Source: Selenomonadales bacterium (GTDB lineage Bacteria > Bacillota > UBA994). From it: DNA of 64,000 bases. Below the pieces are notes generated by a model that had not been told where the DNA came from, made no database searches, and worked only from the letters and a program-made list of their open reading frames with translations. The position numbers were made by a program, and so were the translations under genes. Below are positions 1-64,000 of the stretch, one piece after another. How positions within the stretch are numbered: position 1 is the first letter of the stretch; each line of letters begins with the position of its first letter. Location of the stretch: assembly GCA_018335585.1 (NCBI GenBank), contig JAGXRZ010000046.1:11832-75831 (forward strand). The letters are read 5' to 3'.

Positions 1-267
1 AAAAAGGCGGGGCTTGGGCAAGCAACCATCAGAGAAATAGAGATGGGGGAGAAGAGCCCCAACATTATCACGCTAGAGAAAATCTGCACCGCCTTAGAAA
101 TTTCCCTCGCCGAATTCTTCGCTGAGGACGACTGCATCAAAGTAGCGGAGTCGCCTTGTGGCTACGGTGACTATGCCGATCTCCCTAAGGAGGCCGTCGA
201 GCGAGTCGAAGAGCTGATCGCGCTGTATCGGCTGAAATACAAAACGGAGAAAGAAGCGAAGAAATAG
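1..267 (+). CDS. XRE-family HTH transcriptional regulator, 5'-partial (begins before the window)
   Basis: Frame-1 translation from nt 1 reads ...AGLGQATIREIEMGEKSPNIITLEKICTALEISLAEFF, which is the helix-3 region of a Cro/CI-type HTH. The listed ORF 43..267 is its internal Met. Confidence 0.5.
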   Translation, partial: KKAGLGQATIREIEMGEKSPNIITLEKICTALEISLAEFFAEDDCIKVAESPCGYGDYADLPKEAVERVEELIALYRLKYKTEKEAKK

Positions 268-326
268 TGTGTCGTCCCAACCGCGACGCCGCATCCCCCA
301 ACCCTTGAACGACCTTCGCTAATGGC

Positions 327-548
327 CTAGCCGTCTTTACGCACCGTAAAGCTCACGGGCAAAAAAATACTGTCAGAGGAAACCTGAAGGATCTGCCCGA
401 TCGCCTCTGCAAGCTCTCGGGTGGCCGGACGCATCCCGCTTTCGATAAGATAATACCGACTGGCCCCGATATTCAGCTGCTTCGCCATGCCGGTCAAGCT
501 CTCCCCTCTAGCTTCACGTAGTTTCCGAAGCTCCGTCACTTCTTTCAC
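327..548 (-). CDS. XRE-family HTH regulator (Cro-like, 73 aa)
   Basis: MKEVTELRKLREARGESLTGMAKQLNIGASRYYLIESGMRPATRELAEAIGQIL is a canonical HTH_XRE. It is divergent from the S24 repressor gene across an AT-rich 140-nt region. Confidence 0.6.
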   Translation of the reverse strand: MKEVTELRKLREARGESLTGMAKQLNIGASRYYLIESGMRPATRELAEAIGQILQVSSDSIFLPVSFTVRKDG

Positions 549-696
549 GCTACCACCACCTTTACGCCAAGTAAACCATTCACCCTAATTTTACTTTACA
601 TTGCGTCAATGTCAATACCCTTTTTGTTTTTTCGTAAAGAGTATTTTTATGTTTTACGATTCGTGATAGACTTCCACTAATAGGAGGTGCCTGTAA

Positions 697-1574
697 TGGC
701 TCACTCAATCGGTGCCCGGATTAGGGATCTACGACAAGCTAGAGAAAAAACTCAGGACGAGCTGGGAAAGGTGTTGGGAGTCGGGAACAGCACTATTTCC
801 CTTTACGAAAGTGACAGCAGGCGTCCCGACGTCGACACCCTGCTGCGCCTTGCGAAGTTCTTCAGAGTCTCGACAGATTACCTTTTAGGGCGCACGGATT
901 GCCCCACCGAGCCTCCGCCTCTCCCCACCAATGTCAAGGAGTCCTGCGTAGGATATCTTGATGAGAGCACCGCGGCGCGCCCCATTGAACGGAGCATCCA
1001 GCCAGGGGCGTCTCTCGGCGACACTCTGCGACGTGGCGTAGCCGTGCCCATCCTCGGTCGTATTAAGGCCGGCATCCCCCTGATGTCCGAAGCAAACTTT
1101 GAAGGCGAGATAGAAGTGCCCAAGGACATCAAGGCAGACTTTGCCCTGCGCGTCTCGGGAGACTCTATGTCATGGGCGGGGATCGCGGATGGCGACATCG
1201 CCATCCTAAAACAAGTAACCTCCCCTACTCATGGCGCTGTGGTCGCCGCGGTGGAGGAGGACACATGGGAGGCTACCCTCAAGTTCTACGTGAAAGCCAA
1301 CAGCCACGCAGTGCTGAAGGCGGCGAATCCGGAGTATAAAGACATACCGATCACAGACAGGCATAGGATTATCGGCCAGCTGGTGAGCCTTTCAAAGAAC
1401 CCGCCCGTCTTAAACGATTATCTCGCCCATCTCATGTACAAGGGCGTGGCAGATAAGAAGTGGGAGCTGGCGGTAGAGATAGCGCAACAGCACGGGCTGG
1501 ACGGCGAGAAAGTCGCTAACATTATCTCGGCGTTTGGGCAGATTGGTAAGCACGTAAACTACCGTACGCCTTAA
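697..1574 (+). CDS. CI/LexA-like repressor (N-terminal XRE HTH plus S24 peptidase domain) with an atypical ~58-aa C-terminal extension
   Basis: HTH region: ARIRDLRQAREKTQDELGKVLGVGNSTISLYE. S24 region: ILGRIKAGIPLMSEANFEGEI...LRVSGDSMSWAGIADGDIAILKQ...HRIIGQLVSL. RBS AGGAGG lies 8 nt before the ATG at 697. The extension overlaps the 3' end of tnpB on the opposite strand. Confidence 0.65.
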
Positions 1575-2682
1575 GGCGACGGCTTTGCTCTGGCGCGGCA
1601 GACGGCTCCGCCTCCGAGCAGTGCGGCCGGTTTACAGCGGCCCTGCCGCCAATGTTGACGGCAGCGATTACATCCGCGGGGCCAGCGAGCCCGCACGATG
1701 TGCAGACGAATAGGGATTGGGTTTTGCGGTTCTCTTTGCCGCAATGCCCGCAAGCGGGACAGGTGCGGGAGGTGTTACGGGGGTCAACCAAATGCACGGC
1801 AACTCCCCGCAGGCAGGCTTTGTACGTTAGAAAGCTCCGCAGTTGGGCGAAAGCCCACGAATGGAGTGTTGCGCGCTGAGACCGTCGAGCCTTCGTCCGC
1901 GTGCGGATGTGTGTTAGATCTTCCAACGCAATCGCCCGCTTCGTGCATTCGGCCTTCGCAACAATCCGTTTCGAGAGGCAGTGGTTGACGTGTTTGGCAA
2001 ATCGCCGTTCTTGTCCTGACAGTTTGCGGAGTCGGCGGCGACTACCTAGTGTTCCGAGCTTCTGGAGCTTTTTGCGCAGGCGGCGATGTCGGCACCGCAC
2101 GTTCTTGATGGCCTTGCCGGAGTAGATCTCCCCGTCGCTGTCGGCAGCAATGTTGGTGACTCCTAAGTCGACGCCCAGGGCGCTGTCGCGGGGGACCGGG
2201 ATTGGTGTTTCAACCCGGCAGTTAACGAGGAGATACCACTCCCCCTTAACGCGCAGCACGTCGGATTCTCCCTGTCGTTGGGCAAGCAGGGTTCGCTGGT
2301 GTGGGCCACAGACAAATGGGATGGCCTGCCTTCCTTCCAGTGTCCAAATCGACACCCGCGAATCTTCTAGCGCGAAGGAAAGGATGCGATCGTCGTAAGC
2401 TACTGCCCCGTGTGGCCGAAACGAACGCTTCGCCTTTTTGTCTTTTTTGTAGGCGGCGGTGACCTTAGCTATGCAGCGAACAGCGAGTTGAGCGGATAGG
2501 CCGAAGGTGGCCCGCACTTCGCGGTAGGTTAGGCGATGGAGCGCAAACTGCCTAAAGGTTTGCGTGTCCCATGCCACCTGACCAATAAAGTTACAGGCGG
2601 CATTCGCCGTCTCAAGCGTGCGGCGCAGGGCTTCGGCCTGTTCGGGTGTAGGCAAGAGCTTTACTTGAGCGACGAGATTCAT
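1522..2682 (-). CDS. tnpB: IS200/IS605-family TnpB (OrfB), RuvC-like RNA-guided nuclease
   Basis: 386 aa. The N-terminus MNLVAQVKLLPTPEQAEALRRTLETANAACNFIGQVAWD matches OrfB_IS605. It has a C-terminal zinc finger CPACGHCGKENRKTQSLFVCTSCGLAGPADVIAAVNI. Its RBS is embedded in the last codons of the tnpA remnant. Confidence 0.8.
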   Translation of the reverse strand: MNLVAQVKLLPTPEQAEALRRTLETANAACNFIGQVAWDTQTFRQFALHRLTYREVRATFGLSAQLAVRCIAKVTAAYKKDKKAKRSFRPHGAVAYDDRILSFALEDSRVSIWTLEGRQAIPFVCGPHQRTLLAQRQGESDVLRVKGEWYLLVNCRVETPIPVPRDSALGVDLGVTNIAADSDGEIYSGKAIKNVRCRHRRLRKKLQKLGTLGSRRRLRKLSGQERRFAKHVNHCLSKRIVAKAECTKRAIALEDLTHIRTRTKARRSQRATLHSWAFAQLRSFLTYKACLRGVAVHLVDPRNTSRTCPACGHCGKENRKTQSLFVCTSCGLAGPADVIAAVNIGGRAAVNRPHCSEAEPSAAPEQSRRLKAYGSLRAYQSAQTPR

Positions 2683-2870
2683 CTAGCTCCTCCTTTGCTG
2701 CTCGATGTAGCGTTGAATGGTTTCGGACGAGACGTTTCCGGCGCTACCGAGGTAGTACGACCGACTCCACAACTCGGCGCGCAAGATTCGGGAGGTGTAT
2801 CCCTTGAGTTGATTGGCTATTTGTTGTGGGGCAAGCGTTGGCGGGCAATCAATAAACACATGTAGAATGC
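2683..2870 (-). pseudogene. tnpA: IS200-type Y1 transposase TnpA remnant (C-terminal ~60 aa only)
   Basis: Minus-strand translation ...HVFIDCPPTLAPQQIANQLKGYTSRILRAELWSRSYYLGSAGNVSSETIQRYIEQQRRS* matches the TnpA_IS200 C-terminus. There is no HUH N-terminal half and no start codon; an in-frame stop follows further upstream. Confidence 0.6.
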
Positions 2871-3006
2871 ACGGGGCGACGGGGGCCGTTCTACGGCTGT
2901 TCCGCCTTCCCCAATTGCGAATACACGAGGGCCCGCTAACTAAACTAAAGAGTGATGTTTAGGTGCCCCTCGGGGGCGAGGGTGCGAGCAACTGAGGCAC
3001 CTAGCT

Positions 3007-3363
3007 ATGTTGTTTTACGAAAGATATAATGAGTTTGCGAAGGTAGCAATCAAGAGGGGGTGGGTTGCCATGGTTAGGGATTTTCCTCAACTCGATCAGG
3101 ACGTAGTGTTTCCTCCGAGTGAAACGCTGCTTGAGACGCTAGAGCACTTAGGGATGACGCAGCTGGAACTGGCAAGACGAACCGGCACAACGCCTACGCA
3201 CATTAACCTATTGGCTAAGGGCAATGCTCCACTCTCTCCCGAGATGGCAAGAGCATTGGAAAGGGCGACTGGCGTGCCGGCAAGCCTCTGGACAAACCTT
3301 GGGAAGAACTATCAGGAAGCAAGGGAGCGAGGGGTCAGCCTCGTGATAACAACAAAAAGATAA
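3007..3363 (+). CDS. HTH XRE/HigA-like regulator; possible restriction-modification controller (C) protein or solitary antitoxin
   Basis: ...GMTQLELARRTGTTPTHINLLAKGNAPLSPEMARALERATGVPASLWTNLGKNYQ resembles the HigA/VapI HTH. It sits directly 5' of the methyltransferase gene. An alternative start is Met at 3070. Confidence 0.5.
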   Translation: MLFYERYNEFAKVAIKRGWVAMVRDFPQLDQDVVFPPSETLLETLEHLGMTQLELARRTGTTPTHINLLAKGNAPLSPEMARALERATGVPASLWTNLGKNYQEARERGVSLVITTKR

Positions 3364-3525
3364 AGAGGGCTTCAGCAGCCCCCTTGATCCGACCGTATTA
3401 GTACGATCCCCGGTGCAGCGCGAGTATACTCACGCTCTGCGATATATCGTATATAATTGAATTGTATACCAGCTGTCGCGAATGTCAAGGGCGTCGATTT
3501 GTTTTGTGGGAGAGGAGAGACGAAT

Positions 3526-4731
3526 ATGTCCTACCCAACTATTTCGCTGTTTAGCGGGGCCATGGGGTTAGACTTGGGACTTCGGGAAGCGGGCTTGGAC
3601 ATTAGAGTTTCCCAAGATATTGACCCGTGGTGCGTGAAGACGGCGGACGCGAACAATCACAAGAGTATATTAGGAGATATTCGCAAGCTTCTGGGAGACG
3701 ACCCGGAATGCCGCTTTTTGCTGGAGCCAGCTGGGCTTCAGACAGGAGAGGTTTTTGCGGTCGTCGGTGGCCCTCCCTGCCAGCCATTCAGCACAGCAGG
3801 GAACCGCCTAGGCACTAATGACCCCCGCGGCAGCCTGTTCATGGAGTTCATTCAAGCAATCCGGGCAATGCACCCGCGCTTCTTTGTCATGGAAAACGTC
3901 AAAGGGCTTTTGTCCGTTCCACTCAAACATAGGCCTCTGAAAGACAGGAAGGACGAACCTTTAGTGCCCGAAGAGACACCCGGTTCTGCTTTTGAGATCA
4001 TCAGGCAGATGTTTAACGACCTAGGGTACAAAACAGTTTACGGCATTCTTGATGCAGCTCATTACGGCGTGCCGCAGTTCAGAGAGCGCCTAATTATCAT
4101 TGGCTCAAGAGATAACGAGAATATTTTCCTGCCGAAGCCGACCCACTTCCAGATTCATCAGGACCCGGCACACAGATGGACTACGCTTAAGTCCGCAATC
4201 GAAGACCTAGAAAGCTCCCCGGGCCCCTGCGCCCGCTTTTCGGTTGACCGCATTAATCTCCTGCGCATGATCCCGATGGGAGGGAACTGGCGCAACCTGC
4301 CCAACGACTTGATTCCCATTGCCATGGGAGGAGCATTTGAGAGCGCCGGGGGAAAAGTAGGGTTTTATCGCCGATTGGACTATAATCAGCCCTCCCCCAC
4401 ACTTGTAACTAGCCCCGTACAGAAAGCAACAATGCTCTGCCACCCGACGCAAGACCGGCCCTTGTCTGTACGGGAATACGCCCGGATTCAGCAATTCCCC
4501 GACGACTGGCGGATTGAAGGGAACATAGCCGACTGCTATAGACAAATTGGCAACGCAGTCCCCATCGGGCTTGGCAAGGCCATCGGCCAAATGCTTATAG
4601 CCGTGGCAACCAACAGCGCTGAAATCAGAACCCGTCGGCTACGTGGGACATCTGTTCACCAGAGCCTTCACCAAGCCCAACAGATATCGGTTGAGCGGGT
4701 GGCCGGCGGAAAGAGTGGTGCGGCGAAGTGA
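3526..4731 (+). CDS. DNA (cytosine-5)-methyltransferase
   Basis: Motif I: ISLFSGAMGLDLGL. Motif IV: GGPPCQPFSTAG. Motif VI: ENVKGLLS. The RBS GGAGAGGAGAG precedes the ATG at 3526; the longer ORF from 3457 is probably not used. Confidence 0.85.
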   Translation: MSYPTISLFSGAMGLDLGLREAGLDIRVSQDIDPWCVKTADANNHKSILGDIRKLLGDDPECRFLLEPAGLQTGEVFAVVGGPPCQPFSTAGNRLGTNDPRGSLFMEFIQAIRAMHPRFFVMENVKGLLSVPLKHRPLKDRKDEPLVPEETPGSAFEIIRQMFNDLGYKTVYGILDAAHYGVPQFRERLIIIGSRDNENIFLPKPTHFQIHQDPAHRWTTLKSAIEDLESSPGPCARFSVDRINLLRMIPMGGNWRNLPNDLIPIAMGGAFESAGGKVGFYRRLDYNQPSPTLVTSPVQKATMLCHPTQDRPLSVREYARIQQFPDDWRIEGNIADCYRQIGNAVPIGLGKAIGQMLIAVATNSAEIRTRRLRGTSVHQSLHQAQQISVERVAGGKSGAAK

Positions 4732-5498
4732 TTAACGATCTCGAAGCGAAAATCGGAGAGTTGCTGGACGATTTTTACTCACGCCGGATCCAAAAGGTAA
4801 AGACACTCAGGCTAGGGGATGCGCTCAAACGCAAGAACCCGTATCTATACCGTGCTATTGGCGTTCAAAAGGCATCAGAGATCGTTGAGGGGTTGCTGAT
4901 GGCCTATATGTCCAGCAGCGACGAAGGCATATTCGGCGATGCGTTCTTTGAACCGCTTGCAAAGTTTGTATCCGGGGGTACCGTGTCTCCTTCCGAGGGA
5001 GTAGACGTCGCCATTGAAACTGAAACAACGTACAAGGCCATTGCCGTTAAAAGCGGCCCAAGCGTCTTTAACTCCCAAAGCAAGAGGCGTCAGGCCGACG
5101 ACTTCAAAGCCGTAGGTAACCGTCTAAAGAAGCTACAGAAGATGTTCGACCCAATCGTCGGCTACGGCTACGGGAATAAACAGCAAAAAAAGACTAGCAC
5201 CGCAGCGTTTAGAGAATTGGCCGGGCAAGCCTTCTGGGAAGAGATCACCGGCGACCCGGATTTTTACCTCAAAATTGTGCGCCTGATGAAGAACAAGCCC
5301 CAAGAACACCTGCCCACCTATCGCGAAGCTTGGGATGCCGCCGTGAACCGATTTACTCGCGACTTTACCCAAGACTTCTGTGCTGAAGACGGCAGTATCG
5401 ATTGGGAGAAGCTCGTCCAATACAATAGCGGTAAACAAACGCTCCTTTTCACGCCGATCAAGAGCGTCGGGGCAAACCCTAAACAGCGAGGTGATTAG
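4728..5498 (+). CDS. Putative type II restriction endonuclease, cognate to the methyltransferase
   Basis: The start overlaps the methyltransferase stop (ATGA coupling). A candidate PD-(D/E)xK motif reads ...EGVDVAIETETTYKAIAVKSGP. No other recognisable family. Confidence 0.4.
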   Translation: MINDLEAKIGELLDDFYSRRIQKVKTLRLGDALKRKNPYLYRAIGVQKASEIVEGLLMAYMSSSDEGIFGDAFFEPLAKFVSGGTVSPSEGVDVAIETETTYKAIAVKSGPSVFNSQSKRRQADDFKAVGNRLKKLQKMFDPIVGYGYGNKQQKKTSTAAFRELAGQAFWEEITGDPDFYLKIVRLMKNKPQEHLPTYREAWDAAVNRFTRDFTQDFCAEDGSIDWEKLVQYNSGKQTLLFTPIKSVGANPKQRGD

Positions 5499-6677
5499 GT
5501 GCGCGGTATTGTTGTGAAGAAGGGAAAGGGTTGGTATGTCGTTCTCGAGATGAAGACCGAAGACGGCGAGAGGGACAGGAAATGGAGGTCTCCGCGCAAG
5601 GAACTTGGGCTCAAGAAACCCGCTACTAAGAAACAGGCCCAGGAGCTACTTATCAAGCTGTCCCACGACTTGCAGCAGGGCACCTATATCGCGCCAAACG
5701 ATATGACCTTCGGCGAGTTACTGGATCGTTGGCTGGATATCCACGGCAAGCAGAATCTGGCGAAAACGACTTATGCCATCTACGCCTCGCATATCAGCAA
5801 ACACATAAAACCCGAGCTTGGCGCGATACAGGTAACCAAGCTCAAAGCATTTCATCTGCAGCAGTTTTACAGTAAAAAACTCGAGGGTGGGCGCGCAGAT
5901 AAGAAAGATGGGGGCCTCTCACCAGCCACGATAAACGACATGCATAAGGTAAGCAGCGCCGCCCTTGAGGCAGCGGTTACGTGGGAGATAGTTGCTAAGA
6001 ATGTTGCCCAATCAATTTCCCCGCCTAAAGTATTGGAAAGACGTCAGCAAACATGGACTGTAGACCATGCCCAGACATTCCTTAGCTCCATATCAGGGCA
6101 TAGACTGCACCCACTATATGTGTTGGCGATCGCCACAGGCATGCGGCGCGGCGAAATATTAGGCCTCCGTTGGCAAGACATAGACTGGGAAACAGGCGCC
6201 ATACACATCGTACAGTCACTGGTAGCCACTCCCGACGGCCCGATCGTCACGAATACGAAGACCAGCTCGGGGAGGCGGGCCATAGTAATCTCAGAAGGTG
6301 TTCTGGAGATACTTAAAGATCACAGAGACAAGTGTTGTGAGGAATCGGCTATGCGGTCTCGTGGGGACGGAGGTGTCTTGGTGTTCACATCCGAGCGCGG
6401 CACTCCATTGCTCCCCCGAAATCTCCTGCGGCACTTCTATTCGGCTTGTGAGAGAGCCGGTGTGCCCAAAATACCTTTTCATGCCTTACGCCACACCCAC
6501 GCCACCATCATGCTCAAACACGGAGTGCATCCCAAAGTTGTGTCGGAGAGATTGGGACACTCAAGGGTAGGGGTAACCTTAGACATCTACTCTCACGTGC
6601 TCCCTGGCCTGCAGGCCGAGGCCGCTAATTTGGCCGACCAAGCGGTGCTCCCGGACAAAAATAAAACCTCGCGGTAG
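5499..6677 (+). CDS. int: Tyrosine site-specific integrase (phage-integrase family)
   Basis: N-terminal arm-binding region MRGIVVKKGKGWYVVLEMKTEDGERDRKWRSPRK. Catalytic region ...LRWQDIDWETGAIHIVQS...HALRHTHATIMLKHGVHPKVVSERLGHSRVGVTLDIYSHV (R..HxxR..Y). It sits adjacent to the tRNA-Val 3' end. Confidence 0.85.
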   Translation: MRGIVVKKGKGWYVVLEMKTEDGERDRKWRSPRKELGLKKPATKKQAQELLIKLSHDLQQGTYIAPNDMTFGELLDRWLDIHGKQNLAKTTYAIYASHISKHIKPELGAIQVTKLKAFHLQQFYSKKLEGGRADKKDGGLSPATINDMHKVSSAALEAAVTWEIVAKNVAQSISPPKVLERRQQTWTVDHAQTFLSSISGHRLHPLYVLAIATGMRRGEILGLRWQDIDWETGAIHIVQSLVATPDGPIVTNTKTSSGRRAIVISEGVLEILKDHRDKCCEESAMRSRGDGGVLVFTSERGTPLLPRNLLRHFYSACERAGVPKIPFHALRHTHATIMLKHGVHPKVVSERLGHSRVGVTLDIYSHVLPGLQAEAANLADQAVLPDKNKTSR

Positions 6678-6711
6678 AAGATTGGTAGAACTTTTGCGAT
6701 TTGAGGGCAAA

Positions 6712-6754
6712 ATGCTTCAAAAAACCAAACCGCCAAGGGCTTAAAACCCTTGGC
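6712..6754 (-). terminator. Intrinsic terminator downstream of tRNA-Val
   Basis: Hairpin GCCAAGGG-(7 nt)-CCCTTGGC followed by GGTTTGGTTTTTTG on the minus strand. Confidence 0.6.
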
Positions 6755-6768
6755 GTTCCTAGTTCTTA

Positions 6769-6845
6769 TGGTGGGAGCAACAGGGTTCGAACCTGTGACC
6801 TCTACCGTGTCAAGGTAGCGCTCATCCCAACTGAGCTATGCCCCC
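6769..6845 (-). tRNA. tRNA-Val (anticodon GAC)
   Basis: Minus-strand sequence GGGGGCATAGCTCAGTTGGGATGAGCGCTACCTTGACACGGTAGAGGTCACAGGTTCGAACCCTGTTGCTCCCACCA. Cloverleaf, anticodon loop TTGACAC, encoded CCA. Confidence 0.85.
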
Positions 6846-6872
6846 GCGGCGACTTTCATTATACAGGCGTAG

Positions 6873-8606
6873 CTAGACAGTGTCAACCTGTTGATCTGCC
6901 CGGCCTATCGCCACACTCACTCGCTGCGTGCCGCCGCGCTGCGACAGCAGCCATACCGTAAGTTCTGTGGCTGGCACTTCGTCTTTGACGCGGATATTCC
7001 ACTTTACGCGCACCGTGCCTCGCTGCGGCGGAAACACGTAGTAGAACCAAGCTTTCTGCCCTGCTGAATACCCCTCAAGGTGGCCTACTTCATACTGATG
7101 TTCGCAGTTGACGAGCTCCATGCCTTTAGGTAAATCCAGCCGTACCAGGTCTGGCCTTACCGCCTTTTGTTTTATAGCTTGCTTTGTTATGTTCGTCGAC
7201 AGGAACCCGTGGTTTGACACCACCGCATGCACGCTGTATAGATTTTCGCCAAGGGGCTTAACCGTAACTTCGTCAATGTGCACTTCTGGTAGGGCTAGGG
7301 CGTAGCTCAGGGCAAACGCAGTCATCCTGTGACACTCAGCGTGGAGGAGGTGGCGAGGTGGATTCTGGCGGTACTCCTTCACTTTCCATCCGCCCACCTC
7401 GACTTCGCCAAACTGCGGATGCGCGACCTTTTGCCACGGCACAAAGCCCTCGCCTGTAAGCTCGCGGTCGTTCCACTGCAGCAGCTTGAGCTCGAGCTTG
7501 CGACGGTCGATTTTTTCCGGGGCCTTGAGAAAATCTGCTTTCATCTCGGGAGCGGCGCGACCTACGGCGTCCCAAAGCTCGGGAGTAAAAGCGAGCAGGC
7601 CAAGCTGGTCAAAGCACCAATCGTCAAGCACGCCTGAGGAATCGTCGCCGTAACAGCAAATGACAGGATACCCGGTGGCGTTTTCGCCGAGCTTGCCTAC
7701 AGCCTGATAAAGGGCAATGTCTTCCTCCGCAAAGTCTTTATCGGGAATGGTGCTGTGCGGCCTAAACAGCAGCCCTCCGGTGGTATGGTAGAGCAACACC
7801 CCAGCTATATTGGGGCGCTGGCTGATAAACTCCACCTGACACCTCGTTTCGGGTTCGGAGAGCGGATAAGGGCCGGCACCGGTTGTTTGAATGTTAAACC
7901 CAGAGGGGAAGTTGCGGTTAAGGTCAAGACCGTACTTGGTGGCCACATGCGCAAAGGGCGGCAGCACTTCCTCCACCCATTCGCCCTTGGCGTCCTTAAG
8001 CACGCCTTCGGTATACAGATGATAAAACGGCCCTACCATGTCTAGCGGCGAGCGCTCCGTCATCAGACGCGAGTCTTCCGGGTCTACCTTCCATGCACCG
8101 CGGGCATCGTCGCGAATGCGCATAGTTAGAATCAGGCCATTGCCGTCAAAATCCTCGGCGTGCAACCCAGGTGGGTCTTCGTACTTGCGAAAATCCGGGA
8201 AGGGACGGACGCTGCTGCGCAGCTGAGCCGGTGTAGCCAGATAGAGCTCGGCGCCATCTGGGTTAATGCGCGGCAAAACGTAAAATGTGCGTGAGTCCAA
8301 CAGCTTCGTGACCACAGCATCTGTCCCGTAGCGCGAAAGCAGATAGTCAATTAAGTGCAGCGCGGCCATGGAACCGGTGACTTCTCCGGCGTGAATATTG
8401 CCGTCGATGTACATGCCGGGCTTCTCTAGCGGCGCGCCCGTGCGAGGGTTCGTGATAGTCACAGCCCAAATGTCGCGTCCCTCGTAGCTCTTACCCACAG
8501 ACGTCAAAGTGACAAAGTCGGAGTACTGCGCCTGTAAGTTGTGTAGCGCAGCAGTAAGTTCCTGATAACGTAGATAGCTGTCAAACTTTAGTGCTGTGTT
8601 CCCCAT
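6873..8606 (-). CDS. M14-family zinc metallocarboxypeptidase
   Basis: 577 aa. ...YIDGNIHAGEVTGSMAALHLIDYLL...VLPRINPDGAE fits the M14 zinc-binding HxxE region. Confidence 0.65.
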   Translation of the reverse strand: MGNTALKFDSYLRYQELTAALHNLQAQYSDFVTLTSVGKSYEGRDIWAVTITNPRTGAPLEKPGMYIDGNIHAGEVTGSMAALHLIDYLLSRYGTDAVVTKLLDSRTFYVLPRINPDGAELYLATPAQLRSSVRPFPDFRKYEDPPGLHAEDFDGNGLILTMRIRDDARGAWKVDPEDSRLMTERSPLDMVGPFYHLYTEGVLKDAKGEWVEEVLPPFAHVATKYGLDLNRNFPSGFNIQTTGAGPYPLSEPETRCQVEFISQRPNIAGVLLYHTTGGLLFRPHSTIPDKDFAEEDIALYQAVGKLGENATGYPVICCYGDDSSGVLDDWCFDQLGLLAFTPELWDAVGRAAPEMKADFLKAPEKIDRRKLELKLLQWNDRELTGEGFVPWQKVAHPQFGEVEVGGWKVKEYRQNPPRHLLHAECHRMTAFALSYALALPEVHIDEVTVKPLGENLYSVHAVVSNHGFLSTNITKQAIKQKAVRPDLVRLDLPKGMELVNCEHQYEVGHLEGYSAGQKAWFYYVFPPQRGTVRVKWNIRVKDEVPATELTVWLLSQRGGTQRVSVAIGRADQQVDTV

Positions 8607-8730
8607 ACATACTCCCCTCTCGCGGCAAGATGTGGCCTTGTCTTATTCTAATTTCTGCTTGCCGCAGTCGAATTCCTGCCGTTGGGTCAATGTCGCAATC
8701 CTCCGTTCCCTCAAGGACACGCCTCGACAC

Positions 8731-8769
8731 GCGAAAACAAAAAGAACCGTCCCTTTTGTTTCGGTTCTT
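8731..8769 (-). terminator. Intrinsic terminator at the end of the tRNA cluster
   Basis: Hairpin AAGAACCG...CGGTTCTT followed by TTTGTTTTC on the minus strand, just 3' of tRNA-Leu. Confidence 0.55.
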
Positions 8770-8782
8770 TTACTTGGGAGTA

Positions 8783-8871
8783 TGGTGCCGAAGGCCGGAA
8801 TCGAACCGGCACGCCCCTCACGGAGCGAGGGATTTTAAGTCCCTTGCGTCTGCCTGTTTCGCCACTTCGGC
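8783..8871 (-). tRNA. tRNA-Leu (anticodon TAA)
   Basis: GCCGAAGTGGCGAAACAGGCAGACGCAAGGGACTTAAAATCCCTCGCTCCGTGAGGGGCGTGCCGGTTCGATTCCGGCCTTCGGCACCA. Long variable arm, anticodon loop CTTAAAA. Confidence 0.8.
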
Positions 8872-8877
8872 AAAAAT

Positions 8878-8952
<75 letters not shown>

Positions 8953-8997
8953 GGAAACAAAAACCCAACTTACGTGTGTAGCTGGGCGTGTAAACTA

Positions 8998-9072
8998 TGG
9001 AGCGGAAGACGAGATTCGAACTCGCGACCCTCGCCTTGGCAAGGCGATGCTCTACCGCTGAGCTACTTCCGC
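8998..9072 (-). tRNA. tRNA-Gly (anticodon GCC)
   Basis: GCGGAAGTAGCTCAGCGGTAGAGCATCGCCTTGCCAAGGCGAGGGTCGCGAGTTCGAATCTCGTCTTCCGCTCCA. Anticodon loop TTGCCAA. Confidence 0.8.
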
Positions 9073-9119
9073 ATGCGTCACGTCAGGATATTAGCACACG
9101 TGTTTACGGAGTGCAAGAG

Positions 9120-9252
9120 GGGCTGCTAGATGCTGGCTCCTAGTAGAGGGATGTGCCCAGTGCCTAGTGCTCAGTGCCTAGTGCCTCAAGCTGATTGCTG
9201 AGTGCTGAGTGCCCTTCGTCTCAAAGCTCACAGCTCAAAGCTCACAGCTCAA
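9120..9252. repeat. Modular heptamer-array intergenic element (inverted orientation) between tRNA-Gly and tRNA-Phe
   Basis: GTGCCCAGTGCCTAGTGCTCAGTGCCTAGTGCC is the reverse complement of the GGGCACT/GAGCACT arrays. It is followed by TCAAAGCTCACAGCTCAAAGCTCACAGCTCAAAAG, the reverse complement of the TTGAGCT/GTGAGCT arrays. Confidence 0.7.
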
Positions 9253-9257
9253 AAGGC

Positions 9258-9333
<76 letters not shown>

Positions 9334-9344
9334 ACTTTGTGAAG

Positions 9345-9420
9345 TGGCGGAGTCGACGGGAATCGAACCCGCGATCTCCGGCGTGACAGGCCGGCATGTT
9401 AACCGCTACACTACGACTCC
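9345..9420 (-). tRNA. tRNA-Asp (anticodon GTC)
   Basis: GGAGTCGTAGTGTAGCGGTTAACATGCCGGCCTGTCACGCCGGAGATCGCGGGTTCGATTCCCGTCGACTCCGCCA. Anticodon loop CTGTCAC. Confidence 0.8.
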
Positions 9421-9424
9421 AAAA

Positions 9425-9500
9425 TGGTGGGAGCAATAGGGCTCGAACCTATGACCCCCTGCTTGTAAGGCAGGTGCTCTCCCAGCTGAGCTATGCTCCC
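9425..9500 (-). tRNA. tRNA-Val (anticodon TAC)
   Basis: GGGAGCATAGCTCAGCTGGGAGAGCACCTGCCTTACAAGCAGGGGGTCATAGGTTCGAGCCCTATTGCTCCCACCA. Anticodon loop CTTACAA. Confidence 0.8.
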
Positions 9501-9555
9501 GTGCATTTAGTAGTATACTTACTTGTTTAGCTCGCGTCAAGCAAAAAATGAATGT

Positions 9556-9640
9556 TTGTCGCTTGTCACCTGTGGCTCGTCGCTGGAGCCTGGAGGCTGG
9601 CGGCTGGCGGCTTGTGATTTGTGATTTGTGATTTGTGATT
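9556..9640. repeat. Heptamer-array element between tRNA-Val and tRNA-Arg
   Basis: GGAGCCTGGAGGCTGGCGGCTGGCGG followed by CTTGTGATTTGTGATTTGTGATTTGTGATTTG (GTGATTT x4). The GCTGGCG array recurs at 55862-55893. Confidence 0.7.
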
Positions 9641-9644
9641 TGAA

Positions 9645-9719
9645 ATGGCACGCCCGAGAGGAATCGAACCTCCGCACCCGGATCCGGAGTCCGGCGCTCT
9701 ATCCACTGAGCTACGGGCG
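9645..9719 (-). tRNA. tRNA-Arg (anticodon CCG)
   Basis: GCGCCCGTAGCTCAGTGGATAGAGCGCCGGACTCCGGATCCGGGTGCGGAGGTTCGATTCCTCTCGGGCGTGCCA. Anticodon loop CTCCGGA. Confidence 0.75.
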
Positions 9720-9750
9720 CATTTATCACTAAGACAGTATATACGTTTGC

Positions 9751-11169
9751 TTAGTGTAATGCAAGTGAAGCAAAAAGCTCCGTCCCTTTTGCTTCGTTAA
9801 CGATTGCCTTAAATTGGCGGCCGCGGTCTTCAAAGTCGCGAAACATATCGAAGCTCGCGCAGGCTGGCGAGAGCATGATGTTTGTGCCGGGCACGGCCTG
9901 TGCCTGGCACCACTCTACTGCGGCGGCAAGCGAAGGTAGAATAGCCTGCTGCACGTGTTTGCCGCTCTGTTGTTCGGCCAAGAAAATTGCCTGGGAAATT
10001 TTTTGCGCGGTTTTGCCGATAAGCGCTACGGCGCGCACGCGTTCTACTATCACGCTGGCCAGGTCGTCAAAAGGCACCTGCTTGTCAGAGCCGCCAGCGA
10101 TTAGCACGATGTCTCCCCCAATTGCCCGAATACCGGCGATGGTGCGCGTGGGGCTAGATGCGATAGAGTCGTTGTAGTACTTTACGCCGTTTAACTCGCG
10201 CACTAGCTCCAAGCGGTGTTCGACGCCCGCAAAGTCTGTCACTGCTCTCCCTATTACCGCAAGCGAAACACCTTGTACTAGGCAAGCGGCGGCCGCAGCC
10301 GCGACATTCTCTTGGTTGTGTGCGCCGCATAGCTTAAGGTCGGCCGCCGTGCAGATCTGTCCCTCGTTCCCTTGCCAGCGCGCCAGCAAGCGGCCGTTAT
10401 GCCAGTACACGCCTTCCGTGAGCTCATGTGAGCGACTAAAGAAGACCGCACGGCCGCGGGCTGACTGTGCCATGCCGCGCGTAAGCGCATCGTCGTAATT
10501 TAGTATGACCCAATCGTCAGGCTGCTGAAAGCGCCAAATATTGGCCTTAGCGGCGATATACTCCTCGTAGCTCTTGTGCACGTCTAGGTGATTAGGAGAA
10601 ATGTTTGTGATTACGGCGACATGTGGGCTCTGCCGCATCGGCATAAGCTGAAAGCTCGATAGTTCTAAGACTACCTTGTCATTGCGTTCGATTGTTTCAA
10701 CCTGCTCGATAAGCGAGTTCCCAATATTGCCCCCCAAAAACATGTTGAAACCGGCTTCCCGTAGCACCGCAGCAATCAGCGAGGTAGTGGTAGTCTTACC
10801 GTCACTTCCGGTCACCGCGGTAATCGGGGCAGGGCACAACTCACAAAAAAGCTCGATTTCGCTTGTCAGCACCGCCCCTTCTGCTACCGCCGCTACAAGC
10901 TCAGGTAAATCCGGGCGCATTATCGGGGTCTTAAAAATATAGTCAAACCCTGTGAGGTGGGCAAGATAGTCCGCGCCAAGTGTAAGCCTAACATCTAGTC
11001 CGTCAAGTAAGGCGACGACGTCCGGCATTTCGTGCGCCTGCCGTCTGTCTAACGCCGTAACTTGGGCGCCATGCCGGCACAAAAAGCGCACCAAGGGCAC
11101 GCCACTTCTTAGGCCGAGGCCCAAGACGGCGGCTTTCTTACCTTTAAGCCGACTAACTGCTGTAGACAT
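9751..11169 (-). CDS. murD: UDP-N-acetylmuramoyl-L-alanine--D-glutamate ligase
   Basis: KKAAVLGLGLRSGV at the N-terminus; GSDGKTTTT P-loop; a MurD-like C-terminus ...SPACASFDMFRDFEDRGRQFKAIV. The last ~15 codons run through a repeat-family hairpin. Confidence 0.85.
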   Translation of the reverse strand: MSTAVSRLKGKKAAVLGLGLRSGVPLVRFLCRHGAQVTALDRRQAHEMPDVVALLDGLDVRLTLGADYLAHLTGFDYIFKTPIMRPDLPELVAAVAEGAVLTSEIELFCELCPAPITAVTGSDGKTTTTSLIAAVLREAGFNMFLGGNIGNSLIEQVETIERNDKVVLELSSFQLMPMRQSPHVAVITNISPNHLDVHKSYEEYIAAKANIWRFQQPDDWVILNYDDALTRGMAQSARGRAVFFSRSHELTEGVYWHNGRLLARWQGNEGQICTAADLKLCGAHNQENVAAAAAACLVQGVSLAVIGRAVTDFAGVEHRLELVRELNGVKYYNDSIASSPTRTIAGIRAIGGDIVLIAGGSDKQVPFDDLASVIVERVRAVALIGKTAQKISQAIFLAEQQSGKHVQQAILPSLAAAVEWCQAQAVPGTNIMLSPACASFDMFRDFEDRGRQFKAIVNEAKGTELFASLALH

Positions 11170-11237
11170 GACTCAGCTCCTTATCAGGCTTGCAGACGTG
11201 CCAAGGCACATCCCTACGACATGGCAACCGCGGGCGA

Positions 11238-12086
11238 TCACCGGTAGGTATGGAATCCCTTGCCGGTCTTGCGCCCTAGGTGACCGGCCTGTACTAGGCG
11301 CCGCAGCATAGGCGCCGGCCGGTATTTATCGCCAAGGCCCGCGTGCAGGATTTCCATTATAGAGAGGCAGACATCTAGGCCAATCAGGTCTGCTAAGGCC
11401 AGTGGCCCGAGCGGATGATTGGCGCCAAGTTTCATCACGGTATCGATAGCTTCTGCGGAAGCAACGCCCTCCTGCAGGCAGAAAGCCGCCTCGTTAAGCA
11501 TAGGGACAAGCACTCTATTTATGACGAAGCCGGGGTAATCGTTAACCTCGACGCCCGTCTTTCCCATACGGGTAACTACTGACAGCGCGGCGCTAAAGGT
11601 TTCGTCACTTGTGCCTTGCGCGCGAATAACCTCCACTAGCTGCATCAGCGGCACAGGATTCATAAAGTGCATGCCTACTACCCTGTCGGGCCGCTTAGTA
11701 AAGGACGCAATTTGCGTTAAGGGGATACTCGACGTATTACTGGCGAGAATCGTGCTTGCCGCGCAAACCTTGTCAAGCTGCAGGAAGATTCCTTTCTTGA
11801 CATCTACGTTTTCGGTGACGGCCTCAATCACAAGCTCTGCTTCGACGGCGCGGTCTAGTTCCGTAGTCGTCGCGATGCGGGCAAGGATTTCTGCGCGCAG
11901 TTCGGCAGAGATTTTCCCTTTCTCGACGGCTTTACTGAGCGCGCGGTCAATGCTTTGCACGGCGCGTCCTAGGTAGGTGGCCTCTAAGTCGCAAAGCAGC
12001 ACATTGTACTTGGCTTCGGCGGCCACTTGGGCAATACCGCTGCCCATCTGTCCTGCGCCTACCACCATAATAGTCTTAATCTCCAT
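11238..12086 (-). CDS. hbd: 3-hydroxybutyryl-CoA dehydrogenase
   Basis: [23 protein letters not shown]... NAD-binding Rossmann fold plus the 3HCDH C-terminal domain. Confidence 0.8.
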
Positions 12087-12215
12087 CCTTCATCTTCCCC
12101 CTTTTCTCATCCTGCTATGCTTTCGTCGCAGCAATGTCTTTATCCTTTTACACTACAGGAGGCCCGTATATTTTTCCTGCGCGTGTTATAATGGCTTGTG
12201 TGGGAGAGTGATACT

Positions 12216-12789
12216 TTTGGACAAGCTTGGTGACCTGCGCCATATCACCCTATTCTTAAGTTTCGCTAAGGTAGGCGCCTTTACTTTTGGTGGTGGGATT
12301 GCCATGTTGCCGGTTATTCAGCGCGAAATCGTAGAAAACAGGCAGTGGCTAAACCATGAGGAGTTCGTCGATGTGCTGGCCGTAGCGCAATCGGGGCCCG
12401 GCGCGATAGCGATTAATACGGCTATCCTGACCGGCTACAAACTGCTCGGTGCGGGAGGAGTGTTATCTGCAACTGCCGGCGTTGTTGCCCCTTCGTTCTT
12501 GATCATTCTCCTTATTGCTGCTTTGTTGCCGGAATATGGCCAGTCCCCTATCCTAAGTAGTTTCTTTATGGGCGTTCGCCCGGCGGTGGTTGCGCTTATT
12601 CTCGCCGCGGCATTGAGTGTGGGCAAGAAAGCGTTGCTCGACCGGGCCAGCCTCGCATTGGCCGGTCTCGCTCTAATTGTAAGCTTGGCCCTAAACCCCC
12701 ACCCTGCGGTGCTAATCCTCTCTGCCGCACTCGTCGGCCTCGGCCGCTTTCTCGCAGCCAAGCGCAAAGCTAGGACGGATAAATCATGA
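12216..12789 (+). CDS. chrA: Chromate transporter ChrA, short-chain N-half
   Basis: LSFAKVGAFTFGGGIAMLPVIQREIVENRQWLNHEEFVDVLAVAQSGPGAIAINTA. TTG start after GGGAGAG. The upstream part of the listed ORF 11977.. is antisense overlap. Confidence 0.65.
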
Positions 12790-13304
12790 TTCTTATTCAG
12801 CTTCTGGTCAGCTTCTTTACTGTCGGTTTCTTTAGCTACGGCGGCGGGTACGCCATGATTCCGCTGATTGAGCGCGAGATTGTGCAGCGCCAGGCCTGGC
12901 TTACCCCAAGCGAGTTTCTCGACATTTTAGCTGTTGCGGAGATTACACCCGGCCCAGTGGCCATTAACTCGGCTACGTTTGTAGGTTACCGCGTCGCCGG
13001 CATTTTGGGCTCTATTATGGCCACCTTCGGCGTCGTTTTGCCTTCTTTGCTCGTAATTCTGGCGCTTTCATACCTTTACGTCAAATATCAGGGCGCGCCG
13101 GCGCTAAAGGCCGCTTTCGCCATGGTGCGGCCGATTGTCGTAGTGCTTATCTTAATGGCCGCCGTGAACATCGGCTTCCTGACCATTAAGGACGCTCGTA
13201 GCGCTGTGCTAGCCATAGCCGTGCTGGTGCTTATGCACAAGACTCGCCTTAACCCTATCTTACTGCTGGTGCTCTCGGGCGTCGTCGGAGTGTTCATCTT
13301 CTAA
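12786..13304 (+). CDS. chrA: Chromate transporter ChrA, short-chain C-half
   Basis: FFSYGGGYAMIPLIEREIVQRQAWLTPSEFLDILAVAEITPGPVAINSATFVGY. Overlapping start/stop with the N-half gene. Confidence 0.65.
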   Translation: MILIQLLVSFFTVGFFSYGGGYAMIPLIEREIVQRQAWLTPSEFLDILAVAEITPGPVAINSATFVGYRVAGILGSIMATFGVVLPSLLVILALSYLYVKYQGAPALKAAFAMVRPIVVVLILMAAVNIGFLTIKDARSAVLAIAVLVLMHKTRLNPILLLVLSGVVGVFIF

Positions 13305-13319
13305 GGAGGAAGCCACAGC

Positions 13320-14000
13320 ATGAAACTAACCCCGCGCTCCGTACTCGCCCTGCGCCTGCTTTGCCTAAGCGTAGCCTTTATGGTCATCGGGATAGCGATT
13401 GACGTGTCCATCAAAGCTAACCTCGGCGTAGGCGCATGGACTGTCTTTCACTTAGGGATTGCAGCGCACACCGGGCTGACACAGGGGCAAGTCAGCCAAG
13501 CGGTTGGCCTAGGTATTATCGCGGCAAGCTACTTTCTCGGCATCAAACCCGCTGTCGGCACCGTCCTCAACATGCTGCTTATCGGCTGGTTTTTCGATGC
13601 GTCGGTCGCGTTACGGCTCATTCCGCCGGCGTTCTCTGTTACACAAGGCTTGTTCTACCTCATCGCGGCTACGCTGCTGATGGGTTTTGGCGGAGCCATG
13701 TATATGAGCGCGGGCCTCGGAGCGGGACCGCGCGACAGCCTGATGTTAGCCCTCATCAGGCGCACAACGTGGCCGGTCCGCGCCATACGCACCGGTATGG
13801 AACTGACTGTTTTGGCTTTAGGCTGGCTACTGGGCGGACCGGTAGGCGTAGGCACAGTGTTGCTCTCTGTCAGCCTTGGCCCTGCGGTAGAACTGTGTTT
13901 TGAGCTCTTTAGGGTACTAACTGCCCACAGCGAGCTTGCCGGCACGGTCATCGATGTGCCTGTCCCAAAAACAAGTGAAAGGAAGTCTGCAAATGCGTAA
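13320..14000 (+). CDS. YczE/YitT-like integral membrane protein
   Basis: Six predicted TM helices; AIDVSIKANLGVGAWTVFHLGIAAHTGLTQGQVSQAVGLGII resembles the YczE family. Confidence 0.4.
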   Translation: MKLTPRSVLALRLLCLSVAFMVIGIAIDVSIKANLGVGAWTVFHLGIAAHTGLTQGQVSQAVGLGIIAASYFLGIKPAVGTVLNMLLIGWFFDASVALRLIPPAFSVTQGLFYLIAATLLMGFGGAMYMSAGLGAGPRDSLMLALIRRTTWPVRAIRTGMELTVLALGWLLGGPVGVGTVLLSVSLGPAVELCFELFRVLTAHSELAGTVIDVPVPKTSERKSANA

Positions 14001-15741
14001 GACCAAAATCGTCTGCACTATCGGGCCCGCTAGCTCAGGCACAGAAATGTTACGGAGCCTAATTCGCGCCGGCATGGACGTAGCACGGCTTAACTTCTCG
14101 CACGGCACACATGAAGAGCATTTAGTAAGGCTCGGGGCCATCCGCGAAGCCGCAAGGCTTGAAGGTAAGCACGTCGCGATTATGCTCGACACGAAGGGGC
14201 CGGAAATCCGCATCGGCACGTTCGCTGACGGACCTATCACGCTCGCGGCGGGGGACTTGTTTACGCTGACCACTAAGCCTGTCGCCGGGGCTAGCGAGCA
14301 AGTGAGCGTTACTTACCCCGGGCTACCAAAAGACGTGCGCCCGGGAGACCGCCTGCTGCTCGATGACGGCTTGCTAGAGCTTAAAGTCGAGAGTGTTACC
14401 GAAAGCGACGTGCGCTGCCGCGTGGTTGTGGGCGGCCCGCTAAGCAACCGCAAGGGGCTCAATGTCCCCGGCAAGCGCATCAATTTGCCGGCGCTTTCAC
14501 CACAGGATGAAGCAGACCTGCGCTTTGGCGTCACAAACGGAGTAGACCTAATCGCGGCTTCATTTATGCGCACTCCGACCGACGTTTTGGCTGTACGCAA
14601 GTTCTTGGAGTCATGCGGCGGCAGCATTCCCATTATCGCTAAAATCGAAAACAAAGAAGGCGTAGACAACCTAGACGCCATCCTAAAGGTCGCGGATGGG
14701 TTAATGGTGGCGCGAGGCGATATGGGCGTGGAGTTTCCTGCGGAGGAAGTCCCCCTCATTCAAAAGCAAATGATTCACAAAGGCAACGCCGCCGGCAAGC
14801 CCGTCATCACGGCTACGCAAATGCTGGACTCCATGATTCGCAACCCGCGCCCCACGCGGGCCGAGGCGAGCGACGTCGCTAACGCTGTCTTTGACGGCAC
14901 CGACGCCATTATGCTCTCAGGCGAGACTGCCAGCGGCAAATACCCCTTAGAATCGGTCATGACTATGGCACGCATCGCTACACGTACTGAACAAGCGCTC
15001 GCCTATAAGCCGGAGCAAAGCAATGGCTACCAAGCTGTAGCAACAGTCACCGACGCCATCAGTCACGCCACGGTGCAAGCCGCGTCTCAACTAGAGGCAG
15101 CGGCCATTATCACCTCTACGCAGTCCGGTTGGACGGCGAGAATGGTGGCCAAGTACCGACCCAAGGCCCCGATTATTGCGGTCACCACCAAAGAGGTAAC
15201 GGCGCGGCGCTTAAATCTTCTCTGGGGAGTGTACCCGGTTTTAGGTGAGACCATCGCCACCACAGACGAAATGATGGACGAGGCAGTCAAGCGTTCTCTG
15301 CAGGCTAGCCTAATTAAAAATGGCGATTTAGTAGTTATTACCGCCGGCGTTCCCGTGGGCGTACCGGGCACGACGAATTTAATTAAAGTCCATGTCGTCG
15401 GGGATGTTTTGGCCCGCGGCACCGGGATTGGCGCGCAGAACGCCGAAGGCAAAGTCTGCGTAGCTAAGAATGCAACAGAGGCGACAGCCAAGCTAAAGGA
15501 GGGGGATATCCTCGTTACCACAGCAACCGACCGCGAGTTCATGGATGTACTGCCTAAAGCGTCAGGCATTGTCGCAGAAGAAGGCGGCTTAACTTCACAC
15601 GCGGCTATTGTCGGGCTCAATTTAAACAAATCTACCATCATCGGCGTCACCGGCGCGACAGAGATTCTAAAAGACGGGCAAGTCGTCACACTTGACGGCA
15701 GCCGCGGCCTTATCTACAAAGGACACGCACAGGTAAAATGA
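13993..15741 (+). CDS. pyk: Pyruvate kinase with C-terminal PEP-utilizer domain
   Basis: MRKTKIVCTIGPASSGTEMLRSLIRAGMDVARLNFSHGTHEEH...MVARGDMGVE... and C-terminal LTSHAAIVGLNLNKSTIIGV. RBS GAAAGGAAG. Confidence 0.85.
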   Translation: MRKTKIVCTIGPASSGTEMLRSLIRAGMDVARLNFSHGTHEEHLVRLGAIREAARLEGKHVAIMLDTKGPEIRIGTFADGPITLAAGDLFTLTTKPVAGASEQVSVTYPGLPKDVRPGDRLLLDDGLLELKVESVTESDVRCRVVVGGPLSNRKGLNVPGKRINLPALSPQDEADLRFGVTNGVDLIAASFMRTPTDVLAVRKFLESCGGSIPIIAKIENKEGVDNLDAILKVADGLMVARGDMGVEFPAEEVPLIQKQMIHKGNAAGKPVITATQMLDSMIRNPRPTRAEASDVANAVFDGTDAIMLSGETASGKYPLESVMTMARIATRTEQALAYKPEQSNGYQAVATVTDAISHATVQAASQLEAAAIITSTQSGWTARMVAKYRPKAPIIAVTTKEVTARRLNLLWGVYPVLGETIATTDEMMDEAVKRSLQASLIKNGDLVVITAGVPVGVPGTTNLIKVHVVGDVLARGTGIGAQNAEGKVCVAKNATEATAKLKEGDILVTTATDREFMDVLPKASGIVAEEGGLTSHAAIVGLNLNKSTIIGVTGATEILKDGQVVTLDGSRGLIYKGHAQVK

Positions 15742-15749
15742 CGCTTGCT

Positions 15750-17150
15750 CTACCTCTGCTTGCAGAACTCGCGCGCTAGCGACACCGCCTGTTCGCGACT
15801 GACAAGTTTACCCATGGCGGCCTGCTCGCTGAGGTGGTCGAGCGTTTCACCTAGCCACTTGCCGGGCGGCAGTTTAAGCTCCTGCATTAGCTCGGGCGCC
15901 GTAATAGGGAGCGGCGGGCTTATAATCTCCGCTTTCTTAAACAACCAAGCCTCCAAAAAGGCCTCGGTCGTGCGCACGATTTGGCTATAGTCTTCTTCTG
16001 TTTGCGCTTCGCCGCCTTTCCCCCGGAAATCTGCCAGCGCAAACAGCGCCAGCGGCACGCTCTGCTCGCCGTAGCGCCGGGCTATGCGATAGATATGCCC
16101 GTTATGGAGGCGCGGCAGCCGCGCGAGCTGTCCTAAGTACATATGCCAACGCACAAAGCGAGACAAGGCCTTGTGTTCGGCTTGCGACAACTTAAGCCGC
16201 CGCGAAACAGCAGAAACCATCTCCTGCCCCACCTGTTCGTGGCGATAAAACGTAACCCTGCCGTCCTCGCGCACAGCGCGCGTCGACGGCTTTCCCATGT
16301 CATGCAGAAGTGCACCTAGCTTACATACAGCCTGTTGGTGCAAATCGAGCTTGGAGAGCTCGGCTTGTACTGCAGGAGTGAGCTTTGGGGGGAGGAAATC
16401 CGGCGAGTGCCAGATTTGCACGTAGAACCGAAACACCTGCCGGGAATGCTCGTACACGCAGTGGCTATGGTAACGGTTCTGTGTAACGCCCTTTTCGCGG
16501 GTGAGCTCCGGTAAGAGCGTGTCCCACACGCGGCAGACATCTAGCCAATCTAGCACCTGCGGGGCGGAAGGGGCATTAAGTACGCGCGCTAACTCGGGCC
16601 AGATGCGCTCCCCCGCACACTCCGTTAACAAGTGACTTGCCTCTACCGCTTGTTGTGAGAGGAGAGCGCCAGGCGAAAAATCGTATTCGGCCATCAAGCG
16701 CGCCGCCCGCAGGATACGCACAGCGTCGTTTTGCAGGGCCAGCGGGTGTGTAGTGCATAACAGCTTCTGCTTAAGATGCGCTCTGCCGCCGTGGGGGTCA
16801 TGTATTTTGTTTAGGCGACGCTCGAGGTAGTCGTCAAGCGAAAGGGCCATGGAGTTTACGGTAAAGTCGCGCTGGGCTAGGTTCGCCGTAAGCTCGCCGG
16901 TAAGGGGCGAAAGGTCGCAAGTTTCCTCCCCAACGACAAACCTGAAAAAGCCTCGTTCTCCGCTCAGCGGAAAGGGCGAACAACCGAAGACTTCTGCAAC
17001 CTCGGCTAGCAGACCCTGAAAGTCGTGGGCAGGTAGCAACAGGTCGATATCGGGGCTTATTTGCGCGCGCCCTAAGCAGAGGTCGCGCACTGCCCCGCCG
17101 ACGACGTAAATGTCCTGCCGGCGGACAAGCTGCCGTAGCTCTTCAATCAC
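15750..17150 (-). CDS. cca: CCA-adding tRNA nucleotidyltransferase with HD domain
   Basis: IYVVGGAVRDLCLGRAQISPDIDLLL matches the polymerase-beta head; ...ALLHDMGKPSTR is the HD motif. Confidence 0.8.
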   Translation of the reverse strand: MIEELRQLVRRQDIYVVGGAVRDLCLGRAQISPDIDLLLPAHDFQGLLAEVAEVFGCSPFPLSGERGFFRFVVGEETCDLSPLTGELTANLAQRDFTVNSMALSLDDYLERRLNKIHDPHGGRAHLKQKLLCTTHPLALQNDAVRILRAARLMAEYDFSPGALLSQQAVEASHLLTECAGERIWPELARVLNAPSAPQVLDWLDVCRVWDTLLPELTREKGVTQNRYHSHCVYEHSRQVFRFYVQIWHSPDFLPPKLTPAVQAELSKLDLHQQAVCKLGALLHDMGKPSTRAVREDGRVTFYRHEQVGQEMVSAVSRRLKLSQAEHKALSRFVRWHMYLGQLARLPRLHNGHIYRIARRYGEQSVPLALFALADFRGKGGEAQTEEDYSQIVRTTEAFLEAWLFKKAEIISPPLPITAPELMQELKLPPGKWLGETLDHLSEQAAMGKLVSREQAVSLAREFCKQR

Positions 17151-17204
17151 AGGAACACCCCATTCCGGTCTAAAGTTACTGCAATCTGGACAGACTCTTG
17201 CTAA

Positions 17205-17579
17205 GTGAAGTCACAGGGAGGGTCTGCCATTAAGTCATGCGCTAAAGGCTATACGCTAGTTGAGCTGTTAATCGTAGTCAGCATAATCGCCGTCATTTCG
17301 GCCCTCGTGGTGCTGCGTATACTGCCCGCGGCTGCGGGTACCGGCGACGTGGGCGCCGGCCTGATGGAGCGAGCGGCGTGGGAAGCGGCCGCATGTAGAT
17401 TTAACCAGAACATTGTGCAGAATGCAACCGAGTACTTTGCCATTGTGTACGGGCATTACCCCGCGACACCGGCTGACTTGTTTCCGCGCTTTCTCGACCG
17501 CATCCCACGCTGCCCCGCCACCGGCGCGGAGTACCATTATGACGCGCATCACCTCGTAGTATGCCCTTATCACCCGTAA
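17205..17579 (+). CDS. Prepilin-type N-terminal cleavage/methylation domain protein (pseudopilin)
   Basis: KGYTLVELLIVVSIIAVISALVVL is a class-III signal peptide. The 3' 80 nt of the gene are duplicated at 30400-30480. Confidence 0.5.
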   Translation: MKSQGGSAIKSCAKGYTLVELLIVVSIIAVISALVVLRILPAAAGTGDVGAGLMERAAWEAAACRFNQNIVQNATEYFAIVYGHYPATPADLFPRFLDRIPRCPATGAEYHYDAHHLVVCPYHP

Positions 17580-18576
17580 GGGGATTATGGCGCGATAACA
17601 AGTAGGAACGCCAAGGGTTTTTAGCCCTTGGCGTTTTGTTGCCCTGCAGCAGAGCGTACGCCCTGCCTAGGAGGGAATATGCATCGCGCGTGGCACCTGT
17701 ATTCTGAAGAAGTTCCGCACCGAAGGCCAATACATCAGAGGCATCCTTAAGGCGTTCAAGATTACAAAATTCCCTAGCAAACGATTCTACCTGTGCCAGA
17801 GCAGCTTGGGGGTCGCGCAGGAGGCGGCACTTCTCTAGCGCCCATTGGCTTTTGAGTACATCCCATGTCTCCAGGCGGGCACCATCTGACTGTAACAGGT
17901 CGCCTAGCGTGGACTCAAGACACGCAGTGTCCTCTAGCGGAAGCACTTCCTTCGTGACCAGCAGCATTTCGCGATAGGCCTTGCATTTAGTGCTAATGGG
18001 CAATCCTGCAAGAGAAGAGACTTGTGCTAGCATCTGTTTAGCTTTTTCATATTCACCCATGCACACGCTACAAGCCATCGCGGCGATTAGCGCTTCGGCC
18101 TGCATCTCGAAAAAGTTGTGTTTTTCCGCCAACGCTACGGCTTTGCGCGAGAGGTTGAGCGCGGCTCGCCACTCGCCCTGACGAACTTTGCAGCTACATT
18201 CCCCTAACAAGGCACGCAGATTCGTCTCGGTTTCGTTGTCTTCTGAGCGCCCTAATCTCCGTCGGCATATCCTCGGTGCATGAACTCGTAACCATAGACA
18301 GGAGTTCTCGTGCCTCCGCGACCTTGCCTGTAGCCAGCAACCCTTTAGCTTGATTGAGAGTAGTTTCCACCCTTTGTCTAGCCTCGTCTATAGAATCGGG
18401 CAGGAAGTGGGACAGGGGTTCTCCTAGTCTCTCTGCTATTTGTCTCAGGTTTTCGGCTGATGGCTTTACTCTGCCGAGTTCTATAGCGGAATATAGGTGC
18501 GGGACGAAATGCCCTTGGCCAAGGTGGCCTGAGTCATGCCGCGCGCCTGCCGAGCTTCCCGAATACGTAAACCAAT
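17401..18576 (-). pseudogene. RNPP-type (HTH-XRE plus TPR) transcriptional regulator, disrupted by two frameshifts
   Basis: The HTH MIGLRIREARQARGMTQATLAKGISSRTYIPL* ends at 18481. A second frame reads ...LYSAIELGRVKPSAENLRQIAERLGEPLSHF...TEIRALRRQ...*. A third frame (ORF 17401..18210) reads MLGECSCKVRQGEW...EMQAEALIAAMACSVCMGEYEKAKQML, which are TPR-like helices. Confidence 0.5.
17610..17641 (+). terminator. Intrinsic terminator after the pilin gene
   Basis: GCCAAGGG-TTTTTAG-CCCTTGGC followed by GTTTTGTTG. The same hairpin recurs at 30514-30540 and, as a variant, at 6732-6754. Confidence 0.6.
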
Positions 18577-18840
18577 CATTGCCTCACCTCGTTGTGCCGT
18601 CTTCGCCCCGGTTCTCTTCGCCGTCAAAGGGCGCTTTCCCTGCACTTCTGCTGGAGATGCCCCTACTATTCCCGGAACAATGCCCGTCGTCGCGCCTGTA
18701 TTTCGTGCGCAAAGTCTCGCTGCAGGGCCATCTAACCCAGCTCTCTTTGGAAACACAGCCTCATTCTGAAGGTGGGATGGCAAGTCTGGAACTTGACGTA
18801 TGCGCATAAAATGCGTATTATTTGATTGTGAGGTGAGGAG

Positions 18841-19020
18841 ATGAAGCGGCGCGATCTCATTAGGATACTAACCGCCAACGGTTGGTGGAAGGCTAGAGAG
18901 GGCTCGGATCACACGATATATACCAATGGCAAACGGTCTGAACCTATACCGCGACACCTCGAAATTAATGAAATTACGGCGGCGAAGATCCTTAGACGCG
19001 CTGGGCTGAAGCCTAAATAG
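18841..19020 (+). CDS. hicA: HicA mRNA-interferase toxin
   Basis: MKRRDLIRILTANGWWKAREGSDHTIYTNGKRSEPIPRHLEINEITAAKILRRAGLKPK (59 aa, below the ORF-track cutoff). RBS GGTGAGGAG. YcfA/HicA fold signature. Confidence 0.75.
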   Translation: MKRRDLIRILTANGWWKAREGSDHTIYTNGKRSEPIPRHLEINEITAAKILRRAGLKPK

Positions 19021-19036
19021 AAAGGGGAGACTCACG

Positions 19037-19447
19037 GTGCAGCAAGTTTATCCTATCGTCTTAACCCCCACACAAAAAGGCGGCTATGCGGTATCTGTTC
19101 CTGACTTGAACATTGATACCCAAGGTGATAATTTAGCCGAAGCTATGTACATGGCTCGTGATGCTATCGGCATGTGGATCTGCTATGAACAAGATGCAGG
19201 TCGGTCTATCCCCAGTCCCAGCTGTTTGGACAGCATTACTGCAGAGCCAAATGAAATTAAGACACTGATCGATGTTGACACTGACGAATACCGTCGCACC
19301 CATGACAACCGAACCGTCCGCAAGAATTGCACCCTGCCTAGTTGGCTCAATGAACGTGCCGAAAAGGCTGGCGTAAACTTTTCGCTAGTTCTCCAAGAGG
19401 CATTGAAGGATCGCCTTGGTCTAAACGACAGTCCGCGAGTTGGCTAA
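19037..19447 (+). CDS. hicB: HicB antitoxin
   Basis: YPIVLTPTQKGGYAVSVPDLNIDTQGDNLAEAMYMARDAI is the HicB N-domain, with an RHH-like C-terminus. It lies 17 nt after hicA. Confidence 0.75.
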   Translation: MQQVYPIVLTPTQKGGYAVSVPDLNIDTQGDNLAEAMYMARDAIGMWICYEQDAGRSIPSPSCLDSITAEPNEIKTLIDVDTDEYRRTHDNRTVRKNCTLPSWLNERAEKAGVNFSLVLQEALKDRLGLNDSPRVG

Positions 19448-19495
19448 CGAGCTGCAAATGTGTTTTGAGGTGTTTCAGCTCCCGCATAATCGCGC

Positions 19496-20275
19496 CTACC
19501 GAAGTGCTCGCGCGAAGATGGCCATACTGATTATGGAGACCAGTGCTGTCACAGCAAGGCTTACGACCAAGGGCATGAGGATAGCCGAGAGCGTGAAAGG
19601 ATCTTGGAGAAAGATAGTTCGCAGAAGGCCTGCCGCAGCATTGACGGGGTTCACGGACGCAATCACTCGGATCCAGAATGGAGCCGCTGCGAGTGGGTAG
19701 AACACGGATGAGGTGAACACAATGGGAAGAATGACCAAATTGCTTATAACATTAAAAGTCTCCTGGCTCACAATTAATGTACACAATGCGGAAAATGTCA
19801 TGCTGATGAGTACGGTAAAGACGATGATCACTGCAAGTCCCAAGCAGACTCGGTACGGCGTGATCAATATCGAGAGCCCCATGACATGAGCAATAGCCAA
19901 GATTGTTCCACTGTATACGATCGTCTGAAAGCACATGGAGACAGCGTTGGCGACCAGTATTAACCCGCGAGGGATAGGCAAGCCAAACAGACTTTCCAGT
20001 TCCCCTGTCACTTTGTCGACGTAGATTGGTGTTCCCGCATGGACACCGCGCTGCCATGCTGCCATCGCTAGTATTCCCGGGAGCACGAAAGACAGGTAGT
20101 CCCAGTGCCGCCCAGCATATTGCACGGACGGTATGATCGTAGTCATGATTTGCCCGAAGATGAGTAGATACAGCGTCGGTTCGAGTATTGGCAGCATCAG
20201 GTTCTGCGGGGAACTAAGCATCAGACGCCATTGCCGATAAGCTAGCCCGATCATCGCCTTACTCACCACTGACAT
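19496..20275 (-). CDS. ABC-2 type transporter permease
   Basis: 259 aa, six TM helices. Start overlaps the ATPase gene stop. Confidence 0.6.
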   Translation of the reverse strand: MSVVSKAMIGLAYRQWRLMLSSPQNLMLPILEPTLYLLIFGQIMTTIIPSVQYAGRHWDYLSFVLPGILAMAAWQRGVHAGTPIYVDKVTGELESLFGLPIPRGLILVANAVSMCFQTIVYSGTILAIAHVMGLSILITPYRVCLGLAVIIVFTVLISMTFSALCTLIVSQETFNVISNLVILPIVFTSSVFYPLAAAPFWIRVIASVNPVNAAAGLLRTIFLQDPFTLSAILMPLVVSLAVTALVSIISMAIFARALR

Positions 20276-21224
20276 TGCCGCCGCGCCTCCTATCCTGCGC
20301 TTTAACTAGTGTCAAATAGACGTCCTCAAACCGCGGAGGTACCACGCGCATGGAACAGACCTGAACCCCATAATCTAGCAGCCTAAACAGCGCCCTTGGA
20401 ATCGCTTCTTTTCCGTGCGCAAACGCTACGGACAGCGTGTGTCCATTGAGAGTCACTCTTTTCGCAGTCGGCCCAAAGTCAGGAACGCGTTCCAACTCTG
20501 CGGTGAGTTTAAACTCTACTTCCGTCGTCCCTAAGCTTTCGACTAGTTCTTGGACGCTCCCCGAGGTGATTACTTTTCCTTGGTCAATTAAAATCACGTC
20601 GTCACACAGTGCCTCAACCTCATCCATCGAATGAGTCGTCAGAAAGGTAGTTGCCCCTGCATGGCGCACCAATGCTGAGAGCTGCTTCCAAAAAGTTTGC
20701 TTGGCCCCTGGATCAAGACCAATGCTTGGTTCATCGAGAAAGTAGCACTGGGCCGAACATGCCAGTGCCCTAGCAACCATAGTGCGCCTGCGAAGTCCTC
20801 CCGAGAGTTCCTCGCTTCTTTTGGCAGTGTGCTGGCCAAGTTCGAAGGCATCGATTGCCCACTGTGTCCTCCTCTGTGCCTCAGTCCACGTGAGGCCGCG
20901 CAGGAGGAGGTAGGTAAGTATGTTATCCCGTAGGGAAAGATAGTGGTTTAGCCAGGTGCTTTGCGAGACAATCGCAATCGCCTTTCTGACAGAGAGGCTT
21001 TCGCGCAAGATATCCCGACCGCACACCGTGGCCGTTCCAGCGTCCGGCTTGATAACAGTTGTTAGCATTCGTAGCGTGGTGGTCTTTCCCGCGCCGTTAG
21101 GGCCAAGGAGCGCTACCACTCGCCCCTTGGGGACAGAGAAGGACACTCCCTCTACTGCGAGTGTATTCCGGAACGCCTTCGCCAGTCCGCCACAGCTAAT
21201 TGCGTCCATGCTCTTCCTCCTCAT
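20259..21224 (-). CDS. ABC transporter ATP-binding protein (DrrA-like)
   Basis: GPNGAGKTT Walker A; LSGGLRRR signature; ILDEPSIGLD Walker B. Confidence 0.8.
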   Translation of the reverse strand: MRRKSMDAISCGGLAKAFRNTLAVEGVSFSVPKGRVVALLGPNGAGKTTTLRMLTTVIKPDAGTATVCGRDILRESLSVRKAIAIVSQSTWLNHYLSLRDNILTYLLLRGLTWTEAQRRTQWAIDAFELGQHTAKRSEELSGGLRRRTMVARALACSAQCYFLDEPSIGLDPGAKQTFWKQLSALVRHAGATTFLTTHSMDEVEALCDDVILIDQGKVITSGSVQELVESLGTTEVEFKLTAELERVPDFGPTAKRVTLNGHTLSVAFAHGKEAIPRALFRLLDYGVQVCSMRVVPPRFEDVYLTLVKAQDRRRGGNVSGE

Positions 21225-21235
21225 GCAACCTAGAT

Positions 21236-22900
21236 TCCCGCCAACTCATAACGAGGTCGGCGGTTCTACACCAAGAGCAACAAATAGCTCCTTCTGCTTC
21301 TCAAGGATTTCTCCAACCCTTAGGGCTTGGCCCGGCGCGGCAAAGCACTCTATTACGTCGAGCTTGTCCAAAGCGCTTTGAAGGGTATAGTGTCGGAACA
21401 ATCCAGTGTCCTGCATGCGCTTTTTGATGTAGGAGAGGTAGATTAAAGCCACGAACTCGACAAAGAGCTTACCTTCAAGGCTTTGTTCTGAAGAGACAAG
21501 GGTGCGCCTTAGATTGAGTCTCTCTTTGAGATTGCCAAAAGCCTTCTCTACTAAGTCCTTGTTGCGATAAAGCTTAAGCGCAGTGAGCGCATCCATGGTT
21601 TCGTTGGTGATTAGCACGAAATAGCCGAAGTAGCGCTTGGCCTTGCGGGCAGCTTCGTCCTTGACGACAACTTTTGTGCCGCGCTTTGGCGTCGTATGCA
21701 CATCGAAGTATTTCTTGTACTGGCCCTCATGCTCGGGAATGCGTTTCTCAGACTCTAGTTCGTGACGTAATTCCATCAGCTTTCGGTCAAAGGCCTTTTC
21801 CTGCTCCGCTGCTTTGTCGATGTTGTAGTAGTAATGTAGGTAGACACGGCGGGATTCCGTTATGGTGTCCCCTTTATACGGCCGTTTCAGGGTGTATTGC
21901 CACGTGGTCTGAACAGTCCGGCAGTAGAGCTGGTATGTATCGTTGTAAGCTTCAAAGCTGCGGAAGTCTGTGTAAATGTCTTCTAGTTTTTCGCGGATCC
22001 AAGCCAAGCTCATCTTGCCGGCAATAAGAAACTTGAGATGCTCTTTGAACAGGGCATTAAGGTTGTCTTCGCTGTAGAAACCCCGATCCATCACCAGCTT
22101 CGCTTTGGTAAATCCGAGCGTATCTAGGTCGGCTAAGAGATGTTTGACCGTTTTCACGTCTGGGATATTGCCAGCTAGCTTCCGGTAATAAAACGGGAGA
22201 TTAGACGTCTCACCGAAAACTAGCGCCAGATTGAACTGGGGGAGATGGTCGCCTTCCTTGTTGTTGCCGTATTGAACGTGGCGTAAGGCTCCCGAATAGC
22301 TAGAAAACGAGGTGATATCGTAAGCCCAGTACTCCTTCTCGCTGCGGCGCTTGCCTTGAAGCCGGAAGAACTGCTGTTTTACTTCCTCGGTAATTGAGGC
22401 AAACAGATCGCTGCTTCTCTGCGAAGTAATTGTCTTGCCGTAGGGATGCCTGTGCAACAGCCCCCACTTTTCAAACCGATACAGAGGATTGTGATCCTCT
22501 AAGACTAGGTAGTAGACGATGGACAGAACCTGCCGATAGGTGCGGGGGAAGCATAGTTTTAAGTCATCGGTTATGCCCAGCTTTTCGCCAACGGCGTCTA
22601 AGAGGTAAGTAGCGCCGTAGAAGGTTCGCGTGGTCTTTTCGCTTGGCACGGGTCCTCGCCTCGCAGGAGACGCGGGTTGTTCCTTTTTTCCTCGTCCGTC
22701 TGTCGGCACAACCTCCCCGGTTTCTGCATTTAACCTGCCAAGCAATCTACGTTTAGAACGGGACTGCTGTTTCTCCTTGTCCCAGTAAGAGACGGACTCG
22801 TAGACGTAGGTGATCCCCGAGCGCGCGTCTTTCTGACGAATGATTGCCACCATGCCCGCACCCCCTCGTTATGTGTATTGTAACACATAACGAGGACACA
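21236..22900 (-). mobile_element. IS1634-family (IS4 superfamily) insertion sequence; ends approximate
   Basis: The transposase ORF is flanked by CATAACGAGG (about 21243-21252) and its inverted copy CCTCGTTATG (about 22866-22875). An additional 13-bp hairpin CCTCGTTATGTGT/ACACATAACGAGG sits at the right end. Confidence 0.65.
21246..22853 (-). CDS. IS1634-family DDE transposase
   Basis: 535 aa. ...YDITSFSSYSGALRHVQYGNNKEGDHLPQFNLALVF...KLVMDRGFYSEDNLNALFKEHLKFLIAGK is typical of IS1634/IS4 DDE transposases. Confidence 0.8.
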   Translation of the reverse strand: MVAIIRQKDARSGITYVYESVSYWDKEKQQSRSKRRLLGRLNAETGEVVPTDGRGKKEQPASPARRGPVPSEKTTRTFYGATYLLDAVGEKLGITDDLKLCFPRTYRQVLSIVYYLVLEDHNPLYRFEKWGLLHRHPYGKTITSQRSSDLFASITEEVKQQFFRLQGKRRSEKEYWAYDITSFSSYSGALRHVQYGNNKEGDHLPQFNLALVFGETSNLPFYYRKLAGNIPDVKTVKHLLADLDTLGFTKAKLVMDRGFYSEDNLNALFKEHLKFLIAGKMSLAWIREKLEDIYTDFRSFEAYNDTYQLYCRTVQTTWQYTLKRPYKGDTITESRRVYLHYYYNIDKAAEQEKAFDRKLMELRHELESEKRIPEHEGQYKKYFDVHTTPKRGTKVVVKDEAARKAKRYFGYFVLITNETMDALTALKLYRNKDLVEKAFGNLKERLNLRRTLVSSEQSLEGKLFVEFVALIYLSYIKKRMQDTGLFRHYTLQSALDKLDVIECFAAPGQALRVGEILEKQKELFVALGVEPPTSL

Positions 22901-22974
22901 TACAAGCATGAGAAGCTCAATACGCAGGCATTCTGACGACTTTCAGGCTTCCCTATAAACCGCTCGTTAGGTGT

Positions 22975-23151
22975 CGGCGGGAATGCAGGATGCAAGTGCG
23001 CCAACTCGTGCGCGACAGTCCCCGCGAAGGTTGCTGTGTCGGTTGGATCCAAATGACCGCACCAGACTTCAACGCTATAGTCCCTTAAGAAGGCTTGTCC
23101 TCCAACTCGGGCTCCCGGCCCTTGAACAGGGTACACATTCGCTGTCAGCAT
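22975..23151 (-). pseudogene. Possible gene fragment containing an HExxH-like motif (HELAHLH)
   Basis: ...ATFAGTVAHELAHLHPAFPP... on the minus strand next to the IS. No convincing start or full domain. Confidence 0.2.
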
Positions 23152-23485
23152 AGGTTCTTGAGCAGCAATGAAAGCCTTTTGCAGTAGTTCTCTAGGACGC
23201 GAATCTCATTCAATCGCGCATACCTCCTCTTTAACATCATTACACAGTTCATAACAGTCAACAAGCGTTCTAGCGCTCATGTCGTTTTAGGGAAGCCTAC
23301 CTTGCCTCCGAGGCTGTGACGCGCCAGTCAGCTTTATAGACGCTGGCAGCAAGGCCTATGACTCCAAAGAGTGTAATGATAGCGACGCTAGACCAATACG
23401 GCAGGCGTTCCATTCGACCTGTGCTGACTACTAGGGACATAGAACATTTAAGGCAGAACTACTGAAAGAGGAGGAAGATACTGTA

Positions 23486-24442
23486 ATGACAAAACGGAGA
23501 AGAACGATTCTCGTTGTCGCGACCGTGCTCTTGCTGAGCGTAGTAGTCTACTCTGCGGTAACAGTGTTTTTCCCCACGCGCAGGTTGGCCCTGACGGCGT
23601 TCCACGGCCCACGGGGAAATGCAGTATTCGGTTTGCCACTTGTGGAGCCAACTTTTGAGAACCACGTGATTTGGTTATCCTCGAATATTATCATCGGCAC
23701 TATTTTACCGACACCGCCGGAAAGAGCCAGCGTTGGTTTCTACGACGTGAGGGTAGAAGAGAAAATACTTTCTCGCACTGAGGGGAACACAATTAAGGTG
23801 TCTGCGGGGAACCATCTGTTCGAAGTGGGCGAAACTTATCTAATGTTACTTTCGAGATTCGCTGTCACCGAGTACCCCTTTGATTTTTACGTAGCCGACC
23901 TTGAGTTTACATTTCGGGTAGACGCCCCGAAGGATCAAGTTCAGCGCCTTGTTAGGGTCTCCGAGAATCCGGAGGAGCGTGTGTTTATTGCCCCATTTCA
24001 GGAACCGCAATACAACTCGCTTGCGCGGCTGCGAGAGTACATTCGCAGTCTTGCCCCGGCCAATCACGTCCGCTCCTTCAGGTTCCAGAGGAACAGAGAT
24101 GCCCGCGTGATAGAAGAAGCTCCGAGTCAGGCAGCTCTCATCAGCATGGCCGATCACATTTTGTTGATTGAGATTACCTCAGCAAGACTGAACAGGAATC
24201 AGATGATAGCGGAGGTCAAATTTAAAACTCTCAATGAGTTTAAGGGCCAAGAGAAATATGACAAGACCGGATTGCTTCTGCCTGCCGGTGTGGAGATCAA
24301 CCAGCGCTACCTTGTTTTCTTGATCGAATCAGGAGAGGAAGCTGGCCATCTAACCTTGGCCACACGAAGAGGAAGTGTCGTGGCCGAAACTGATCCAGAG
24401 TTTAGCGCCCTGCTCGAAGAACTCACAGCATCAAGGCGTTAG
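23486..24442 (+). CDS. Hypothetical membrane-anchored protein (318 aa)
   Basis: Strong RBS AGAGGAGGAAG. One N-terminal TM helix (ILVVATVLLLSVVVYSAV), then a ~280-aa domain with no recognisable motif. Local GC is lower than in flanking genes. Confidence 0.4.
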   Translation: MTKRRRTILVVATVLLLSVVVYSAVTVFFPTRRLALTAFHGPRGNAVFGLPLVEPTFENHVIWLSSNIIIGTILPTPPERASVGFYDVRVEEKILSRTEGNTIKVSAGNHLFEVGETYLMLLSRFAVTEYPFDFYVADLEFTFRVDAPKDQVQRLVRVSENPEERVFIAPFQEPQYNSLARLREYIRSLAPANHVRSFRFQRNRDARVIEEAPSQAALISMADHILLIEITSARLNRNQMIAEVKFKTLNEFKGQEKYDKTGLLLPAGVEINQRYLVFLIESGEEAGHLTLATRRGSVVAETDPEFSALLEELTASRR

Positions 24443-24528
24443 TCCAAGGCGCAGTTCGTCTAAGGAGCCTAGGAGCATTGCTATTGCTGTGCCTTATCCT
24501 TCGTCTTGCGGCTCCCTCCTCGTTCGTG

Positions 24529-26166
24529 TTATCGTGGCAGCTCTTGCATTGACTTTACCTGTGACCAACTGCCGGAGGCACAAAGTTTTCCGTCGACGAT
24601 CAGCAGTACCTCGTCGAAGCTGTCTAGGTGGTCGGTCAAGTCATGAGTGACTTTAATGATGGTCTTATCGGTTAGGTTGCTTAGGTAGAGCTTCATTAAC
24701 TGAGCTACCTGCGAGTCCATGGCGGAAAGGGGTTCATCTAGCAGCAGTATGTCTTTGTCCGCGAGCATCATTCTAAACAGCCCGATAATCTGTTTTTCGC
24801 CGCCGCTCAGTAATCTGCAGTTTTCCTGCTTACTGATAGAGCTCAGTTTGGCGTCACCTATTAGACGAGAGAACACGGGCAGTGCTTTTTCATAAGGAAC
24901 GGTGTTAAACACGGTTATGTTTGAGAGGAAGTCCGACAGGAAAATGTGCTCGTGCTGATCTACGCACCACATTATAGGAGTGGCGTCTATGGCCTGCAGG
25001 TCTTTCCCGTCAATGTAAATCTTGCCGGCGTCTAAGTCTACATATTTCATCAAGGCACGCACTATGGTGGATTTGCCCGAACCGTTAGGCCCGATGATGG
25101 CGTACTTTTTACCTTTAAGGAACGTAAAACTAAAGTTTTCTAGGCTGAAGTCCTGGTACCGCACGGTTACACCCTGAAATACAATTGCTTTGTTAAACGC
25201 GGTAGCGACGGGCATATCGCTTTCAGGGTGCCAATCAAGCATGGCCAGCACCTTCTCTTTAATGCCTCTTGTCCCCCTAATTGTTGCCATGTCCGTGATG
25301 ATTGACTGGATCGGCGCGATGAAGCTCTCGATGAAGCCTAACGTAGCTGCGGCGGTTCCTAGCGTGATTTGCCCAATCAATAGAAACCACCCTACTAACG
25401 AGAAGGACACAATATTTAACAGGTACAAGAAGAATCCTCGCACTACGCCAAGCAGGCTCTTGATTTTCCCATACTGGTATCGTCGCTCGGCAGTTTTACC
25501 TAGAACTAGCTCGTGTTCGTGGAAGATACTACTCCTAGTGTCAGGCCTGATTAGCTTAAAGCCTTCCAACAAGTCCTTCATCTTGGCCATGTACTCGCCC
25601 CGGGTATCCAGATAGACTTTGTGGCGATGCGAAATCGTCTTGGCACCAATTGTAGGGACTAAAATGGCTGAGAAAAAGGACAATGCGATAATGACGATGC
25701 CAATTCTTAGGTCCACCAGGAGAAGCAATACTGCGCCAAACACCACAATGGAGTTGGCCATCTTAAAGATGTTTAGCAGAGGGTTCAGATAGTCCATTTC
25801 TAGTTGCGTTATCTCACTTGCCTGAATCGAGATGTACTCCCCTACATCTTTGGAGACAAACTTCTGGTACCTGTATCTGGCTATGGACTTGAAGAAGTCG
25901 CGCTTCATTGCTACTTCAAAGGCCACGCCGCCTTTCCAGCTGACAAGCATGTGCAGATACGTGGCCACCAAAGATACCAAGACACACAGGGCATACAGAG
26001 CAGCGAGCGTAACTAATAGCCGCAGACTCAGCTGATCAGCGGAATCAAACAACAGCTTGACGAGGTACGGCATAAAGGCCAGTGCGGCGCTAGAGATCAA
26101 GTCGAGCGCAATCTCTAACGCAATGTATTTTCTTATAGCTAAAAGGTACTTCTTCATTTTCCACAC
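24529..26166 (-). CDS. ABC exporter, fused permease/ATPase
   Basis: Six N-terminal TM helices, then GPNGSGKST, LSGGEKQ, LLLDEP. Roughly 45% GC versus about 60% in the flanks. Confidence 0.7.
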   Translation of the reverse strand: MWKMKKYLLAIRKYIALEIALDLISSAALAFMPYLVKLLFDSADQLSLRLLVTLAALYALCVLVSLVATYLHMLVSWKGGVAFEVAMKRDFFKSIARYRYQKFVSKDVGEYISIQASEITQLEMDYLNPLLNIFKMANSIVVFGAVLLLLVDLRIGIVIIALSFFSAILVPTIGAKTISHRHKVYLDTRGEYMAKMKDLLEGFKLIRPDTRSSIFHEHELVLGKTAERRYQYGKIKSLLGVVRGFFLYLLNIVSFSLVGWFLLIGQITLGTAAATLGFIESFIAPIQSIITDMATIRGTRGIKEKVLAMLDWHPESDMPVATAFNKAIVFQGVTVRYQDFSLENFSFTFLKGKKYAIIGPNGSGKSTIVRALMKYVDLDAGKIYIDGKDLQAIDATPIMWCVDQHEHIFLSDFLSNITVFNTVPYEKALPVFSRLIGDAKLSSISKQENCRLLSGGEKQIIGLFRMMLADKDILLLDEPLSAMDSQVAQLMKLYLSNLTDKTIIKVTHDLTDHLDSFDEVLLIVDGKLCASGSWSQVKSMQELPR

Positions 26167-26208
26167 TCACAAACTCATTCTACCCAGATTATAGCTCTGT
26201 TGGCAACA

Positions 26209-27321
26209 CTATCGCGTGACCTCACGCACTAAGAGGGCAGAGACGGCGGCAGCCGCCAATAGCCCTGCGCTTGCCAAAAAGGCGACCCTGATCCCGAGCG
26301 GAACCGTAATTACCCCTACAGCAAGAATGCTTAAGGGAGTGGCCAGTCGTGACAAAGCCGCATCTAACGCAAAGGCTTGGGCAGAAGAGCCGGGATCCGC
26401 ATGTTGCTGGATAATCGTCTCTGAAGCCATCGATGCTAACGCGTCATTCCCGCCGGAAAGAAAGAGGACAGCAGATGCCACCGAGGTGGAAATGACAAAT
26501 GTGCCCAAGAACAAGAAGGCTACTGCGTCCAGCATTAGCGCTAGGCCATACCCCAAAAAGGGCTTGATGCGACTCACGGGCAAAAGTAGCAAGGGGAGGC
26601 TCATGAGACCGCCTGTTCCGAGGGCGGAGAGCAGTGCCCCGTATGCCGCCTCACCCCCGAGAAGTACGTCATTGGCATACACAACCAAATGATGCAATAC
26701 CCCATATCCCAGACCGGACAGAAGTGCGGTGGTGAAATACCGACGTAGCTGTGGCTGGCGCAACGTCACGGCAATGCTTTCTCGCAGCGATATCCGCTTG
26801 GGGCTACTGCCCGCAGTGGTCACGCCATACTCTACTGCTCTCCCGAACACCGCTATGTACACCATAGTTCCCGCGCTAACTAGGAAGGTCAATCCATTAA
26901 CTAGCATGGAGGATTGAACCCCTATCGTCCTTAGAGTCATGGCCGCAACGAAGGGGCCAAGTGCCGTCAGACTATGGCCGAGAGCGGTTCTAAGGACATT
27001 TACTTCTATAAGTCGGTCACTTTCCACTAGCGTCGGGATGGCGCTGCGGTATGCAACGTTATATATGGCACTGACGCCAGAGAGAAAAACTGCGGCCACA
27101 AAGAGGATGGCCGCATTAGGCCTAAGGCTGACTGCGAACATACACAGTGCAGAGATTAAATCTAGGCAACCCATCAGCGCCCATCTGTTTGCCCGCTGAA
27201 TGTATGGAGCCACTGCCGGGCCAATGAACACGGTTGGAACCAGACGGGCGACGGCGAGCAACCCGATTAGCACCGCAGACTGTGATTCTGCATACACTGT
27301 TTGCCCGGCTGCAATCAGCAA
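26209..27321 (-). CDS. MFS transporter
   Basis: 370 aa, 10-12 TM helices, MFS-like loop motifs. TTG start as listed; the true start is uncertain. Confidence 0.55.
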   Translation of the reverse strand: MLIAAGQTVYAESQSAVLIGLLAVARLVPTVFIGPAVAPYIQRANRWALMGCLDLISALCMFAVSLRPNAAILFVAAVFLSGVSAIYNVAYRSAIPTLVESDRLIEVNVLRTALGHSLTALGPFVAAMTLRTIGVQSSMLVNGLTFLVSAGTMVYIAVFGRAVEYGVTTAGSSPKRISLRESIAVTLRQPQLRRYFTTALLSGLGYGVLHHLVVYANDVLLGGEAAYGALLSALGTGGLMSLPLLLLPVSRIKPFLGYGLALMLDAVAFLFLGTFVISTSVASAVLFLSGGNDALASMASETIIQQHADPGSSAQAFALDAALSRLATPLSILAVGVITVPLGIRVAFLASAGLLAAAAVSALLVREVTR

Positions 27322-27414
27322 TATCCACGAACCAAACAGTGCTATGGAATGCCCAATTATTGGGATTGTTACTCGATACAGGCTGACTCCCCCTTTGCAG
27401 CAAACTTTCCCGGC

Positions 27415-29229
27415 CTACGTCGGCAGATAGCTACTGGCTTGGCGCGTGAACATCGTATAATATACACCCCTTGCGGACATCAGCTCTGTGTGTGAGCCTT
27501 GCTCAACGATGCGGCCATGCTTAAGAACAAGTATCCTATCGGCGCTGCGTGCTAGGGGCATGCGGTGCGTCACTATCAGGGCCATCTTATCCCGGGCTAA
27601 GTGGCGTAGCGTCGCTAGCACTTCGTGTTCGCTTTGGGGGTCGATAGCTGCCGTTGGTTCATCTAGGATCATCAGTTGAGCTTTGGGCTGGCGAAGCAGC
27701 GCGCGTGCTAGGGCGAGGCGTTGCCACTGTCCGGAAGAAAGATCGGTGCCTCCCTCAAGTATTGTCCCAAGCGGCGTGTCGAGACTATCAGGAAGTGCTT
27801 CCACCAGTCTGTCCAGACCCACTTCTCCGGCCACAGCTAGTAGCGTGGCGTCATGGTGCATCTGCGATAGGTCGCCAAACCCAATATTTTCGCGCACTGT
27901 AACCGGGAAGTGCGCATAGTCCTGGCAGACCACCGCAATTCGTTTGCGTAGCTCACCGATGTCAAGTGAGCGAATGTTCTCGCCATCCCAAGTGATCTCA
28001 CCTTGGTTCGGGTCGTAGAGGCGACACAGCAGCTTGGTTAACGTCGTCTTCCCGGCGCCATTCTCGCCGACAAGCACTACTGTTTCCCCTGGGCTTATGG
28101 ACAGATTAATGTCTTCTAGAGCAGTCCGGTCGCTAGTAGGATAGCTAAATGAAACATGCGAAAAGCGAACGCCATATGCTTGAGATCCTGAGCTACCCTG
28201 CGGGACGGGCTCTCTAGCTAATGCGGATTCCATGTCCAGAACGTCAAATAAAGGGCCAGCACCTTGCGCTGCCTGATATAGATCCCCGCCCTCAAAGATC
28301 ATCAGCTCAAGACTTCGCCGCACTTGGAAAATTAGGCCCGCGAACAGAGCCAAATCGCCGAGGGTGTACGCGCCGCGAAGCGCTCCGTCAACAACGAAAA
28401 CATAAGGGATAGCTGCTCCAAGCGTGCCGACTACGGACCAGGCGACAAGCATCCATGTGCCGCGGGAACGTGCTGCCTTCATAGCCGAGAACATGGCACT
28501 AAAGCGCACGTTCCAGTGTCCAAGAAAGAAGGCGGGCAGATTAAACAGCCGCACCTCCTTAGCATAAATCTCGGTTAGGAGAATGCGCTCGTATAGCTTC
28601 ATATACCGCACATTCTCAGCTTGTGATTCCTCTACGTCCCAACTAAAATCCTCAACCCTTGATACAACGAATACCGTAGGCAACGCGGTAAGAAAGAGCA
28701 CAGGTGGCACCCACCAAGCGATGGTAGCCGTAAGCAGGAACGCGGGCACAAACGCAAAAAGGCCAATGAGCATACGTCCAATGGCAGTGACAAGTCGCCA
28801 AAGATGGTCTGCCCCTTTTTCCGCAAGCTGCAGTGTATTTAGGGCTTCTGGGTTCTCGAACATAGAAAGGTCGTCGAACCCGGCCACCTTAGCTAAGAGC
28901 TGTCGGCGGGCCTCCCCGCCGACGCGGTCACGAAAGTTGTCAATCTCTAGTCCGCGCACTGTCTCCACAGTGTCCATAATGAAGATACACGCGACAAACG
29001 CTAGTATGGCCTGCGGGAGGAGCGACCCTAAGTGGGCAAAAAGCCCCTGCCTACCCGCCAACTGCGTTACTTCGTCGATTACTATTTTGCTTGTGTAAAG
29101 TATTATTATGGGGGTAACGCCCAATAGCAGATTAAGTACTAACAGAAGCCGAACTTCACCCGGGGCGGCACGACACCCCAGCAACAACGCCCGCTTAATG
29201 GTCTTTATTTTTTGCTTTAAGAGGACCAC
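27415..29229 (-). CDS. ABC exporter, fused permease/ATPase
   Basis: 604 aa. GENGAGKTT Walker A; LSSGQWQRLALARAL signature; LMILDEPTAAID Walker B. Confidence 0.75.
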   Translation of the reverse strand: MVLLKQKIKTIKRALLLGCRAAPGEVRLLLVLNLLLGVTPIIILYTSKIVIDEVTQLAGRQGLFAHLGSLLPQAILAFVACIFIMDTVETVRGLEIDNFRDRVGGEARRQLLAKVAGFDDLSMFENPEALNTLQLAEKGADHLWRLVTAIGRMLIGLFAFVPAFLLTATIAWWVPPVLFLTALPTVFVVSRVEDFSWDVEESQAENVRYMKLYERILLTEIYAKEVRLFNLPAFFLGHWNVRFSAMFSAMKAARSRGTWMLVAWSVVGTLGAAIPYVFVVDGALRGAYTLGDLALFAGLIFQVRRSLELMIFEGGDLYQAAQGAGPLFDVLDMESALAREPVPQGSSGSQAYGVRFSHVSFSYPTSDRTALEDINLSISPGETVVLVGENGAGKTTLTKLLCRLYDPNQGEITWDGENIRSLDIGELRKRIAVVCQDYAHFPVTVRENIGFGDLSQMHHDATLLAVAGEVGLDRLVEALPDSLDTPLGTILEGGTDLSSGQWQRLALARALLRQPKAQLMILDEPTAAIDPQSEHEVLATLRHLARDKMALIVTHRMPLARSADRILVLKHGRIVEQGSHTELMSARGVYYTMFTRQASSYLPT

Positions 29230-29789
29230 AGTGCCACTCTCCCACGTCTACCTACCTGGCAAAACCGCCATTCTGGTTACAACTAAGTGAAAAGCCAGAA
29301 GCCAGGGATCAAGACATTGAGGCACGTGATCCCCTGTGATGACCTGTAATCGACGGAGTAATAAATGCAAGGAGTGCCTTCCTTTCAGCTGCAACAAAGC
29401 AATCGTAAGTTGACCGAGGATTGCCGTGACGCATAGCCGAAACTGCTATTCGGATAACTGCAGCTATTGATGAGGTTGGCGCACCGGGGTGCAGCGCGTA
29501 TGTATGAGCGGCCAGTCGGTGACTGATACGGGGGGGGCAGTATCCCACCGCTTTCAAGATTCCTCGTGAAACAATAAGACTAAGAAACGCGGCCGATAAT
29601 CGTAGACTCGCGACCATGCCAACCTCACTTCTTTGGCTTACGGGGGGGAGGAGGGTCGTACTACGGATTTCACAAAAACACTTCCAATCCAGTTATTCCA
29701 TCATGCCATATTATTGTTATATTGGCAACAGTATCACATGCCAATGATAGTGTCGCGCGACACTAAAAGGCCCCTCCTTAAGGAGAGGC

Positions 29790-30251
29790 TTATACGTAGG
29801 ATGCACACCTACTGCTGATTGTGTTTGCCCTGCAGCAGAGCGTACGCCCTGCCGCACAGTAATGTCGTCCGCCGCAAAGGCAAACCAGTTGCTCGGGTAC
29901 TTCATAAAGCACCTTGCCCTTCTTTAGGATTTCTTCCTGAAAAAACAAACTGTCCTTTGCAAGCTCAAGCTCTTCCGGCGTATAAACCAAAATATCTGCC
30001 CCTCTTCTGGACATGACGAGCAAGCCGACCTCTTTCAACCTCTCATAAAATCCCTTTTGAGAATTCTTTATGACTATCAGGTCAATGTCGCTGTATTCAT
30101 GGATATTGCCGGTGGCAAGAGAACCAAATAGCACGATCTTTAACGGGTCATACTCCTTGATCAAAACCGATACTATTCTTGCCAATTCCCTTTCCAAAAC
30201 TAACTTTCTGGCTGCGATTTTGTCCTCATATTGGGATTGATGAAGAGCCAC
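29790..30251 (-). CDS. Minimal nucleotidyltransferase (MNT/Pol-beta superfamily) domain protein; the C-terminus probably runs past the true stop into a repeat
   Basis: LFGSLATGNIHEYSDIDLIVI is the GS...D.D NTase motif. No HEPN partner found nearby. Confidence 0.45.
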   Translation of the reverse strand: MALHQSQYEDKIAARKLVLERELARIVSVLIKEYDPLKIVLFGSLATGNIHEYSDIDLIVIKNSQKGFYERLKEVGLLVMSRRGADILVYTPEELELAKDSLFFQEEILKKGKVLYEVPEQLVCLCGGRHYCAAGRTLCCRANTISSRCASYV

Positions 30252-30689
30252 TATGTTATCTTCCTCCCCAAACAGCGCATCATGCCACTATGATACAAAA
30301 GCACCCTTAAATAGTCAAACGAGTGAGTAAGCCGCGCATGTCAGGGGCTGCTCGGGTAACGAAAGAAGGCCCAACAGTCGCGCTTTGGTTCATGGCGTGA
30401 GGCGGCTGCATCCCACGCTGCCCCGCCACCGGCGCGGAGTACCATTATGACGCACATCACCTCGTAGTATGCCCTTATCACCCGCAAGGGGCTTACGACG
30501 CGATAAAAACTAGTAACGCCAAGGGTTTTAAGCCCTTGGCATTTTGTTGCCCTGCAGCAGAGCGTACGCCCTGCCTAGGAGGGAATATGCATCGCGCGTG
30601 GCACCTGTATTCTGAAGAAGTTCCGCACCGAAGGCCAATGATTCTACCTGTGCCAGAGCAGCTTGGGGGTCGCACTGGAGATGGCCCTA

Positions 30690-32225
30690 CTATTCCCGGA
30701 ACAATGCCCGTCGGCGCGCCTGTATTTCGTGCGCAAAGTCTCGCTGCAGGTTTACATGAGTGGCCAAGAACTCCTGCCACCCCTGATTCTCGTCCAGGGA
30801 CTCCTCTTGCGTGATTTGAGCCAGTATCGCAGCTTTTTCGGCAGTTGTTTGCCCGAACGCGTCAGCTAACTTGCGCGCTAGAGTCTCGATGCGCAGGTTC
30901 TTATCTTCCGCACTCCAAGCCACCCAGATGTCTTGCATCTTTACTTCGCGTCTAAAACCCTCGCGGAAGCGTTCCTTCCAGCTGCTATATGCGGGTGCCA
31001 CTGCGTAGGCATCCCAAAACTGCTCAAGACGGTCAACATAGGCTCTTCGTATCGCTAAGTAACGGCTGTGCTGGGCGGGTGTCCATGCATGGAAGGGGTG
31101 ATGAATGTAAGGGTCGTGCAGTGAGAGGAAGCCGCCTACACCGCCTCTGCTGTATGCCTGCAACCAACTTCTACCCGCTGTCCAATGGCCAAAGATTTTT
31201 AGGGCATCCGCTTCCAAAAGGTCTAGCCGTTCCTGCGTCAAAATCTCTCCAGGTAACAAGCTTGCGCCAACACCACCGGCAGGCAAGATATGCATGGTTA
31301 CGCCAATCCTGCGGACTTCAATATCGTGCCCTATGTAGAAGTAGTCGACGGTCACAAAGGAACTTGTGTTGCGTGGGCGAGGGATGGCCTGTAGTACACT
31401 GCGCGGTACATGCCCCTGCACTCGCCGCACCAAATCGGACGTCCACACATCAAGGCCACCCGCCAGACGGTCGAGCGCAGTGTCTTTAGCGAGATGCTTC
31501 GGATAGTAGACCATTACTTCAGCCCATTCGCCTTGCATGGCTAGAACCCGTACATTCTCTCCCGTGCCCAGCTCGCCAAGAGCTTCGCCCGCTCTGCTCG
31601 GAGTGCGGTAAAGCGGGGTATCTTCTAACAAGTAGGCGATGTCGCGACCGTCGTTACGTCCCCACACTGGCAGACGAAGGGGTTTGTCTAGTCCCTCAGC
31701 CTGTGTAACTAGGGCTTGTGGAGAGGGCCAACTAGTAGAGAGCCAAACGAAATTATCGTTCTGCAGGCGTGAGCCGTCTACGGCGCGCAGTTCAGCCGGC
31801 AAGACCACGGTGACGAGAAAATTCGGCAAGCTACTCCCAGCGACATGATGCAATGACAGTGTTTTACCTTCAATGCGGTAGTAGAAATACTTCTGCTTTG
31901 GGGTTGCCACAGAAGGATACGCTACCACTGCCGATCCTCCGCTGAACAACAAAATTTCACAGCTGTTGTTTGGGTCTAACTCTTTGTTGAAAGTAAAGGT
32001 GATGGCGATGTCTTCGCTTGGCTGGAGCAAGTTGCGATGGAGGACTTCGACTCCCTCTGGTACTTCCACTATACCGTACCCCGAAATCTCTAACCTTGTG
32101 ACGGCGAGCCCCTTTTGGGAGGGCGCCTGTCGGCACCCTCCCGCAACGAGCGCTGCTACTGCGACGATTGTTACGATGAAAAGAACACCAAATCTCTTAG
32201 TTAAGGCCATTCTATTCGCCCCCAA
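30690..32225 (-). CDS. Lipoprotein with an SH3b-like domain, function unknown
   Basis: Lipobox-like VAGGC. TPLYRTPSRAGEALGELGTGENVRVLAMQGEWAEV resembles SH3b. The last ~30 codons lie inside the duplicated segment. Confidence 0.4.
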   Translation of the reverse strand: MGANRMALTKRFGVLFIVTIVAVAALVAGGCRQAPSQKGLAVTRLEISGYGIVEVPEGVEVLHRNLLQPSEDIAITFTFNKELDPNNSCEILLFSGGSAVVAYPSVATPKQKYFYYRIEGKTLSLHHVAGSSLPNFLVTVVLPAELRAVDGSRLQNDNFVWLSTSWPSPQALVTQAEGLDKPLRLPVWGRNDGRDIAYLLEDTPLYRTPSRAGEALGELGTGENVRVLAMQGEWAEVMVYYPKHLAKDTALDRLAGGLDVWTSDLVRRVQGHVPRSVLQAIPRPRNTSSFVTVDYFYIGHDIEVRRIGVTMHILPAGGVGASLLPGEILTQERLDLLEADALKIFGHWTAGRSWLQAYSRGGVGGFLSLHDPYIHHPFHAWTPAQHSRYLAIRRAYVDRLEQFWDAYAVAPAYSSWKERFREGFRREVKMQDIWVAWSAEDKNLRIETLARKLADAFGQTTAEKAAILAQITQEESLDENQGWQEFLATHVNLQRDFAHEIQARRRALFRE

Positions 32226-32377
32226 TAGTTCTATTCTTCGCGCTTAATGGACAGCAGGCTTAGTGTTATCGTGGCAAAGTCTTGCATTGACTTTACCTGT
32301 GACCAGGTTCCGGAGGCATAATTAACGCCGCTCCAAAAGCTAGGGCATCATCGGCCTGCAGCCCTTGCGCTAGCTAG

Positions 32378-32890
32378 CTAAGGGGTCCCGCCATATAGGG
32401 TAGTCATCTGCTGTTTGAACCACTCCACCGCTTCCTTAAAGATGATATTCATCTCTCTATTGCTGGTGTTGAGACCAGCATGCATGCCGTAGTCGGTTGG
32501 CACCCAACCAGTGCTGACCTTAAATCCGTAGACAACTAGGCGTGCGCCGCTACTTGCCGTGCCCAATGCTATCGCAAACACTTCTGGGGGCTCTCCTAGC
32601 TCCTTTTTCGCTTTATCTAGGATCTCTTGCTGTAATCTGCCTACTTCCTCGTCACTTATGCCGGACTGAGTATGGCGCAGCATCAAGGCAATGCGGCCTG
32701 ATCTGAGAGTGTATCTGTCGCCGCCTCCCGTCACTGTCACAAGGGAAGAAGTTCCTTCCCAAGCTCGGACCAAGTCATTGATCTTTGCGGAAACTGAACT
32801 GTCGATCCCACCTCTCATGGCGCCGACACCTAGACGATTAACTGCGATGAAGGAAATCAGTAGCACTGCCAAAATGGCCCCTAGTCCCAA
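32378..32890 (-). CDS. Hypothetical membrane-anchored protein (170 aa)
   Basis: One N-terminal TM helix. No recognisable motif. Confidence 0.3.
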   Translation of the reverse strand: MGLGAILAVLLISFIAVNRLGVGAMRGGIDSSVSAKINDLVRAWEGTSSLVTVTGGGDRYTLRSGRIALMLRHTQSGISDEEVGRLQQEILDKAKKELGEPPEVFAIALGTASSGARLVVYGFKVSTGWVPTDYGMHAGLNTSNREMNIIFKEAVEWFKQQMTTLYGGTP

Positions 32891-32984
32891 TAGGGACAGC
32901 CTTACATTCCATCGCCGCGCTGAATACGTTTCTATTATTGTCGCCTCCTCCTAATGTCGTATAAGCAGTATGAGCATTACGAGC

Positions 32985-34292
32985 CTACCTAGCGTCAAGC
33001 CGCAAGGGAACGGACACAGTGTTCGGGTTATCGCCCTCTACTGGAGAATACGCATAAACAGCTAGAACCAACTCCGAGCCGTCCGCCACGTGTGTCGGCA
33101 CTTCTATGTCAAAGGTGAAATACAACCAATACGTTGCTCCTACTAGATGCTCCTCCGTTAGCACCGGGTTCCTGGTAAAACCAGGAGCAGTATGTCCGGC
33201 CATTAAGCTTCCTCCGTCCAAAGAATTGCGACCAACCTCACCCAACCCATAGAAAATGGTAGCTTCAAAGGTATTGGCAACTCCAGATACGGTGAATCTA
33301 CGACCTACCGCCTCAGTCGGGGCCGGCGCAAAGAGCTTTATTGACCGGGAGTGAGCAACAATATCCGGAAGAAAATGGATTCCGACAATAGTTCCGATAA
33401 AAATTTCTTCATCGGCTCGGGTGATGGGCACAAACCTGACCGGTAGTCCCGTTGCCTTGATGTAAACCACATCATAAAGGGCAGCTGGCGATAGTTGCTC
33501 CGCTGGCGAAGGCTTGGAGAAGCTAGCTCGAACCACTACTTCTTCTGCCATAACAAGCACATCAACTATTCGTACCACGCGCTCGAACGGCTCGGGGCCA
33601 TCTCGACTACTAATTCCACTCCTAACAAAAAGATATTGCTTGCCATCAAATTCCTTAGTATTAGCAAAATCGGTCATATCAAACTTTAGGGAACTCTTAA
33701 CCCAGTTCCGGACCTCTTCTGGGGTTGCGGCAGCTGAGTGCACTGTAACCGGCCAAAAGCTCACCTTTCTGCCGGTGATAATCTCAATCCGAAGAGGATC
33801 GGCGTAGATCCGTAGGGGGTCAGCAAGGTTTTTATCTAGTCTAAGCTCAGCCCAGAATACCAGCCTGTATCTGCCCGGCTGGTCTAAGGCGAAGGAGTAG
33901 TGTCCAAACCACGACTCTTGATGATTAACCTCGCCCGGCCTAAAATTCCAGTCGTCCAGTCGCAATTTAAGACTCTGCGAAACAACCATTCTGTTTTCCT
34001 CATCGTAAACCCTAAAGAACAGAGCCGGATCAACACCCCGCAAAGTTAACGGTTCAGCACTGAAGTTCATATTGTTTAGAGTTACACTTCCCCGGATTCT
34101 CTCGCCAACATGGTAGTGGGTCTTTAATAGCTCCCCCACTAATTCTAGCTTCTCCGCTTCAACAGCAGCTTCCTGTTGGTCAGTCGCATCTACAGCCGGT
34201 ACGGTTCGCTGTACTAATGCGATCCCGGCAATGGTGATTAGCGACAGTAGCGCAAGAAGCAGGATCGCCGAAAGCAGCACCGCGTTCCTCAT
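32985..34292 (-). CDS. Membrane-anchored protein with a C-terminal Gmad2-type Ig-like domain
   Basis: N-terminal TM helix. The C-terminal ...FEATIFYGL...WLYFTFDIEV...LAVYAYSPVEGDN resembles the Gmad2/GerMN fold. Confidence 0.4.
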   Translation of the reverse strand: MRNAVLLSAILLLALLSLITIAGIALVQRTVPAVDATDQQEAAVEAEKLELVGELLKTHYHVGERIRGSVTLNNMNFSAEPLTLRGVDPALFFRVYDEENRMVVSQSLKLRLDDWNFRPGEVNHQESWFGHYSFALDQPGRYRLVFWAELRLDKNLADPLRIYADPLRIEIITGRKVSFWPVTVHSAAATPEEVRNWVKSSLKFDMTDFANTKEFDGKQYLFVRSGISSRDGPEPFERVVRIVDVLVMAEEVVVRASFSKPSPAEQLSPAALYDVVYIKATGLPVRFVPITRADEEIFIGTIVGIHFLPDIVAHSRSIKLFAPAPTEAVGRRFTVSGVANTFEATIFYGLGEVGRNSLDGGSLMAGHTAPGFTRNPVLTEEHLVGATYWLYFTFDIEVPTHVADGSELVLAVYAYSPVEGDNPNTVSVPLRLDAR

Positions 34293-34499
34293 GAGGCCAC
34301 CTCCAAAATGCCGTTAATTCATTCTACCCAGATTATAGCTCTGTTGGCAACACTATCACGTGCCAATGATAGTGTCGCGTGACACTAAAAGGCCTCTCCA
34401 TCCTGCCTATCATCTCAGGCATCCCCATAATCCGAGGGAATTGGCCTCATCTCAGTTGCTTTGGATTTTGCGGTGACGTATACTGAGTGTATCAACTAA

Positions 34500-34700
34500 A
34501 TACGCTGTGGGGTGCCCCTAGCTGTAGGGGTTAAAAGGGAATCAGGTGAGAATCCTGAGCGGTCCCGCCACTGTAACGGGTAGTGCCTATACTTAACCAC
34601 TGTTCGCGCGCGAATGGGAAGGAACTAGGCGCGTCACTCCCGTAGTCAGGAAACCTGCCCCAGAGCCAAGACTCCGTCCTTCGGTCGAAAGGACTAGGTC
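34500..34700 (+). ncRNA. Cobalamin (B12) riboswitch
   Basis: AAAGGGAATCAGGTGAGAATCCTGAGCGGTCCCGCCACTGTAACGG matches the conserved cobalamin-riboswitch core. It lies 5' of btuF. Confidence 0.7.
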
Positions 34701-34726
34701 AAAGCTTGTACTTAGCTTTGCATCGA

Positions 34727-34762
34727 ACCCTCAACCGTTGGTTGAGGGCTTTACTTTGTGCG
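34727..34762 (+). terminator. Riboswitch expression-platform terminator
   Basis: CCCTCAACCGTTGGTTGAGGG followed by CTTTACTTTGTG. Confidence 0.55.
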
Positions 34763-34853
34763 ACAAGGGGGTTACCTGTGGTCTAGTTGAGAGCATTGCT
34801 CACCGGTGACAGACGACTGTTATCAAACCTACATGTAAGGAGAGGATACACTC

Positions 34854-35753
34854 ATGAAACGCATTGCTGTATTGTCGCTCGTACTCGTTCTCGCTGTGGC
34901 CTTATCCGGTTGCGCCGTACTTAACGTACTGCGGCCGAGCATTGTCGTAACGGATGACCTAGACCGCGAAGTACGCCTAGAGCGCGCGGCGCAGCGCATT
35001 GTCTCACTTGCCCCGAGTAACACGGAAATGCTCTTTGCCTTAGGCCTAGCAGAAGAAACCGTCGGTGTGTCCGAGCTCTGCGACTACCCACCGCAAGCTG
35101 CCACGAAGGAACGCGTCGGCTCATTTGCCACCCCTTCCATCGAAAAAATAGTTAGCCTCAAACCCGACCTCGTCTTAGCCGCCAGCCTACACAAAACTGT
35201 CGGCGAGCAATTAGTTGAGCTAGGGATTCCGGTAATTGTCCTGCATCCCGAAAGCATTCAGGGAGTGCTAGATAACGCCGACCTCCTCGGGCGGGTCACC
35301 GGTCAGGCGCGCGGCGCGGCGGAGCTTAAGCGGCAAATCACGGCGGAGCTCAATGCCGTTGACGAGCGCGTCAAAACACTAACACAGGCACAGCGGCCGC
35401 TAGTGTACTACGAGGTATGGTCTAACCCCATCATGACGGCCGGGCCCAACACGTTTATCAATGAACTTATTACCCGCGCGGGCGGCGTGAACTTAGGGGC
35501 GACCGCAACGACTGCCTGGCCGACGCTCTCGCTGGAGGAGCTTTTGTCTAGGCAGCCACAGGTCATGTTCTACGGCCATGCCACCGAGACGGTAGAGCAA
35601 GTCAGGCAGCGCGCCGATTGGGGCAGCATCCCTGCCCTGCGTGACGGACGGGTGTACCTGGTAGACGAAAACCTTATCCTGCGGGCCGGGCCCCGCATCG
35701 GGCAAGCGCTGCGGCTTCTCTCCACCCAGTTACACCCCGACCTATGGCGGTGA
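34854..35753 (+). CDS. btuF: Cobalamin/siderophore-type periplasmic binding lipoprotein (BtuF-like)
   Basis: Lipobox LSGCAV. PBP family 8 fold; IVSLAPSNTEMLFALGL. Confidence 0.7.
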   Translation: MKRIAVLSLVLVLAVALSGCAVLNVLRPSIVVTDDLDREVRLERAAQRIVSLAPSNTEMLFALGLAEETVGVSELCDYPPQAATKERVGSFATPSIEKIVSLKPDLVLAASLHKTVGEQLVELGIPVIVLHPESIQGVLDNADLLGRVTGQARGAAELKRQITAELNAVDERVKTLTQAQRPLVYYEVWSNPIMTAGPNTFINELITRAGGVNLGATATTAWPTLSLEELLSRQPQVMFYGHATETVEQVRQRADWGSIPALRDGRVYLVDENLILRAGPRIGQALRLLSTQLHPDLWR

Positions 35754-36781
35754 ACAAATTAGCCGCCATGCGCGCGTGGTCGGCTAACGCCCTCTTAGGC
35801 ATCGTCTTAGCCCTAAGCATAGTCCTAAGCCTCGTGGTGGGGGCGGTCGACATCGCTCCCACCCGCCTGTTGGCGGCTTTGCAGGAATTAGTGACTGCAC
35901 CTGCGAACACTTGGTCAGTAGATGCTGTGATAGCCTGGCGACTGAGATTGCCACGCGCTCTTCTAGCGGCGGCTGTAGGCGCCTCCTTGGCGACGGCAGG
36001 TGCCATTATGCAGGGCCTCTTGCACAACAGCTTGGCCGACTCCTTTGTGCTTGGTGTATCCTCGGGCGCAAGCCTTGGCGCGGCGATTGCCCTGTTACTT
36101 GGCCTAAACTTTGCCTTCTTTGGCCTCGGAGCTGTAACTCCGCTGGCGTTTGGGGGGGCAATGCTCGCGCTCTTAGCTGTGCTCATCATCTCGCGGCGAG
36201 TGGCCGGCCAATCGACTTTAGGTTTGCTCTTGGCAGGCATCGCGATGAATAGCGCGCTTTCTGCGGTGGTGTCGTTCCTAGTGCTGCTAAGCCGCGAGCG
36301 AATCAACCCCCTGCTCTTCTGGCTGATGGGAGGGTTCGCCGGACGCGGCTGGAGTCACCTCGTCCTGATGCTCCCCTACTTACTTGTCGGCTTGGCAATC
36401 GCCTACGCCTACCACCGCCACCTCACCGCCATCAGTCTCGGTGATGCGACTGCGCACCATTTAGGGGTAGATGTAAGCCGTGTGCGCCTCTTGCTTTTGG
36501 GGACGGCAGCGTTACTTACGGCGGCAGCCGTATCAGTAAGCGGCATGATTGGCTTTGTAGGCTTGATGACACCGCATTTCGCGCGCATGCTTGTCGGGCA
36601 TCACTACCGTCGCCTTTTACCCACTGCGGCCTTATGCGGGGCAATTTTCCTGACTTGCGCCGATCTCTTGGCACGCGTTGCTATGCGCCCGCAGGAACTC
36701 CCGGTCGGGATTATAACTGCTTTGTGCGGCGGGCCGTTTTTCCTCTGGCTCTTGTCGCGCCAACGGCGGGAGGTGGCCTAA
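35744..36781 (+). CDS. btuC: FecCD-family ABC permease (BtuC-like)
   Basis: 345 aa, 9-10 TM helices, FecCD signature region. Confidence 0.75.
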   Translation: MAVNKLAAMRAWSANALLGIVLALSIVLSLVVGAVDIAPTRLLAALQELVTAPANTWSVDAVIAWRLRLPRALLAAAVGASLATAGAIMQGLLHNSLADSFVLGVSSGASLGAAIALLLGLNFAFFGLGAVTPLAFGGAMLALLAVLIISRRVAGQSTLGLLLAGIAMNSALSAVVSFLVLLSRERINPLLFWLMGGFAGRGWSHLVLMLPYLLVGLAIAYAYHRHLTAISLGDATAHHLGVDVSRVRLLLLGTAALLTAAAVSVSGMIGFVGLMTPHFARMLVGHHYRRLLPTAALCGAIFLTCADLLARVAMRPQELPVGIITALCGGPFFLWLLSRQRREVA

Positions 36782-37566
36782 TGCCTGCCATTAGTGTCGA
36801 GAAGGTTTCCTATCGTTTTGGGCAGCCGGTACTCCGTGAAGTCTCGGCGAGTTTTAGTCAAGGCACTTTTACGGGGATTCTGGGCGCTAACGGTGTGGGC
36901 AAGTCAACCCTAGTCAAGCTTATCAGCCGGTGGCTGCCCCTGCAGGAAGGGTCAATCCGCATCTACGACCGCCCACTCCAAGCGTTCACACAGCGTGAAT
37001 TGGCCCGCCATATCGCTGTCGTGGCGCAAGAACAGGCGGAGCTTACGGAACTTACGGTGCGGGAAATGGTGGAACTAGGCCGCATCCCACACCAAGGGCT
37101 ACTAGACTCCCCTTCTCAGGCTGACCACAACGCGGTGGAATCCGCACTAGCACAGACAGGGCTACAGGCACTGGCCACGCGGCGCTTCGGCACGCTGAGC
37201 GGCGGAGAGCGACAACGCGTAAGGGTTGCTATGGCCCTAGCGCAAGCGGCCGACATTTTAATCCTCGATGAGCCTACCACACACCTTGACATCAGGTACC
37301 AACTAGAACTCCTGACACTGCTCGCCGAACTCGTCGCCAAGGGCTACACGGTAATTGCGGTGCTACACGACATTAACTTAGCGGCACTTTTTTGCGACCA
37401 CCTGCTGCTTCTCGCTGACGGTCGAGTGCTTAGCGCCGGAACCCCGGCTGAGGTTATTACGCGTGAGGCCATCTTAGAGGCATACCAGTGCGATGTCACT
37501 GTGCTCCTACACCCTACGTCCGAGGCACCACAGATTGCGCTGCGGCGAAGTTACCAGGATGCTTAG
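36781..37566 (+). CDS. btuD: ABC ATP-binding protein (BtuD/FepC-like)
   Basis: GANGVGKST; LSGGERQRV; ILILDEPTTHLD. Start at Met 36781 (MPAISVEKVSY). Confidence 0.75.
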   Translation: MPAISVEKVSYRFGQPVLREVSASFSQGTFTGILGANGVGKSTLVKLISRWLPLQEGSIRIYDRPLQAFTQRELARHIAVVAQEQAELTELTVREMVELGRIPHQGLLDSPSQADHNAVESALAQTGLQALATRRFGTLSGGERQRVRVAMALAQAADILILDEPTTHLDIRYQLELLTLLAELVAKGYTVIAVLHDINLAALFCDHLLLLADGRVLSAGTPAEVITREAILEAYQCDVTVLLHPTSEAPQIALRRSYQDA

Positions 37567-37574
37567 CGGGAGTG

Positions 37575-38795
37575 ATGTATGTGTTTGATGTCTGTGTGGT
37601 AGGTGGAGGGGCAGCCGGCTTGCCTGCGGCAATTGCCGCCGCACGCGCGGGCGCAAAAGTTATGCTGCTTGAGAAGCGTCCTCACCTTGGCAAGAAAATC
37701 CTGGCCAGCGGCAACGGCCGCTGCAATCTCAGTAACGCTGACATTTCCCCCGCGCATTATGTAAGCCAGGACTCGGCGCTACTTGGTCCCCTACTTGACA
37801 AACTCACTGTCGGCGATACCCGCGCCTATTGGCAAAAGCTTGGCCTCGAACTCACGCCCGAGGATGGACGCCTCTACCCGCGCACCATGCAGGCGAAGAG
37901 CGTCCTGGAAGTGCTGCTGCATGAGCTGACACGCCTTAAGGTCGGTGTTACCCAGAATGCCCACGTCGCAGCAATCGACTCGACCGAGCGCGACGGCGCC
38001 CTAGAAGTAGTGACCCAGGACGGGCAAAGACTCGCGGCACGCTCGGTTATTCTCGCTACCGGAGGCAAAGCCGCCCCACAGCTAGGCTGTAGCGGAGACG
38101 GGTACAACTTTGCCGCTAGGTTCGGGCACACAATTTTGCCCCCGGCACCAGCACTCGTAGGCCTTAGGCTTTCTAGCCCCCACCTTAAGCGGCTGTCAGG
38201 GTTGCGCTTGCAAGCACGGGTGTCTATACCTGAGCTTGCCAAAGAGGAAGTGGGAGAAGTCCTCTTTACCGACTACGGCATCTCCGGCATACCCGTTTTT
38301 GACTTAACTGCACATATCGGACACCGCGCCGGACTCACACTGCACCTGTGCCTAGCAGACCAAGCGTCTCTTCCCGCACTGGAAAGCTATCTGCGCGACC
38401 GCCTGCGACTCCTCGGCCACAAGTCTATGCACGACGCGCTACAAGGCTACCTCCCAACTCAACTGATTGCGCCCCTCTTGCAGGAGGCCTCTCTACCACT
38501 TGACCTGCCGTCACGCAAACTGCGCAACAGCGAGCTTACAGCACTCGCCGCTCTGCAGTGGAACTGGATGTTCCCCATCCTTGGACTTAACACTTGGGAA
38601 CAGGCACAGACAACATGGGGCGGCGTGCCCCTCTGCGAAGTGGATATCCCTTCCTTTAGGTCAAAGAAACACCCCGGCCTATTTTTAGCCGGGGAGGTAC
38701 TTGATGTGCACGGCAGATGCGGCGGCTACAACCTGCACTGGGCTTTCGGGAGCGGCAGGTTAGCCGGAGAGAGCGCGGCGGCGAGCGCGACCTAG
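37575..38795 (+). CDS. HI0933/BaiN-family NAD(P)/FAD-dependent oxidoreductase
   Basis: VCVVGGGAAGLPAAIAAARAGAKVMLLEKRPHLGKKILASGNGRCNLSN. Confidence 0.6.
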   Translation: MYVFDVCVVGGGAAGLPAAIAAARAGAKVMLLEKRPHLGKKILASGNGRCNLSNADISPAHYVSQDSALLGPLLDKLTVGDTRAYWQKLGLELTPEDGRLYPRTMQAKSVLEVLLHELTRLKVGVTQNAHVAAIDSTERDGALEVVTQDGQRLAARSVILATGGKAAPQLGCSGDGYNFAARFGHTILPPAPALVGLRLSSPHLKRLSGLRLQARVSIPELAKEEVGEVLFTDYGISGIPVFDLTAHIGHRAGLTLHLCLADQASLPALESYLRDRLRLLGHKSMHDALQGYLPTQLIAPLLQEASLPLDLPSRKLRNSELTALAALQWNWMFPILGLNTWEQAQTTWGGVPLCEVDIPSFRSKKHPGLFLAGEVLDVHGRCGGYNLHWAFGSGRLAGESAAASAT

Positions 38796-38796
38796 C

Positions 38797-39687
38797 TTAA
38801 GGTAACAGCCTGCCTCCACTCGGCGCTAGGACTTTTATGCCTCCCGGCACAACCCTTGCTGCCACCGGCGTGCTACCATAAACGGTGCCGTCAAACATTT
38901 TGGTCATGGTGCGTTCGGCCGAAATCTTTATCGTCTTACAGGTAAAAAACTCTACCGCGGGGTGTCCTACGTGTCCGCCCGAGTAGACCTTAGGCAACAA
39001 GCCAAGCAAAGCCGTGCGGCTTAGTTCGTTGACAAGGCATACATGCAGCAGTCCGTCATTGAGTTTCGCTCGCGGGGTTACATACATGCCGCCGCCTGTC
39101 CAACAGGAGTTCATGATAAATACCGCGACGGTTTTGCGCCGCATAATTTTGCCATCTAATTCAATTGCCATCTCATCGGGAGTAAGCTCATGAATGACTT
39201 TGACGACCGCCGCAGCAATAGCTAACGGGCCGCGCAAGAAGTCCTTGTACCTGTTGACGTGCGTCATAACTTGCGTAGTAAAGCCAAGGCCTAAGATTAC
39301 GCCAAAGGCGGCGTCAGTGTCTACCCCGTAATCAATGGCGCGCGTAGGGGCGCCTGACAACGCCTGCACCGCCGCGTTAATCTCGAGGGGAACGTTTAAA
39401 CCGCGCGCTAGGTCGTTCCCTGTGCCGGTAGGTATAACCGCTAGCGTCGCTTCCGTGCCGATGAGCCCATTGAGCACCTCATGCGCGGTGCCATCTCCCC
39501 CCATCGCGCCTACGACCACTGCCCCGGTCTGCGCTAGTTCGCGCGCCAACAGCGTCGCATGGCCGGGCTCTTTAGTGCGATGCAGCCGGTAGGGGATTTG
39601 CTTTGCCTGTAGTGCGCTTTCCAACCGGGGAAGCGCTTTTTGCGTGCGGCCACGCCCGGCGATGGGGTTAACTATGATATCCCACAC
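38797..39687 (-). CDS. Diacylglycerol-kinase-family lipid kinase (YegS/DagK-like)
   Basis: IIVNPIAGRGR...VVGAMGGDGTAHEVLNGL fits DAGK_cat. Confidence 0.75.
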   Translation of the reverse strand: MWDIIVNPIAGRGRTQKALPRLESALQAKQIPYRLHRTKEPGHATLLARELAQTGAVVVGAMGGDGTAHEVLNGLIGTEATLAVIPTGTGNDLARGLNVPLEINAAVQALSGAPTRAIDYGVDTDAAFGVILGLGFTTQVMTHVNRYKDFLRGPLAIAAAVVKVIHELTPDEMAIELDGKIMRRKTVAVFIMNSCWTGGGMYVTPRAKLNDGLLHVCLVNELSRTALLGLLPKVYSGGHVGHPAVEFFTCKTIKISAERTMTKMFDGTVYGSTPVAARVVPGGIKVLAPSGGRLLP

Positions 39688-39711
39688 TTGCCTTGCCTCC
39701 TTGTTCGCGCG

Positions 39712-40071
39712 CTAATCGCGCGTGTCTTCTTCCACGCGGATAATAACGCGGTTTGGCATGCACACGATGACTTCGCCTGGACGGCTTTTCTTCCCCATGC
39801 CGATACACACTTTATCCGGGCAATCTGCCTCCACGACACGAATGTACTCCCCGTCTACTTCAATCAGCAGGTCTCCGCGCGTCCCGCGCACCGTAAAGCG
39901 GCGCAGCGCGTCTCCTTGGCGGAGCGGCACTTGCTCTACTTCACGGTTATCCACGGCAATTATCGCCACCCCGCCGGGCCTCACCGTAAAGTGGCGGTAA
40001 AGGACCCAGGTGCCTGCCATAAGCATTACGGCAATTATGGCAAGCAAAATCTTCTTGTCTAGCGCGGTCAA
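39712..40071 (-). CDS. NusG domain II-containing membrane-anchored protein
   Basis: 119 aa. TM anchor then ...GGVAIIAVDNREVEQVPLRQGDALRRFTVRG...VIVCMPNRVIIRVEE. Confidence 0.45.
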   Translation of the reverse strand: MTALDKKILLAIIAVMLMAGTWVLYRHFTVRPGGVAIIAVDNREVEQVPLRQGDALRRFTVRGTRGDLLIEVDGEYIRVVEADCPDKVCIGMGKKSRPGEVIVCMPNRVIIRVEEDTRD

Positions 40072-40089
40072 CGACGCACCTCGCTTTTC

Positions 40090-42195
40090 TTACCTTAGGA
40101 CTCTGATTCCAACTACATACAAGACCACCAGCACCCCAAGCATCACCCCGGCTACCACCAGTGACCCCAACGTGACGTTCTGTGGGTTCCAGACTACCGG
40201 TTGATGTTCGCCGGTTTCGTTTTCGCTAGCCGCCTCATTGCGCATGCGTCGTGTTGTTTGCACCGCCGCATGCCCTACGTGAGTGAAGCTCTCCTCAAGC
40301 CCCTGCTCGAGCCCGCGCGCTTGCTCTATTACTAGGTTTGTCGCGCGGCCCGCCACCTCATAGCCTTCGTCGAGCATGTCGTCTAACTTCTTGACGCGGC
40401 GGAGAACACTATGGGACACACTGCCGCTCCTGTCGTAGAGGTCGCAGATGCCGCCCTCCACACGCGTAACATAGCTACAGCAAAGCCTAAGGAAACCTTG
40501 ATACACAGGGCGATAGAACACCGCCTCGACAGACAGCCACCAAGGCACAGCGCCCTCGCCAAACCGATAGTGGCGCGCCGCTAGGAAAATTAGTACCCCA
40601 AGGGCTACAGGAATAGCCACCGCAACATACGAGCTCGTAGTCCACAGCTTTACGCCAGATAGCTGCTGCATCATTACGCCAAAGTCGACTACGGTGCTCG
40701 CCGCACTCCTGGCCATTAGGCCAATGAAACGCTCCGGGAACAAACCTATCGCCACGATACTAGCCGCAGTAAGGCCGAGCACCGCCGGGATAGCTACGCC
40801 TTCCTTGGTTCCCTGCGTTATTTGCCCTCGGTTCGCGCCTAGGAACACTCCGTAGTAGAGCTTAACGAAGTACGCGGCCGTCAAAGCTGAGCCCAGTATA
40901 AACAGCCATACAGCCCAAGTCAGGAGCCCTTCGCCGTGGTACGAAGCAGCCTTCTCGATGCCGTACTGAATAAGTTTCTTGCTGCCAAACCCGCTAAAAC
41001 CGGGGACTCCAAGGACGGCTAGGGAGGCAATCAAAGTCGTAACAGCCGTAAAGGGCAATACCTTTGCCATGCCCCCAAGTTTGCCTAGGTCGAGTGACTG
41101 GGCGCGCAGGTACACCGACCCCATCATCATAAATAGCCCCGCCTTAAACACAGCATGATTAAAGGCGTGAAACACGGCGGCGGTGTAGGGTAGGCCACCC
41201 TTGGCGCCTAAGTATGCGGCACAGCCGACGGCGAGCATCACATAGCCCATCTGACTGATACTGGAATAGGCCAAGAGGCGCTTGACGTTCCTCTGCAACA
41301 AAGCCATAATCGCGCCGCAAAGAATCGTGAGCAGGGCTACCCAGATAAGTACGAAGCCAATCTGCTGTGGGATGGCGGCGGTTGCCTTCGCCGGAACCGG
41401 CAATGACAATGTAACGGTAAGAACGCTCAGGATGCCGTAGAAGCCGGTCTTGCCCATCACGCCCGAAAGCAACGCCGTGCCGGGGGCAGGCGCCACAGGG
41501 TAGGCGTGCGGTATCCATACGTGCAGAGGAACCAACCCTGCCTTGACCCCAAACCCAATGAGAAACACTAGCGCTACCACATACGGACTGATTGTTCCAC
41601 CCTGCAGTATGTCAAGCACCGGCACAATGTCTGCCGTACCTGTCGTCCAAACCAAGAGCAGAATGCCAAGCAGTAACACCAGCCCTCCGGCCACACCCAT
41701 GTAGAGATAGCTATCGCCTGCGCGCATAGCTTCGTCGTCTTCGTCGTGAATGACAAGCGGATAAGCGGCGAAAGTCATGATTTCAAAGAACAGGAACAAC
41801 GTAAAGTAGTCTCCGGCCAGAAACACACCCAAGCAACCGCTGAGGCTCACCAAGAGGAAGCTCGAAAAGCGCGTCTGCGAGTGACTGCTCTGCATATAGC
41901 TCACGGCATACACCGTGATTAACGCCCATAGCCCTGCTGACAGTAGGGCAAAAAGTGTACCTAGGTCTGTCGGGCGAAAGCTAAGCCCGTAATCGACAAG
42001 GCGGAAGAAGACGAGCTCTAAGCGGTGCGGGGGATTTAGGACATAGACTGCTCCGGCAGCAGCCACTGCCGCCAAAGCAGAGGCAATCGTTATCGCGTCG
42101 CGCAGTCGCTGATTTCGGCGGCAAAGAAAGACCAGAACTGCACCAAGGAGGGGCAGCAGTATGGGCGCGAGGAGCAAGAGGTCTAGCGAACGCAC
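40090..42195 (-). CDS. mrpA: MrpA/NuoL-like proton-conducting antiporter subunit with an atypical C-terminal extension
   Basis: 701 aa. N-terminal ~480 aa are a NuoL/MrpA/MrpD-type membrane core. The C-terminal ~200 aa are a soluble region plus a final TM helix. Confidence 0.65.
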   Translation of the reverse strand: MRSLDLLLLAPILLPLLGAVLVFLCRRNQRLRDAITIASALAAVAAAGAVYVLNPPHRLELVFFRLVDYGLSFRPTDLGTLFALLSAGLWALITVYAVSYMQSSHSQTRFSSFLLVSLSGCLGVFLAGDYFTLFLFFEIMTFAAYPLVIHDEDDEAMRAGDSYLYMGVAGGLVLLLGILLLVWTTGTADIVPVLDILQGGTISPYVVALVFLIGFGVKAGLVPLHVWIPHAYPVAPAPGTALLSGVMGKTGFYGILSVLTVTLSLPVPAKATAAIPQQIGFVLIWVALLTILCGAIMALLQRNVKRLLAYSSISQMGYVMLAVGCAAYLGAKGGLPYTAAVFHAFNHAVFKAGLFMMMGSVYLRAQSLDLGKLGGMAKVLPFTAVTTLIASLAVLGVPGFSGFGSKKLIQYGIEKAASYHGEGLLTWAVWLFILGSALTAAYFVKLYYGVFLGANRGQITQGTKEGVAIPAVLGLTAASIVAIGLFPERFIGLMARSAASTVVDFGVMMQQLSGVKLWTTSSYVAVAIPVALGVLIFLAARHYRFGEGAVPWWLSVEAVFYRPVYQGFLRLCCSYVTRVEGGICDLYDRSGSVSHSVLRRVKKLDDMLDEGYEVAGRATNLVIEQARGLEQGLEESFTHVGHAAVQTTRRMRNEAASENETGEHQPVVWNPQNVTLGSLVVAGVMLGVLVVLYVVGIRVLR

Positions 42196-42208
42196 ATCTC
42201 TGTCCTCC

Positions 42209-43690
42209 CTATTTAGCTAAGAAAAGGGCGTCTGCCGCTCTCTCGGCGAGTTCTAGGGCGATGTTATAGGGCAGTAGGTCGATGACGAGAATAACGAGGC
42301 CGAGGACGACCATAGGCACGAGCATAGCCCAAGGCACTTCTGGCCGCTTAGCTCGCGCCTGTTCTGCGTGCGCTAATCCTTCACCAAAGAAGGCATTTTG
42401 AATAAGTGGAAAATAGTAAATGAAGTTCATTAGTGAGCTAAGCAAGAGCAGCATGACAAACGCAATGCTGCCTGCATCAAGCGCGCCGAGTGCTAACTCC
42501 CACTTAGAAACAAACCCGACTAGCGGGGGCACACCGACCATCGAGAGAGCGGCTACCGTGAAGACCGACATGGTGACGAGCATACTTCTTCCCATGCCTA
42601 CCCACTCTGATACCCTGCGCTTGCCAGTGCGATAGATTACAGACCCTGCCGCTAAGAACAGGCTCGACTTCATAAAGGCATGGGCAAAGATATGAAATAT
42701 CGCTCCAATTAAAGCCCTTTCCTGCAGCAACCCTATACCTAGGAGGATATATCCCATCTGCCCGACGCTTGAGTACGCAAGCCGGCGCTTGATTTCATCT
42801 TGGGTGATAGCCACAGCCGACCCAAGGAAAACCGTTATAGCCGCCAACCAGACCAGTAGATCGTTCCACCCCGTGCGTTGCACCATGTCTAGACCAAAAA
42901 TCTGGTACACGACGCGGATAAGCCCAAACGCACCGGTCTTAAGCATCAAGCCCGAAAGCAAGGCGCTAGCAGGACTAGGTGCTACCGGATGCGCTTCCGG
43001 CAGCCACACATGCAAGGGCACCATACCCGCCTTAATGCCAAAACCGACGAGAAAGCCAAGGAAGGCCAAGGTAGTGAGGCCGGTTACCTCAAGCGGCAGG
43101 CCGCCGGAAGTAAAGGCAACTGTGCCTGCACCCTGAAAGATGGCCATAATCGCAAACAGCAAGGCCAGTCCGCCGATAATAGTGAGAATAAGATACCTGT
43201 AGCCCGCGCGCATTGCTTCCGCGGTCTCTTCGTGGATTACCAGCACATAGGCCGAAAGCGACATCACTTCAAAGAACAAGAAGAACGTGAACAGGTCGCC
43301 GCTTAGGACAACGCCCATAGCGCCCGCTAATGTCAGCACGGAGAAAGGGTAGTACCTGTTTTTGGCATGCTCCTTGACCATATACGCGGTAGAGTAAATC
43401 GTGACTGCCAACCAGACAAAGGAAACTACCGCCGCCACCAGAAACGCTAAATAGTCCAAGCGAAACGAAATGCCAAGCGGAGGCAGTAGCTCCGGAAACT
43501 CGGCAATTAACGTTGTATCGGCCATAATTACATGATAGTGCTGTGCCACGAGCAGAAAAGAAGCTAGGGCCGCCAATACAGAAAGGCCGTTACGCAGCTG
43601 CCAAGAGCGGCGTTCCACGGCGTAGATAACTATAGCCAGGAAAAGCGGCACGAGTATAGGCAAAGTTAACGACCATGAGGTAGGTTGCAT
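42209..43690 (-). CDS. mrpD: MrpD/NuoN-like antiporter subunit
   Basis: 493 aa; proton-pumping membrane-subunit family. Confidence 0.7.
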   Translation of the reverse strand: MQPTSWSLTLPILVPLFLAIVIYAVERRSWQLRNGLSVLAALASFLLVAQHYHVIMADTTLIAEFPELLPPLGISFRLDYLAFLVAAVVSFVWLAVTIYSTAYMVKEHAKNRYYPFSVLTLAGAMGVVLSGDLFTFFLFFEVMSLSAYVLVIHEETAEAMRAGYRYLILTIIGGLALLFAIMAIFQGAGTVAFTSGGLPLEVTGLTTLAFLGFLVGFGIKAGMVPLHVWLPEAHPVAPSPASALLSGLMLKTGAFGLIRVVYQIFGLDMVQRTGWNDLLVWLAAITVFLGSAVAITQDEIKRRLAYSSVGQMGYILLGIGLLQERALIGAIFHIFAHAFMKSSLFLAAGSVIYRTGKRRVSEWVGMGRSMLVTMSVFTVAALSMVGVPPLVGFVSKWELALGALDAGSIAFVMLLLLSSLMNFIYYFPLIQNAFFGEGLAHAEQARAKRPEVPWAMLVPMVVLGLVILVIDLLPYNIALELAERAADALFLAK

Positions 43691-43705
43691 AGATTGGCCT
43701 CCAAT

Positions 43706-45172
43706 TTATCTCACGAAGAGATGAGCTGTCTGGCGTACCAGAGGAACCATCAGTGAAGGGAACAAACCAAAGAAAAAGACCATGCCCACCAGCACGGCGA
43801 TAGGTGCCAACACACTCATAGCCGGTTCTTTAACTTGCACCTCGCTATCGCTACCAAAGAAGGCGGAGATGATTATGGGAAAGTAGTAGGCTGCGTTAAG
43901 CAGGCTGCTGATGAGGATAAACACGGCGAAGATCATCATATCCGCGTCAAGTGCCCCAAGCGCCAAGTACAGCTTTGAAATGAACCCAGCCGTACCCGGG
44001 ATGCCCACCATGGACATTGCGCCGACAGCGAAAGCCGCGAAAGTAAGCGGCATCCTGCGTCCTAGGCCATTAAACTGCGACAGCTTCTTGATTCCGGTCT
44101 GGTGGATTATTACCCCGGCGGTTAAGAACAAAAGAGACTTCATTACGGCGTGGTTAAGGATGTGTAGCACACCGCCTTCAATAGCGCGCTGACTGAACAA
44201 GCCAAACCCTAGGAAGATATATCCCACTTGCGCTACCGTGGAAAAGGCCAGTAAACGCTTGACGTTATCCTGTACCATGGCAAAAACCGAGCCTACCATC
44301 AGCGCGCCTGTCGAAAGCGCCAAGAAAAGGTGTCGTATCGGCAACAGCGCAAAGATTTCAAGCCCTAACGCTAAGTAGGCAATCCGCATAAGCGCAATGA
44401 TGTAAACCTTTACGACTAGACCGCTGAGCAAAGCGCTAGAGGCGGTAGGGGCGTTAGAATGCGCGTCGGGCAGCCACACATGCATAGGGAAGAGGGCGGC
44501 TTTCACGCCGAATCCTACTACCATTAGGCCTATGGCAGTCAGTAGATTTAAGGGGTACTGTGTTGCTGTTATGGTCAGCGTAGCGCGAATGTAGTCCATA
44601 TTGAGATGTCCGGTGATCATAAAGATTAAGGCTATAGAAAAGAGCAGTCCTCCGGAACCTAGGGCGCTTAGGACTAGGTAGCGGAAGCTCGCTTCCACGC
44701 TCTCTTTAGTGCCCTTGATGGCGATAATGGCGATAGCCGCGAGCGAGCTAATCTCGATGAAAACAAAGAGGTTAAACAAGTCCCCAGCCATTACCATGCC
44801 CTGCATCGCCGCAGTAAGGAGAAGGATGAGAGTGAAATATGCACTGTTGTTGCGCACCTCGCGCGGGCCACAGACGGCAAACCAAGAAATAATGAGAGAT
44901 ACGGTGGCAATAACGAGGGAGGAAAAGGCCGCGAAAACGTCCACCCACACCACAATTCCATATGGCGCCGGCCAGCCGCCCACGGGATACCTGAGTGTGC
45001 CCTGCGCTAAGACCTGCATCGTCATACGTAGGGCTAGGGCAAAGGCCAACAGGCCTGCGCCCAAGAAGACCGCATTTACGGCAGACTCGCGCTTACCAAA
45101 GAGCGGAGTAACAAAGGCGGCAAGGAGCAAGACAGCGACAATAAGTACAGGCGCATGTGTCACACTAGGCAT
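43706..45172 (-). CDS. mrpD: MrpD/NuoM-like antiporter subunit
   Basis: 488 aa; same family as the neighbouring MrpD. Confidence 0.7.
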   Translation of the reverse strand: MPSVTHAPVLIVAVLLLAAFVTPLFGKRESAVNAVFLGAGLLAFALALRMTMQVLAQGTLRYPVGGWPAPYGIVVWVDVFAAFSSLVIATVSLIISWFAVCGPREVRNNSAYFTLILLLTAAMQGMVMAGDLFNLFVFIEISSLAAIAIIAIKGTKESVEASFRYLVLSALGSGGLLFSIALIFMITGHLNMDYIRATLTITATQYPLNLLTAIGLMVVGFGVKAALFPMHVWLPDAHSNAPTASSALLSGLVVKVYIIALMRIAYLALGLEIFALLPIRHLFLALSTGALMVGSVFAMVQDNVKRLLAFSTVAQVGYIFLGFGLFSQRAIEGGVLHILNHAVMKSLLFLTAGVIIHQTGIKKLSQFNGLGRRMPLTFAAFAVGAMSMVGIPGTAGFISKLYLALGALDADMMIFAVFILISSLLNAAYYFPIIISAFFGSDSEVQVKEPAMSVLAPIAVLVGMVFFFGLFPSLMVPLVRQTAHLFVR

Positions 45173-45536
45173 GTCGTTTACTCCTTAGGGCGATAATCTT
45201 GTCTGCGTCAATTGTGCCATACTGCTTATGCAGGAGCACAACCAGAGCTAAAGCGAAAGCAGTGAAACTTACGGAAATAACTATACCTGTAAGAATAAGT
45301 GCTGAAGGTACGGGGTTGACGTACAGCGTGACGCCTTCTTTGAGAATAGGCGCCTGCCCGCCGCGAATATAGCCAATAGCGACAAAGAACAAGAACAGCG
45401 ACGTGTCCATGATGTTCATCCCCATGATTTTTTTAAGCAGGTTGTTGTGAGTAAGCATAGTATGAAAGCCAATAATAAAGAGCATTACAGACGTTAAGTA
45501 GTAGATGTTCATCCATAGTCGCTCAATGATGGCCAT
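45165..45536 (-). CDS. mrpC: MrpC/NuoK-like subunit
   Basis: 123 aa, three TM helices; NuoK-like. Confidence 0.65.
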   Translation of the reverse strand: MAIIERLWMNIYYLTSVMLFIIGFHTMLTHNNLLKKIMGMNIMDTSLFLFFVAIGYIRGGQAPILKEGVTLYVNPVPSALILTGIVISVSFTAFALALVVLLHKQYGTIDADKIIALRSKRHA

Positions 45537-45963
45537 CCGGTCCTGCGCCCCCTTCCAGCAGTTCTTGGAACAGCGTAAACACCGTGCCGGCGACCTTTGC
45601 TCCGATGCCTAGTGTCACCAGCAAGATCATGCCGCTGCTCCAGAGGCGACCCGGTTCCCCGGTCGGAAATACTCCCTGGTTGGTAAGGAAGTGTCGTCCT
45701 ACCAAGATACCCACAAGGCCCGCGCCTACGTAGATTAGTGCTCCGCCTACCTCAAACAGGAGCGATGTCTCGTGCTTTAGGCGGTGCTTCTTGGCCGTAA
45801 ACCGATAGACTAGGCTATAGAAGATAAAGCTCGCGCCGATGATGGTGCCGCCGGAAAAGCCCCCACCTGGCGAAAGGTGGCCGTGAAAAAGAATGTACGC
45901 GCCAAAGAGCTGCGTGGCTGGGATAAGCACTCTCCCAAGCATCTCTAGAATCATGTCATGCAT
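45523..45963 (-). CDS. mrpB: MrpB-like subunit
   Basis: 146 aa; ...GHLSPGGGFSGGTIIGASFIFY is the MnhB motif. Confidence 0.6.
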   Translation of the reverse strand: MHDMILEMLGRVLIPATQLFGAYILFHGHLSPGGGFSGGTIIGASFIFYSLVYRFTAKKHRLKHETSLLFEVGGALIYVGAGLVGILVGRHFLTNQGVFPTGEPGRLWSSGMILLVTLGIGAKVAGTVFTLFQELLEGGAGPDGHH

Positions 45964-46237
45964 GTTCGTACCCTCCGTAGAGCGCGGCCCCTACAGCTAC
46001 GACCGCCACAAACAAGACGGTGGCCTCGCCTAAGGTGTCGTAAGCGCGGTAGTCGATGATAATCGCGGCGATAGTGTTAAGTGCACCGGTATCGCGCACA
46101 CTATCGGATAGGTACTTCTGCATAATGCCTTGGTGAGCGGGAGCGCTCGCGTCGCCATACAGCGGCATCTCCGCAACCATCAGCGTCAGCAGCACGCCGA
46201 TGCCAAGCAAAATTATTACGGTTATGGTCTTTCTCAT
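45956..46237 (-). CDS. MrpB-related small subunit (MbhE-like)
   Basis: 93 aa, two TM helices. Confidence 0.5.
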   Translation of the reverse strand: MRKTITVIILLGIGVLLTLMVAEMPLYGDASAPAHQGIMQKYLSDSVRDTGALNTIAAIIIDYRAYDTLGEATVLFVAVVAVGAALYGGYEHA

Positions 46238-46602
46238 TCTTCGTGCCTCCCGGTGCGGCTGATGGCGGCAAGAAACAAGAGCGAGGTTGCCCCGGCACCG
46301 ATGGCGGCTTCAGTAATGGCGACGTCAGGCGAATGCAGCTGTTGCCAGATAATGGACATGACCATGCTGTAGGCACCGAAAATAATCGTCGCGCTGAGCA
46401 GGTCCTTAGTGCGCGCCACGACTATAGCACAGACCACCAGAAATGCCAACAAGAGGACATTAATTGCCGCTAGCATGCTTGTCCTCCCTTCGCGTGCGGT
46501 AAACGGCTCGCGCCATATAATGCGCCGCTGCCGGGGTTGTAACCCACAAAAAGACAATAAGCAGGATGACCTTAAGCACAAGGTATACGTTGCCGCCCTC
46601 AA
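46234..46602 (-). CDS. MrpB-domain (DUF4040-like) small subunit; probable true start near 46480
   Basis: MLAAINVLLLAFLVVCAIVVARTKDLLSATIIFGAYSMVMSIIW. The N-terminal ~40 codons of the listed ORF overlap mrpG. Confidence 0.45.
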   Translation of the reverse strand: MRAATYTLCLRSSCLLSFCGLQPRQRRIIWREPFTAREGRTSMLAAINVLLLAFLVVCAIVVARTKDLLSATIIFGAYSMVMSIIWQQLHSPDVAITEAAIGAGATSLLFLAAISRTGRHEE

Positions 46603-46768
46603 AGAATGTTAGGCCGACCAATACCAGTCCGGCACCCAAGGTATCACATTTTGTCGTAGCATGCATGCGCGAGAGCGCGTCGGGGAAGCGCAGCAGACCG
46701 ACCGTGCCGGCCGTGAAAAAGAACAAGCCCGCAAAGAGAAACGCTGTGCCAATAAGGGTTGCGATCAT
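46460..46768 (-). CDS. mrpG: MrpG/MnhG
   Basis: FTAGTVGLLRFPDALSRMHATTKCDTLGAGL. Confidence 0.65.
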   Translation of the reverse strand: MIATLIGTAFLFAGLFFFTAGTVGLLRFPDALSRMHATTKCDTLGAGLVLVGLTFFEGGNVYLVLKVILLIVFLWVTTPAAAHYMARAVYRTRREDKHASGN

Positions 46769-46781
46769 AGTTTCGTACCTC

Positions 46782-47051
46782 TCATACGATGGTGCCCCGT
46801 TCGATGTAGCGAGCCACTCCTATAGTTAAAAGGAAGCTTATTAGCGCGTAGACGATGGCGACGTCAAGGTAATACGGGACTTCATGAAAAATGTAGCCAA
46901 TGAGCATCAGCACGACTACCGTTTTTGTGCCGATAACGTTAATCGCCACAACTCTATCAGCGGGCGTCGGGCCCACAACTGCGCGATACAAGGACGCGAA
47001 AGTGAGCAACATGAGCCCTAAACACGTAACCAAAAGTACGGTTCGTTCCAT
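46782..47051 (-). CDS. mrpF: MrpF/MnhF
   Basis: 89 aa; ...RVVAINVIGTKTVVVLMLIGYIF. Confidence 0.65.
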   Translation of the reverse strand: MERTVLLVTCLGLMLLTFASLYRAVVGPTPADRVVAINVIGTKTVVVLMLIGYIFHEVPYYLDVAIVYALISFLLTIGVARYIERGTIV

Positions 47052-47545
47052 TAATGTCGCCTCTCTATCTCTGCCAGCAAATTCTCGATGTGCCAGCCGG
47101 CAAGTCCGGCCGCGGCGCCGTCCGTCAGGGCATGTACGACGAAGTTTCCTTGCGCCGGCGCTTCGACCGAGATTGTGCCCGGCGTCAGGGTAATGCTGTT
47201 CGCCAGGAATACGCGCATCATCGGCTCCTTGAGCTTGCTCTCGTGCGTGACAAACTGCGGCTTTATGTCTAACTTGCGCGCGAAAGCGAGTTCGGCAACT
47301 TGCACGGAGGCCTTGATGACGTCAACGATTAAGTACCTAACATAAGTCAGCCAAGCGGAAAGGTTTGTACGGCTGATGTGCAGGTCATTGGTGAAACTAA
47401 GCAGCAGGTCGCGGTTAACAAAGGTTACTAACCCCGCCACCAGCCAACCGGTAATTACAGACTGAACATCAAAACTTTGCGCAAACAGCATCCAAAGCAG
47501 GAACAAAGCCAGAGTCCAGCCGAATAGTCGAGTATACCGCGACAC
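47051..47545 (-). CDS. mrpE: MrpE/MnhE
   Basis: 164 aa; MnhE family. Confidence 0.65.
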   Translation of the reverse strand: MSRYTRLFGWTLALFLLWMLFAQSFDVQSVITGWLVAGLVTFVNRDLLLSFTNDLHISRTNLSAWLTYVRYLIVDVIKASVQVAELAFARKLDIKPQFVTHESKLKEPMMRVFLANSITLTPGTISVEAPAQGNFVVHALTDGAAAGLAGWHIENLLAEIERRH

Positions 47546-47625
47546 AAAAATCCCCCCACAAAGTTAAGAGCTACCACCAACATGACGGCAGCCCTTATAG
47601 CTCACTCTGTTCTCGCGCGTCTATC

Positions 47626-48465
47626 CTACCTGTTAGGTGCCTTTTCTAATGCATCGATGACTGCTGACACAAAGCCTTCACTCGAGCCGGTCGCGCCCGA
47701 GACGGCGTCAACTTCTGGGTCTTGCTCGCGGATTACGGCCTTAGCCAGCTCCACGAAGGCGGGATTAGCATACTCCGGCGTGTCTTGATGGGCCAAAACC
47801 CTGACACTTTCCACTCGGCCGGACTTGACGGTGACTAAAACTCTAACCGGCCCAAACAAGCCGCTTCCTTCACCCTGATACTCGCCGTCAGGAATAGTCG
47901 CGAGGTCGCGCACAAATCTGTCGACCGGAACAGGCGGCGCTGCGCCTAGGACGTGCTGTCCAAACATGAGCAGTGCATTCCTCACCCCGGCAGTTACGCC
48001 ACGTACCGACAATGTCGCGCCGGAGATGGCTTGGACATCGCCTCCCACCGCCAGTGGGTCGCGCGCCGTCTTGCCGGTGAACTGACGCAGAAACGCCGAG
48101 GCCGCTACCCGGTCTCCGATTCCCGGCGTCTCGCGGTGCCCGGTAATGCGCACGCCCTGCGCCGCTCCGGACATGTCGACTGCGACTAACAGGTTGATAG
48201 GACCTGCGTAGCCGCTACCGGCGCTCTGCATTATTGCTCCCACGGGCTTTCCGTCTTTAGTGGCTAGAAAGAAGGTGACACCGTCACGCGTTGTTTCCTC
48301 GAATCTGTCGGCGACAGGCAAAAGATCGCCGAGTGCCCGTTGTAGCTCAGCTTGTTTGCGCTCGGCTATGACGACGCTAGTGACAGAGTGAGTGGCCGCT
48401 AAGGCTGCTCCCGCAATAGCGCAGATTAGAGCGAGTGTGACGCTTAGCTTAAAAACTTCCCTCAT
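47626..48465 (-). CDS. Membrane-anchored protein with two FMN-binding domains (RnfG/NqrC/PplA-like)
   Basis: Domain 1: GYAGPINLLVAVDMSGAAQGVRITGHRETPGIGDRV...ISGATLSVRGVTAGVRNAL. Domain 2: ...VKSGRVESVRVLAHQDTPEYANP...DAVSGATGSSEGFVSAV. The Ser/Thr in the S/TGAT motifs are the covalent FMN-attachment sites. Confidence 0.7.
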   Translation of the reverse strand: MREVFKLSVTLALICAIAGAALAATHSVTSVVIAERKQAELQRALGDLLPVADRFEETTRDGVTFFLATKDGKPVGAIMQSAGSGYAGPINLLVAVDMSGAAQGVRITGHRETPGIGDRVAASAFLRQFTGKTARDPLAVGGDVQAISGATLSVRGVTAGVRNALLMFGQHVLGAAPPVPVDRFVRDLATIPDGEYQGEGSGLFGPVRVLVTVKSGRVESVRVLAHQDTPEYANPAFVELAKAVIREQDPEVDAVSGATGSSEGFVSAVIDALEKAPNR

Positions 48466-48530
48466 GTGTAATCCCCTACCTCGGTGATTGCTTGACTATT
48501 TCTTTGCTTATTCTAGCACAGTGTAGCCCC

Positions 48531-49559
48531 TTAACCAAGAGAAAGATGTCCGCGCGAGTAAAGCGCCAAAAACTCTCGCGCTGTGCGCTCCCACGTAAAA
48601 ACGCGACTGCGCAAGAACCCGGCCTGTGCCATTGTCTTCTGTAGCATGGAGTTTGAGATTAGCGCGAGCAGCCCGTTAGCCCACGCCTTAGCGTCAGCAA
48701 ATTGGCGAATAAAATGTCCGGCTTGCGGTCCTACCACCTCGGGCACGCTCCCGCGCAGGCTAGCCACAACCGGTAGCGCCGTGGCCATTGCGGGTAGACA
48801 ATCGTGTCCCGCCGCGGCGCGGTCTTGTGTCGGGTAAAGGAACATGTCGGCCGCTCGATAGATTTTTGGCTGAAGAGGGGTGCTGCCAACGACCAAAATC
48901 TTAACGCGGCTCAGTTCTGTGCCAAGCGGACAATTTTGCAGTAGCTCCAGCCCTTTTGGGTCATGCGCTGTGTGGGCCAACAACAGAACCTTCTCGTCCG
49001 GCTCCACTTCCCAGAGCAGGCGCTGCTTTTGTCGCTCCCGCATAAGTCCTCTATCGCCGTGTGCGGGAAGGAAGACCGACCCATCAACACCGGGGTAAAC
49101 GACGTTCACGCGCAAGCGCAAGCCATAGAACCTCCCGATAAAGAGGTTCTTTAAGAAGAAGCTATGGACGACTACTTGGTCGACTAAGCAGAGCGACAGG
49201 CGCAGGTCACGGCGTGAAATTGCGTCTTGGGCAAGGGGCCGCAGCGACTGCAAGTGGAGCAGCACATAGCCTTGATAGGTTTGGCGTAAGGCGGGCACTA
49301 GCCACGGGCAGTTCTCAACGTGCACTGCTGTCGGCCGCGTTTCCCGAAGTACCTGTCGCAGCACTTCCGCAGAAAAAACGAGCGGCCAACGGTATAGGCG
49401 TATTCCGAGCACCTCCGGTGCTTGCATGCCGGCCGGCAACAGGATCGATACCTCTATTCCTTGGCGCGACAGCAGTGCGGCCACCGTAAAGACTGACGGA
49501 TGTGACTCGTCCACTTCGAGCGTCGAACCGTCCGGCGGCAGTACATATAGAACTTTCAC
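48531..49559 (-). CDS. GT4-family glycosyltransferase
   Basis: ...ILVVGSTPLQPKIYRAADMFLYPT... The listed ORF 48531..49790 extends through the repeat element. A GTG start at 49559 after GGGGAG fits the family length. Confidence 0.65.
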   Translation of the reverse strand: MKVLYVLPPDGSTLEVDESHPSVFTVAALLSRQGIEVSILLPAGMQAPEVLGIRLYRWPLVFSAEVLRQVLRETRPTAVHVENCPWLVPALRQTYQGYVLLHLQSLRPLAQDAISRRDLRLSLCLVDQVVVHSFFLKNLFIGRFYGLRLRVNVVYPGVDGSVFLPAHGDRGLMRERQKQRLLWEVEPDEKVLLLAHTAHDPKGLELLQNCPLGTELSRVKILVVGSTPLQPKIYRAADMFLYPTQDRAAAGHDCLPAMATALPVVASLRGSVPEVVGPQAGHFIRQFADAKAWANGLLALISNSMLQKTMAQAGFLRSRVFTWERTAREFLALYSRGHLSLG

Positions 49560-49599
49560 CCTGCACTCCCCCAACGCGCACTTTACCTCAGTGTACGCA

Positions 49600-49810
49600 G
49601 GTGAGCGGTGGGCGGTGAGGCGCGAGCCGCCAGGAAATTGTCGCTTGTGGCTTGTCGCTTGTGGCTTGGGGAGAGGCTTTAGGCTTGAGGCTTGAGGCGT
49701 TAGAAGAACGGGCTTTGAGCTTTGAGAGCACGCTCTGTCTCCACGAAGTGCGAAGTGCGAAGTGCGAAGTGCCCGTCCTCTGCGGAGCACGAAGCACGCT
49801 CTCTCTACCA
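49600..49810. repeat. Modular heptamer-array intergenic element
   Basis: GTCGCTTGTGGCTTGTCGCTTGTGGCTTG, then TTTAGGCTTGAGGCTTGAGGCGTTAG, then TTTGAGCTTTGAGAGC, then CGAAGTGCGAAGTGCGAAGTGCGAAGTG. Confidence 0.75.
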
Positions 49811-49823
49811 GCAGCCCCCATCT

Positions 49824-50501
49824 TCATAGGTTACTAAAGATCAAATAAAGCCCTACGCCGACAAACAGCAGGCCGGCTACGTACGCGCCATAGTCCCAGT
49901 AGCGACTTAGACCGCGCCAAGCGCGGAGGGCTCCCGCTGCGCTTCCCACAAGCAGCAGCGGCACGCCCTGCCCTATCCCAAACGCAAACAGCAGTAGCCC
50001 ACCCGTATAGATGCGCCCGGAGGCCGCAGCAACACCGACGATGACGCCAAGTACTGGCCCCGCGCAGGGTGACGCTGCAAACCCAAACACCAATCCCACT
50101 ATGTAGGCCCCGAGCAACCCATCCGTGCGCAGAGGAAGCTTACTAATGGCGGAAACAGGTAGCTGAATGAGCTGCATCAGACTAAGTCCCATCAAAACCA
50201 GCACTGCGCCTAGCAAGAGCGGCAGAAAGTCGGAGGTGATGCCAATCATGCCGCCTAGGAGGGCTGCTACCACCCCGAGCCCCGTAAAGGCGCTGGCCAG
50301 CCCGAGGATTAGACAGAGCACAAGGAGCAGGCTACGGCGCGTCTTTATGCCCTTAAAGACGCCTACATAGCCCAAAACCAACGGCATCATCGCAATGATG
50401 CAGGGAGAGAGGCTAGTTAATACCCCGACTGAAAATGCAGCCAGCAAGGCCCAACCAAGCTGCCCCGCCAGTATGTTCTGTAGCGTTTCCAGTGCAATCA
50501 T
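49824..50501 (-). CDS. ccdA: Cytochrome c-type biogenesis / thiol-disulfide transmembrane electron carrier CcdA
   Basis: ...LSPCIIAMMPLVLGYVG... and ...AASPCAGPVLGVIVGVAA; the two conserved Cys of DsbD/CcdA. Confidence 0.8.
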   Translation of the reverse strand: MIALETLQNILAGQLGWALLAAFSVGVLTSLSPCIIAMMPLVLGYVGVFKGIKTRRSLLLVLCLILGLASAFTGLGVVAALLGGMIGITSDFLPLLLGAVLVLMGLSLMQLIQLPVSAISKLPLRTDGLLGAYIVGLVFGFAASPCAGPVLGVIVGVAAASGRIYTGGLLLFAFGIGQGVPLLLVGSAAGALRAWRGLSRYWDYGAYVAGLLFVGVGLYLIFSNL

Positions 50502-50929
50502 GGGTCAAGCCCCTGCAGCAGAAACTGCCGCAGTGTTTCCTTAGACATACCCCCGACGCGTTGCTGTTCACGCCCGGTTGCGGAAATCATCACGAAGTGA
50601 GGGATAGTCCGCACGTTGAAGCGCAGAACGAGCTCCCCCGTCTCCCTTTCCGTCGTATCCGCGACAACAAAGGCGACCTGTGTGCCAAACTCGGCCTTAA
50701 GTTCCCGCACCGCGGGATACATTATTACACAGGCGCGTCAAGTGTCCGCGGTAATCATAACGAACACCGGCCTGCTCTCCGCTATCGCGCGCTGAAACGC
50801 CGTAAAGGGCTGGCGGGTCTTTAGGTCGTCGCCGCCACCCGGCCGAGCCAGAAACCAGGCCACGGCTGCGACGAGCAAAACAAGTACCAGAGATACGCTA
50901 CGTTTCACTCTTATCGCCCTCCCAGACAT
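50498..50929 (-). CDS. Membrane-anchored thioredoxin-like protein with an in-frame TGA at the CxxC position (candidate selenoprotein, UxxC)
   Basis: ORFs 50738..50929 and 50498..50722 share one frame, separated only by TGA at 50738-50740. The joined sequence ...VFVMITADT-[TGA]-RACVIMYPAVRELKAEFG... places the stop exactly where the first Cys of the thioredoxin WCxxC motif sits. A likely GTG start at about 50907 follows GGGAGG. Confidence 0.45.
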
Positions 50930-51884
50930 CTGCTAGGATGCTTCGCTCAAGGCGCCTGTCCCACGCCGACCAGCGCTCGCCAAGCGAAAGGGTCTCGTTA
51001 ATTATCTTGTCGACCTGAGCTAGTCTGCTACTGGTTAAGTCGGCTAGGTGCAGTGCCACGGCGTTAGCGGTTTTCGGTTCCTCAGGCGAGCCCCATTCCC
51101 GCTGGCCGTGGTGACTAAGGACGAGATGCTTTAGTTCATCTCGCAGGGCCGTCGGGAAGGCGGGCAGGCCCTCTGTCAGACTTCCGATTAGCTCTGCTCC
51201 CAGCACCACATGGCCGATGAGTTTGCCTCTATCTGTAACTTCAAACCCAAAGGCGCGCGGCTCGTATTCCTCGGTTTTAGCGGCGTCATGAAAGATTGCC
51301 CCTGTAAGCAGCAGGTCGCGGTTTAGGCGTGCGCCTTGCACCTCTGCCATGCGCTCGGCATAGGCTATGACTTCTAAGGTATGCATAAGGAGCCCACCTA
51401 CATGGGCGTGGTGTACGTCGCGACCGGCAGGTGCCTGCTGGAAAGCATGCTGCACGCCAGGCAGCGAAAAATAGCGTGACAATAAATCCCGCAAACACGG
51501 GGTTTTGATGTTCGACATAATCGCCTCTAGTTCGCGCCACATTTCGGCAAGCGGACGCGGCGGAGGAGTAGAAAAGTCAAGGGCGTCAACGTCTGCAATG
51601 TTCGCGCGCGCTATTTCCTCGATGTAAATCTGCTTGTCGCCGCGGTAGTCTTGTACGCGACCTGACACCCATACGATGTCGTCTTTGCGGTAGGAGTTGT
51701 CGGCCACAAGGGCTTCGTTCCAAGCTACCGCAGATACTCGACCTGTACGGTCGCCAAGGGACAAAACCATGCCGCAAGTGGGCACACCGTTCTTAGTGTA
51801 GTTGACAAGCCTTCTTTCGATAACAAAGAAATGGCTCTTTACCTGTGTGCCCACAGTTAAATCTTTGGCGTATATCTTTTTCAC
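50898..51884 (-). CDS. yhaM: 3'-5' exoribonuclease YhaM (OB-fold plus HD domain)
   Basis: ...[15 protein letters not shown]...[10 protein letters not shown]...LVLSHHG. Confidence 0.75.
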
Positions 51885-53059
51885 CTGATAACCTGCATCT
51901 CCTTGCCTACAGTGGCAAACGCATCGAGTGCGTAGTCGAGGTCAGCTTCTGTGTGTGAGGCCGAAATCATGGCGCGAATGCGCGCTTTACCCTTAGCGAC
52001 GGTCGGGAAGCCGATCTTGGTGGCAAATACTCCCCTCTGGAATAGGCGGCGACTCATTTCGCCTGCGACCTCGGCCTCACCTAGCATCACCGGCGTTATG
52101 GGCGTCTCGCTGCTCCCAATGTCAAAGCCTAGGTTACGCATGCCTTCTTTGAAATAGCGCGCATTACTCCACAAGCGCTCTACCGGCTCACCGCTCGCGG
52201 TAAGGATTTCGATGGCCTGCTTCGTGGCCGCCACATCAGGTGGAGTGAGGGCCGAGCTAAAGAGGAAGGGCCGAGCGCGCTGCTTTAGGTACTCGATCAG
52301 CCGAGCGCTCCCCGCAGCAAACCCGCCGATTGTGCCGATAGCTTTCGAGAAAGTGCCGACTTCGACGTCAACCTGCCCATGCAAATGGAAGTGGTCGACA
52401 ATGCCGCGCCCGTTCTCGCCGAGTACCCCTTCGCCGTGGGCATCGTCGACCATGGTCATTGCCCCATAGCGTTTGGCGACGGCCACGATTTGGGGTAGTT
52501 TGGCTATGTCTCCGTCCATACTAAAGACGCCGTCGGTAATTACTAGAACTCGCCCGGCACCGATGCCCTTAAGTACCGCTTCAAGCGAATCCGGGTCATT
52601 GTGCTTATACACCTTAATTTCGGCGCGGCTTAGGCGTGCTCCGTCGATAATGCTAGCGTGGTTTAGCTCGTCGGAGACAATGGTGTCGTCCTTGCCGACT
52701 AAGGCGGGAATGACCGCGAGGTTAGCCATAAACCCCGATTGCAGCGTAAGCGCAGCCTCGACGCGCTTAAACTTGGCTACTTCCGCATCAAGCTCAGCAT
52801 GCAGGCTCATAGTGCCGGCGATGCTGCGCACTGCCGACGGGCCGACGCCAAACTGAGCTATTGCTTCTATGGCTGCCTGCCGTAGCCGCGGGTCGTTGGC
52901 AAGGTTTAAGTAGTTGTTGGAGCATAGGTTGAGTTTCCTTTGTCCACCGATTACAATCCATGCGCCCTGCGCACTTTCTATTACCTTGATGTCGTTGTAG
53001 AGTCCGCTGCTTTTAAGCTCCTGCAGGATTTCGTCAATGAAGTGCATGTTGTCTTGCAT
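51881..53059 (-). CDS. kbl: Glycine C-acetyltransferase / 8-amino-7-oxononanoate synthase family (Kbl)
   Basis: ...[16 protein letters not shown]...GTFSKA... PLP-lysine region; 392 aa. Confidence 0.75.
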
Positions 53060-53072
53060 GTGGGACCTCCTT

Positions 53073-53245
53073 GCTTGTTGGTCGCTTGTGGCTTGTCGCT
53101 TGTCGCTTGAGGAGAGACTTTAGGCTTTAGGCTTTAGGCGTTAGAAGGACGGGCTTTGAGCTCTGAGCTTTGAGCTCTGACCGAAGGAAAGCCGGGTGCT
53201 ACCGCGACACCGCTCTACTGAGCACTGGTCACTGAGCACTGGGCA
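53073..53245. repeat. Modular heptamer-array intergenic element (best-preserved copy)
   Basis: GTCGCTT x4, linker AGGAGAGAC, TTTAGGC x3, linker AAGGACGGGC, TTGAGCT/CTGAGCT x4, core GGTGCTACCGCGACACCGCTCTAC, then TGAGCAC/TGGTCAC/TGAGCAC/TGGGCAC. It starts about 10 nt upstream of the kbl RBS. Confidence 0.8.
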
Positions 53246-53248
53246 CCC

Positions 53249-53623
53249 CTACTTCCTCTCTTTACCCGACAAGTGCTTTTCATAAATGGTTTCTTTGAGC
53301 TCCTCGGAGCGCAAGCTACGCCAGTCTACTTCGGTAGAACCGCGTCGGGACGCAGGGTCATACTTCAGGGAGAGCTGTTCGGCTAAGAATGTCAGCACCA
53401 TGCGATGCAAGCTTTCGTTGCGCTTTTCGCGCGAAAGATGACGCGTCACCCTAACCTCCGCGCCGGTCTGTTCGGCCACGGTGCGACGCACGGCATCCTC
53501 AGGCGTCTCGCCCTCTTCCACGTCGCCCCCAGGCAGTGCCCATACGCCCCCCGGCGGTCTAACCATAAGTACATGATGGCCGTTAAGGACAATAGCTTGA
53601 ACGTAGATTCTGCGATAATCCAT
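53249..53623 (-). CDS. NUDIX hydrolase
   Basis: ...GGDVEEGETPEDAVRRTVAEQTGAE is the Nudix box. Confidence 0.7.
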   Translation of the reverse strand: MDYRRIYVQAIVLNGHHVLMVRPPGGVWALPGGDVEEGETPEDAVRRTVAEQTGAEVRVTRHLSREKRNESLHRMVLTFLAEQLSLKYDPASRRGSTEVDWRSLRSEELKETIYEKHLSGKERK

Positions 53624-53711
53624 GTTCGTCTCCCCTTTCCATCATCTTCTCTAAGCTTAGCATACCAGAGGGCGTAAGGCTGTGCAACGCGCCGCGCAAG
53701 GCGCGAGGAGA

Positions 53712-54000
53712 CTGTCGCTTGTCGCTTGTCGCTTGGGGAAGCGCTGAGCGGTGAGCTGTGAGCTGTGAGGGTGCGCCGTGGCAATCATGAATCAGGAATC
53801 GTGAATCATGAACTAGGGGGCGGGATCAGGCTCTAGGCTTTAGGCGTTAGGCGTTAGAAGCTTTGAGCGGTGAGCTGTGAGCTTTTTGCCACTGCGACAC
53901 CGCCCTACTGGGCACTAGGCACTGAGCACTGGGCACTCCATCAACCCCTCGTCCTCCACGAAGTGCTAAGTGCCAAGTGCAAAGTGCATCCCCACAACAC
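53712..54000. repeat. Modular heptamer-array intergenic element (longest copy)
   Basis: GTCGCTT x3; GTGAGCT x3; GAATCAT/GAATCGT x4; TAGGCTT/TAGGCGT x4; GTGAGCT x2; core GCCACTGCGACACCGCCCTAC; GGGCACT/AGGCACT/GAGCACT/GGGCAC; then AAGTGCT/AAGTGCC/AAGTGCA. Confidence 0.8.
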
Positions 54001-54161
54001 TTGAACATTCCCCTCCTTAGGTTTAATATATCGTTGTATGCGTAAAGCGGGAGAATCATGCGCAAAGCTGAGCAAAACGCTACCAAAAGCATGGGAAAGC
54101 AGTTTAAGGCACTTTACGCGACCTAGCGCAGCATTAGGACGGACGATAGGAGGCTCTCGGG

Positions 54162-55649
54162 TTGAGCACTAAAAAAGACATCGCGCATATGGCACTTCTG
54201 CGCCGACAGAGCCGCACACCACTCTTTGACGCGCTGCGCAACTACGTGCGCGAGGGCACGCTCTCTTTCCACGTCCCCGGCCACAAACACGGCAAGGGGC
54301 TACCGGAGTTTACGCGCTTTGTCGGCAAGAATGTCATGAACATTGACCTCACCATCATGCCTGACCTCGACAGCATCTACAAGCCGCATGGGCCGATAAA
54401 AGCAGCACAAGACCTCGCCGCCGAGGCCTTCGGTGCAGACTACGCCCATTTTCTCAGCAACGGCACGACCGCAGGCATTCACTGCATGTTGATGTCTACC
54501 TTGCGCCCGGGCGACAAGTTTATCGTACCGCGCAATGCCCATAAATCCGTGATTTCAGCGATGATTTTAACCGGGGCTGAGCCTGTATACATCCAGCCCT
54601 ACGTGGACAACTACCTAGGCGTAGCCATGGCCATTACCGCCGACGAAGTACGCCAAGCACTGCGCCAACAACCCGACGCCAAGGCCATATTTGTTATTAA
54701 CACGACCTTCTACGGCATGGCGCCGGAGCTAGAGCGCATTGTGGAGATTGCGGAGGACTACGAGATACCGGTGCTAGTTGACGAGGCTCACGGAGCCCAC
54801 CTTAAGTTCCATCCCAGTCTGCCACTGTCAGCGATGGAAGCTAAGGCGGACATGGCTGCCCTAAGCACGCATAAGCTCCTTGGCTCCATGACCCAGAGCT
54901 CCCTGCTACTCACGCGGGGCGACCTGATAGACGCCCAGTATGCGAAGACGACCCTGAATTTGACGCAGACTACCAGCCCAAGCTACCCGCTATTGGCCTC
55001 GCTAGATATGGCGCGCAAACAGGTCTTCTTCCGCGGGCAAGAAATGCTTACACACGCCATTAACCTCGCGAACTGGGCGCGCTACGAAATCAACAATAAC
55101 ATCCCCGGCCTCTATGTGTACGGCAACGATATGGTCGGACAGCCGGGCTGCTATGAATATGACCCTACTAAACTGTGCATAAACGTGAGAGCCTTAGGCA
55201 TCTCCGGCTTTGAAATGGAGCGCATCCTGCGGCAAGGGTTCCACATTCAAGTAGACCTCTCCGACCTGTACAACGTCCTATGCGTAGTCTCGATTGCGGA
55301 TAGCAAAGAAGCCGTGCGCACCCTCGTGCATGCCCTGAGCGAGATTGCGCGCAAATACCAAGTTCAAGACGTGCGCGAGCAGCCCATTGAGCTGCCGCCG
55401 CTCCCGGCACTTGCCTATCTGCCGCGCGAAGCCTTCTATGCCGAGACTAAGCGCGTGCCTTTAGATCAGGCTAAGGGGAAAATCGTGGCCGAGATGCTTA
55501 TGGCTTACCCTCCCGGTATTCCGCTTATCTGTCCGGGAGAAATCCTAACCGAAGAGATTATCGACTACGTGCGCATGCTCGAAGAGGCAGACGCACAAAT
55601 ATACGGCACCGAAGACCCTAATGCGGAGTATATAAAGATTGTGAGGTGA
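54162..55649 (+). CDS. Orn/Lys/Arg decarboxylase-family PLP enzyme
   Basis: ...LSFHVPGHKHGKG...DLTIMPDLDSIYKPHGPI...STHKLLGSMTQSS is the OKR_DC_1 major domain. Confidence 0.75.
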   Translation: MSTKKDIAHMALLRRQSRTPLFDALRNYVREGTLSFHVPGHKHGKGLPEFTRFVGKNVMNIDLTIMPDLDSIYKPHGPIKAAQDLAAEAFGADYAHFLSNGTTAGIHCMLMSTLRPGDKFIVPRNAHKSVISAMILTGAEPVYIQPYVDNYLGVAMAITADEVRQALRQQPDAKAIFVINTTFYGMAPELERIVEIAEDYEIPVLVDEAHGAHLKFHPSLPLSAMEAKADMAALSTHKLLGSMTQSSLLLTRGDLIDAQYAKTTLNLTQTTSPSYPLLASLDMARKQVFFRGQEMLTHAINLANWARYEINNNIPGLYVYGNDMVGQPGCYEYDPTKLCINVRALGISGFEMERILRQGFHIQVDLSDLYNVLCVVSIADSKEAVRTLVHALSEIARKYQVQDVREQPIELPPLPALAYLPREAFYAETKRVPLDQAKGKIVAEMLMAYPPGIPLICPGEILTEEIIDYVRMLEEADAQIYGTEDPNAEYIKIVR

Positions 55650-55651
55650 GT

Positions 55652-55893
55652 GGGAATCATGAATCATCAATCGTGAATCGTGAACTACTGGGGCTCTCAG
55701 CTTTTAGTCGCTAGGCATTAGGCTTTAGGCTTTAGGGGCAGGCTGGAAGGTGGCAAGGTTAAAGGGGTACCGGGCACTACCGCGAGATCGCCCCACTGGG
55801 CATTGGGCACTGAGCACTAATCTACGAAGCACGAAGCACGAAGCACGGAGCACGCGCTCCCCTCTCCTGGCGGCCGGCGGCTGGCGGCTGGCA
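55652..55893. repeat. Modular heptamer-array intergenic element
   Basis: GAATCAT/CAATCGT/GAATCGT arrays; TAGGCAT/TAGGCTT x3; core GGGCACTACCGCGAGATCGCCCCAC; TGGGCAT/TGGGCAC/TGAGCAC; CGAAGCA x3; GCTGGCG x3. Confidence 0.75.
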
Positions 55894-55897
55894 GCTC

Positions 55898-56752
55898 CTA
55901 CCGCTCCGCGGCATGCGCCAAAGCATTTAAAAAGCGCTTCAGGCTAATCTTGCCGCCATATGGCGCGCTGTGCTCCACGTGACGCATTTCGCGCCGTACC
56001 TCGGCAAAATCAAAGAATGTGGCAGCGTAGTTTTCAAAGCGAGGGTGCGCGTAATCCTCGAGCCCTAGCGCAGCGAGGTGATGCAGAGCCGACTGCACGG
56101 CTCGCCGCATGCGCTGTTCAGCCGCTTTTTGCGCGGTGAGGCTATCGCCGGCGATATGTAGAAGCAAGTCTTTCATGGAAAGGGTGTCCCGTGTGCGGGC
56201 GCGCGCAATAAACAGGGCCGCGTCTTCTAGGTCGCGTGCGCCGGATTCTGCCCCAATGCCTAAGTCGTGTAGCAGCGCCCTGATTTTTAGCCTTGTCTTA
56301 TCTGCAACATCCGCGCTTGGCTGAGAAGTCGAAACCCCAAGCTCGGCCATCGAGCGGTAAATACTACTTACCGTGCGCTTAAGGGCTAATGTTTCGCACA
56401 CTTTGGCCAGGACGGCGCGCACTTCGCGCGAATTTATTGGTTTGTGGATAAAGAAATCGATGCCGGCTTCGTAAGCAGCCTCTACCATTACCTTAGCCTG
56501 TACCTGGGAGATCATCACAAAGGAAGGGCTGACGGCGCCGGACAGGAGACGCACCAGCTCGATGCCGTCCATATCGGGCAGCAGCAAATCGACCAAGACA
56601 ACATCTACGGCGGTAGAGAGCAGTGCCAGACGTGCTTCTTGCCCGGAACTAGCCGAGCCCGCTACCACGCCTAACCCGCTGTCTTGGATTATCTCCTGGA
56701 GCATACGCCTGACGGCAAAATCATCGTCGACTACAAAGAATCGGTATTGCAC
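55898..56752 (-). CDS. Response regulator (REC domain plus YcbB/GlnL-type C-terminal domain)
   Basis: MQYRFFVVDDDFAVRRMLQEIIQ...VDVVLVDLLLPDMDGIELV. Confidence 0.65.
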   Translation of the reverse strand: MQYRFFVVDDDFAVRRMLQEIIQDSGLGVVAGSASSGQEARLALLSTAVDVVLVDLLLPDMDGIELVRLLSGAVSPSFVMISQVQAKVMVEAAYEAGIDFFIHKPINSREVRAVLAKVCETLALKRTVSSIYRSMAELGVSTSQPSADVADKTRLKIRALLHDLGIGAESGARDLEDAALFIARARTRDTLSMKDLLLHIAGDSLTAQKAAEQRMRRAVQSALHHLAALGLEDYAHPRFENYAATFFDFAEVRREMRHVEHSAPYGGKISLKRFLNALAHAAER

Positions 56753-56762
56753 GCTACCCCCC

Positions 56763-58031
56763 CTATCCTTCGGATGAGTTCGCCAGCGGTATTTTCACCG
56801 TAAACGTGCTGCCCTTCCCGGGCTCGCTGTGCGCGGTAATCTCGCCGCCCTGTCTTTCCACTATCGCTTTGACTTGGGCCAGACCTAAGCCTGTCGAAGC
56901 CTGCCCCGTAACGGGGTTAAATTTCGTCGTGTAGCCCGGTTCAAAGACTACACCTAGGTCTGGTGCGCTTATTCCTTTGCCGGTGTCGCGCACGGCGATA
57001 TATAGACTCGCGTCGGACACCCGCACATCTAACCACACCGAACCTACCTCGGCTATGGCTTCGATGGCGTTGCCCATCAGGTTGTTGATAACGGCTAGGA
57101 TGCGATGGTATTCCGCGACTTCAGCTTGCCCGGCAATGGAATAGTGGACAGCAACCTCCTTGCCCTGCTCCTCTGCTAGGGCTTGGTTTGCTTTTACCGC
57201 TACTTCCGCGAGCGTAGAGAGAGCCAGTGTCTCGCCTTGGCTTTCCCTAACCACGACATGGCGGAGGCGCGCCGCGAGGCGCGCAAAGTCTTTCTTGGCG
57301 TCGTGGATTTCTCGCGCCACCGCCAAGGCAGCATCAGCGTCTTCGACGCCGGCGGCTCTTAGCTTTTTGTACAACTGGTGGCTTTGCACCATGACCGTTT
57401 CCACGTGCGCTAGTGTGTTTTCAAGATAGAGCAGCTCGCCGGTTACATCCGAGGTCAAGAGCAGGAGGCGGCGAAACTCGCGCTCTTTCTGCTCTTGCCC
57501 GATGATGACCTCGCGCTGTCGCCACGCCGTGAAAGCAAGGCCGGTTAAGGCTCCCCTAACCAAGGCCACTAAGCCTAGGAGATAGAACATCGGTAACACG
57601 TCGCGATTAGCGAAGTCGCCTCTCACCAACAGCTCCCCGATGTTTGCACCCATATCCAAAAAGGCCAGTGCCCAGACAATATCCAGCCCTCCGCTGTTTA
57701 GCCCCTGCCGCCAAAGCGCCAGCCCTACTCCAAGCAGAAGATAGAAGACTCCGGCCGGATAGTGCTGGTCTAGGCCGTGCAGAAACGGGACATCTGCCAA
57801 CAAGAAGCCGGCTCCGGCGCGAAAGACGGTGACGGCTACGCCTGTCGTCAGGCCTGCGACCGGACGACTAAGCCGCTCCTCCATAAGTAAATAAAAGCAG
57901 AACACACTCACCGCTAGGCTAAACCTAAACCCGGTGCCAAACGGGAAGAAGCTGAAGTTGCTCACAAAGACCGTGAGAAGTGCGAGATACGTCAGCGACT
58001 TGGTGTTCAGCCAGAGCAGAGGCGCGCGCAT
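56763..58031 (-). CDS. Sensor histidine kinase (multi-TM sensor, GlnK/YcbA-like)
   Basis: Five or six N-terminal TM helices; H-box ...AREIHDAKKDF; HATPase region ...GLGLAQVKAIVERQGGEITAHSEPGKGSTFTVKIP. Confidence 0.65.
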   Translation of the reverse strand: MRAPLLWLNTKSLTYLALLTVFVSNFSFFPFGTGFRFSLAVSVFCFYLLMEERLSRPVAGLTTGVAVTVFRAGAGFLLADVPFLHGLDQHYPAGVFYLLLGVGLALWRQGLNSGGLDIVWALAFLDMGANIGELLVRGDFANRDVLPMFYLLGLVALVRGALTGLAFTAWRQREVIIGQEQKEREFRRLLLLTSDVTGELLYLENTLAHVETVMVQSHQLYKKLRAAGVEDADAALAVAREIHDAKKDFARLAARLRHVVVRESQGETLALSTLAEVAVKANQALAEEQGKEVAVHYSIAGQAEVAEYHRILAVINNLMGNAIEAIAEVGSVWLDVRVSDASLYIAVRDTGKGISAPDLGVVFEPGYTTKFNPVTGQASTGLGLAQVKAIVERQGGEITAHSEPGKGSTFTVKIPLANSSEG

Positions 58032-58039
58032 CTGTGCTT

Positions 58040-59386
58040 TTAGGTTCCGGACACAGCTAATGACCCTATGTAGAGCGACGGCGCGCCGATGGCCCCTACG
58101 CCAAAGTCGAGGTCGTCGGCAACCGCTCTCACGTCAGAGAGCATGGCAAAGAAATTGCCCGCGACTGTAATCTGATTGACGGGACGCGCAATTTGCCCGC
58201 CGCTGACTAAGTAGCCATAGGCCGAAAGCGAGAAGTCCCCCGAAACAGGATTAGCTCCGGCATGGGTGCCTTGGATGCTGGTGATGACTAAGCCTTCGCC
58301 CATCTGTGTAAGCAACTCCTGGAAGCTGTGCCGACCCGGTGCGATATAGAAGTTGCTCGGCGCGACGCCGACAGGCGCGTTGTAGGCAGCCTTATGCGCG
58401 TTGCCGGTCGAGGCGGAGCCGTCTTTCTTGGCTGTTTTTTGGTTGTGTAGCAGCGTGTTAAGTATGCCTGCTTCTACTACTGCTTTCTTCCGCGTCGGGA
58501 AGCCTTCGGCGTCAAAGGGGGCTGCATTAGGGCGCTCCGCGAGGTGTGGGTCATCCACAATGGTCACAATATCGCTCATAATCCGCTGCCCTACCTTGCC
58601 TTTGAGCAAAGACATCCCCTTCTGCGCGGCATCCGCCGAGAAGGACGAAGCGAACGTAGACAAAAAGGCCTGCGCCACGTCTTTGCGTAGCACCACAGGG
58701 TAGCTGCCGGAGGTTACCGGCGCTGCGCCTAGCAGTGACAGCGCTTCTTCGACGGCTTCCTTAGCCACCTTGGCCGCATCAAAGCGCGAGAAATCGCGGG
58801 CCGCCACAAAAGCATAAGATTGCTTGGTGTCCTGACCCTCTTTGACTACGGCCGAGATGTACCCGGCGGCAAAGTTGTCGCGGTGACGCAGTTCTAAGCC
58901 GCGGGAGTTCATAATCAGCGTTTCCCCGGCAGTGTCGCCTACGGAGACTTGTGCGGTAAACACCCGATTGTCTAGCGCGTAGGCCTGTTTTTCGACGTCT
59001 TTAACCCAAGCGATTTTTTCACCGGCTACGACTTCAGTCAACTGCGCGCTGAAGGCATCAACTAGCGCATACTCCGCAGGGGCGGCCCCGGCGAAAATCT
59101 CTTCGCCCTCATCGCTGTCCATGATGTCTGCATTATCCAAAGCGTCCTTAAGCAGCGCCTCTATCCCCTCGGCGGCGAAATTCTCGGTAAAGGAGTAGCC
59201 CATCTTGCCGTTGACGAGGCCGCGGAACATCAGGCCGCGCGATTCTGCCAGCGTGTAGCTGTCAATTTCAGTCTTAAATACGCCCACGCGGAACTGATTG
59301 CGTGATGACGCATATACCTCCATATCGCCAAAACCGAGAGCGCTGCCCTGTGCGAAGAGCTCACGTGCGAAACTGCGTACGTCCAC
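58040..59386 (-). CDS. pmbA: TldD/PmbA-family metalloprotease (PmbA/TldE)
   Basis: 448 aa; PmbA_TldD family. Paired with tldD. Confidence 0.75.
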   Translation of the reverse strand: MDVRSFARELFAQGSALGFGDMEVYASSRNQFRVGVFKTEIDSYTLAESRGLMFRGLVNGKMGYSFTENFAAEGIEALLKDALDNADIMDSDEGEEIFAGAAPAEYALVDAFSAQLTEVVAGEKIAWVKDVEKQAYALDNRVFTAQVSVGDTAGETLIMNSRGLELRHRDNFAAGYISAVVKEGQDTKQSYAFVAARDFSRFDAAKVAKEAVEEALSLLGAAPVTSGSYPVVLRKDVAQAFLSTFASSFSADAAQKGMSLLKGKVGQRIMSDIVTIVDDPHLAERPNAAPFDAEGFPTRKKAVVEAGILNTLLHNQKTAKKDGSASTGNAHKAAYNAPVGVAPSNFYIAPGRHSFQELLTQMGEGLVITSIQGTHAGANPVSGDFSLSAYGYLVSGGQIARPVNQITVAGNFFAMLSDVRAVADDLDFGVGAIGAPSLYIGSLAVSGT

Positions 59387-60787
59387 TTACTTGTCCCCCT
59401 TTCTTCCGCCTACGGTAATCTCTGACACGCGAATGGTGGGCTGCCCTACATCGGTAGGAACACTGCCACTCAGCGAGCCGCACATCCCTTGTCCGCACGC
59501 TAAGTTATTGGCCACCATGTCAACGCGCATTAACACCTCGGACCCCTTGCCAATCAAGCTCGCTCCGCGCACTGGCTCCATGATTTTGCCGTTACGCACC
59601 ATGTAGGCTTCATTGACAGCAAAGTTAAACTCGCCTGTCGCCGGGTTCACCGACCCGCCGCCCATATAGCGGGCAAACAAGCCGTACTCCGTGTTGGCAA
59701 TAATCTCTTCCTTGCTGTAAGGCCCGGGCAAAATAAAGGTATTGGTCATACGCGAAGTGGGCGCGAATCTATAGGACTGGCGGCGGGAACTGCCGGTGGC
59801 GGCAGCGTGCATGCGGCGCCCGTTTAGCATGTCAATGAGATAACCCTTAAGAATCCCGTTTTCGATTAAGAGATTGCGCTGTGTGGGATGCCCCTCGTCG
59901 TCGACGTTAAGGCTGCCCCAGGCATTGGGAATAGTGCCGTCGTCTACCGCGCTGACGACGTCTGAGGCAATTTTCTCGCCTAGTTTGTCGGCAAACACAG
60001 AGGTCTTCTTGGCTACCGACGTGGCCTCTAGACTGTGCCCGCAAGCCTCGTGGAAGATTACGCCGCCAAACTCGTTGTCGATAATTACCGGCATGCGGCC
60101 GCTCGGCGCGTAATCGGCATGAATCATCGTGCTGGCAATGCGGGCTGCCTCGCGCGCGTATGTATCGATGTCAATCTTGTCGTAGAACTCAAATCCCATA
60201 TGTGCTCCCGGTGCGTATGTGCCGGACTGCTTTTCCGCACCCTTGGAGGCAATGGCGGTAATGCCGGTGCGCGTGCGCACGCGGCGATCCTCAACCAAGA
60301 GGCCGCGGGAGTTGGCGATTTGCACATGTTGGTCTTCGTCAAAGTAGCGCACGGAGACCTGCGAAATAACCGGGTCGTACTCCTTAGCCATCTGATAGGC
60401 GCGCGTCATCAAGGCTACTTTGCGCTGTTTGTCAATAGTATCTGGCAGTGTGCGGATTAGATTAACCGAAGGGATACTGCCCTTCAACAGGTTCATGCAC
60501 AAGGTGTCGCTTACTCCCGGCAACGCCTGTGCCGCATCGACGGCGACTTTTACTAGGTTGTCGCGGCTGTAATCGTTTGTATAGGCGTAGACGCAGTTGG
60601 TGCCCTGAAAGATGCGGATGCCTACCCCATATTCGCGACCGGATACGCTGCTGTCGATTTTCCCTCCGACCATCGATAAGGTGTTGCTGAAGCGGTCTTC
60701 CACAAAGACTTCCGCGAAGTCGCCCCCGGTGCTGAGGGCCGCAGTAATGCAATCTTCCAGTAGGGTTTTCGCAAGCACAGTCTCCAT
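59387..60787 (-). CDS. tldD: TldD metalloprotease
   Basis: 466 aa; ...FHEACGHSLEA is the TldD HExxxH motif. Confidence 0.8.
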   Translation of the reverse strand: METVLAKTLLEDCITAALSTGGDFAEVFVEDRFSNTLSMVGGKIDSSVSGREYGVGIRIFQGTNCVYAYTNDYSRDNLVKVAVDAAQALPGVSDTLCMNLLKGSIPSVNLIRTLPDTIDKQRKVALMTRAYQMAKEYDPVISQVSVRYFDEDQHVQIANSRGLLVEDRRVRTRTGITAIASKGAEKQSGTYAPGAHMGFEFYDKIDIDTYAREAARIASTMIHADYAPSGRMPVIIDNEFGGVIFHEACGHSLEATSVAKKTSVFADKLGEKIASDVVSAVDDGTIPNAWGSLNVDDEGHPTQRNLLIENGILKGYLIDMLNGRRMHAAATGSSRRQSYRFAPTSRMTNTFILPGPYSKEEIIANTEYGLFARYMGGGSVNPATGEFNFAVNEAYMVRNGKIMEPVRGASLIGKGSEVLMRVDMVANNLACGQGMCGSLSGSVPTDVGQPTIRVSEITVGGRKGDK

Positions 60788-60802
60788 CCTCCTTCGTTGA
60801 AT

Positions 60803-61972
60803 TTAACGTCTAAGGAACGCCGCGATACGCTCTAAGCCGGCGGCGAGGCGTGGGTCCGGCGTGGTCAGGGAAATGCGCCAGTAGCCCTCGCCAAAGCGTC
60901 CAAAACCGATGCCGGGTGAAACGATAACGCCCTGCTCGGCCAAAAGCTGCATGGCAAACTCCTGGGACGAGGCAAAGCCGGCCGGTATGGGCAGCCAGAC
61001 ATAGAGCGAAGCACGCGGCACCGGGCACGGCAGGCCCATCTTGCCGAGCGCGTCTATGACCAAGGCACGCCGCGCCTCATAGATGTTGCGCATGCGCGCG
61101 ATAGTGCCGGTAGGGTTCGCTAACCCCTCCATGGCCGCAAACTGTATGGCGGTGAACTGACCGCTATCGGTAGCCGTCTTGACCTTGCGTAACGCGGTAA
61201 TAAGCTTCTCGTTCCCGTAGGCAAAGGCCACCCGCCAGCCCGTCATGTTAAAGGGTTTTGAAAGCGAGTTTAGTTCAATGCAGCAGTCCATAGCGCCGGG
61301 TACCTCCAGGATGCTTGGGGCCACAAACCCGTCGAAGGTGATTTCCGAGTAGGCGTTGTCGTGGCAAATCACGATATTGTGCTGTTTTGCGAACTCTACC
61401 GCCTTGGCAAAGAAAGATAACTCTGCCGTAGCAGCCGTGGGATTATTGGGGTAGTTAAGGTACATGAGAGACGCACGCCGCAAGATATCTGGCGGGATGG
61501 CGCTAAAGTCCGGCAAGAAGTTGTTCTCCGGCAGCAACGGCATGTGATAGGGTTCGGCATTTGCCAAAATCGCCGCCATTTCATACACGGGATAAGCCGG
61601 GTTTGGCACCAAAACGACGTCGCCCGGGTTCGCTACCGCCAAAGCAAAGTGGGCGATGCCTTCCTTAGAACCGATAAGCCCTACTAGCTCGCGGTCTGAA
61701 TGCACGCTTATGCCAAACCGCTGCTGTAGCCAAGTGGCGGCGCTACGGCGGAAGGCGGGGTCCCCGTCGTATTCGGGGTATTGGTGCGTAGCGGTTCTAT
61801 TGCGCACGATATCGACAAAGGCCTCTACGATAAAGTCAGGCGTCGGCACGTCGGGGTCGCCTACGCCAAGGTTAATTAGGTCAACGCCGCGTGCGCGCGC
61901 CTCCCACTTGAGGCGGTCAATCTCGGCAAACAGATACTTAGGCATGTTGTGAATGCGTTCTGCTATGTGCAT
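60803..61972 (-). CDS. Class I/II PLP-dependent aminotransferase (LL-DAP/aspartate aminotransferase-like)
   Basis: ...INLGVGDPDVPTP...NPGDVVLVPNPAYPVY...SLSKPFNMTGWRVAFAYGN. Confidence 0.7.
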   Translation of the reverse strand: MHIAERIHNMPKYLFAEIDRLKWEARARGVDLINLGVGDPDVPTPDFIVEAFVDIVRNRTATHQYPEYDGDPAFRRSAATWLQQRFGISVHSDRELVGLIGSKEGIAHFALAVANPGDVVLVPNPAYPVYEMAAILANAEPYHMPLLPENNFLPDFSAIPPDILRRASLMYLNYPNNPTAATAELSFFAKAVEFAKQHNIVICHDNAYSEITFDGFVAPSILEVPGAMDCCIELNSLSKPFNMTGWRVAFAYGNEKLITALRKVKTATDSGQFTAIQFAAMEGLANPTGTIARMRNIYEARRALVIDALGKMGLPCPVPRASLYVWLPIPAGFASSQEFAMQLLAEQGVIVSPGIGFGRFGEGYWRISLTTPDPRLAAGLERIAAFLRR

Positions 61973-61988
61973 GTGTTTCCTCCTTTAG

Positions 61989-62198
61989 TGAACGTGGTGA
62001 AGTGCTCAGTGCTCAGTGCCTAGTGCTCAGTGCTCAGTGCCTAGTGCCTAGTGCTCAGCAGAGGTAAAGGTGCAAGGTAAAAGGGGAAAGGGTCCCACTG
62101 CGACACGGCTCTACTGGGCACTGGGCACTGGGCACTCCCTCTACTAGGAGCAAGGAGCGAAGCAAAAAGCTCCGTCCCTTTCCTTTTGCTTCCTTCAT
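61989..62198. repeat. Modular heptamer-array intergenic element with a terminal hairpin module
   Basis: (GTGCTCA/GTGCCTA) x8, then core CCCACTGCGACACGGCTCTAC, then TGGGCAC x3, then hairpin GAAGCAAAAAGCTCCGTCCCTTTCCTTTTGCTTC. It starts about 5 nt upstream of the aminotransferase RBS. Confidence 0.8.
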
Positions 62199-63106
62199 CC
62201 TCGCCTGGCCCTTGCCACAGCTACATGTGCTTGCGTTGCTAGGTACTGTGCGGTAAGGTCGTGAAGTTCGTTCAGGAAGGCGGCGCACACGTCGGCCGAA
62301 AGTCCGTCTACGGTCGGCTCGCGGCGTGCCGTGCAGCCGTCAACCACACCTGCCTCGCAAAGACTCGTTAGCAGAGCCTGCTCCTCCGCCGCAGTAGGCA
62401 GTAGATTCTCATTCTGCAAGACTGACAACGCGGCAATCAGCGCGTAGGCTCCCCAATTGCTCACCCCCGCACAGACGACAGACTGCGCGTCGCTAGCGGC
62501 CGCGATAGATGTGCCATTGACAGCCGTGGCAATACGGCGTCCGGCGCTCCCGCAGCCAAGTTCATTGCCGCCGTCGCCGATGGCAATGGTATAGATGCCT
62601 GCGCGCTCTGCGGCGGACAGAGCTGCATCTAGCATCGGCACATGCTGCGAAATGTCTATCCCGCGCATATTGCGGCACTTCCCGTCACTGCCTTGGCCTG
62701 GATACTCTAAGGCCACAAACACTTGGCAAGGATAGTCCTGCCAGAGGTCACTGGGCACCTTTCCGGGCTGCAAAGCGACAAACTGGGAGCGCAAGGCTAG
62801 GTTGCCGCGGCATACCGCTATGGCCTCGCGCGCGCTCACAGCGCCGAGGATATAGACAGCCTTGCCTAAGCGTTCTAGAGCTCGCGCCAAAAAGGCTGCT
62901 CCGGGCGGTCCGTCACTTTCGACCGCTTGCGCGGACGGGATGTAGAACCCTGTGGCGATGGCGACGGCTTCTGCTTTTCTTAGTCGCTCGGCCGCAATGG
63001 CTAGTGTTCCCGGCCTCTGTTCCTGCGCTAACCCACGCTGCCCGGGGTCTTGCCGGAGGTGCCATTCTAGTGCTGCGAAGTGCCCCATAGTTGCCTCCTG
63101 TGACAA
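62195..63106 (-). CDS. DUF4392-like (D-glutamate cyclase-like) protein
   Basis: 303 aa; ...IAIGDGGNELGCGS... Weak family assignment. Confidence 0.35.
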   Translation of the reverse strand: MSQEATMGHFAALEWHLRQDPGQRGLAQEQRPGTLAIAAERLRKAEAVAIATGFYIPSAQAVESDGPPGAAFLARALERLGKAVYILGAVSAREAIAVCRGNLALRSQFVALQPGKVPSDLWQDYPCQVFVALEYPGQGSDGKCRNMRGIDISQHVPMLDAALSAAERAGIYTIAIGDGGNELGCGSAGRRIATAVNGTSIAAASDAQSVVCAGVSNWGAYALIAALSVLQNENLLPTAAEEQALLTSLCEAGVVDGCTARREPTVDGLSADVCAAFLNELHDLTAQYLATQAHVAVARARRG

Positions 63107-64000
63107 TCAGAATTGCGGCAATAGACGCCGCTGTGCCTCTAAGAGGTCGGCTACCAGTAACTGTGCTATCTGTTGGTTAGGCACCAACGGGTGCATGCGC
63201 ATGGCTTCAACTGCGAGTTGACGGTCGCCTTTTAAGGCCGCCGCAACATTTAAGGCTTCGGCTCGCTCCACGCGTACAATTAGCTCCTTTAGGCCCGCGT
63301 CTAGCTCCCCCGGTACCGGCAACAATCGCGCTCCCTCGCTACTTACGTGACTTGGCACCTCGACAATAGCCTCTGTCGGCAGCCACGCAATTACTCCCTG
63401 ATTGCGACCGTTTACCACAAGGCGGTCGTTGCGCCTAGCTTCCATGCTGGCGATTACCTGCACGGCTAAGTCACCGTGCCCCGGGACACCACGCCGCAAG
63501 CGCAGGCGCGGCTTGGGTTGCTCCGCTTGCTCACGGTAGTGACTGTACACAACGGGGAGTTTAAGCATCAGGTCTTGCGCTCGCGTCCGCTTTTGCCTCT
63601 GCTGCTCGCGGAAAATCTCCTGGGTATAGTAGTAATACAAGAGATAGGGTGAAGGTAGAACCCCGAAGCGCCGCAAAAGGCGCGCCATTCTCCCCACGAA
63701 ACCGGGGACATGCGCTAGCGGGCCGCTAAGCGACCGTAACCAAGGCAAGACGTCGCGCCCCTTGTAACGCGCGGCTGTCAACGCGCCGCAGTGGTTTACG
63801 CCGACGTTATCTATGACGAGCTGTGTCGGGTTGACGCGCAACAACTGCCCCAGCACTACCTGCATGCCGAAGGGCTCGTCGCAGATCGCCGTGATTTTGT
63901 CAAAGCCGCTGTCCAGCACGGCACGGGCTACCTGCCCGGTGGGATTGGTGTAATTGATAAGCCTTGCGTCAGGACAGAGGCTCTGCATACGGCGCGTCAG
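63107..64000 (-). CDS. Glycoside hydrolase family 4 (6-phospho-glucosidase-like), N-terminus beyond the window
   Basis: The ORF runs to the window edge; ...INYTNPTGQVARAV...ICDEPFG...NHCG are GH4 C-terminal motifs. Confidence 0.55.
   Translation of the reverse strand: MTRRMQSLCPDARLINYTNPTGQVARAVLDSGFDKITAICDEPFGMQVVLGQLLRVNPTQLVIDNVGVNHCGALTAARYKGRDVLPWLRSLSGPLAHVPGFVGRMARLLRRFGVLPSPYLLYYYYTQEIFREQQRQKRTRAQDLMLKLPVVYSHYREQAEQPKPRLRLRRGVPGHGDLAVQVIASMEARRNDRLVVNGRNQGVIAWLPTEAIVEVPSHVSSEGARLLPVPGELDAGLKELIVRVERAEALNVAAALKGDRQLAVEAMRMHPLVPNQQIAQLLVADLLEAQRRLLPQF

Follow-up and report, generated by a model that had tools for sequence, protein, structure and literature searches.

Among the selenoproteins predicted in bacteria, UxxC proteins with a thioredoxin fold are the most frequent type, and the principle behind them is well established. 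Among CcdA-dependent oxidoreductases, Bacillus subtilis ResA serves cytochrome c maturation and StoA serves the spore cortex, and the Etrx lipoproteins of streptococci are also CcdA-dependent extracytoplasmic thiol-disulfide oxidoreductases. CcdA has six helices, compared with eight in the membrane domain of DsbD. A selenocysteine (Sec)-containing thioredoxin (Trx; PF00085, UxxC), exemplified by WP_010956703.1, is an experimentally supported selenoprotein family (PMC13188914).

We analyzed a locus in a 64,000-nucleotide stretch of DNA (here called the window) in which an earlier note had pointed out an in-frame TGA as a candidate Sec codon. We put at about 85% the probability that positions 50908..50498 of the minus strand are one gene, which encodes a 136-residue, membrane-anchored selenoprotein with the motif Sec57-Arg-Ala-Cys60, in which UGA is read as Sec, and which is paired with CcdA. 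Comparison of the sequences indicates that the UGA is very probably read as selenocysteine and that the two small open reading frames (ORFs) around it very probably form one membrane-anchored thioredoxin-like enzyme. We regard this enzyme as a genuine, so far unannotated representative of a well-known bacterial selenoprotein class.

The window protein resembles the known Sec-Trx in its classical thioredoxin fold, in the predicted use of Sec for the N-terminal nucleophilic Cys of CxxC, in a bacterial SECIS (bSECIS) hairpin just past the UGA, and in the existence of Cys-containing homologues. The known Sec-Trx is soluble and cytoplasmic, whereas the window protein has an N-terminal membrane anchor. 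The window family also differs in that no Trp precedes its active site (T/G-U-[RPA]-x-C) and in that it is always encoded with CcdA, to which it is once fused. Like the CcdA-dependent oxidoreductases ResA and StoA of Bacillota, the window protein would be a Trx-fold reductase tethered to the outer face of the membrane (a predicted topology here) whose gene lies beside or is coupled to ccdA. ResA and StoA have Cys-x-x-Cys and are of the larger TlpA/redoxin type, and the window protein falls outside their family models; by analogy, it may work as they do without being a member of their family. With other exported or membrane-bound Trx-fold selenoproteins it shares Sec at position 1 of the redox motif and the same comparative logic of identification, but those proteins belong to different subfamilies with different motifs. 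DsbD-type proteins also join a transmembrane electron conduit to an outward-facing Trx-like domain, and one orthologous locus, L025, encodes a natural single-chain Trx-CcdA. Unlike in DsbD, the domain order is reversed, with Trx N-terminal to the membrane domain, and there is no alpha domain; the membrane part here is CcdA, which is a shorter version of the membrane domain of DsbD.

RESULTS

One reading frame interrupted by a single TGA

The minus strand from 50929 to 50498 is a single frame whose sole interruption is a TGA at 50740..50738, so the description of two ORFs split only by this codon was correct. The peptide context of the stop is ...VFVMITADT-TGA-RAC-VIMYPAV. The features of the gene are as follows.

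50498..50908, minus strand: predicted selenoprotein gene, complete, with a GTG start, 136 codons including Sec57, and its own TGA terminator at 50500..50498
50917..50923, minus strand: Shine-Dalgarno sequence GGGAGGG, 8 nt 5' of the GTG start, also present in L011, L012, and L013
50846..50890, minus strand: N-terminal hydrophobic segment in the translation, residues 7 to 21, LVLVLLVAAVAWFLA, preceded by Lys-Arg and conserved in all family members
50738..50740, minus strand: in-frame UGA, predicted Sec57, position 1 of the U-R-A-C redox motif
50729..50731, minus strand: TGT, Cys60, resolving cysteine of U-x-x-C, invariant across orthologues
50600..50602, minus strand: CCT, encoding Pro103, the thioredoxin-fold cis-proline (RTIPHF), invariant and aligned with the R-x-IP loop of Protein Data Bank (PDB) thioredoxins

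The extent first given to the ORF, 50498 to 50929, holds for the open frame but almost certainly not for the start at ATG 50929. The true start is almost certainly the GTG at 50908, to judge from the relatives, because all orthologues share this start, with the sequence [AGT]TG-AAR-CG, and the Shine-Dalgarno sequence lies 8 nt upstream. By the positive-inside rule, the N-terminal segment would act as a signal-anchor, with the thioredoxin domain lying outside the membrane. A promoter and terminator scan gave results at background level.

GenBank has only a 74-amino-acid (aa) "hypothetical protein" (MBS3985741.1) at this locus and names the neighboring CcdA a TauE/SafE sulfite exporter, and gene finders in many assemblies call both fragments, a 74-aa ORF and a 56-aa ORF. 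The annotation is corrected here to a predicted Sec-thioredoxin and CcdA. Same-frame ORF pairs that are split by TGA and have 45 or more codons to either side of it are not rare, since the window holds 29 of them. Judged by eye, none of the other pairs had a Cys-containing redox motif around its TGA, and no other selenoprotein gene was found in the window. The continuity of a single domain across this TGA, together with the conservation of the TGA in relatives, is far beyond chance.

A minimal thioredoxin domain

With Cys placed at the stop, the joined protein matched Pfam Thioredoxin (PF00085) at 44.1 bits (E = 2.3e-11; cutoff, 23.5). Pfam Thioredoxin_2 was marginal (27.8 bits versus a cutoff of 27), and the NCBIfam thioredoxin equivalogs gave 37.9 bits versus a cutoff of 96.8. 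In a phmmer comparison with PDB thioredoxins, with X at the stop, the X aligned with the first Cys of WCGPC, Cys60 with the second, and RTIP with the cis-Pro loop. These results bear out the proposal that the stop falls at the nucleophilic Cys of a thioredoxin motif. An AlphaFold model of a Cys-containing orthologue (L020; see below) made with an alignment had a pLDDT of 95.1 and a TM score of 0.84 to 3gnj, and it also matched the C-terminal domain of DsbD (2fwf and 1vrs); a single-sequence model (pLDDT, 57.5) was too poor for use. These matches describe the predicted selenoprotein as a classical thioredoxin domain of minimal size, attached to a membrane anchor.

The label "ResA-like" used in the earlier note proved too specific. 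The ResA (NF002854) and StoA (NF041202) models had no match to the window protein at an E value of ≤0.01, and the family member in L021 scored 24.5 bits for ResA (cutoff, 170) and 16.6 bits for StoA (cutoff, 210). We rejected this family assignment, as the ResA, StoA, and TlpA models all scored far below their cutoffs. None of the selenoprotein-specific models in NCBIfam 20.0 reached its cutoff, and the family is therefore not captured by curated models. The best of these models on the window protein was TsoB, at 17.6 bits versus a cutoff of 805; the L021 member gave 24.7 bits for TsoB and 15.2 bits for trx7_PDZ_seleno (cutoff, 300). There were weak sequence matches to the C-terminal region of TsoB (E values of 8e-4 to 3e-6), but TsoB carries its Sec residues elsewhere, in a UxxxxU motif, and the scores came nowhere near the 805-bit cutoff.

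Conservation of the TGA codon

A TGA at the Sec57 codon was found in 11 distinct orthologous protein sequences with 42 to 80% identity to the window protein. The carriers from other species and clades were L011, L012, L013, L014, L015, L016, L017, L018, L021, L024, L025, and L029. The in-frame TGA was also kept in 10 independent metagenome contigs of the same species as the window, and at least 10 assemblies of independent origin (JGI, Logan, ENA, and NCBI) agreed on it. The dN/dS ratio was 0.08 to 0.15 on the 5' side of the TGA and 0.17 to 0.28 on the 3' side, at a saturated dS of about 1 to 2. None of the orthologues had any further stop or frameshift, and L012 had an in-frame one-codon indel downstream of the TGA. 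The gene is thus neither truncated nor decayed in its relatives, which answers the check on orthologues that had been proposed.

In the Cys orthologue, L020/P0004, TGT takes the place of the Sec57 codon (G-C-R-S-C), and the synteny of its locus matches that of the window (NUDIX, aminotransferase, HD, Trx, and CcdA). The tally in the clade was 11 Sec forms versus 1 Cys form, and more distant membrane-anchored CxxC relatives were found in P0016, P0020, P0021, and P0024. The query of the exhaustive orthologue search was the C-terminal 79 residues. A metagenome scan with two patterns returned three loci; one of the patterns called for Cys at the Sec codon and was therefore blind to TGA forms. A word-indexed protein search with the joined protein (Cys at the stop) gave no match at an E value of ≤0.001.

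A bSECIS-type hairpin downstream of the UGA

The candidate recoding signal lies within the coding sequence.

50701..50720, minus strand: bSECIS hairpin GU(A)UCCCGC-GGU-GCGGGAAC, with eight pairs, one bulged A, and a minimum free energy (MFE) of -9.7 kcal/mol

The core stem pairs 50717..50712 with 50708..50703 around an apical GGU loop at 50711..50709 on the minus strand. The perfect hairpin CCCGC-GGU-GCGGG that had been reported 21 nt past the UGA is present as described, at 50716..50704, but the span of 50704 to 50716 is incomplete, and pairing reaches 50720..50701. Published bSECIS criteria place four constraints on loop, stem, spacing, and MFE (PMC13188914). The hairpin has a 3-nt loop starting with GG, a 6(+2)-bp stem, a spacing of 26 nt from UGA to loop, and the MFE given above, and all four values agree with these constraints.

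Conservation at the RNA level and covariation added to this agreement, so that the suggested bSECIS scan came out in favor of the hairpin. At invariant 4-fold-degenerate codons (Pro, Ala, and Val) inside the hairpin, 29 of 30 third bases were identical, compared with a mean major-allele frequency of 0.48 at eight such codons elsewhere. Over the 17 codons past the UGA, dS was 3- to 4-fold below its value for the remaining downstream codons. There were two compensatory pair changes, C-G to U-A in L021 and G-C to A-U in L025, and 95% of cells paired, compared with 74% or less when the partners were slid. The hairpin is missing from the Cys orthologue, which has YPVVE in place of YPAVR and a folding energy of -1.8 kcal/mol. 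Because the hairpin overlaps the conserved peptide YPAVR, its nucleotide conservation is partly protein driven. Its folding energy was not unusual relative to that of shuffled sequences (z scores of -0.1 to -1.1), a comparison that is uninformative because the hairpin is so short. Rfam at gathering thresholds gave no match to a SECIS family or to tRNA-Sec over the whole window.

CcdA, the probable partner

The presence of a ccdA neighbor, also part of the earlier description, was confirmed.

49824..50501, minus strand: ccdA, a six-transmembrane-helix thiol-disulfide electron transporter (Pfam DsbD_TM, 83.3 bits versus a cutoff of 27.1, E = 2e-23), with the motifs SLSPC and AASPC

The stop of the selenoprotein gene and the start of ccdA overlap as ATGA, and ccdA adjoins the Trx gene in every orthologous locus. 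In L025, the Trx domain is fused in frame to CcdA as a single ORF, which was seen in one 1.4-kb contig only. Pfam annotation of the neighboring genes revealed no cytochrome c maturation genes and no resB or resC near the locus. CcdA would be the electron donor of the selenoprotein. Our literature searches returned nothing that joined selenoprotein, CcdA, and thioredoxin-like, and for selenocysteine with CcdA they returned nothing relevant as judged by titles.

Sec machinery and host lineage

We found no selA, selB, selD, or tRNA-Sec gene in the 64-kb window (Pfam annotation of about 45 genes, and Rfam), within 8 kb beyond its right end, or in the fetched orthologous loci (tRNA scans of 16 loci). 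Two of the orthologous metagenome-assembled genomes (MAGs) have serpentinite springs as their source, and L012 and L013 belong to "SRB2" (GTDB c__UBA994). A GerAC gene lies next to the window. The host, with GerAC nearby, appears to be a spore-forming Bacillota-type organism.

Other explanations for the in-frame TGA

A single substitution separates TGA from TGT or TGC, and GenBank and the gene callers give only the 74-aa and 56-aa fragments; both observations would suit a pseudogene in which a nonsense mutation of TGT or TGC inactivated a Cys-type thioredoxin partner of CcdA. The earlier note had kept a recent mutation of this kind as its alternative. Conservation of the TGA down to 42% identity, with purifying selection on both of its sides (dN/dS of 0.08 to 0.28), refutes a recent nonsense mutation. 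The TGA carriers are not one recent clone (dS > 1), and a pseudogene, which we regard as extremely unlikely, leaves unexplained a downstream hairpin that covaries and is conserved at synonymous sites. It is very unlikely that the locus holds two small genes as annotated, a 56- to 63-aa membrane peptide and a 74-aa thioredoxin-related protein starting at ATG 50722, even though gene finders call both ORFs in many assemblies and an ATG lies five codons past the TGA in most members. The thioredoxin fold crosses the TGA, with strand 1 and the active site upstream and the remainder downstream, and the 74-aa piece has no redox motif. Moreover, the Met of MYPAV varies (it is Ser in L025 and Ala in L029), selection acts on the five codons that separate the TGA from this ATG, including that of the invariant Cys60, and the Cys orthologue is one continuous ORF. 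The chance of a genome-wide reassignment of UGA (genetic code 4 or 25) or of a sequencing or assembly error is negligible. Nothing more than the in-frame TGA itself speaks for either, TGA terminates 11 of the 45 Pfam-supported window genes and is internal to none of these, the selenoprotein gene too has TGA as its terminator, and an error would not fit the identical TGA in so many independent assemblies. Conservation of the TGA and of dN/dS, the Cys orthologue, the SECIS hairpin, and the use of TGA as an ordinary stop therefore effectively exclude pseudogenization, misassembly, and codon reassignment.

Recoding of the UGA to a residue other than Sec is a different matter, as the sequence data bear on recoding and not on the identity of the inserted residue, and the Sec machinery was not located in the window, its right flank, or the fetched loci. 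Species of tRNA-Sec-like tRNA(Cys) have been proposed from genome surveys. Such a tRNA could insert Cys in a SECIS- and SelB-like-dependent way, or the hairpin could stimulate near-cognate read-through to Trp or Cys. We consider recoding of either kind unlikely. The site is the nucleophilic position of CxxC, and the hairpin fits a SelB-type bSECIS, which together form the standard signature of a Sec/Cys pair. With Trp in the catalytic position, the enzyme would be inactive. A TGT codon, as in L020, would supply Cys without cost, yet a costly recoding signal is kept clade-wide, which argues that the product differs from Cys. In addition, SRB2 from the same two sites as L012 and L013 are reported to encode glycine reductase, termed a selenoprotein in that study (PMC9751293), which gives indirect support for Sec machinery in the related lineage. 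We infer from these comparisons that the residue inserted at position 57 is Sec.

Proposed mechanism and role

For a membrane-anchored selenoprotein paired with CcdA, the following steps are proposed. The UGA at 50740..50738 would be decoded as selenocysteine during translation, and the hairpin 21 nt downstream, with its GGU loop, would serve as the SECIS that recruits SelB-GTP-Sec-tRNA(Sec) as the UGA occupies the A site. The second TGA, 79 codons on, is without such a hairpin and would give normal termination. With the thioredoxin domain on the outer membrane face, the Sec57 selenolate would attack a substrate disulfide, and Cys60 would resolve the mixed selenenylsulfide to leave an internal Se-S bond. 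CcdA would then re-reduce this bond with electrons passed across the membrane from cytoplasmic thioredoxin. The protein is most likely, as read from its sequence, an extracytoplasmic disulfide reductase recharged by CcdA.

A more specific role is doubtful and is offered tentatively. The Sec-thioredoxin/CcdA pair may be a dedicated exported selenol catalyst and not a housekeeping protein-disulfide reductase, acting on small or inorganic extracellular substrates (polysulfide, elemental sulfur, selenium, or metal species) or keeping an extracellular flavoprotein or electron transfer system reduced. Such a catalyst could fit hosts that are uncultured, spore-forming, and Bacillota-type, some of them in hyperalkaline, strongly reducing serpentinite fluids, and the role would account for nearly the whole clade keeping the costly Sec form.

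Our results suggest that some uncultured Bacillota-type lineages place a CcdA-fed selenoenzyme on the outer membrane face, and the serpentinite spring MAGs raise the question of what selenium gains over sulfur in a trans-membrane reductive pathway. As a compact and well-supported example of a Sec/Cys pair, with a minimal SECIS of 20 nt, the family is therefore a useful test case for selenoprotein predictors. L028 encodes a distant W-U-T-A-C membrane thioredoxin that also lies beside a CcdA.

An in-frame TGA at the active site of a thioredoxin gene

The locus comprises these features:

50929..50498, minus strand: thioredoxin frame, open apart from a single TGA at 50740..50738
50908, minus strand: GTG start codon, 8 nt 3' of the Shine-Dalgarno sequence GGGAGGG and kept in orthologues
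50716..50704, minus strand: hairpin CCCGC-GGU-GCGGG, as read from the sequence
50720..50701, minus strand: full helix of the hairpin, from folding
50501..49824, minus strand: ccdA (DsbD_TM, E 2e-23), with both SPC cysteine motifs and an ATGA overlap with the thioredoxin stop

The frame is split by the TGA alone, as an earlier note on this sequence had described, and reads ...RPVFVMITADT-TGA-RAC-VIMYPAVRELK... around it. That note had placed the start at the ATG at 50929, which the Shine-Dalgarno sequence and orthologue conservation correct to GTG 50908. When the stop was replaced by Cys, the joined sequence scored 44.1 bits against Pfam Thioredoxin PF00085 (cut-off, 23.5 bits; E 2.3e-11), in a match that spans both sides of the stop. 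A phmmer search of PDB sequences, run with X at the stop so that the alignment was unbiased, matched 38 thioredoxins. The alignments as printed set T-X-R-A-C over W-C-G-P-C and RTIP over the cis-proline loop; the stop therefore falls exactly at the first, nucleophilic Cys of CxxC, where it had been proposed to lie. An AlphaFold model of a Cys-type orthologue (21-sequence alignment as input) had a pLDDT of 95.1, and its best PDB matches were thioredoxins (3gnj, TM 0.84), with the DsbD C-terminal domain also among the matches. These results show that the protein is a classical thioredoxin domain, preceded by an N-terminal Lys-Arg and a 15-residue hydrophobic stretch. There are 29 same-frame ORF pairs split by TGA in the window, so such a pair is not rare alone; neither the TGA-split frame nor the hairpin is individually rare, and the selenoprotein case rests on comparative data.

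The TGA is conserved across a clade

Within the species, at least 23 contigs, drawn from JGI, Logan, ENA, and NCBI assemblies, carry a gene for the identical CcdA protein. Of these, ten were examined and 10/10 had the TGA, which excludes assembly error; they fall into two haplotypes separated by four synonymous substitutions and one replacement. A scan of species-representative genomes added three species (L011, L012 from HKB212, and L013 from GPS119; CcdA identity, 92 to 76%) with TGA at the same codon, in the motif D-T-U-R-[AS]-C; L012 has a one-codon in-frame deletion downstream of the TGA. Further TGA-carrying loci came from a metagenome scan (L014, L015 with U-R-T-C, and L016).

We searched 1.84 billion cluster representatives by HMMER with the C-terminal 79 residues as the query. 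The best matches were ORFs of 66 to 76 aa starting just past the redox motif, mostly exactly at the Met of MYPAV, the signature of stop-truncated gene calls. The contigs of L017, L018, L021, L024, L025, and L029 confirmed this origin, since TGA lies in frame at the corresponding codon of each (S-D-T-U-[PA]-x-C), with the same neighbors where the contig is long enough. In one close match, P0004 (locus L020), the ORF runs uninterrupted, with TGT in place of the TGA (G-C-R-S-C), and the gene order is that of the window (NUDIX, aminotransferase, HD, thioredoxin, CcdA), consistent with the Cys-to-Sec replacement put forward in the earlier note. The Sec type totals 11 distinct sequences (42 to 80% identity to the window protein), and the Cys type is represented by this one orthologue (39%). 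Among the window, L011, L012, and L013 sequences (dS, ∼1 to 2), dN/dS was 0.08 to 0.15 upstream of the TGA and 0.17 to 0.28 downstream; it follows that the two halves are both translated and selected, and none of the 11 TGA forms appears as a truncated gene or pseudogene. Four thioredoxin-like ORFs of 70 to 87 aa (P0010, P0013, P0019, and P0025) begin just past the expected CxxC and may be further unrecognized Sec-thioredoxins shortened by gene callers.

A conserved hairpin follows the UGA

The hairpin lies where it had been reported, at 50704-50716, with a longer helix than was recognized (50720..50701). Its folding energy is no better than that of shuffled sequence. The sequence UAUCCCGCGGUGCGGGA is invariant in 9/10 aligned Sec-type sequences and in L029. 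We compared third bases at four-fold degenerate codons with an invariant amino acid: elsewhere in the gene they are essentially free (mean major-allele frequency, 0.48; 8 codons), and in the Pro, Ala, and Val codons of the stem and loop they are identical in 29/30. In L021, the sole exception, CCC to CCU is offset by CGG to CAG in the opposite strand of the stem, so that a C-G pair becomes U-A; in L025, the basal G-C pair is A-U. Pairing was kept in 95% of alignment cells, versus ≤74% when the 3' partners were slid, and over the first 17 codons past the UGA dS is 3- to 4-fold lower than further downstream. Synonymous-site conservation, compensation, and pairing thus point to RNA-level selection on the hairpin. 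All four published criteria for a bacterial SECIS (bSECIS) hairpin agree with it (PMC13188914): loop GGU, stem of 6+2 bp, spacing of 26 nt, and MFE of -9.7 kcal/mol. The Cys orthologue, with YPVVE in place of YPAVR, is unable to fold this hairpin (-1.8 kcal/mol); it is therefore the RNA, not the protein, that needs the YPAVR residues.

Decoding of the UGA

Of the residues that might be inserted at the UGA, selenocysteine is by far the likeliest, because a SelB-type hairpin accompanies a codon at the catalytic CxxC position. The 11 TGA orthologues, the Cys orthologue, and the conserved, covarying hairpin support this reading, which the earlier note had favored. Selection on both sides of the TGA in a deep clade refutes that note's alternative of a recent nonsense mutation and is likewise left unaccounted for by a pseudogene. 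Reassignment of the codon was also rejected: TGA ends 11 of the 45 Pfam-supported window genes, and none of these genes contains an internal TGA. The thioredoxin gene itself terminates at TGA 79 codons past the recoded one, so this organism uses TGA as a normal stop.

The database entries resemble a reading as two separate genes. The GenBank MAG "Selenomonadales bacterium" (locus tag KGZ66), identical to the window, lists a 74-aa fragment at 50498-50722 as a "hypothetical protein" (MBS3985741.1, KGZ66_09095) and CcdA (49824-50501) as a "sulfite exporter TauE/SafE family protein"; the IMG names are "thioredoxin-related protein" for the C-terminal fragment and "cytochrome c-type biogenesis protein" for CcdA. 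We reject two genes on four grounds: the thioredoxin fold continues across the stop, no active site is left in the 74-aa piece, L025 has Ser and L029 has Ala where the internal start Met would have to be, and the Cys orthologue is read as one uninterrupted ORF.

We found no tRNA-Sec, selA, selB, or selD gene in the 64-kb window, in the 8 kb past its right end, or in the fetched loci. Published data on relatives support the machinery indirectly: HKB212 and GPS119 are listed as "SRB2," GTDB Firmicutes_D class UBA994 (PMC9751293 supplement), and SRB2 from Hakuba and The Cedars are reported to have glycine reductase, called a selenoprotein there (PMC9751293). Seven tightly clustered minus-strand tRNA genes at 8783-9720 (Leu, Cys, Gly, Phe, Asp, Val, and Arg) do not include tRNA-Sec. 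The Orn/Lys/Arg decarboxylase gene at 54162-55649 has a secondary Pfam match to SepSecS (33.8 bits), which is generic PLP-fold similarity, not Sec machinery.

Thioredoxin-fold UxxC selenoproteins are already well known, including Sec-Trx, "thiol:disulfide interchange protein," DsbA/DsbG-like proteins, and UGC-type TlpA (PMC13188914); what is new is the present family. None of the curated selenoprotein models captures the protein, which is therefore an added member of an established class. The sequences predict a clean, previously unannotated selenoprotein family in which Sec forms dominate (11:1 among close relatives) and the SECIS is minimal and conserved. The label "ResA-like" does not hold, as the ResA/StoA models score far below their cut-offs; the protein would work like the CcdA clients ResA, StoA, and Etrx yet is not a member of those families.

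Proposed partnership with CcdA

The reported adjacency to ccdA was confirmed: the gene lies directly after the thioredoxin gene throughout the loci and is fused to it in frame once, in L025 (1-1414), a single 1.4-kb Logan contig. This single-ORF fusion, with the thioredoxin N-terminal, has a single-chain DsbD-like architecture with the domain order reversed. No additional helix lies between the thioredoxin domain and the first CcdA helix, an arrangement that fits only if the CcdA N terminus is outside, as in the DsbD topology; by this analogy, we infer that the domain faces outward. Sec57 would attack substrate disulfides, Cys60 would resolve the intermediate, and cytoplasmic thioredoxin would supply the electrons for CcdA to re-reduce the Se-S bond.

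The locus has no genes for cytochrome c maturation nearby; its conserved neighbors encode a YhaM-like HD/OB protein, a GT4 glycosyltransferase, the FMN_bind protein, and the Mrp antiporter. The host appears to be a spore former because GerAC was found beyond the right end of the window, and a role like that of StoA, in assembling the spore envelope, is accordingly one possibility. In a distant second family (L028, 85-1356), a CcdA gene comes after the gene of a membrane-anchored thioredoxin whose motif is W-U-T-A-C (TGA), so the Sec-thioredoxin/CcdA pairing is not limited to one clade. The candidate SECIS of this thioredoxin is different (GGAGCC-CGUGGUUAU-GGCUCU, with the stem beginning 17 nt past the UGA).

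Other features of the window

687-1574: HTH/peptidase S24 repressor, likely mobile element
1522-2682, minus strand: TnpB/Cas12f-like OrfB, likely mobile element
3457-4731: C5 DNA methylase, likely mobile element
4728-5498: EcoO109I-type restriction endonuclease, likely mobile element
5499-6677: tyrosine integrase, likely mobile element
6769-6845: tRNA-Val, adjoining the likely mobile element
21246-22853: DDE transposase
34493-34676, plus strand: cobalamin riboswitch (109 bits)
34854-37566: periplasmic-binding-protein/FecCD/ABC ATPase transporter, riboswitch directly upstream (together 34493-37566)
40090-47545, minus strand: Mrp/Mnh-type multi-subunit cation:proton antiporter cluster
47626-48465: protein with two FMN_bind domains, adjoining the antiporter cluster

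Five ORFs of 170 to 511 aa (13320-14000, 17401-18210, 23486-24442, 30690-32225, and 32378-32890) matched no Pfam family at the thresholds applied. The stretch 687-6845 is likely an integrated mobile element beside tRNA-Val, and the transporter presumably serves corrinoid uptake. The antiporter cluster and FMN_bind protein (40090-48465) are kept downstream of thioredoxin-CcdA-GT4 in the loci L001, L021, and L029, and this would fit an alkaliphilic lifestyle.

Follow-up and report, generated by a model that had tools for sequence, protein, structure and literature searches.

The STRR1, STRR2 and STRR3 repeats of heterocystous cyanobacteria are made up of tandem copies of the heptamers CCCCAGT, TTGGTCA and CAACAGT, respectively. 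Cyanobacterial STRRs were reportedly described around 1990, and a genome-wide excess of heptamers is said to have been reported in 2007; since about 1990 it has been asked why heptamers should prevail among the long tandem repeats of some bacteria. Other intergenic repeats are built on a larger scale. The BOX elements of Streptococcus pneumoniae and the BIMEs of enterobacteria are scattered between genes, within operons as well as close to promoters or terminators, and are not known to code for anything. The order of their modules is fixed, whereas the internal ones vary in presence and number. Their modules are 35-60-nt units with dyad symmetry, which form stable hairpins. The mycobacterial MIRUs are tandem repeats that lie between the genes of operons and favour one orientation with respect to transcription; their units of 40-100 nt often contain stop and start codons that overlap and couple translation.

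According to two published accounts, heptamers outnumber all other units among the long SSRs of many genomes, and polymerase slippage with a 7-nt contact has been proposed as the cause of this excess (PMC4679880, PMC4692102). Calothrix has three heptamers, Nostoc has GGGGAYT and Xanthomonas has GGGAATC, with extensive variation between sister species (PMC4692102). Beggiatoaceae, Microcystis and some members of the Bacteroidetes have the heptamer TAACTGA, which in Microcystis is "often mixed with others"; the Elizabethkingia copies belong to "larger assemblages of heptamer repeats" in intergenic regions that are almost identical (PMC4679880). An earlier note on the DNA studied here set its repeats apart from REP/BIME, BOX, Correia, CRISPR and ordinary microsatellites. 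Taken as a claim that they resemble nothing catalogued, this view cannot be kept, as intergenic tandem heptamers with several unit types per genome and mixed assemblages had already been described (PMC4679880, PMC4692102).

The data examined were a stretch of about 64 kb (the window) and fragments of the genome to which it belongs. Proteins encoded in the window are identical to those of an NCBI MAG that bears the label "Selenomonadales bacterium", and at >=90% they fall into clusters with proteins of "candidate division NPL-UPA2 bacterium" and of "Firmicutes bacterium", as these are labelled; the host itself is an uncultivated, NPL-UPA2-like lineage that inhabits serpentinite springs and is affiliated with Bacillota. 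For NPL-UPA2, an uncultivated serpentinite-spring lineage, a MAG of about 1 Mb has been reported (PMC6305446). Seven intergenic loci of the window, A to G, are filled with short heptanucleotide tandem arrays, and these building blocks are of the same general kind as the cyanobacterial STRRs and the heptameric long SSRs. Probably the seven loci all belong to a single family of mosaic intergenic repeats that is non-coding, specific to the lineage and largely selfish or neutral. The strand that reads TTGTCGC, then a unique core, then TGRGCAC was defined as the forward strand. The copies, with the spans called at period 7 by Tandem Repeats Finder and the neighbouring features, are as follows.

Copy A, 9120..9256, minus strand, between tRNA-Phe and the inferred promoter of tRNA-Gly (period-7 span 9153-9253). 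On the minus strand: TTTGAGC/TGTGAGC, ACTCAGC and TGRGCAC arrays, then the CCCTCTACTAGGAGC tail (CTCTAC-TAGGAGC).
Copy B, 9556..9645, plus strand, between the 3' end of tRNA-Arg and a promoter-like site upstream of tRNA-Val (period-7 span 9582-9642): TTGTCGC, CTGGMGG and TTGTGAT arrays.
Promoter-like site beside copy B, 9540-9512, minus strand: TTGACG-17-TATACT, also found by a consensus scan.
Copy C, 49600..49810, plus strand, between the stop of a DsbD-like gene (49824) and the true start of a glycosyltransferase gene (GTG at 49559) (period-7 span 49600-49772): TTGTCGC/TTGTGGC, TTTAGGC, TTTGAGC, CGAAGTG and GAAGCAC arrays, without a core.
Copy D, the locus flagged earlier, 53073..53248, plus strand, between the stop of a NUDIX gene (53249) and the RBS of kbl (53066-53072) (period-7 span 53081-53246): four TTGTCGC units, the GGAGAGAC linker, three TTTAGGC units, the AAGGACGGGC linker, four TTTGAGC/TCTGAGC units, the core and four TGRGCAC units.
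Core of copy D, 53199..53218, plus strand: CTACCGCGACACCGCTCTAC.
Copy E, 53712..53990, plus strand, the fullest copy of the window, between two divergent promoters read from the sequence (period-7 span 53713-53988): TTGTCGC, TGTGAGC, AATCRTG, TTTAGGC and TGTGAGC arrays, the core, then TGRGCAC and NAAGTGC arrays.
Core of copy E, 53889..53908, plus strand: exact match.
NUDIX promoter beside copy E, minus strand: -35 at 53682-53687, -10 at 53659-53664.
Decarboxylase promoter beside copy E, plus strand: -35 at 54001-54006, -10 at 54024-54029.
Copy F, 55652..55897, plus strand, between the convergent stops of the decarboxylase (55649) and response-regulator (55898) genes (period-7 span 55654-55896): GAATCRT and TTAGGCW arrays, a degenerate AGGTAAA box, a degenerate core, then TGRGCAY, ACGAAGC and CTGGCGG arrays.
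Core of copy F, 55777-55796: degenerate, five mismatches.
Copy G, 61999..62194, plus strand, between the stop of the upstream gene (62195) and the RBS of an aminotransferase gene (61979-61984) (period-7 span 62001-62136): eight inverted units (AGTGCTC/AGTGCCT), which form a period-21 higher-order repeat, an AGGTAAA box, the core, three TGGGCAC units and the CCCTCTACTAGGAGC tail.
Core of copy G, 62095..62114, plus strand: one mismatch.

Run on the whole 64-kb window, Tandem Repeats Finder called period-7 arrays of 2.1-8.3 copies at all seven loci and none outside them. Some of these arrays were also called at period 14 and period 21, and 14- and 21-nt higher-order repeats with 93-100% matches lie inside the arrays. 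In a self-match scan of the window, 15 segments had period 7 and nine had period 14, while periods 3-6, 8-13 and 15 were not represented; array-bearing relatives likewise showed only period 7. At a looser threshold of 12/14 matches the window holds 26 arrays totalling 770 nt, against a mean of 0.07 and a maximum of two in 30 composition-preserving block shuffles. The seven intergenic loci with modular heptamer arrays that the earlier note had proposed are thereby confirmed. All 26 arrays are intergenic and confined to seven gaps, of the approximately 25 gaps of at least 80 nt in the window, and the elements (seven in 64 kb) are clustered at 49-62 kb. Every heptamer listed earlier was found, and ACGAAGC, AGGTAAA, TCAGCAC and CCAGCAG/AGGAGCC were added to the list. 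The unit types in the lineage of the window number at least 12, and overall there are more than 15 unrelated-looking unit sequences, every one of them 7 nt long.

The arrays are arranged around a core of 20 nt, CCACTGCGACACCGCYCTAC, which has three window copies at no more than two mismatches (0.02 expected). Together with the degenerate copy in F it is present in four of the seven window loci, not in most copies as had been stated. When 11 core copies were aligned, the core columns were near-invariant, and the conserved leader AAGGGGAAC-GGGYR was common to all of them. Loci C and D have in common a 22-mer across the AAGGACGGGC linker (one mismatch, 0 expected), and the linkers quoted earlier as general joints between arrays are restricted to these two loci; the exact 15-mer CCCTCTACTAGGAGC is common to loci A and G. 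On the forward strand, YCTAC recurs just before the TGRGCAC, TAGGAGC/CCAGCAG and GAAGCAC arrays.

Module strings of about 20 copies revealed one master order. It runs TTGTCGC, TGTGAGC, AATCGTG, (TTTCCGC), TCAGCAC, TTTAGGC, TGTGAGC, AGGTAAA, then through a unique core of about 35 nt ending in CTCTAC to TGRGCAC and the tail arrays, and each copy is, with exceptions, a colinear subset of it. The order derived from the window only was tested on the independent copies L078-L086, whose module strings gave about 75 concordant and two discordant ordered module pairs. Two exceptions are L085a, with the tail block preceding the core, and L080b, with CCAGCAG-type arrays flanking the TGRGCAC array on both sides. 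Individual copies look as if each had been derived by deletion or expansion from a single master arrangement. A single phase-coherent ancestral array, in which the linkers would be multiples of 7, was rejected for loci D and E by eye, where the registers shift between modules. Modules had been said to occur in both orientations and in different combinations; the combinations are colinear subsets of one order, the whole element is inverted in A, and an internally inverted array occurs in locus G only. Since order, core and leader are shared, the dispersed unit is a mosaic of 90-300 nt. By the order, core and linkers that they have in common, the loci thus belong to a single modular family that is dispersed, and are not low-complexity tracts without relation to each other. 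With such an order and such a core, heptamer arrays can travel as a composite unit; near-invariance of the core and fixity of the order could also mean functional constraint.

Compared with the STRRs and heptameric long SSRs, the arrays share the tandem 7-nt units, mostly in 2-8 copies, the almost exclusively intergenic location and the occurrence in both orientations. Several unit types per genome, mixed heptamers in one intergenic region, variation of length and sequence between close relatives and absence from some sister taxa are likewise common to both. A 7-nt tandem excess, multiple units in intergenic regions and variation of unit number and sequence between relatives were all found here. 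For the STRRs and long SSRs, too, slippage has been invoked (PMC4679880, PMC4692102). In contrast to them, the unit sequences are different and none is of the G-quadruplex type, the arrays stand in one conserved order around a unique core of about 35 nt with shared linkers, and the host is NPL-UPA2-like, Bacillota-affiliated and an inhabitant of serpentinite springs. The elements are therefore of the same kind as STRR1-3 but do not belong to them, because the units and the host differ. The unit TGRGCAC, rotated to ACTGGGC, is identical at six of seven positions to the reverse complement (ACTGGGG) of the STRR1 unit CCCCAGT, which we take to be a lead. As in BOX and BIME, the modules follow a conserved order with variable internal modules; unlike them, they are 7-nt tandem arrays that lack hairpins, with neither fold excess (except in locus G) nor covariation. 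Intercistronic tandem repeats with an orientation bias recall the MIRUs, from which the elements differ by their 7-nt units and by copies that also lie outside operons. A literature search gave no match to these array sequences, and repeats are not mentioned in the NPL-UPA2 genome paper (PMC6305446) or in the Lithacetigenota paper (PMC9751293). We have not found described the fixed module order around a conserved unique core, these unit sequences or this host lineage. The locus thus extends the heptamer repeats to an independent host that is distant in phylogeny, an uncultivated serpentinite-spring lineage with a small genome.

Copies elsewhere were sought in two ways. A metagenome scan with a 28-nt degenerate core gave eight loci, six of them unique, the window's own copies not being among them. 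All of these loci come from sibling samples of those that hold the genes of the window, none overlaps the window, and all follow its grammar. In L079 the order is TTGTCGC, AATCGTG, TCAGCAC, TTAGGC, TGTGAGC, AGGTAAA, core, TGRGCAC. Beyond the lineage, a scan with a 17-mer of the core gave 73 single hits in unrelated bacterial taxa, about as many as chance would give for a pattern of that length; no heptamer arrays lay beside the hits, and none of these 73 loci (about 550 kb in total) included two or more arrays.

The syntenic loci of relatives were located via kbl homologues. L092 is 97.0% identical to the window in nucleotides over 11.2 kb with four gap openings, two of which are exact 7-nt unit indels inside element C: a CACTTCG unit is missing from L092, and a CTGGCRG unit is added. 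Directly at the kbl RBS, L092 has an array of the AATCRTG type and the window one of the TTGTCGC type. At about 87% identity, L086 has a different mosaic at the DsbD-glycosyltransferase site, with the same outer blocks as the window and without the TTTAGGC/TTGTCGC blocks; its inner part consists of core, AGGTAAA, TGRGCAC and ACTCAGC in place of the CGAAGTG block and closely resembles window locus A. In L087 and L088 (about 78%) these intergenic sites also hold heptamer arrays, made of different units (GCGGAAA, GCTTACA, GGCTCCT, GGTTGAC) in a consistent order, and L090 (about 69%) has a single array. No array was found in 18-19 kb of synteny in L093 and L094 (about 76%). In this array-free lineage the NUDIX-kbl gap is 12 nt and the convergent gene ends overlap, and L093 retains both locus-E promoters with about 44 nt between the divergent -35 boxes. 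Between near-identical strains the number of units changes in exact 7-nt steps, and at orthologous sites whole modules are gained, lost or replaced. The elements are dispensable, because one close lineage has compact, empty sites. Presence or absence and module swaps at orthologous sites support the earlier suggestion of recombining, dispensable DNA, and the exact 7-nt indels between 97%-identical strains support that of slippage.

All kinds of intergenic position harbour elements. Between co-directional genes (C, D, G, L080, L081, L084), they extend from 2 nt past the stop codon to 4-16 nt before the next RBS. Copies E and L078 lie between divergent genes, copy F between convergent stops and copies A and B in tRNA spacers, starting right after the encoded CCA, which in copy A is that of tRNA-Phe. 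Good -35/-10 pairs, as read from the sequence, lie 10-25 nt downstream of the ends of loci A, B, E and L079. In phase-variation contingency SSRs the tract lies within an ORF or between -35 and -10, and the number of units switches expression; the arrays here precede -35 boxes or occupy the space from a stop codon to the next RBS, and none lies inside an ORF or a readable promoter spacer. A consensus scan found no promoter-like sites inside the window elements or L078. The placement near promoters, at terminators and between tRNAs suggested earlier agrees with the promoter-proximal, convergent-end, intercistronic and inter-tRNA positions seen. Two copies had been placed 5-10 nt from an RBS; the distance of the array is about 9 nt at kbl, but in the copy given as beginning at 61989 no clear array is seen before 62001, 16 nt from the RBS.

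The orientation of the elements is biased. Between co-directional genes, 10 independent loci are reverse and one or two are forward. In the reverse-oriented loci the mRNA-sense strand is C-rich, G-poor and weakly folding; the forward strand is G-rich (G/T-rich), with a skew opposing that of the flanks. This bias shows that some selection acts, and it plausibly comes from the avoidance of structure near the RBS or of G-rich transcripts. Copy D occupies the entire space between NUDIX and kbl, both on the minus strand. The promoter of kbl had been thought necessarily to lie inside the element; as the NUDIX-kbl gap of the array-free relative is only 12 nt, the kbl gene is most probably transcribed together with NUDIX from the promoter of the latter, element D being an insert between the two cistrons. 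The divergent intergenic region of L078 is almost all element, and therefore a transcript must start in the element or cross it.

Several known classes of sequence were tried and rejected. An RNA gene or structured element was rejected since Rfam 15 returned only tRNAs and a cobalamin riboswitch above the gathering score in the window and no match with E<=1 in 53000-56000, the fold energy showed no excess on either strand (z near 0) except at locus G, and no covariation was found around the core, where RNAalifold on 11 core regions gave eight pairs with no compensatory change. Strong hairpin potential is limited to copy G (fold z = -5.7), which carries the inverted arrays. Like MITEs and REPINs, the elements are short, non-coding and dispersed and show presence/absence polymorphism between strains; this class was rejected as no terminal inverted repeats were found in the elements (nor any inverted repeats in C, D or F), no target-site duplication was found at filled versus empty sites, and the copy ends are variable. 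CRISPR was rejected since the units are 7 nt long and contiguous, as against 24-48-nt repeats with unique spacers. A phage origin was rejected since the core is absent from viral contigs; (TTGTCGC)x3 occurs in 19 viral contigs, each time as a lone ordinary microsatellite with no composite.

The family probably evolves as follows. Arrays would grow and shrink by replication slippage, and many similar arrays would offer homology for ectopic recombination or gene conversion. Such recombination, which we infer from the mosaics, would copy blocks between intergenic regions and delete internal modules, giving a mosaic without a transposase. The elements would be largely selfish or neutral filler, persisting only where expression is unharmed, that is, from stop codon to next RBS, upstream of -35 boxes, at convergent ends and in tRNA spacers. 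Selection would act mainly on orientation, with the weakly folding C-rich strand transcribed in operons. Slippage alone does not account for more than 15 unrelated-looking units all being 7 nt long.

A function at the RNA level was weighed first. The arrays might be platforms for a single-strand RNA-binding protein with a footprint of about 7 nt (e.g., a cold-shock/OB-fold protein) or unstructured leaders, and as C/A-rich leaders they might modulate how the downstream gene is translated, how stable its mRNA is or how far it is subject to Rho-dependent polarity. This would fit the many copies with arrays within 4-16 nt of an RBS, the strong bias toward a weakly folding C-rich strand as mRNA sense and the transcript that must cross or start in the L078 element, and CspB binding to heptamer repeats and a translational role of TAACTGA repeats have been proposed (PMC4679880). 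However, the copies upstream of -35 boxes (A, B, E, L079) need not be transcribed, copy F lies between convergent stops, and structural covariation was not found around the core. Moreover, the array type beside the RBS of the same gene differs between 97%-identical strains, and a relative with the same operon lacks the whole element. We therefore regard an RNA-level function, in either form, as unlikely.

Insertion of copies by a dedicated transposase, or reiterative copying of a template anchored at YCTAC, with arrays synthesized by a reverse transcriptase-, telomerase- or primase-like enzyme, would explain the presence or absence at orthologous sites and the dispersed copies with a highly conserved core. 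The constant unit length whatever the unit sequence, the recurrence of YCTAC before three types of array and the G/T-rich forward strand would also be accommodated. But the elements have variable ends without terminal inverted repeats or target-site duplications, slippage is a better match than unit-by-unit templated addition to the higher-order repeats of 14 and 21 nt and to the indels of single units, the called genes of the syntenic loci include neither a transposase nor an RT gene, and the core was not seen in viral contigs. Both forms of this explanation appear quite improbable.

At the DNA level, the arrays might bind proteins for nucleoid organisation, insulation of transcription units or UP-element-like modulation of promoters. 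A role in chromosome structure is said to have been originally suggested for the cyanobacterial STRRs by Mazel et al. in 1990. The typical array here has 3-4 units (about 21-28 bp), three units being 21 bp or two helical turns, and the copies ending shortly upstream of -35 hexamers (A, B, E, L079) have a position that suits such a role. Against this, more than 15 unit sequences would need many proteins or one non-sequence-specific protein, the gaps of at least 80 nt are mostly free of arrays, and the sites are empty in a close relative with conserved promoters. It is very doubtful that the arrays are of this nature.

A bolder proposal is that a dedicated reiterative synthesis or repair activity (polymerase, primase or RT-like) with a 7-nt register writes the arrays, possibly from YCTAC. 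We hold this to be highly improbable. If it were true, the heptamer excess of cyanobacteria, Xanthomonas and Beggiatoaceae would go back to this activity as well, and array-bearing versus array-free sisters would allow the gene to be identified by comparative genomics. Sisters at 76-97% nucleotide identity with the same, different or no elements per site are a natural experiment, in which filled and empty sites permit gene content (replication, repair) and expression to be compared.

Several contigs terminate within arrays, which do disturb assembly, but an assembly or sequencing artefact of the metagenome-assembled genome can practically be dismissed, because over loci C-F the window agrees at 100% identity with four independent contigs, which come from different metagenomes, samples and assemblers, and related but different elements are present in JGI, ENA, NCBI and Logan assemblies. 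Population hypervariability was rejected as well, since the four sample assemblies are identical and the arrays are hence not hypervariable on short time scales.

In practical terms, metagenome assemblies break at the arrays. Gene calls in these MAGs are also falsely extended or created by them, as in the 419-aa call for a glycosyltransferase of 342 aa.

Two gene calls run into heptamer elements, one at element C (between the DsbD-like and glycosyltransferase genes) and one at element E (between the divergent NUDIX and decarboxylase genes):

48531-49790, - strand, 419-aa open reading frame passing through element C
L002 264-395 (window about 53657-53788), 43-aa JGI "gene" overlapping the left part of element E

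The 419-aa frame is likewise annotated as a gene by JGI on the metagenome contig L001. Because the glycosyltransferases of relatives are 342-353 aa long, and because a GTG start at 49559 and the GGGGGAG ribosome-binding site preceding it are both conserved, the real glycosyltransferase gene probably occupies 48531-49559 (- strand, 342 aa). The 43-aa call on contig L002 is almost certainly spurious. The divergent decarboxylase/NUDIX junction itself differs in gene content among the window and related metagenome contigs, as follows:

Window, 53624-54161, element E only
L087, 6488-9537, Peptidase_M14 gene (817-824 aa across L087 and L088)
L088, 6651-9474, Peptidase_M14 gene (same length range)
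L090, 7290-9336, Mur-ligase gene
L093, just 193 nt

The tRNA genes of the window form a cluster that, judged from sequence, appears to contain at least two predicted internal promoters, and a heptamer element lies immediately upstream of each of the two promoter-like sites:

8783-9720, - strand, seven tRNA genes (Leu, Cys, Gly, Phe, Asp, Val, Arg)
9540-9512, promoter-like TTGACG-17-TATACT within the cluster
9116-9088, promoter-like TTGCAC-17-TAATAT within the cluster

In L003, L004, L092 and L086, which come from several assemblers, the ends of these metagenome contigs fall within heptamer arrays or elements, so the family breaks up assemblies of its host organism. Contig L085 carries a second, REP-like repeat family, which has zero copies in the window:

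L085 361-411, palindromic element of ~50 nt, GTAGGGACGTGCC...GCACGTCCCTAC, with two hairpins, nested in a heptamer element
L085 4701-4712, second copy, starting where the contig ends

Heptamer arrays are absent from the 561-nt divergent intergenic region of the window that holds the following feature:

34493-34676, + strand, cobalamin riboswitch (109 bits)

On the + strand, AT skew is strongly positive (0.14-0.21) at 40001-48000, over the - strand Mrp/Mnh antiporter operon, and this is probably an effect of membrane-protein codon or amino-acid composition.

On the element forward strand, YCTAC, often CTCTAC, stands directly 5' of the TGRGCAC, TAGGAGC/CCAGCAG and GAAGCAC arrays (loci A, C, D, F, G and L080), a placement resembling punctuation. 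One of these array types resembles STRR1, a cyanobacterial short tandemly repeated repetitive sequence:

53217-53246, 53907-53937 and 62113-62136, TGRGCAC arrays

The rotated unit (ACTGGGC/ACTGAGC) matches STRR1, whose reverse complement is ACTGGGG, at 6/7 positions, and it has ACTGA in common with the TAACTGA repeats of Beggiatoaceae. Both likenesses may be due to chance, or may hint at a common sequence preference.

What the first reader, a model, noticed from the sequence alone, without database searches (positions are those of the whole stretch)
61989..62198. Repeat-element copy with an expanded 8-unit array and a stem-loop module, ending 5 nt upstream of the aminotransferase RBS
This copy carries (GTGCTCA/GTGCCTA) x8. 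Other loci carry three or four units of the same family, which implies array expansion. It ends in the hairpin GAAGCAAAAAG...CTTTTGCTTC, immediately 3' of the DUF4392 gene stop. This is the same stem-loop that occurs inside the murD 3' end (9763-9800). The element may therefore act simultaneously as a terminator for the upstream gene and as the promoter or leader for the downstream aminotransferase gene.
Basis: seen in the sequence. Interest (0 to 1): 0.55.

Follow-up and report, generated by a model that had tools for sequence, protein, structure and literature searches.

The report
Strain-variable heptamer-repeat cassette between two genes
The flagged sequence is one version of a rapidly changing, non-coding filler made of 7-base tandem repeats and small hairpins between two co-oriented genes of an uncultured bacterium; it is the same kind of thing as the heptamer repeats known in cyanobacteria and Xanthomonas, and nothing in the sequence marks it as a terminator or promoter.

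Summary
The array at 62001-62058 has 8.3 units of AGTGCTC/AGTGCCT. The other 25 period-7 arrays in the window have 3.3-4.9 units. Shuffled sequence gives 0-2 arrays, against 26 observed. The hairpin at 62159-92 recurs at 9767-95, inside the tail of the murD ORF.

The element is not a discrete repeat copy. It is one allele of a variable cassette, about 61988-62207, that runs from inside the last codons of the DUF4392 gene to 4 nt before the dapL Shine-Dalgarno. The cassette is built from heptamer arrays, conserved linkers and a small palindrome, all shared with six other intergenic loci in the window.

Strains whose dapL protein is 97-99.7% identical carry quite different mosaics here. One is a ~60-nt allele in which the two ORFs overlap. 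A sister species has a homologous 265-nt cassette, and two other relatives have only 11 or 55 nt without repeats. A second locus, next to the NUDIX gene, behaves the same way.

No terminator or promoter consensus was found. My best reading is a co-transcribed intercistronic spacer made and reshuffled by slippage and template switching, that is, STRR-like heptamer repeats in a new lineage. "Expansion" and "variability" are supported. "Terminator plus promoter" is not.

The parts
61988..62207 (-). Strain-variable cassette (this allele is about 220 nt). In gene sense it is bounded by ...GGCAAGGGC| on the upstream side and |TAAAGGAGGAAACACATG on the downstream side.
   Evidence: Both boundaries are shared by all alleles, while the interior differs.
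62001..62058 (.). Expanded heptamer array, (AGTGCTC/AGTGCCT) x8.3, with an internal 21-nt period. In gene sense the units read CACTGAG/CACTAGG. This is the array nearest the ribosome-binding site.
   Evidence: Related strains L211, L214 and L216 have a different unit order at the same site.
62062..62091 (.). Degenerate purine-rich heptad stretch (TAAAGGT GCAAGGT AAAAGGG GAAAGGG). Its gene-sense form, TTTTACCTTGCACC, is a linker conserved in the cassettes of L213 and L231.
   Evidence: TRF period 14, 2.2 copies; alignments.
62096..62112 (+). Non-repeat core linker CACTGCGACACGGCTCT, ending in the CTCTAC junction motif.
   Evidence: Shared with loci D, E and F; 42 nt are 90.5% identical to 53889-53930. 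CTCTAC occurs 4 times in cassettes against 0.6 expected.
62113..62136 (.). (ACTGGGC) x3.4 array, the reverse complement of the expanded array. Together they form a 24-28 nt inverted repeat that is 86-88% complementary.
   Evidence: Fold energies are -55.2 kcal/mol in mRNA sense and -74.1 kcal/mol on the + strand.
62137..62158 (+). Linker CCCTCTACTAGGAGCAAGGAGC.
   Evidence: Shared in reverse orientation with locus A, 9136-9175 (92.5% over 40 nt), and with sister species L231.
62159..62192 (-). Small palindromic module GAAGCAAAA-N16-TTTTGCTTC, with a 5-nt AAAGG loop duplication in this copy.
62195..62207 (-). Stop codon (62195-62197) and last four codons of the DUF4392/GLUCM-like gene, which are encoded inside the variable cassette.
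   Evidence: The protein tail is ...ARARRG* here and a 24-residue longer tail in the short allele.
61970..61987 (-). Invariant dapL translation start region: TAAAGGAGGAAACACATG. GGAGG is at 61979-61983 and ATG at 61970-61972.
   Evidence: Identical in all alleles and in the sister species.
9767..9795 (-). Second copy of the palindromic module, forming part of the last 15 codons of the murD ORF.
9153..9253 (.). Family locus A, between tRNA genes and in reverse orientation: arrays GTGCCYA x4.9, GCTGAGT x3.3 and CTCAAAG x4.9.
9582..9642 (.). Family locus B, between tRNA genes: arrays GCTGGAG/GCTGGCG x4.4 and TTGTGAT x4.4.
49600..49772 (.). Family locus C: five arrays (units GGTGGGC, TTGTCGC, GCTTGAG, GCTTTGA, CGAAGTG).
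   Evidence: 87 nt are 92% identical to locus D.
53081..53246 (.). Family locus D, between the NUDIX stop codon and the RBS of the next gene: four arrays plus the core linker.
   Evidence: It is replaced by a different 172-nt mosaic in strains with an identical NUDIX protein.
53713..53988 (.). Family locus E, in a divergent intergenic region: seven arrays plus the core linker.
   Evidence: Strains differ by one unit, or by three extra units.
55654..55896 (.). Family locus F, in a convergent intergenic region: five arrays plus the core linker.

Best explanation
Segment 61988-62207 is one allele of a hypervariable, non-coding mosaic cassette at the junction of a DUF4392/GLUCM-like gene and dapL, two co-oriented genes that I read as one operon.

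Such cassettes are common across this lineage. Each is built from three kinds of part:
- short tandem arrays of heptanucleotides, normally 3-5 units long;
- conserved linkers, several of which carry CTCTAC/GTAGAG;
- small palindromes.

Shown:
- The parts are shared between loci, spacers included.
- The cassette fills exactly the space between the end of the upstream coding sequence and the dapL ribosome-binding site.
- Its content differs between near-identical strains. A homologous backbone persists in a sister species.
- The array next to the ribosome-binding site in this lineage has grown to 8.3 units, with a 21-nt sub-period.

Inferred:
- The arrays arise and change length by replication slippage.
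- Modules are copied between loci by template switching or ectopic gene conversion, using the dispersed arrays as micro-homology.
- Selection only polices the edges, meaning the coding sequence, the Shine-Dalgarno and real promoters.
- The cassette is transcribed through as part of the operon mRNA. There its main physical consequence is a long imperfect hairpin (the 8-unit array paired with the 3.4-unit array) plus loss of the tight gene-to-gene coupling seen in the short alleles. It may modulate mRNA stability or processing in the way REP/BIME elements do, but it is not a dedicated terminator or promoter.
For: - Period-7 arrays: 26 observed against 0-2 in shuffles, and none for periods 8-12.
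- Arrays occur in 7 intergenic regions and in no credible coding sequence.
- Multi-module blocks are shared between loci with their spacers: C/D 87 nt at 92%, E/G 42 nt at 90.5%, A/G 40 nt at 92.5%.
- Alleles at this junction:
  - window and L001-L003 are identical;
  - L206-L210 and L226-L228 (dapL 99.0-99.7% identical) carry (CCAGCCG)x5 + (GCTCACC)x2, and the two ORFs overlap;
  - L213, L217 and L212 carry other mosaics;
  - L211, L214 and L216 carry the same array type with a different unit order.
- Sister species L231-L233 carry a homologous 265-nt cassette with the hairpin directly after the stop codon. L005/L230 has only 11 nt and L202-L205 have 55 nt, both without arrays.
- A second locus behaves the same way. 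With a 100% identical NUDIX protein, a 189-nt mosaic is replaced by a different 172-nt one between identical boundaries. Strains also differ by one or three units.
- The NUDIX promoter-like TTGCAC-17-TATGCT is conserved just outside the variable part.
- No terminator or promoter consensus was found, and there is no Rfam family match.
- Literature describes the same behaviour for intergenic heptamers in Xanthomonas and Nostoc, including length and sequence variation between close relatives and inverted pairs (PMC4692102). Slippage has been proposed as the reason heptamers dominate (Mrazek 2007, as summarised in PMC4679880).
Against: - No transcript data were available, so co-transcription is inferred only from gene spacing in the other alleles.
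- The palindromic module sits directly after a stop codon in the window, in sister species L231 and at murD. It pairs better in gene-sense RNA (G-U pairs instead of A-C mismatches). This recurring position could mean a real 3'-end function.
- The cassette backbone is conserved between species whose dapL proteins differ by about 8%. That is more conservation than pure junk would predict.
- Conserved linkers with a GTAG-containing motif could point to an enzyme-driven, REP/RAYT-like mechanism rather than passive slippage and recombination.
- Several alleles come from short-read assemblies that break or could mis-join in these repeats. L212 has different synteny, and L232 has a run of N at this site.
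Confidence: 0.6

Rival explanations
1. The hairpin terminates transcription of the DUF4392 gene, and the rest of the element supplies a promoter or leader for dapL.
For: The hairpin module lies directly after the stop codon here and in sister species L231, and at the end of murD. The murD copy folds well in gene sense (-14.1 kcal/mol, z -3.4). If L212 is a true arrangement, where the upstream neighbour is divergent, dapL would need a promoter inside such a mosaic.
Against: No copy is followed by a U tract, and there is no terminator-like or promoter-like consensus in 61700-62500. The hairpin in this copy is not in the minimum-energy fold and has z -0.79. Strains with 99-99.7% identical dapL have overlapping ORFs and no room for either signal, and a sister lineage has an 11-nt gap. 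In L213 the module sits mid-cassette, and in L230 it is in the opposite orientation.
Confidence: 0.12
2. The arrays are functional binding platforms in the mRNA leader. A multimeric or cooperatively binding RNA- or ssDNA-binding protein, for example a Csp, S1-domain or CsrA-type protein, would tune dapL translation. This has been proposed for TAACTGA repeats in Beggiatoaceae and for heptamers in Nostoc.
For: Arrays end 4-17 nt from the Shine-Dalgarno at this locus in every allele, and likewise at locus D. Array length is tightly distributed around 4 units. Literature proposals are in PMC4679880 and bioRxiv 10.1101/2022.06.06.494920.
Against: At this one site the unit sequence, array orientation and module identity all differ between near-identical strains. 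The same unit occurs in both orientations within one cassette. Arrays also lie between convergent genes and between tRNA genes. No binding partner is known in any system.
Confidence: 0.13
3. The cassettes are REP/BIME-like elements actively mobilised by a dedicated HUH/Y1 (RAYT-type) enzyme that recognises the palindromes or the GTAG-containing linkers. The heptamer arrays would be by-products.
For: The cassettes have a mosaic intergenic architecture with small palindromes: the GAAGCAAAA hairpin, and a perfect 16-bp hairpin in L213. The linker motif CTCTAC/GTAGAG is enriched about sevenfold and is strand-consistent. Blocks are copied between loci with their spacers.
Against: No such enzyme gene was looked for or seen. 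Only 64 kb of the genome was available and its proteins were not scanned. Most of each cassette is tandem array, not palindrome. No target-site duplication is evident when filled and empty sites are compared. The motif counts are small.
Confidence: 0.12
4. Assembly artefact. Under this reading the repeats or their variants would have been created by short-read assemblers.
For: Contigs often start or end inside the arrays (L002, L003, L211, L214, L216). L232 has a run of N at the cassette, and L212 has a non-syntenic left flank.
Against: The window allele is identical in the one JGI and two Logan contigs compared. The short allele is recovered by JGI, ENA (k141) and Logan assemblies from different samples. 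The L221 allele occurs in four separate samples.
Confidence: 0.03

Closest known systems
STRR (short tandemly repeated repetitive) heptanucleotide sequences of heterocystous cyanobacteria (Calothrix/Nostoc; Mazel et al. 1990, from my own knowledge; mentioned in PMC4692102)
   Same: Both consist of tandem 7-nt units with several different unit families per genome. Both are dispersed, intergenic and strain-variable. One unit here, GCCCAGT, matches STRR1 (CCCCAGT) at 6 of 7 positions.
   Different: The host is different: an uncultured Bacillota-related lineage whose relatives are labelled candidate division NPL-UPA2. The unit sequences differ. Here the arrays are embedded in ordered mosaics with conserved linkers and palindromes.
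Intergenic heptameric SSRs GGGAATC (Xanthomonas) and GGGGAYT (Nostoc PCC 7120), PMC4692102
   Same: Both are strongly over-represented in intergenic DNA, including inside operons (pecE-pecF). Both sometimes occur as inverted pairs. Both show extensive length and sequence variation between close relatives, while the flanking genes stay the same.
   Different: Those units are G-rich and form G-quadruplexes, with one dominant unit per genome. Here about ten unit types occur side by side and none has G-runs.
TAACTGA direct repeats of marine Beggiatoaceae, cyanobacteria and Bacteroidetes, PMC4679880
   Same: Both are heptamer arrays of 2-6 units lying just upstream of start codons. Their distribution across phyla is patchy. 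The ACTGA core is shared with ACTGAGC.
   Different: That system has a single dominant heptamer and no mosaic. A translational role was proposed there but never shown.
REP/BIME (bacterial interspersed mosaic elements) of enterobacteria (from my own knowledge)
   Same: Both are mosaic combinations of short modules in both orientations, located between genes of operons or at 3' ends. Both are transcribed, vary between strains and can stabilise upstream mRNA.
   Different: The BIME building block is a ~35-nt imperfect palindrome mobilised by a RAYT transposase. Here the dominant blocks are tandem heptamers, and no RAYT has been identified.

Membership tests
Heptanucleotide tandem-repeat arrays (STRR / long simple sequence repeats) | Head-to-tail repeats of a 7-nt unit, more frequent than chance | tested here: met
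   26 arrays against 0-2 in shuffles, with periods 8-12 absent.
Heptanucleotide tandem-repeat arrays (STRR / long simple sequence repeats) | Dispersed copies confined to non-coding DNA, with several unit families per genome | tested here: met
   seven intergenic loci, about ten unit types, none in credible coding sequence.
Heptanucleotide tandem-repeat arrays (STRR / long simple sequence repeats) | Polymorphism between closely related strains | tested here: met
Cyanobacterial STRR1-3 in the strict sense | Units CCCCAGT, TTGGTCA or CAACAGT in a heterocystous cyanobacterium | tested here: not met
   The units differ (closest is GCCCAGT, 6 of 7). NCBI names the exact dapL protein's source 'Selenomonadales bacterium', and relatives are labelled NPL-UPA2/Bacillota.
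Intrinsic (Rho-independent) terminator | G+C-rich stem-loop followed by a U tract on the transcribed strand | tested here: not met
   One search finds none in 61700-62500; the stem is A/U-rich, no U tract follows, and z is -0.79 in mRNA sense.
Sigma-70-type promoter | -35 and -10 hexamers 16-18 nt apart | tested here: not met
   none on either strand. Other promoter types are not covered by this scan.
REP/BIME | Imperfect ~35-nt palindromes with a conserved GTAG end, arranged as mosaics in intergenic DNA | tested here: inconclusive
   The mosaic arrangement and small palindromes are present. GTAGAG/CTCTAC is enriched, but the counts are small and the motif lies in linkers, not at palindrome ends.
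REP/BIME | A cognate RAYT (Y1 transposase) gene in the genome | not testable with these tools
MITE | Terminal inverted repeats and a target-site duplication at the insertion boundaries | tested here: not met
   Filled and empty sites were compared. No terminal inverted repeats lie at the cassette ends and there is no clear duplication. The internal inverted repeat is not terminal.
Phase-variable contingency locus (SSR) | A change in unit number switches the reading frame or promoter spacing of a specific gene | tested here: inconclusive
   Alleles change the C-terminal tail of DUF4392 (297 vs 321-323 aa) and the length of the dapL leader. On/off switching cannot be shown from sequence.
Any Rfam RNA family | A covariance-model score at or above the gathering threshold | tested here: not met
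   One search gives nothing in the element. One search gives only miRNA/lncRNA noise far below threshold.

The most novel reading that the evidence does not exclude
The heptamer mosaics may not be passive slippage debris. They could be products of an active, sequence-directed copy-and-paste process, either a dedicated nuclease/transposase or a replication-coupled template-switch pathway acting at the CTCTAC/GTAGAG linkers and palindromes. Such a process would rewrite operon junctions, gene 3' tails and leaders between otherwise near-identical strains.

The same machinery or element type could be shared across phyla. Hairpins of the polar form (AGTGCYC)n-loop-(ACTGRGC)n occur in 19 of 20 inverted cases among unrelated metagenome contigs with G+C of 46-72%.
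Probability: 0.15. Interest if true: 0.75.

Novelty: new member of a known kind. Interest (0 to 1): 0.45.

Why it matters
Why intergenic heptanucleotide repeats are so abundant in scattered bacterial lineages has been open since their description in cyanobacteria. No function or mechanism is established (PMC4692102, PMC4679880, bioRxiv 10.1101/2022.06.06.494920).

This lineage offers many natural alleles at fixed sites in near-identical strains. The order of events (slippage, block duplication, module replacement, deletion) can therefore be reconstructed.

There are practical consequences too:
- The cassettes break short-read assemblies.
- They create spurious ORF extensions, for example the DUF4392 and murD tails and the 5' extension of ORF 48531-49790.
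- They could serve as strain markers for serpentinite-associated populations.

For this particular copy, the main message is that it should not be annotated as a terminator or promoter.

Tried and rejected
- Metagenome-wide scan for ACTGRGCACTGRGCACT. It therefore gave no genome-wide census of the family, only the cross-phylum observation.
- Rfam at gathering and at permissive thresholds: nothing real.
- Terminator/promoter consensus scan: nothing.
- "Recent insertion into an empty site". I first concluded this from L005 and L004. I revised it after sister species L231-L233 showed a homologous cassette. Presence or absence is polymorphic among relatives, and the direction of change (gain or loss) is unresolved.
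- Possible target-site duplication (AAGGA) at the boundaries: not reproducible across alleles.
- L212 as evidence for a rearrangement at the arrays. I did not rely on it because a k-mer assembler could mis-join at shared arrays.
- A strand-specific RNA function inferred from the better + strand fold. I rejected this as evidence because the difference follows simply from C/T unit variants giving G-U pairs on one strand and A-C mismatches on the other, and because array orientation is mixed within cassettes.
- A literature search for the exact unit strings found no description of these repeats. The NPL-UPA2 genome paper does not mention repeats.

Full report
**What is at the coordinates**

Both flanking genes lie on the - strand.
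- The upstream gene is a DUF4392/GLUCM-like gene, called 62195-63106 by the ORF list. Its stop codon is at 62195-62197.
- The downstream gene is an LL-diaminopimelate aminotransferase (dapL), 60803-61972. Its ATG is at 61970-61972 and its GGAGG at 61979-61983.

The 222-nt gap between them, read on the + strand, contains these parts in order:
- (AGTGCTC/AGTGCCT) x8.3 at 62001-62058
- a degenerate purine-rich heptad stretch at 62062-62091
- a non-repeat core, CACTGCGACACGGCTCT, at 62096-62112
- (ACTGGGC) x3.4 at 62113-62136
- a linker, CCCTCTACTAGGAGCAAGGAGC, at 62137-62158
- the palindrome GAAGCAAAA-N16-TTTTGCTTC at 62159-62192

The two arrays are reverse complements of each other. They give a 24-28-nt inverted repeat that is 86-88% complementary.

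**Is it more than chance?**

Yes. A period-7 scan finds 26 arrays in the window. Twenty dinucleotide shuffles gave 0-2 arrays each. Period 6 gives one array and periods 8-12 give none.

Twenty-five of the arrays are 21-34 nt long (TRF reports 3.3-4.9 units for them). The flagged array is the only long one. Its 21-nt sub-period (2.8 copies, 94% matches; unit order AAB AAB BA) indicates duplication of a three-unit block.

The 20-mer of the hairpin occurs exactly twice in the window, against none in 100 shuffles. The second copy is at 9767-9795, within the last 15 codons of the murD ORF.

**What family it belongs to**

Six other intergenic loci in the window are built the same way: 9153-9253, 9582-9642, 49600-49772, 53081-53246, 53713-53988 and 55654-55896. 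Each is a run of arrays of about four heptamers. The units include TTGTCGC, GCTGTGA/GGTGAGC, GAATCAT, CTTTAGG, GCTTTGA, ACTGGGC, CGAAGTG/CGAAGCA, CTGGCGG and TTGTGAT. The arrays are separated by short linkers and tend to follow a recurrent order.

Blocks are shared between loci together with their linkers:
- locus C vs D: 87 nt at 92% identity
- locus D vs E: 43 nt at 91%
- locus E vs the flagged locus: 42 nt at 90.5% (core plus ACTGGGC array)
- locus A vs the flagged locus: 40 nt at 92.5%, in reverse orientation

The linker motif CTCTAC occurs four times in the cassettes, plus once reversed in the reversed locus, against 0.6 expected.

Arrays lie between co-oriented, divergent and convergent genes and between tRNA genes. 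None lies in credible coding sequence. There is no Rfam match.

**Organism**

The exact dapL protein is in NCBI as MBS3985751.1, from a "Selenomonadales bacterium" MAG. Cluster members at 92-93% identity are labelled candidate division NPL-UPA2 or Bacillota. The nearest species representatives are MAGs labelled Bacillota bacterium HKB212 and Peptococcaceae CROMO_A_245. The NPL-UPA2 genome paper does not mention repeats.

**Comparison of the same junction in other strains and species**

This is the decisive evidence. All alleles share the upstream boundary ...GGCAAGGGC and the downstream boundary TAAAGGAGGAAACACATG. The interior differs.

| Allele (loci) | dapL identity to window | Content of the junction |
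|---|---|---|
| Window, L001-L003 | 100% | Identical long allele |
| L206-L210, L226-L228 (JGI, ENA and Logan assemblies) | 99.0-99.7% | About 60 nt: (CCAGCCG)x5 + (GCTCACC)x2; the upstream ORF reads through (321 aa instead of 297) and overlaps the dapL start |
| L217 | 98.5% | (CGAAGCA) array plus a CCCCTCTACCAGGAG linker, joined to the short-allele end |
| L213 | 97.4% | 227-nt mosaic with other arrays, a perfect 16-bp hairpin, the GAAGCAAAA module mid-cassette, and a G11 run |
| L211, L214, L216 | 98.7-99.5% | The same RBS-proximal array type as the window but a different unit order; contigs break inside it, so unit number is unknown (at least 4 to at least 6) |
| L231-L233 (sister species) | 92-93% | Homologous 265-nt cassette |
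| L005/L230 (sister lineage) | 92-93% | 11 nt, no arrays |
| L202-L205 (sister lineage) | 92-93% | 55 nt, no arrays |
| L004 | 78% | 47 nt, no arrays |

The L231-L233 cassette reads, in gene sense: stop codon, hairpin module, ACTCCTGGCTCCTGGTAGAGG, (GTGCTCN)x3, GTAGAGTCGG..., TTTTACCTTGCCACC, two other arrays, then CAC|TAAAGGAGG.

The cassette backbone is therefore older than the species. Its arrays turn over quickly. The 8.3-unit array is a lineage-specific expansion or replacement at the end nearest the ribosome-binding site.

**Generality**

The same behaviour is seen around the NUDIX gene (53249-53623). In strains with a 100% identical NUDIX protein, four samples carry a different 172-nt mosaic in place of the window's 189-nt one, between identical boundaries. 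That 172-nt mosaic includes an inverted pair of CTGGCGG-type arrays.

Upstream of NUDIX, one strain lacks one unit and another has three extra units. The promoter-like TTGCAC-17-TATGCT just outside the variable part is invariant.

Sister species carry arrays at the orthologous intergenic sites, but with other units: GCTTTCC x6, GCTTACA x5, GCGGAAA x5 and GGTTGAC x4.

**Function**

The consensus scan finds no intrinsic-terminator-like or sigma-70-like site in 61700-62500 on either strand.

In mRNA sense the flagged hairpin is not part of the minimum-energy fold (z -0.79), and no U tract follows it. The murD copy folds well (-14.1 kcal/mol, z -3.4) but also lacks a U tract.

The array inverted repeat gives -55.2 kcal/mol in mRNA sense (z -2.3) and -74.1 kcal/mol on the + strand (z -4.8). 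The difference arises because C/T unit variants give G-U pairs on one strand and A-C mismatches on the other.

Alleles with overlapping ORFs or an 11-nt gap leave no room for a promoter. dapL is therefore normally transcribed from upstream. The simplest reading is that the long cassette is transcribed through as well.

Within single cassettes the same unit occurs in both orientations. At one site, unit identity also differs between strains. Both facts argue against a sequence-specific binding platform.

I therefore favour (confidence 0.6) a slippage and template-switch driven, largely unconstrained mosaic. Its edges are policed by selection on the coding sequence, the Shine-Dalgarno and real promoters. 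Its structural side-effects on the operon mRNA would be REP/BIME-like at most.

Points that keep the rivals alive:
- the hairpin module recurs directly after stop codons;
- the backbone is conserved between species;
- the linkers contain a GTAG motif.

**Comparison with what is known**

Heptamers are the dominant long simple-sequence repeat in many bacteria, and slippage has been proposed as the reason (Mrazek 2007, as summarised in PMC4679880).

Intergenic heptamers in Xanthomonas and Nostoc show the same features. They occur in intergenic DNA, including operon-internal positions. They sometimes form inverted pairs. They also show extensive length and sequence variation between close relatives (PMC4692102).

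Cyanobacterial STRR (from my own knowledge; cited in PMC4692102) and TAACTGA repeats (PMC4679880) are the closest named families. Function is unresolved in every one of these systems (bioRxiv 10.1101/2022.06.06.494920).

This is therefore a new member of a known kind, in a lineage where it had not been reported. It has an unusually rich mosaic structure and an unusually well-sampled set of natural alleles.

**Verdict**

- Observation: confirmed.
- Interpretation: partly supported. Expansion and variability are supported; terminator plus promoter is not.
- Interest: 0.45.

Noticed in passing
Metagenome loci L087, L099, L132, L139, L160, L161 and others: The unit ACTGRGC forms tandem arrays in at least 118 unrelated metagenome contigs with G+C of 31-76%. 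In 20 of them an inverted partner array lies within 200 nt. Nineteen of these have the arrangement (AGTGCYC)n-loop-(ACTGRGC)n and one has the opposite order. Random slippage would not predict such a polar, cross-phylum hairpin.
   Followed up: partly
L086:6600-6773: An unrelated 63% G+C contig carries CGAAGTG/CTGAGTG, (GCGTTGA/GCTTTGA)x14 and (GCCCAGT)x7 side by side. These are nearly the same unit types as in this window. The contig ends inside the array.
   Followed up: no
window 9751-9810: The last ~15 codons of the murD ORF (NEAKGTELFASLALH*) run through the palindromic module. This suggests the module replaced or extended the native C-terminus, as the cassette does for DUF4392. It was not checked against MurD of relatives.
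   Followed up: no
L206-L210, L226-L228 (gene-sense ~1440-1510); L213:302-1273: In the short and L213 alleles the DUF4392 ORF is translated through heptamer arrays (321-323 aa instead of 297). In the short allele it also overlaps the dapL start codon, so array turnover rewrites the protein's C-terminal tail.
   Followed up: partly
L212:1-1500: In one Logan contig whose dapL protein (P0008) is 97.4% identical to the window's, dapL is preceded by a 380-nt mosaic with seven arrays and a divergent 420-aa gene that has no nucleotide match in the window. This is either a rearrangement at the arrays or a chimeric assembly.
   Followed up: partly
L230:14374-14508, 16183-16245, 18789-18903; L231:14985-15027, 19237-19268: Sister species carry arrays at the orthologous intergenic sites but with different units: GCTTTCC x6, GCTTACA x5, GCGGAAA x5, GGTTGAC x4 and GCGACAA x6. 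L230 also has a variant of the GAAGCAAAA palindrome in the opposite orientation upstream of NUDIX.
   Followed up: partly
window 53620-53700 (gene-sense upstream of NUDIX); L218-L225: A promoter-like TTGCAC-17 nt-TATGCT is invariant in all alleles and begins a few bases from the edge of the variable mosaic. Real signals therefore appear to delimit the cassettes.
   Followed up: no
window 48531-49790 (-) and 9406-9729 (-): Mechanical ORFs run through repeat loci C and B. The first is probably a 5' over-extension: a GTG at 49557-49559 has a GGGGGAG upstream. The second overlaps tRNA genes. These repeats would mislead gene callers.
   Followed up: partly
window 34493-34676 (+): A full-length cobalamin riboswitch is present (RF00174, 109 bits).
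   Followed up: no
window 6772-9720 (-): This region holds a cluster of eight tRNA genes. Heptamer mosaics occupy two of the inter-tRNA spacers, so they would be part of a tRNA precursor transcript.
   Followed up: no
L232:9830-9930; L005/L230 DUF4392 gene: The NCBI MAG contig behind L232 has a run of N exactly at the cassette. In L005/L230 the DUF4392 gene is called as only 203 aa, although homologous sequence continues to a stop codon 11 nt before dapL, which suggests a frameshift or an assembly error.
   Followed up: no
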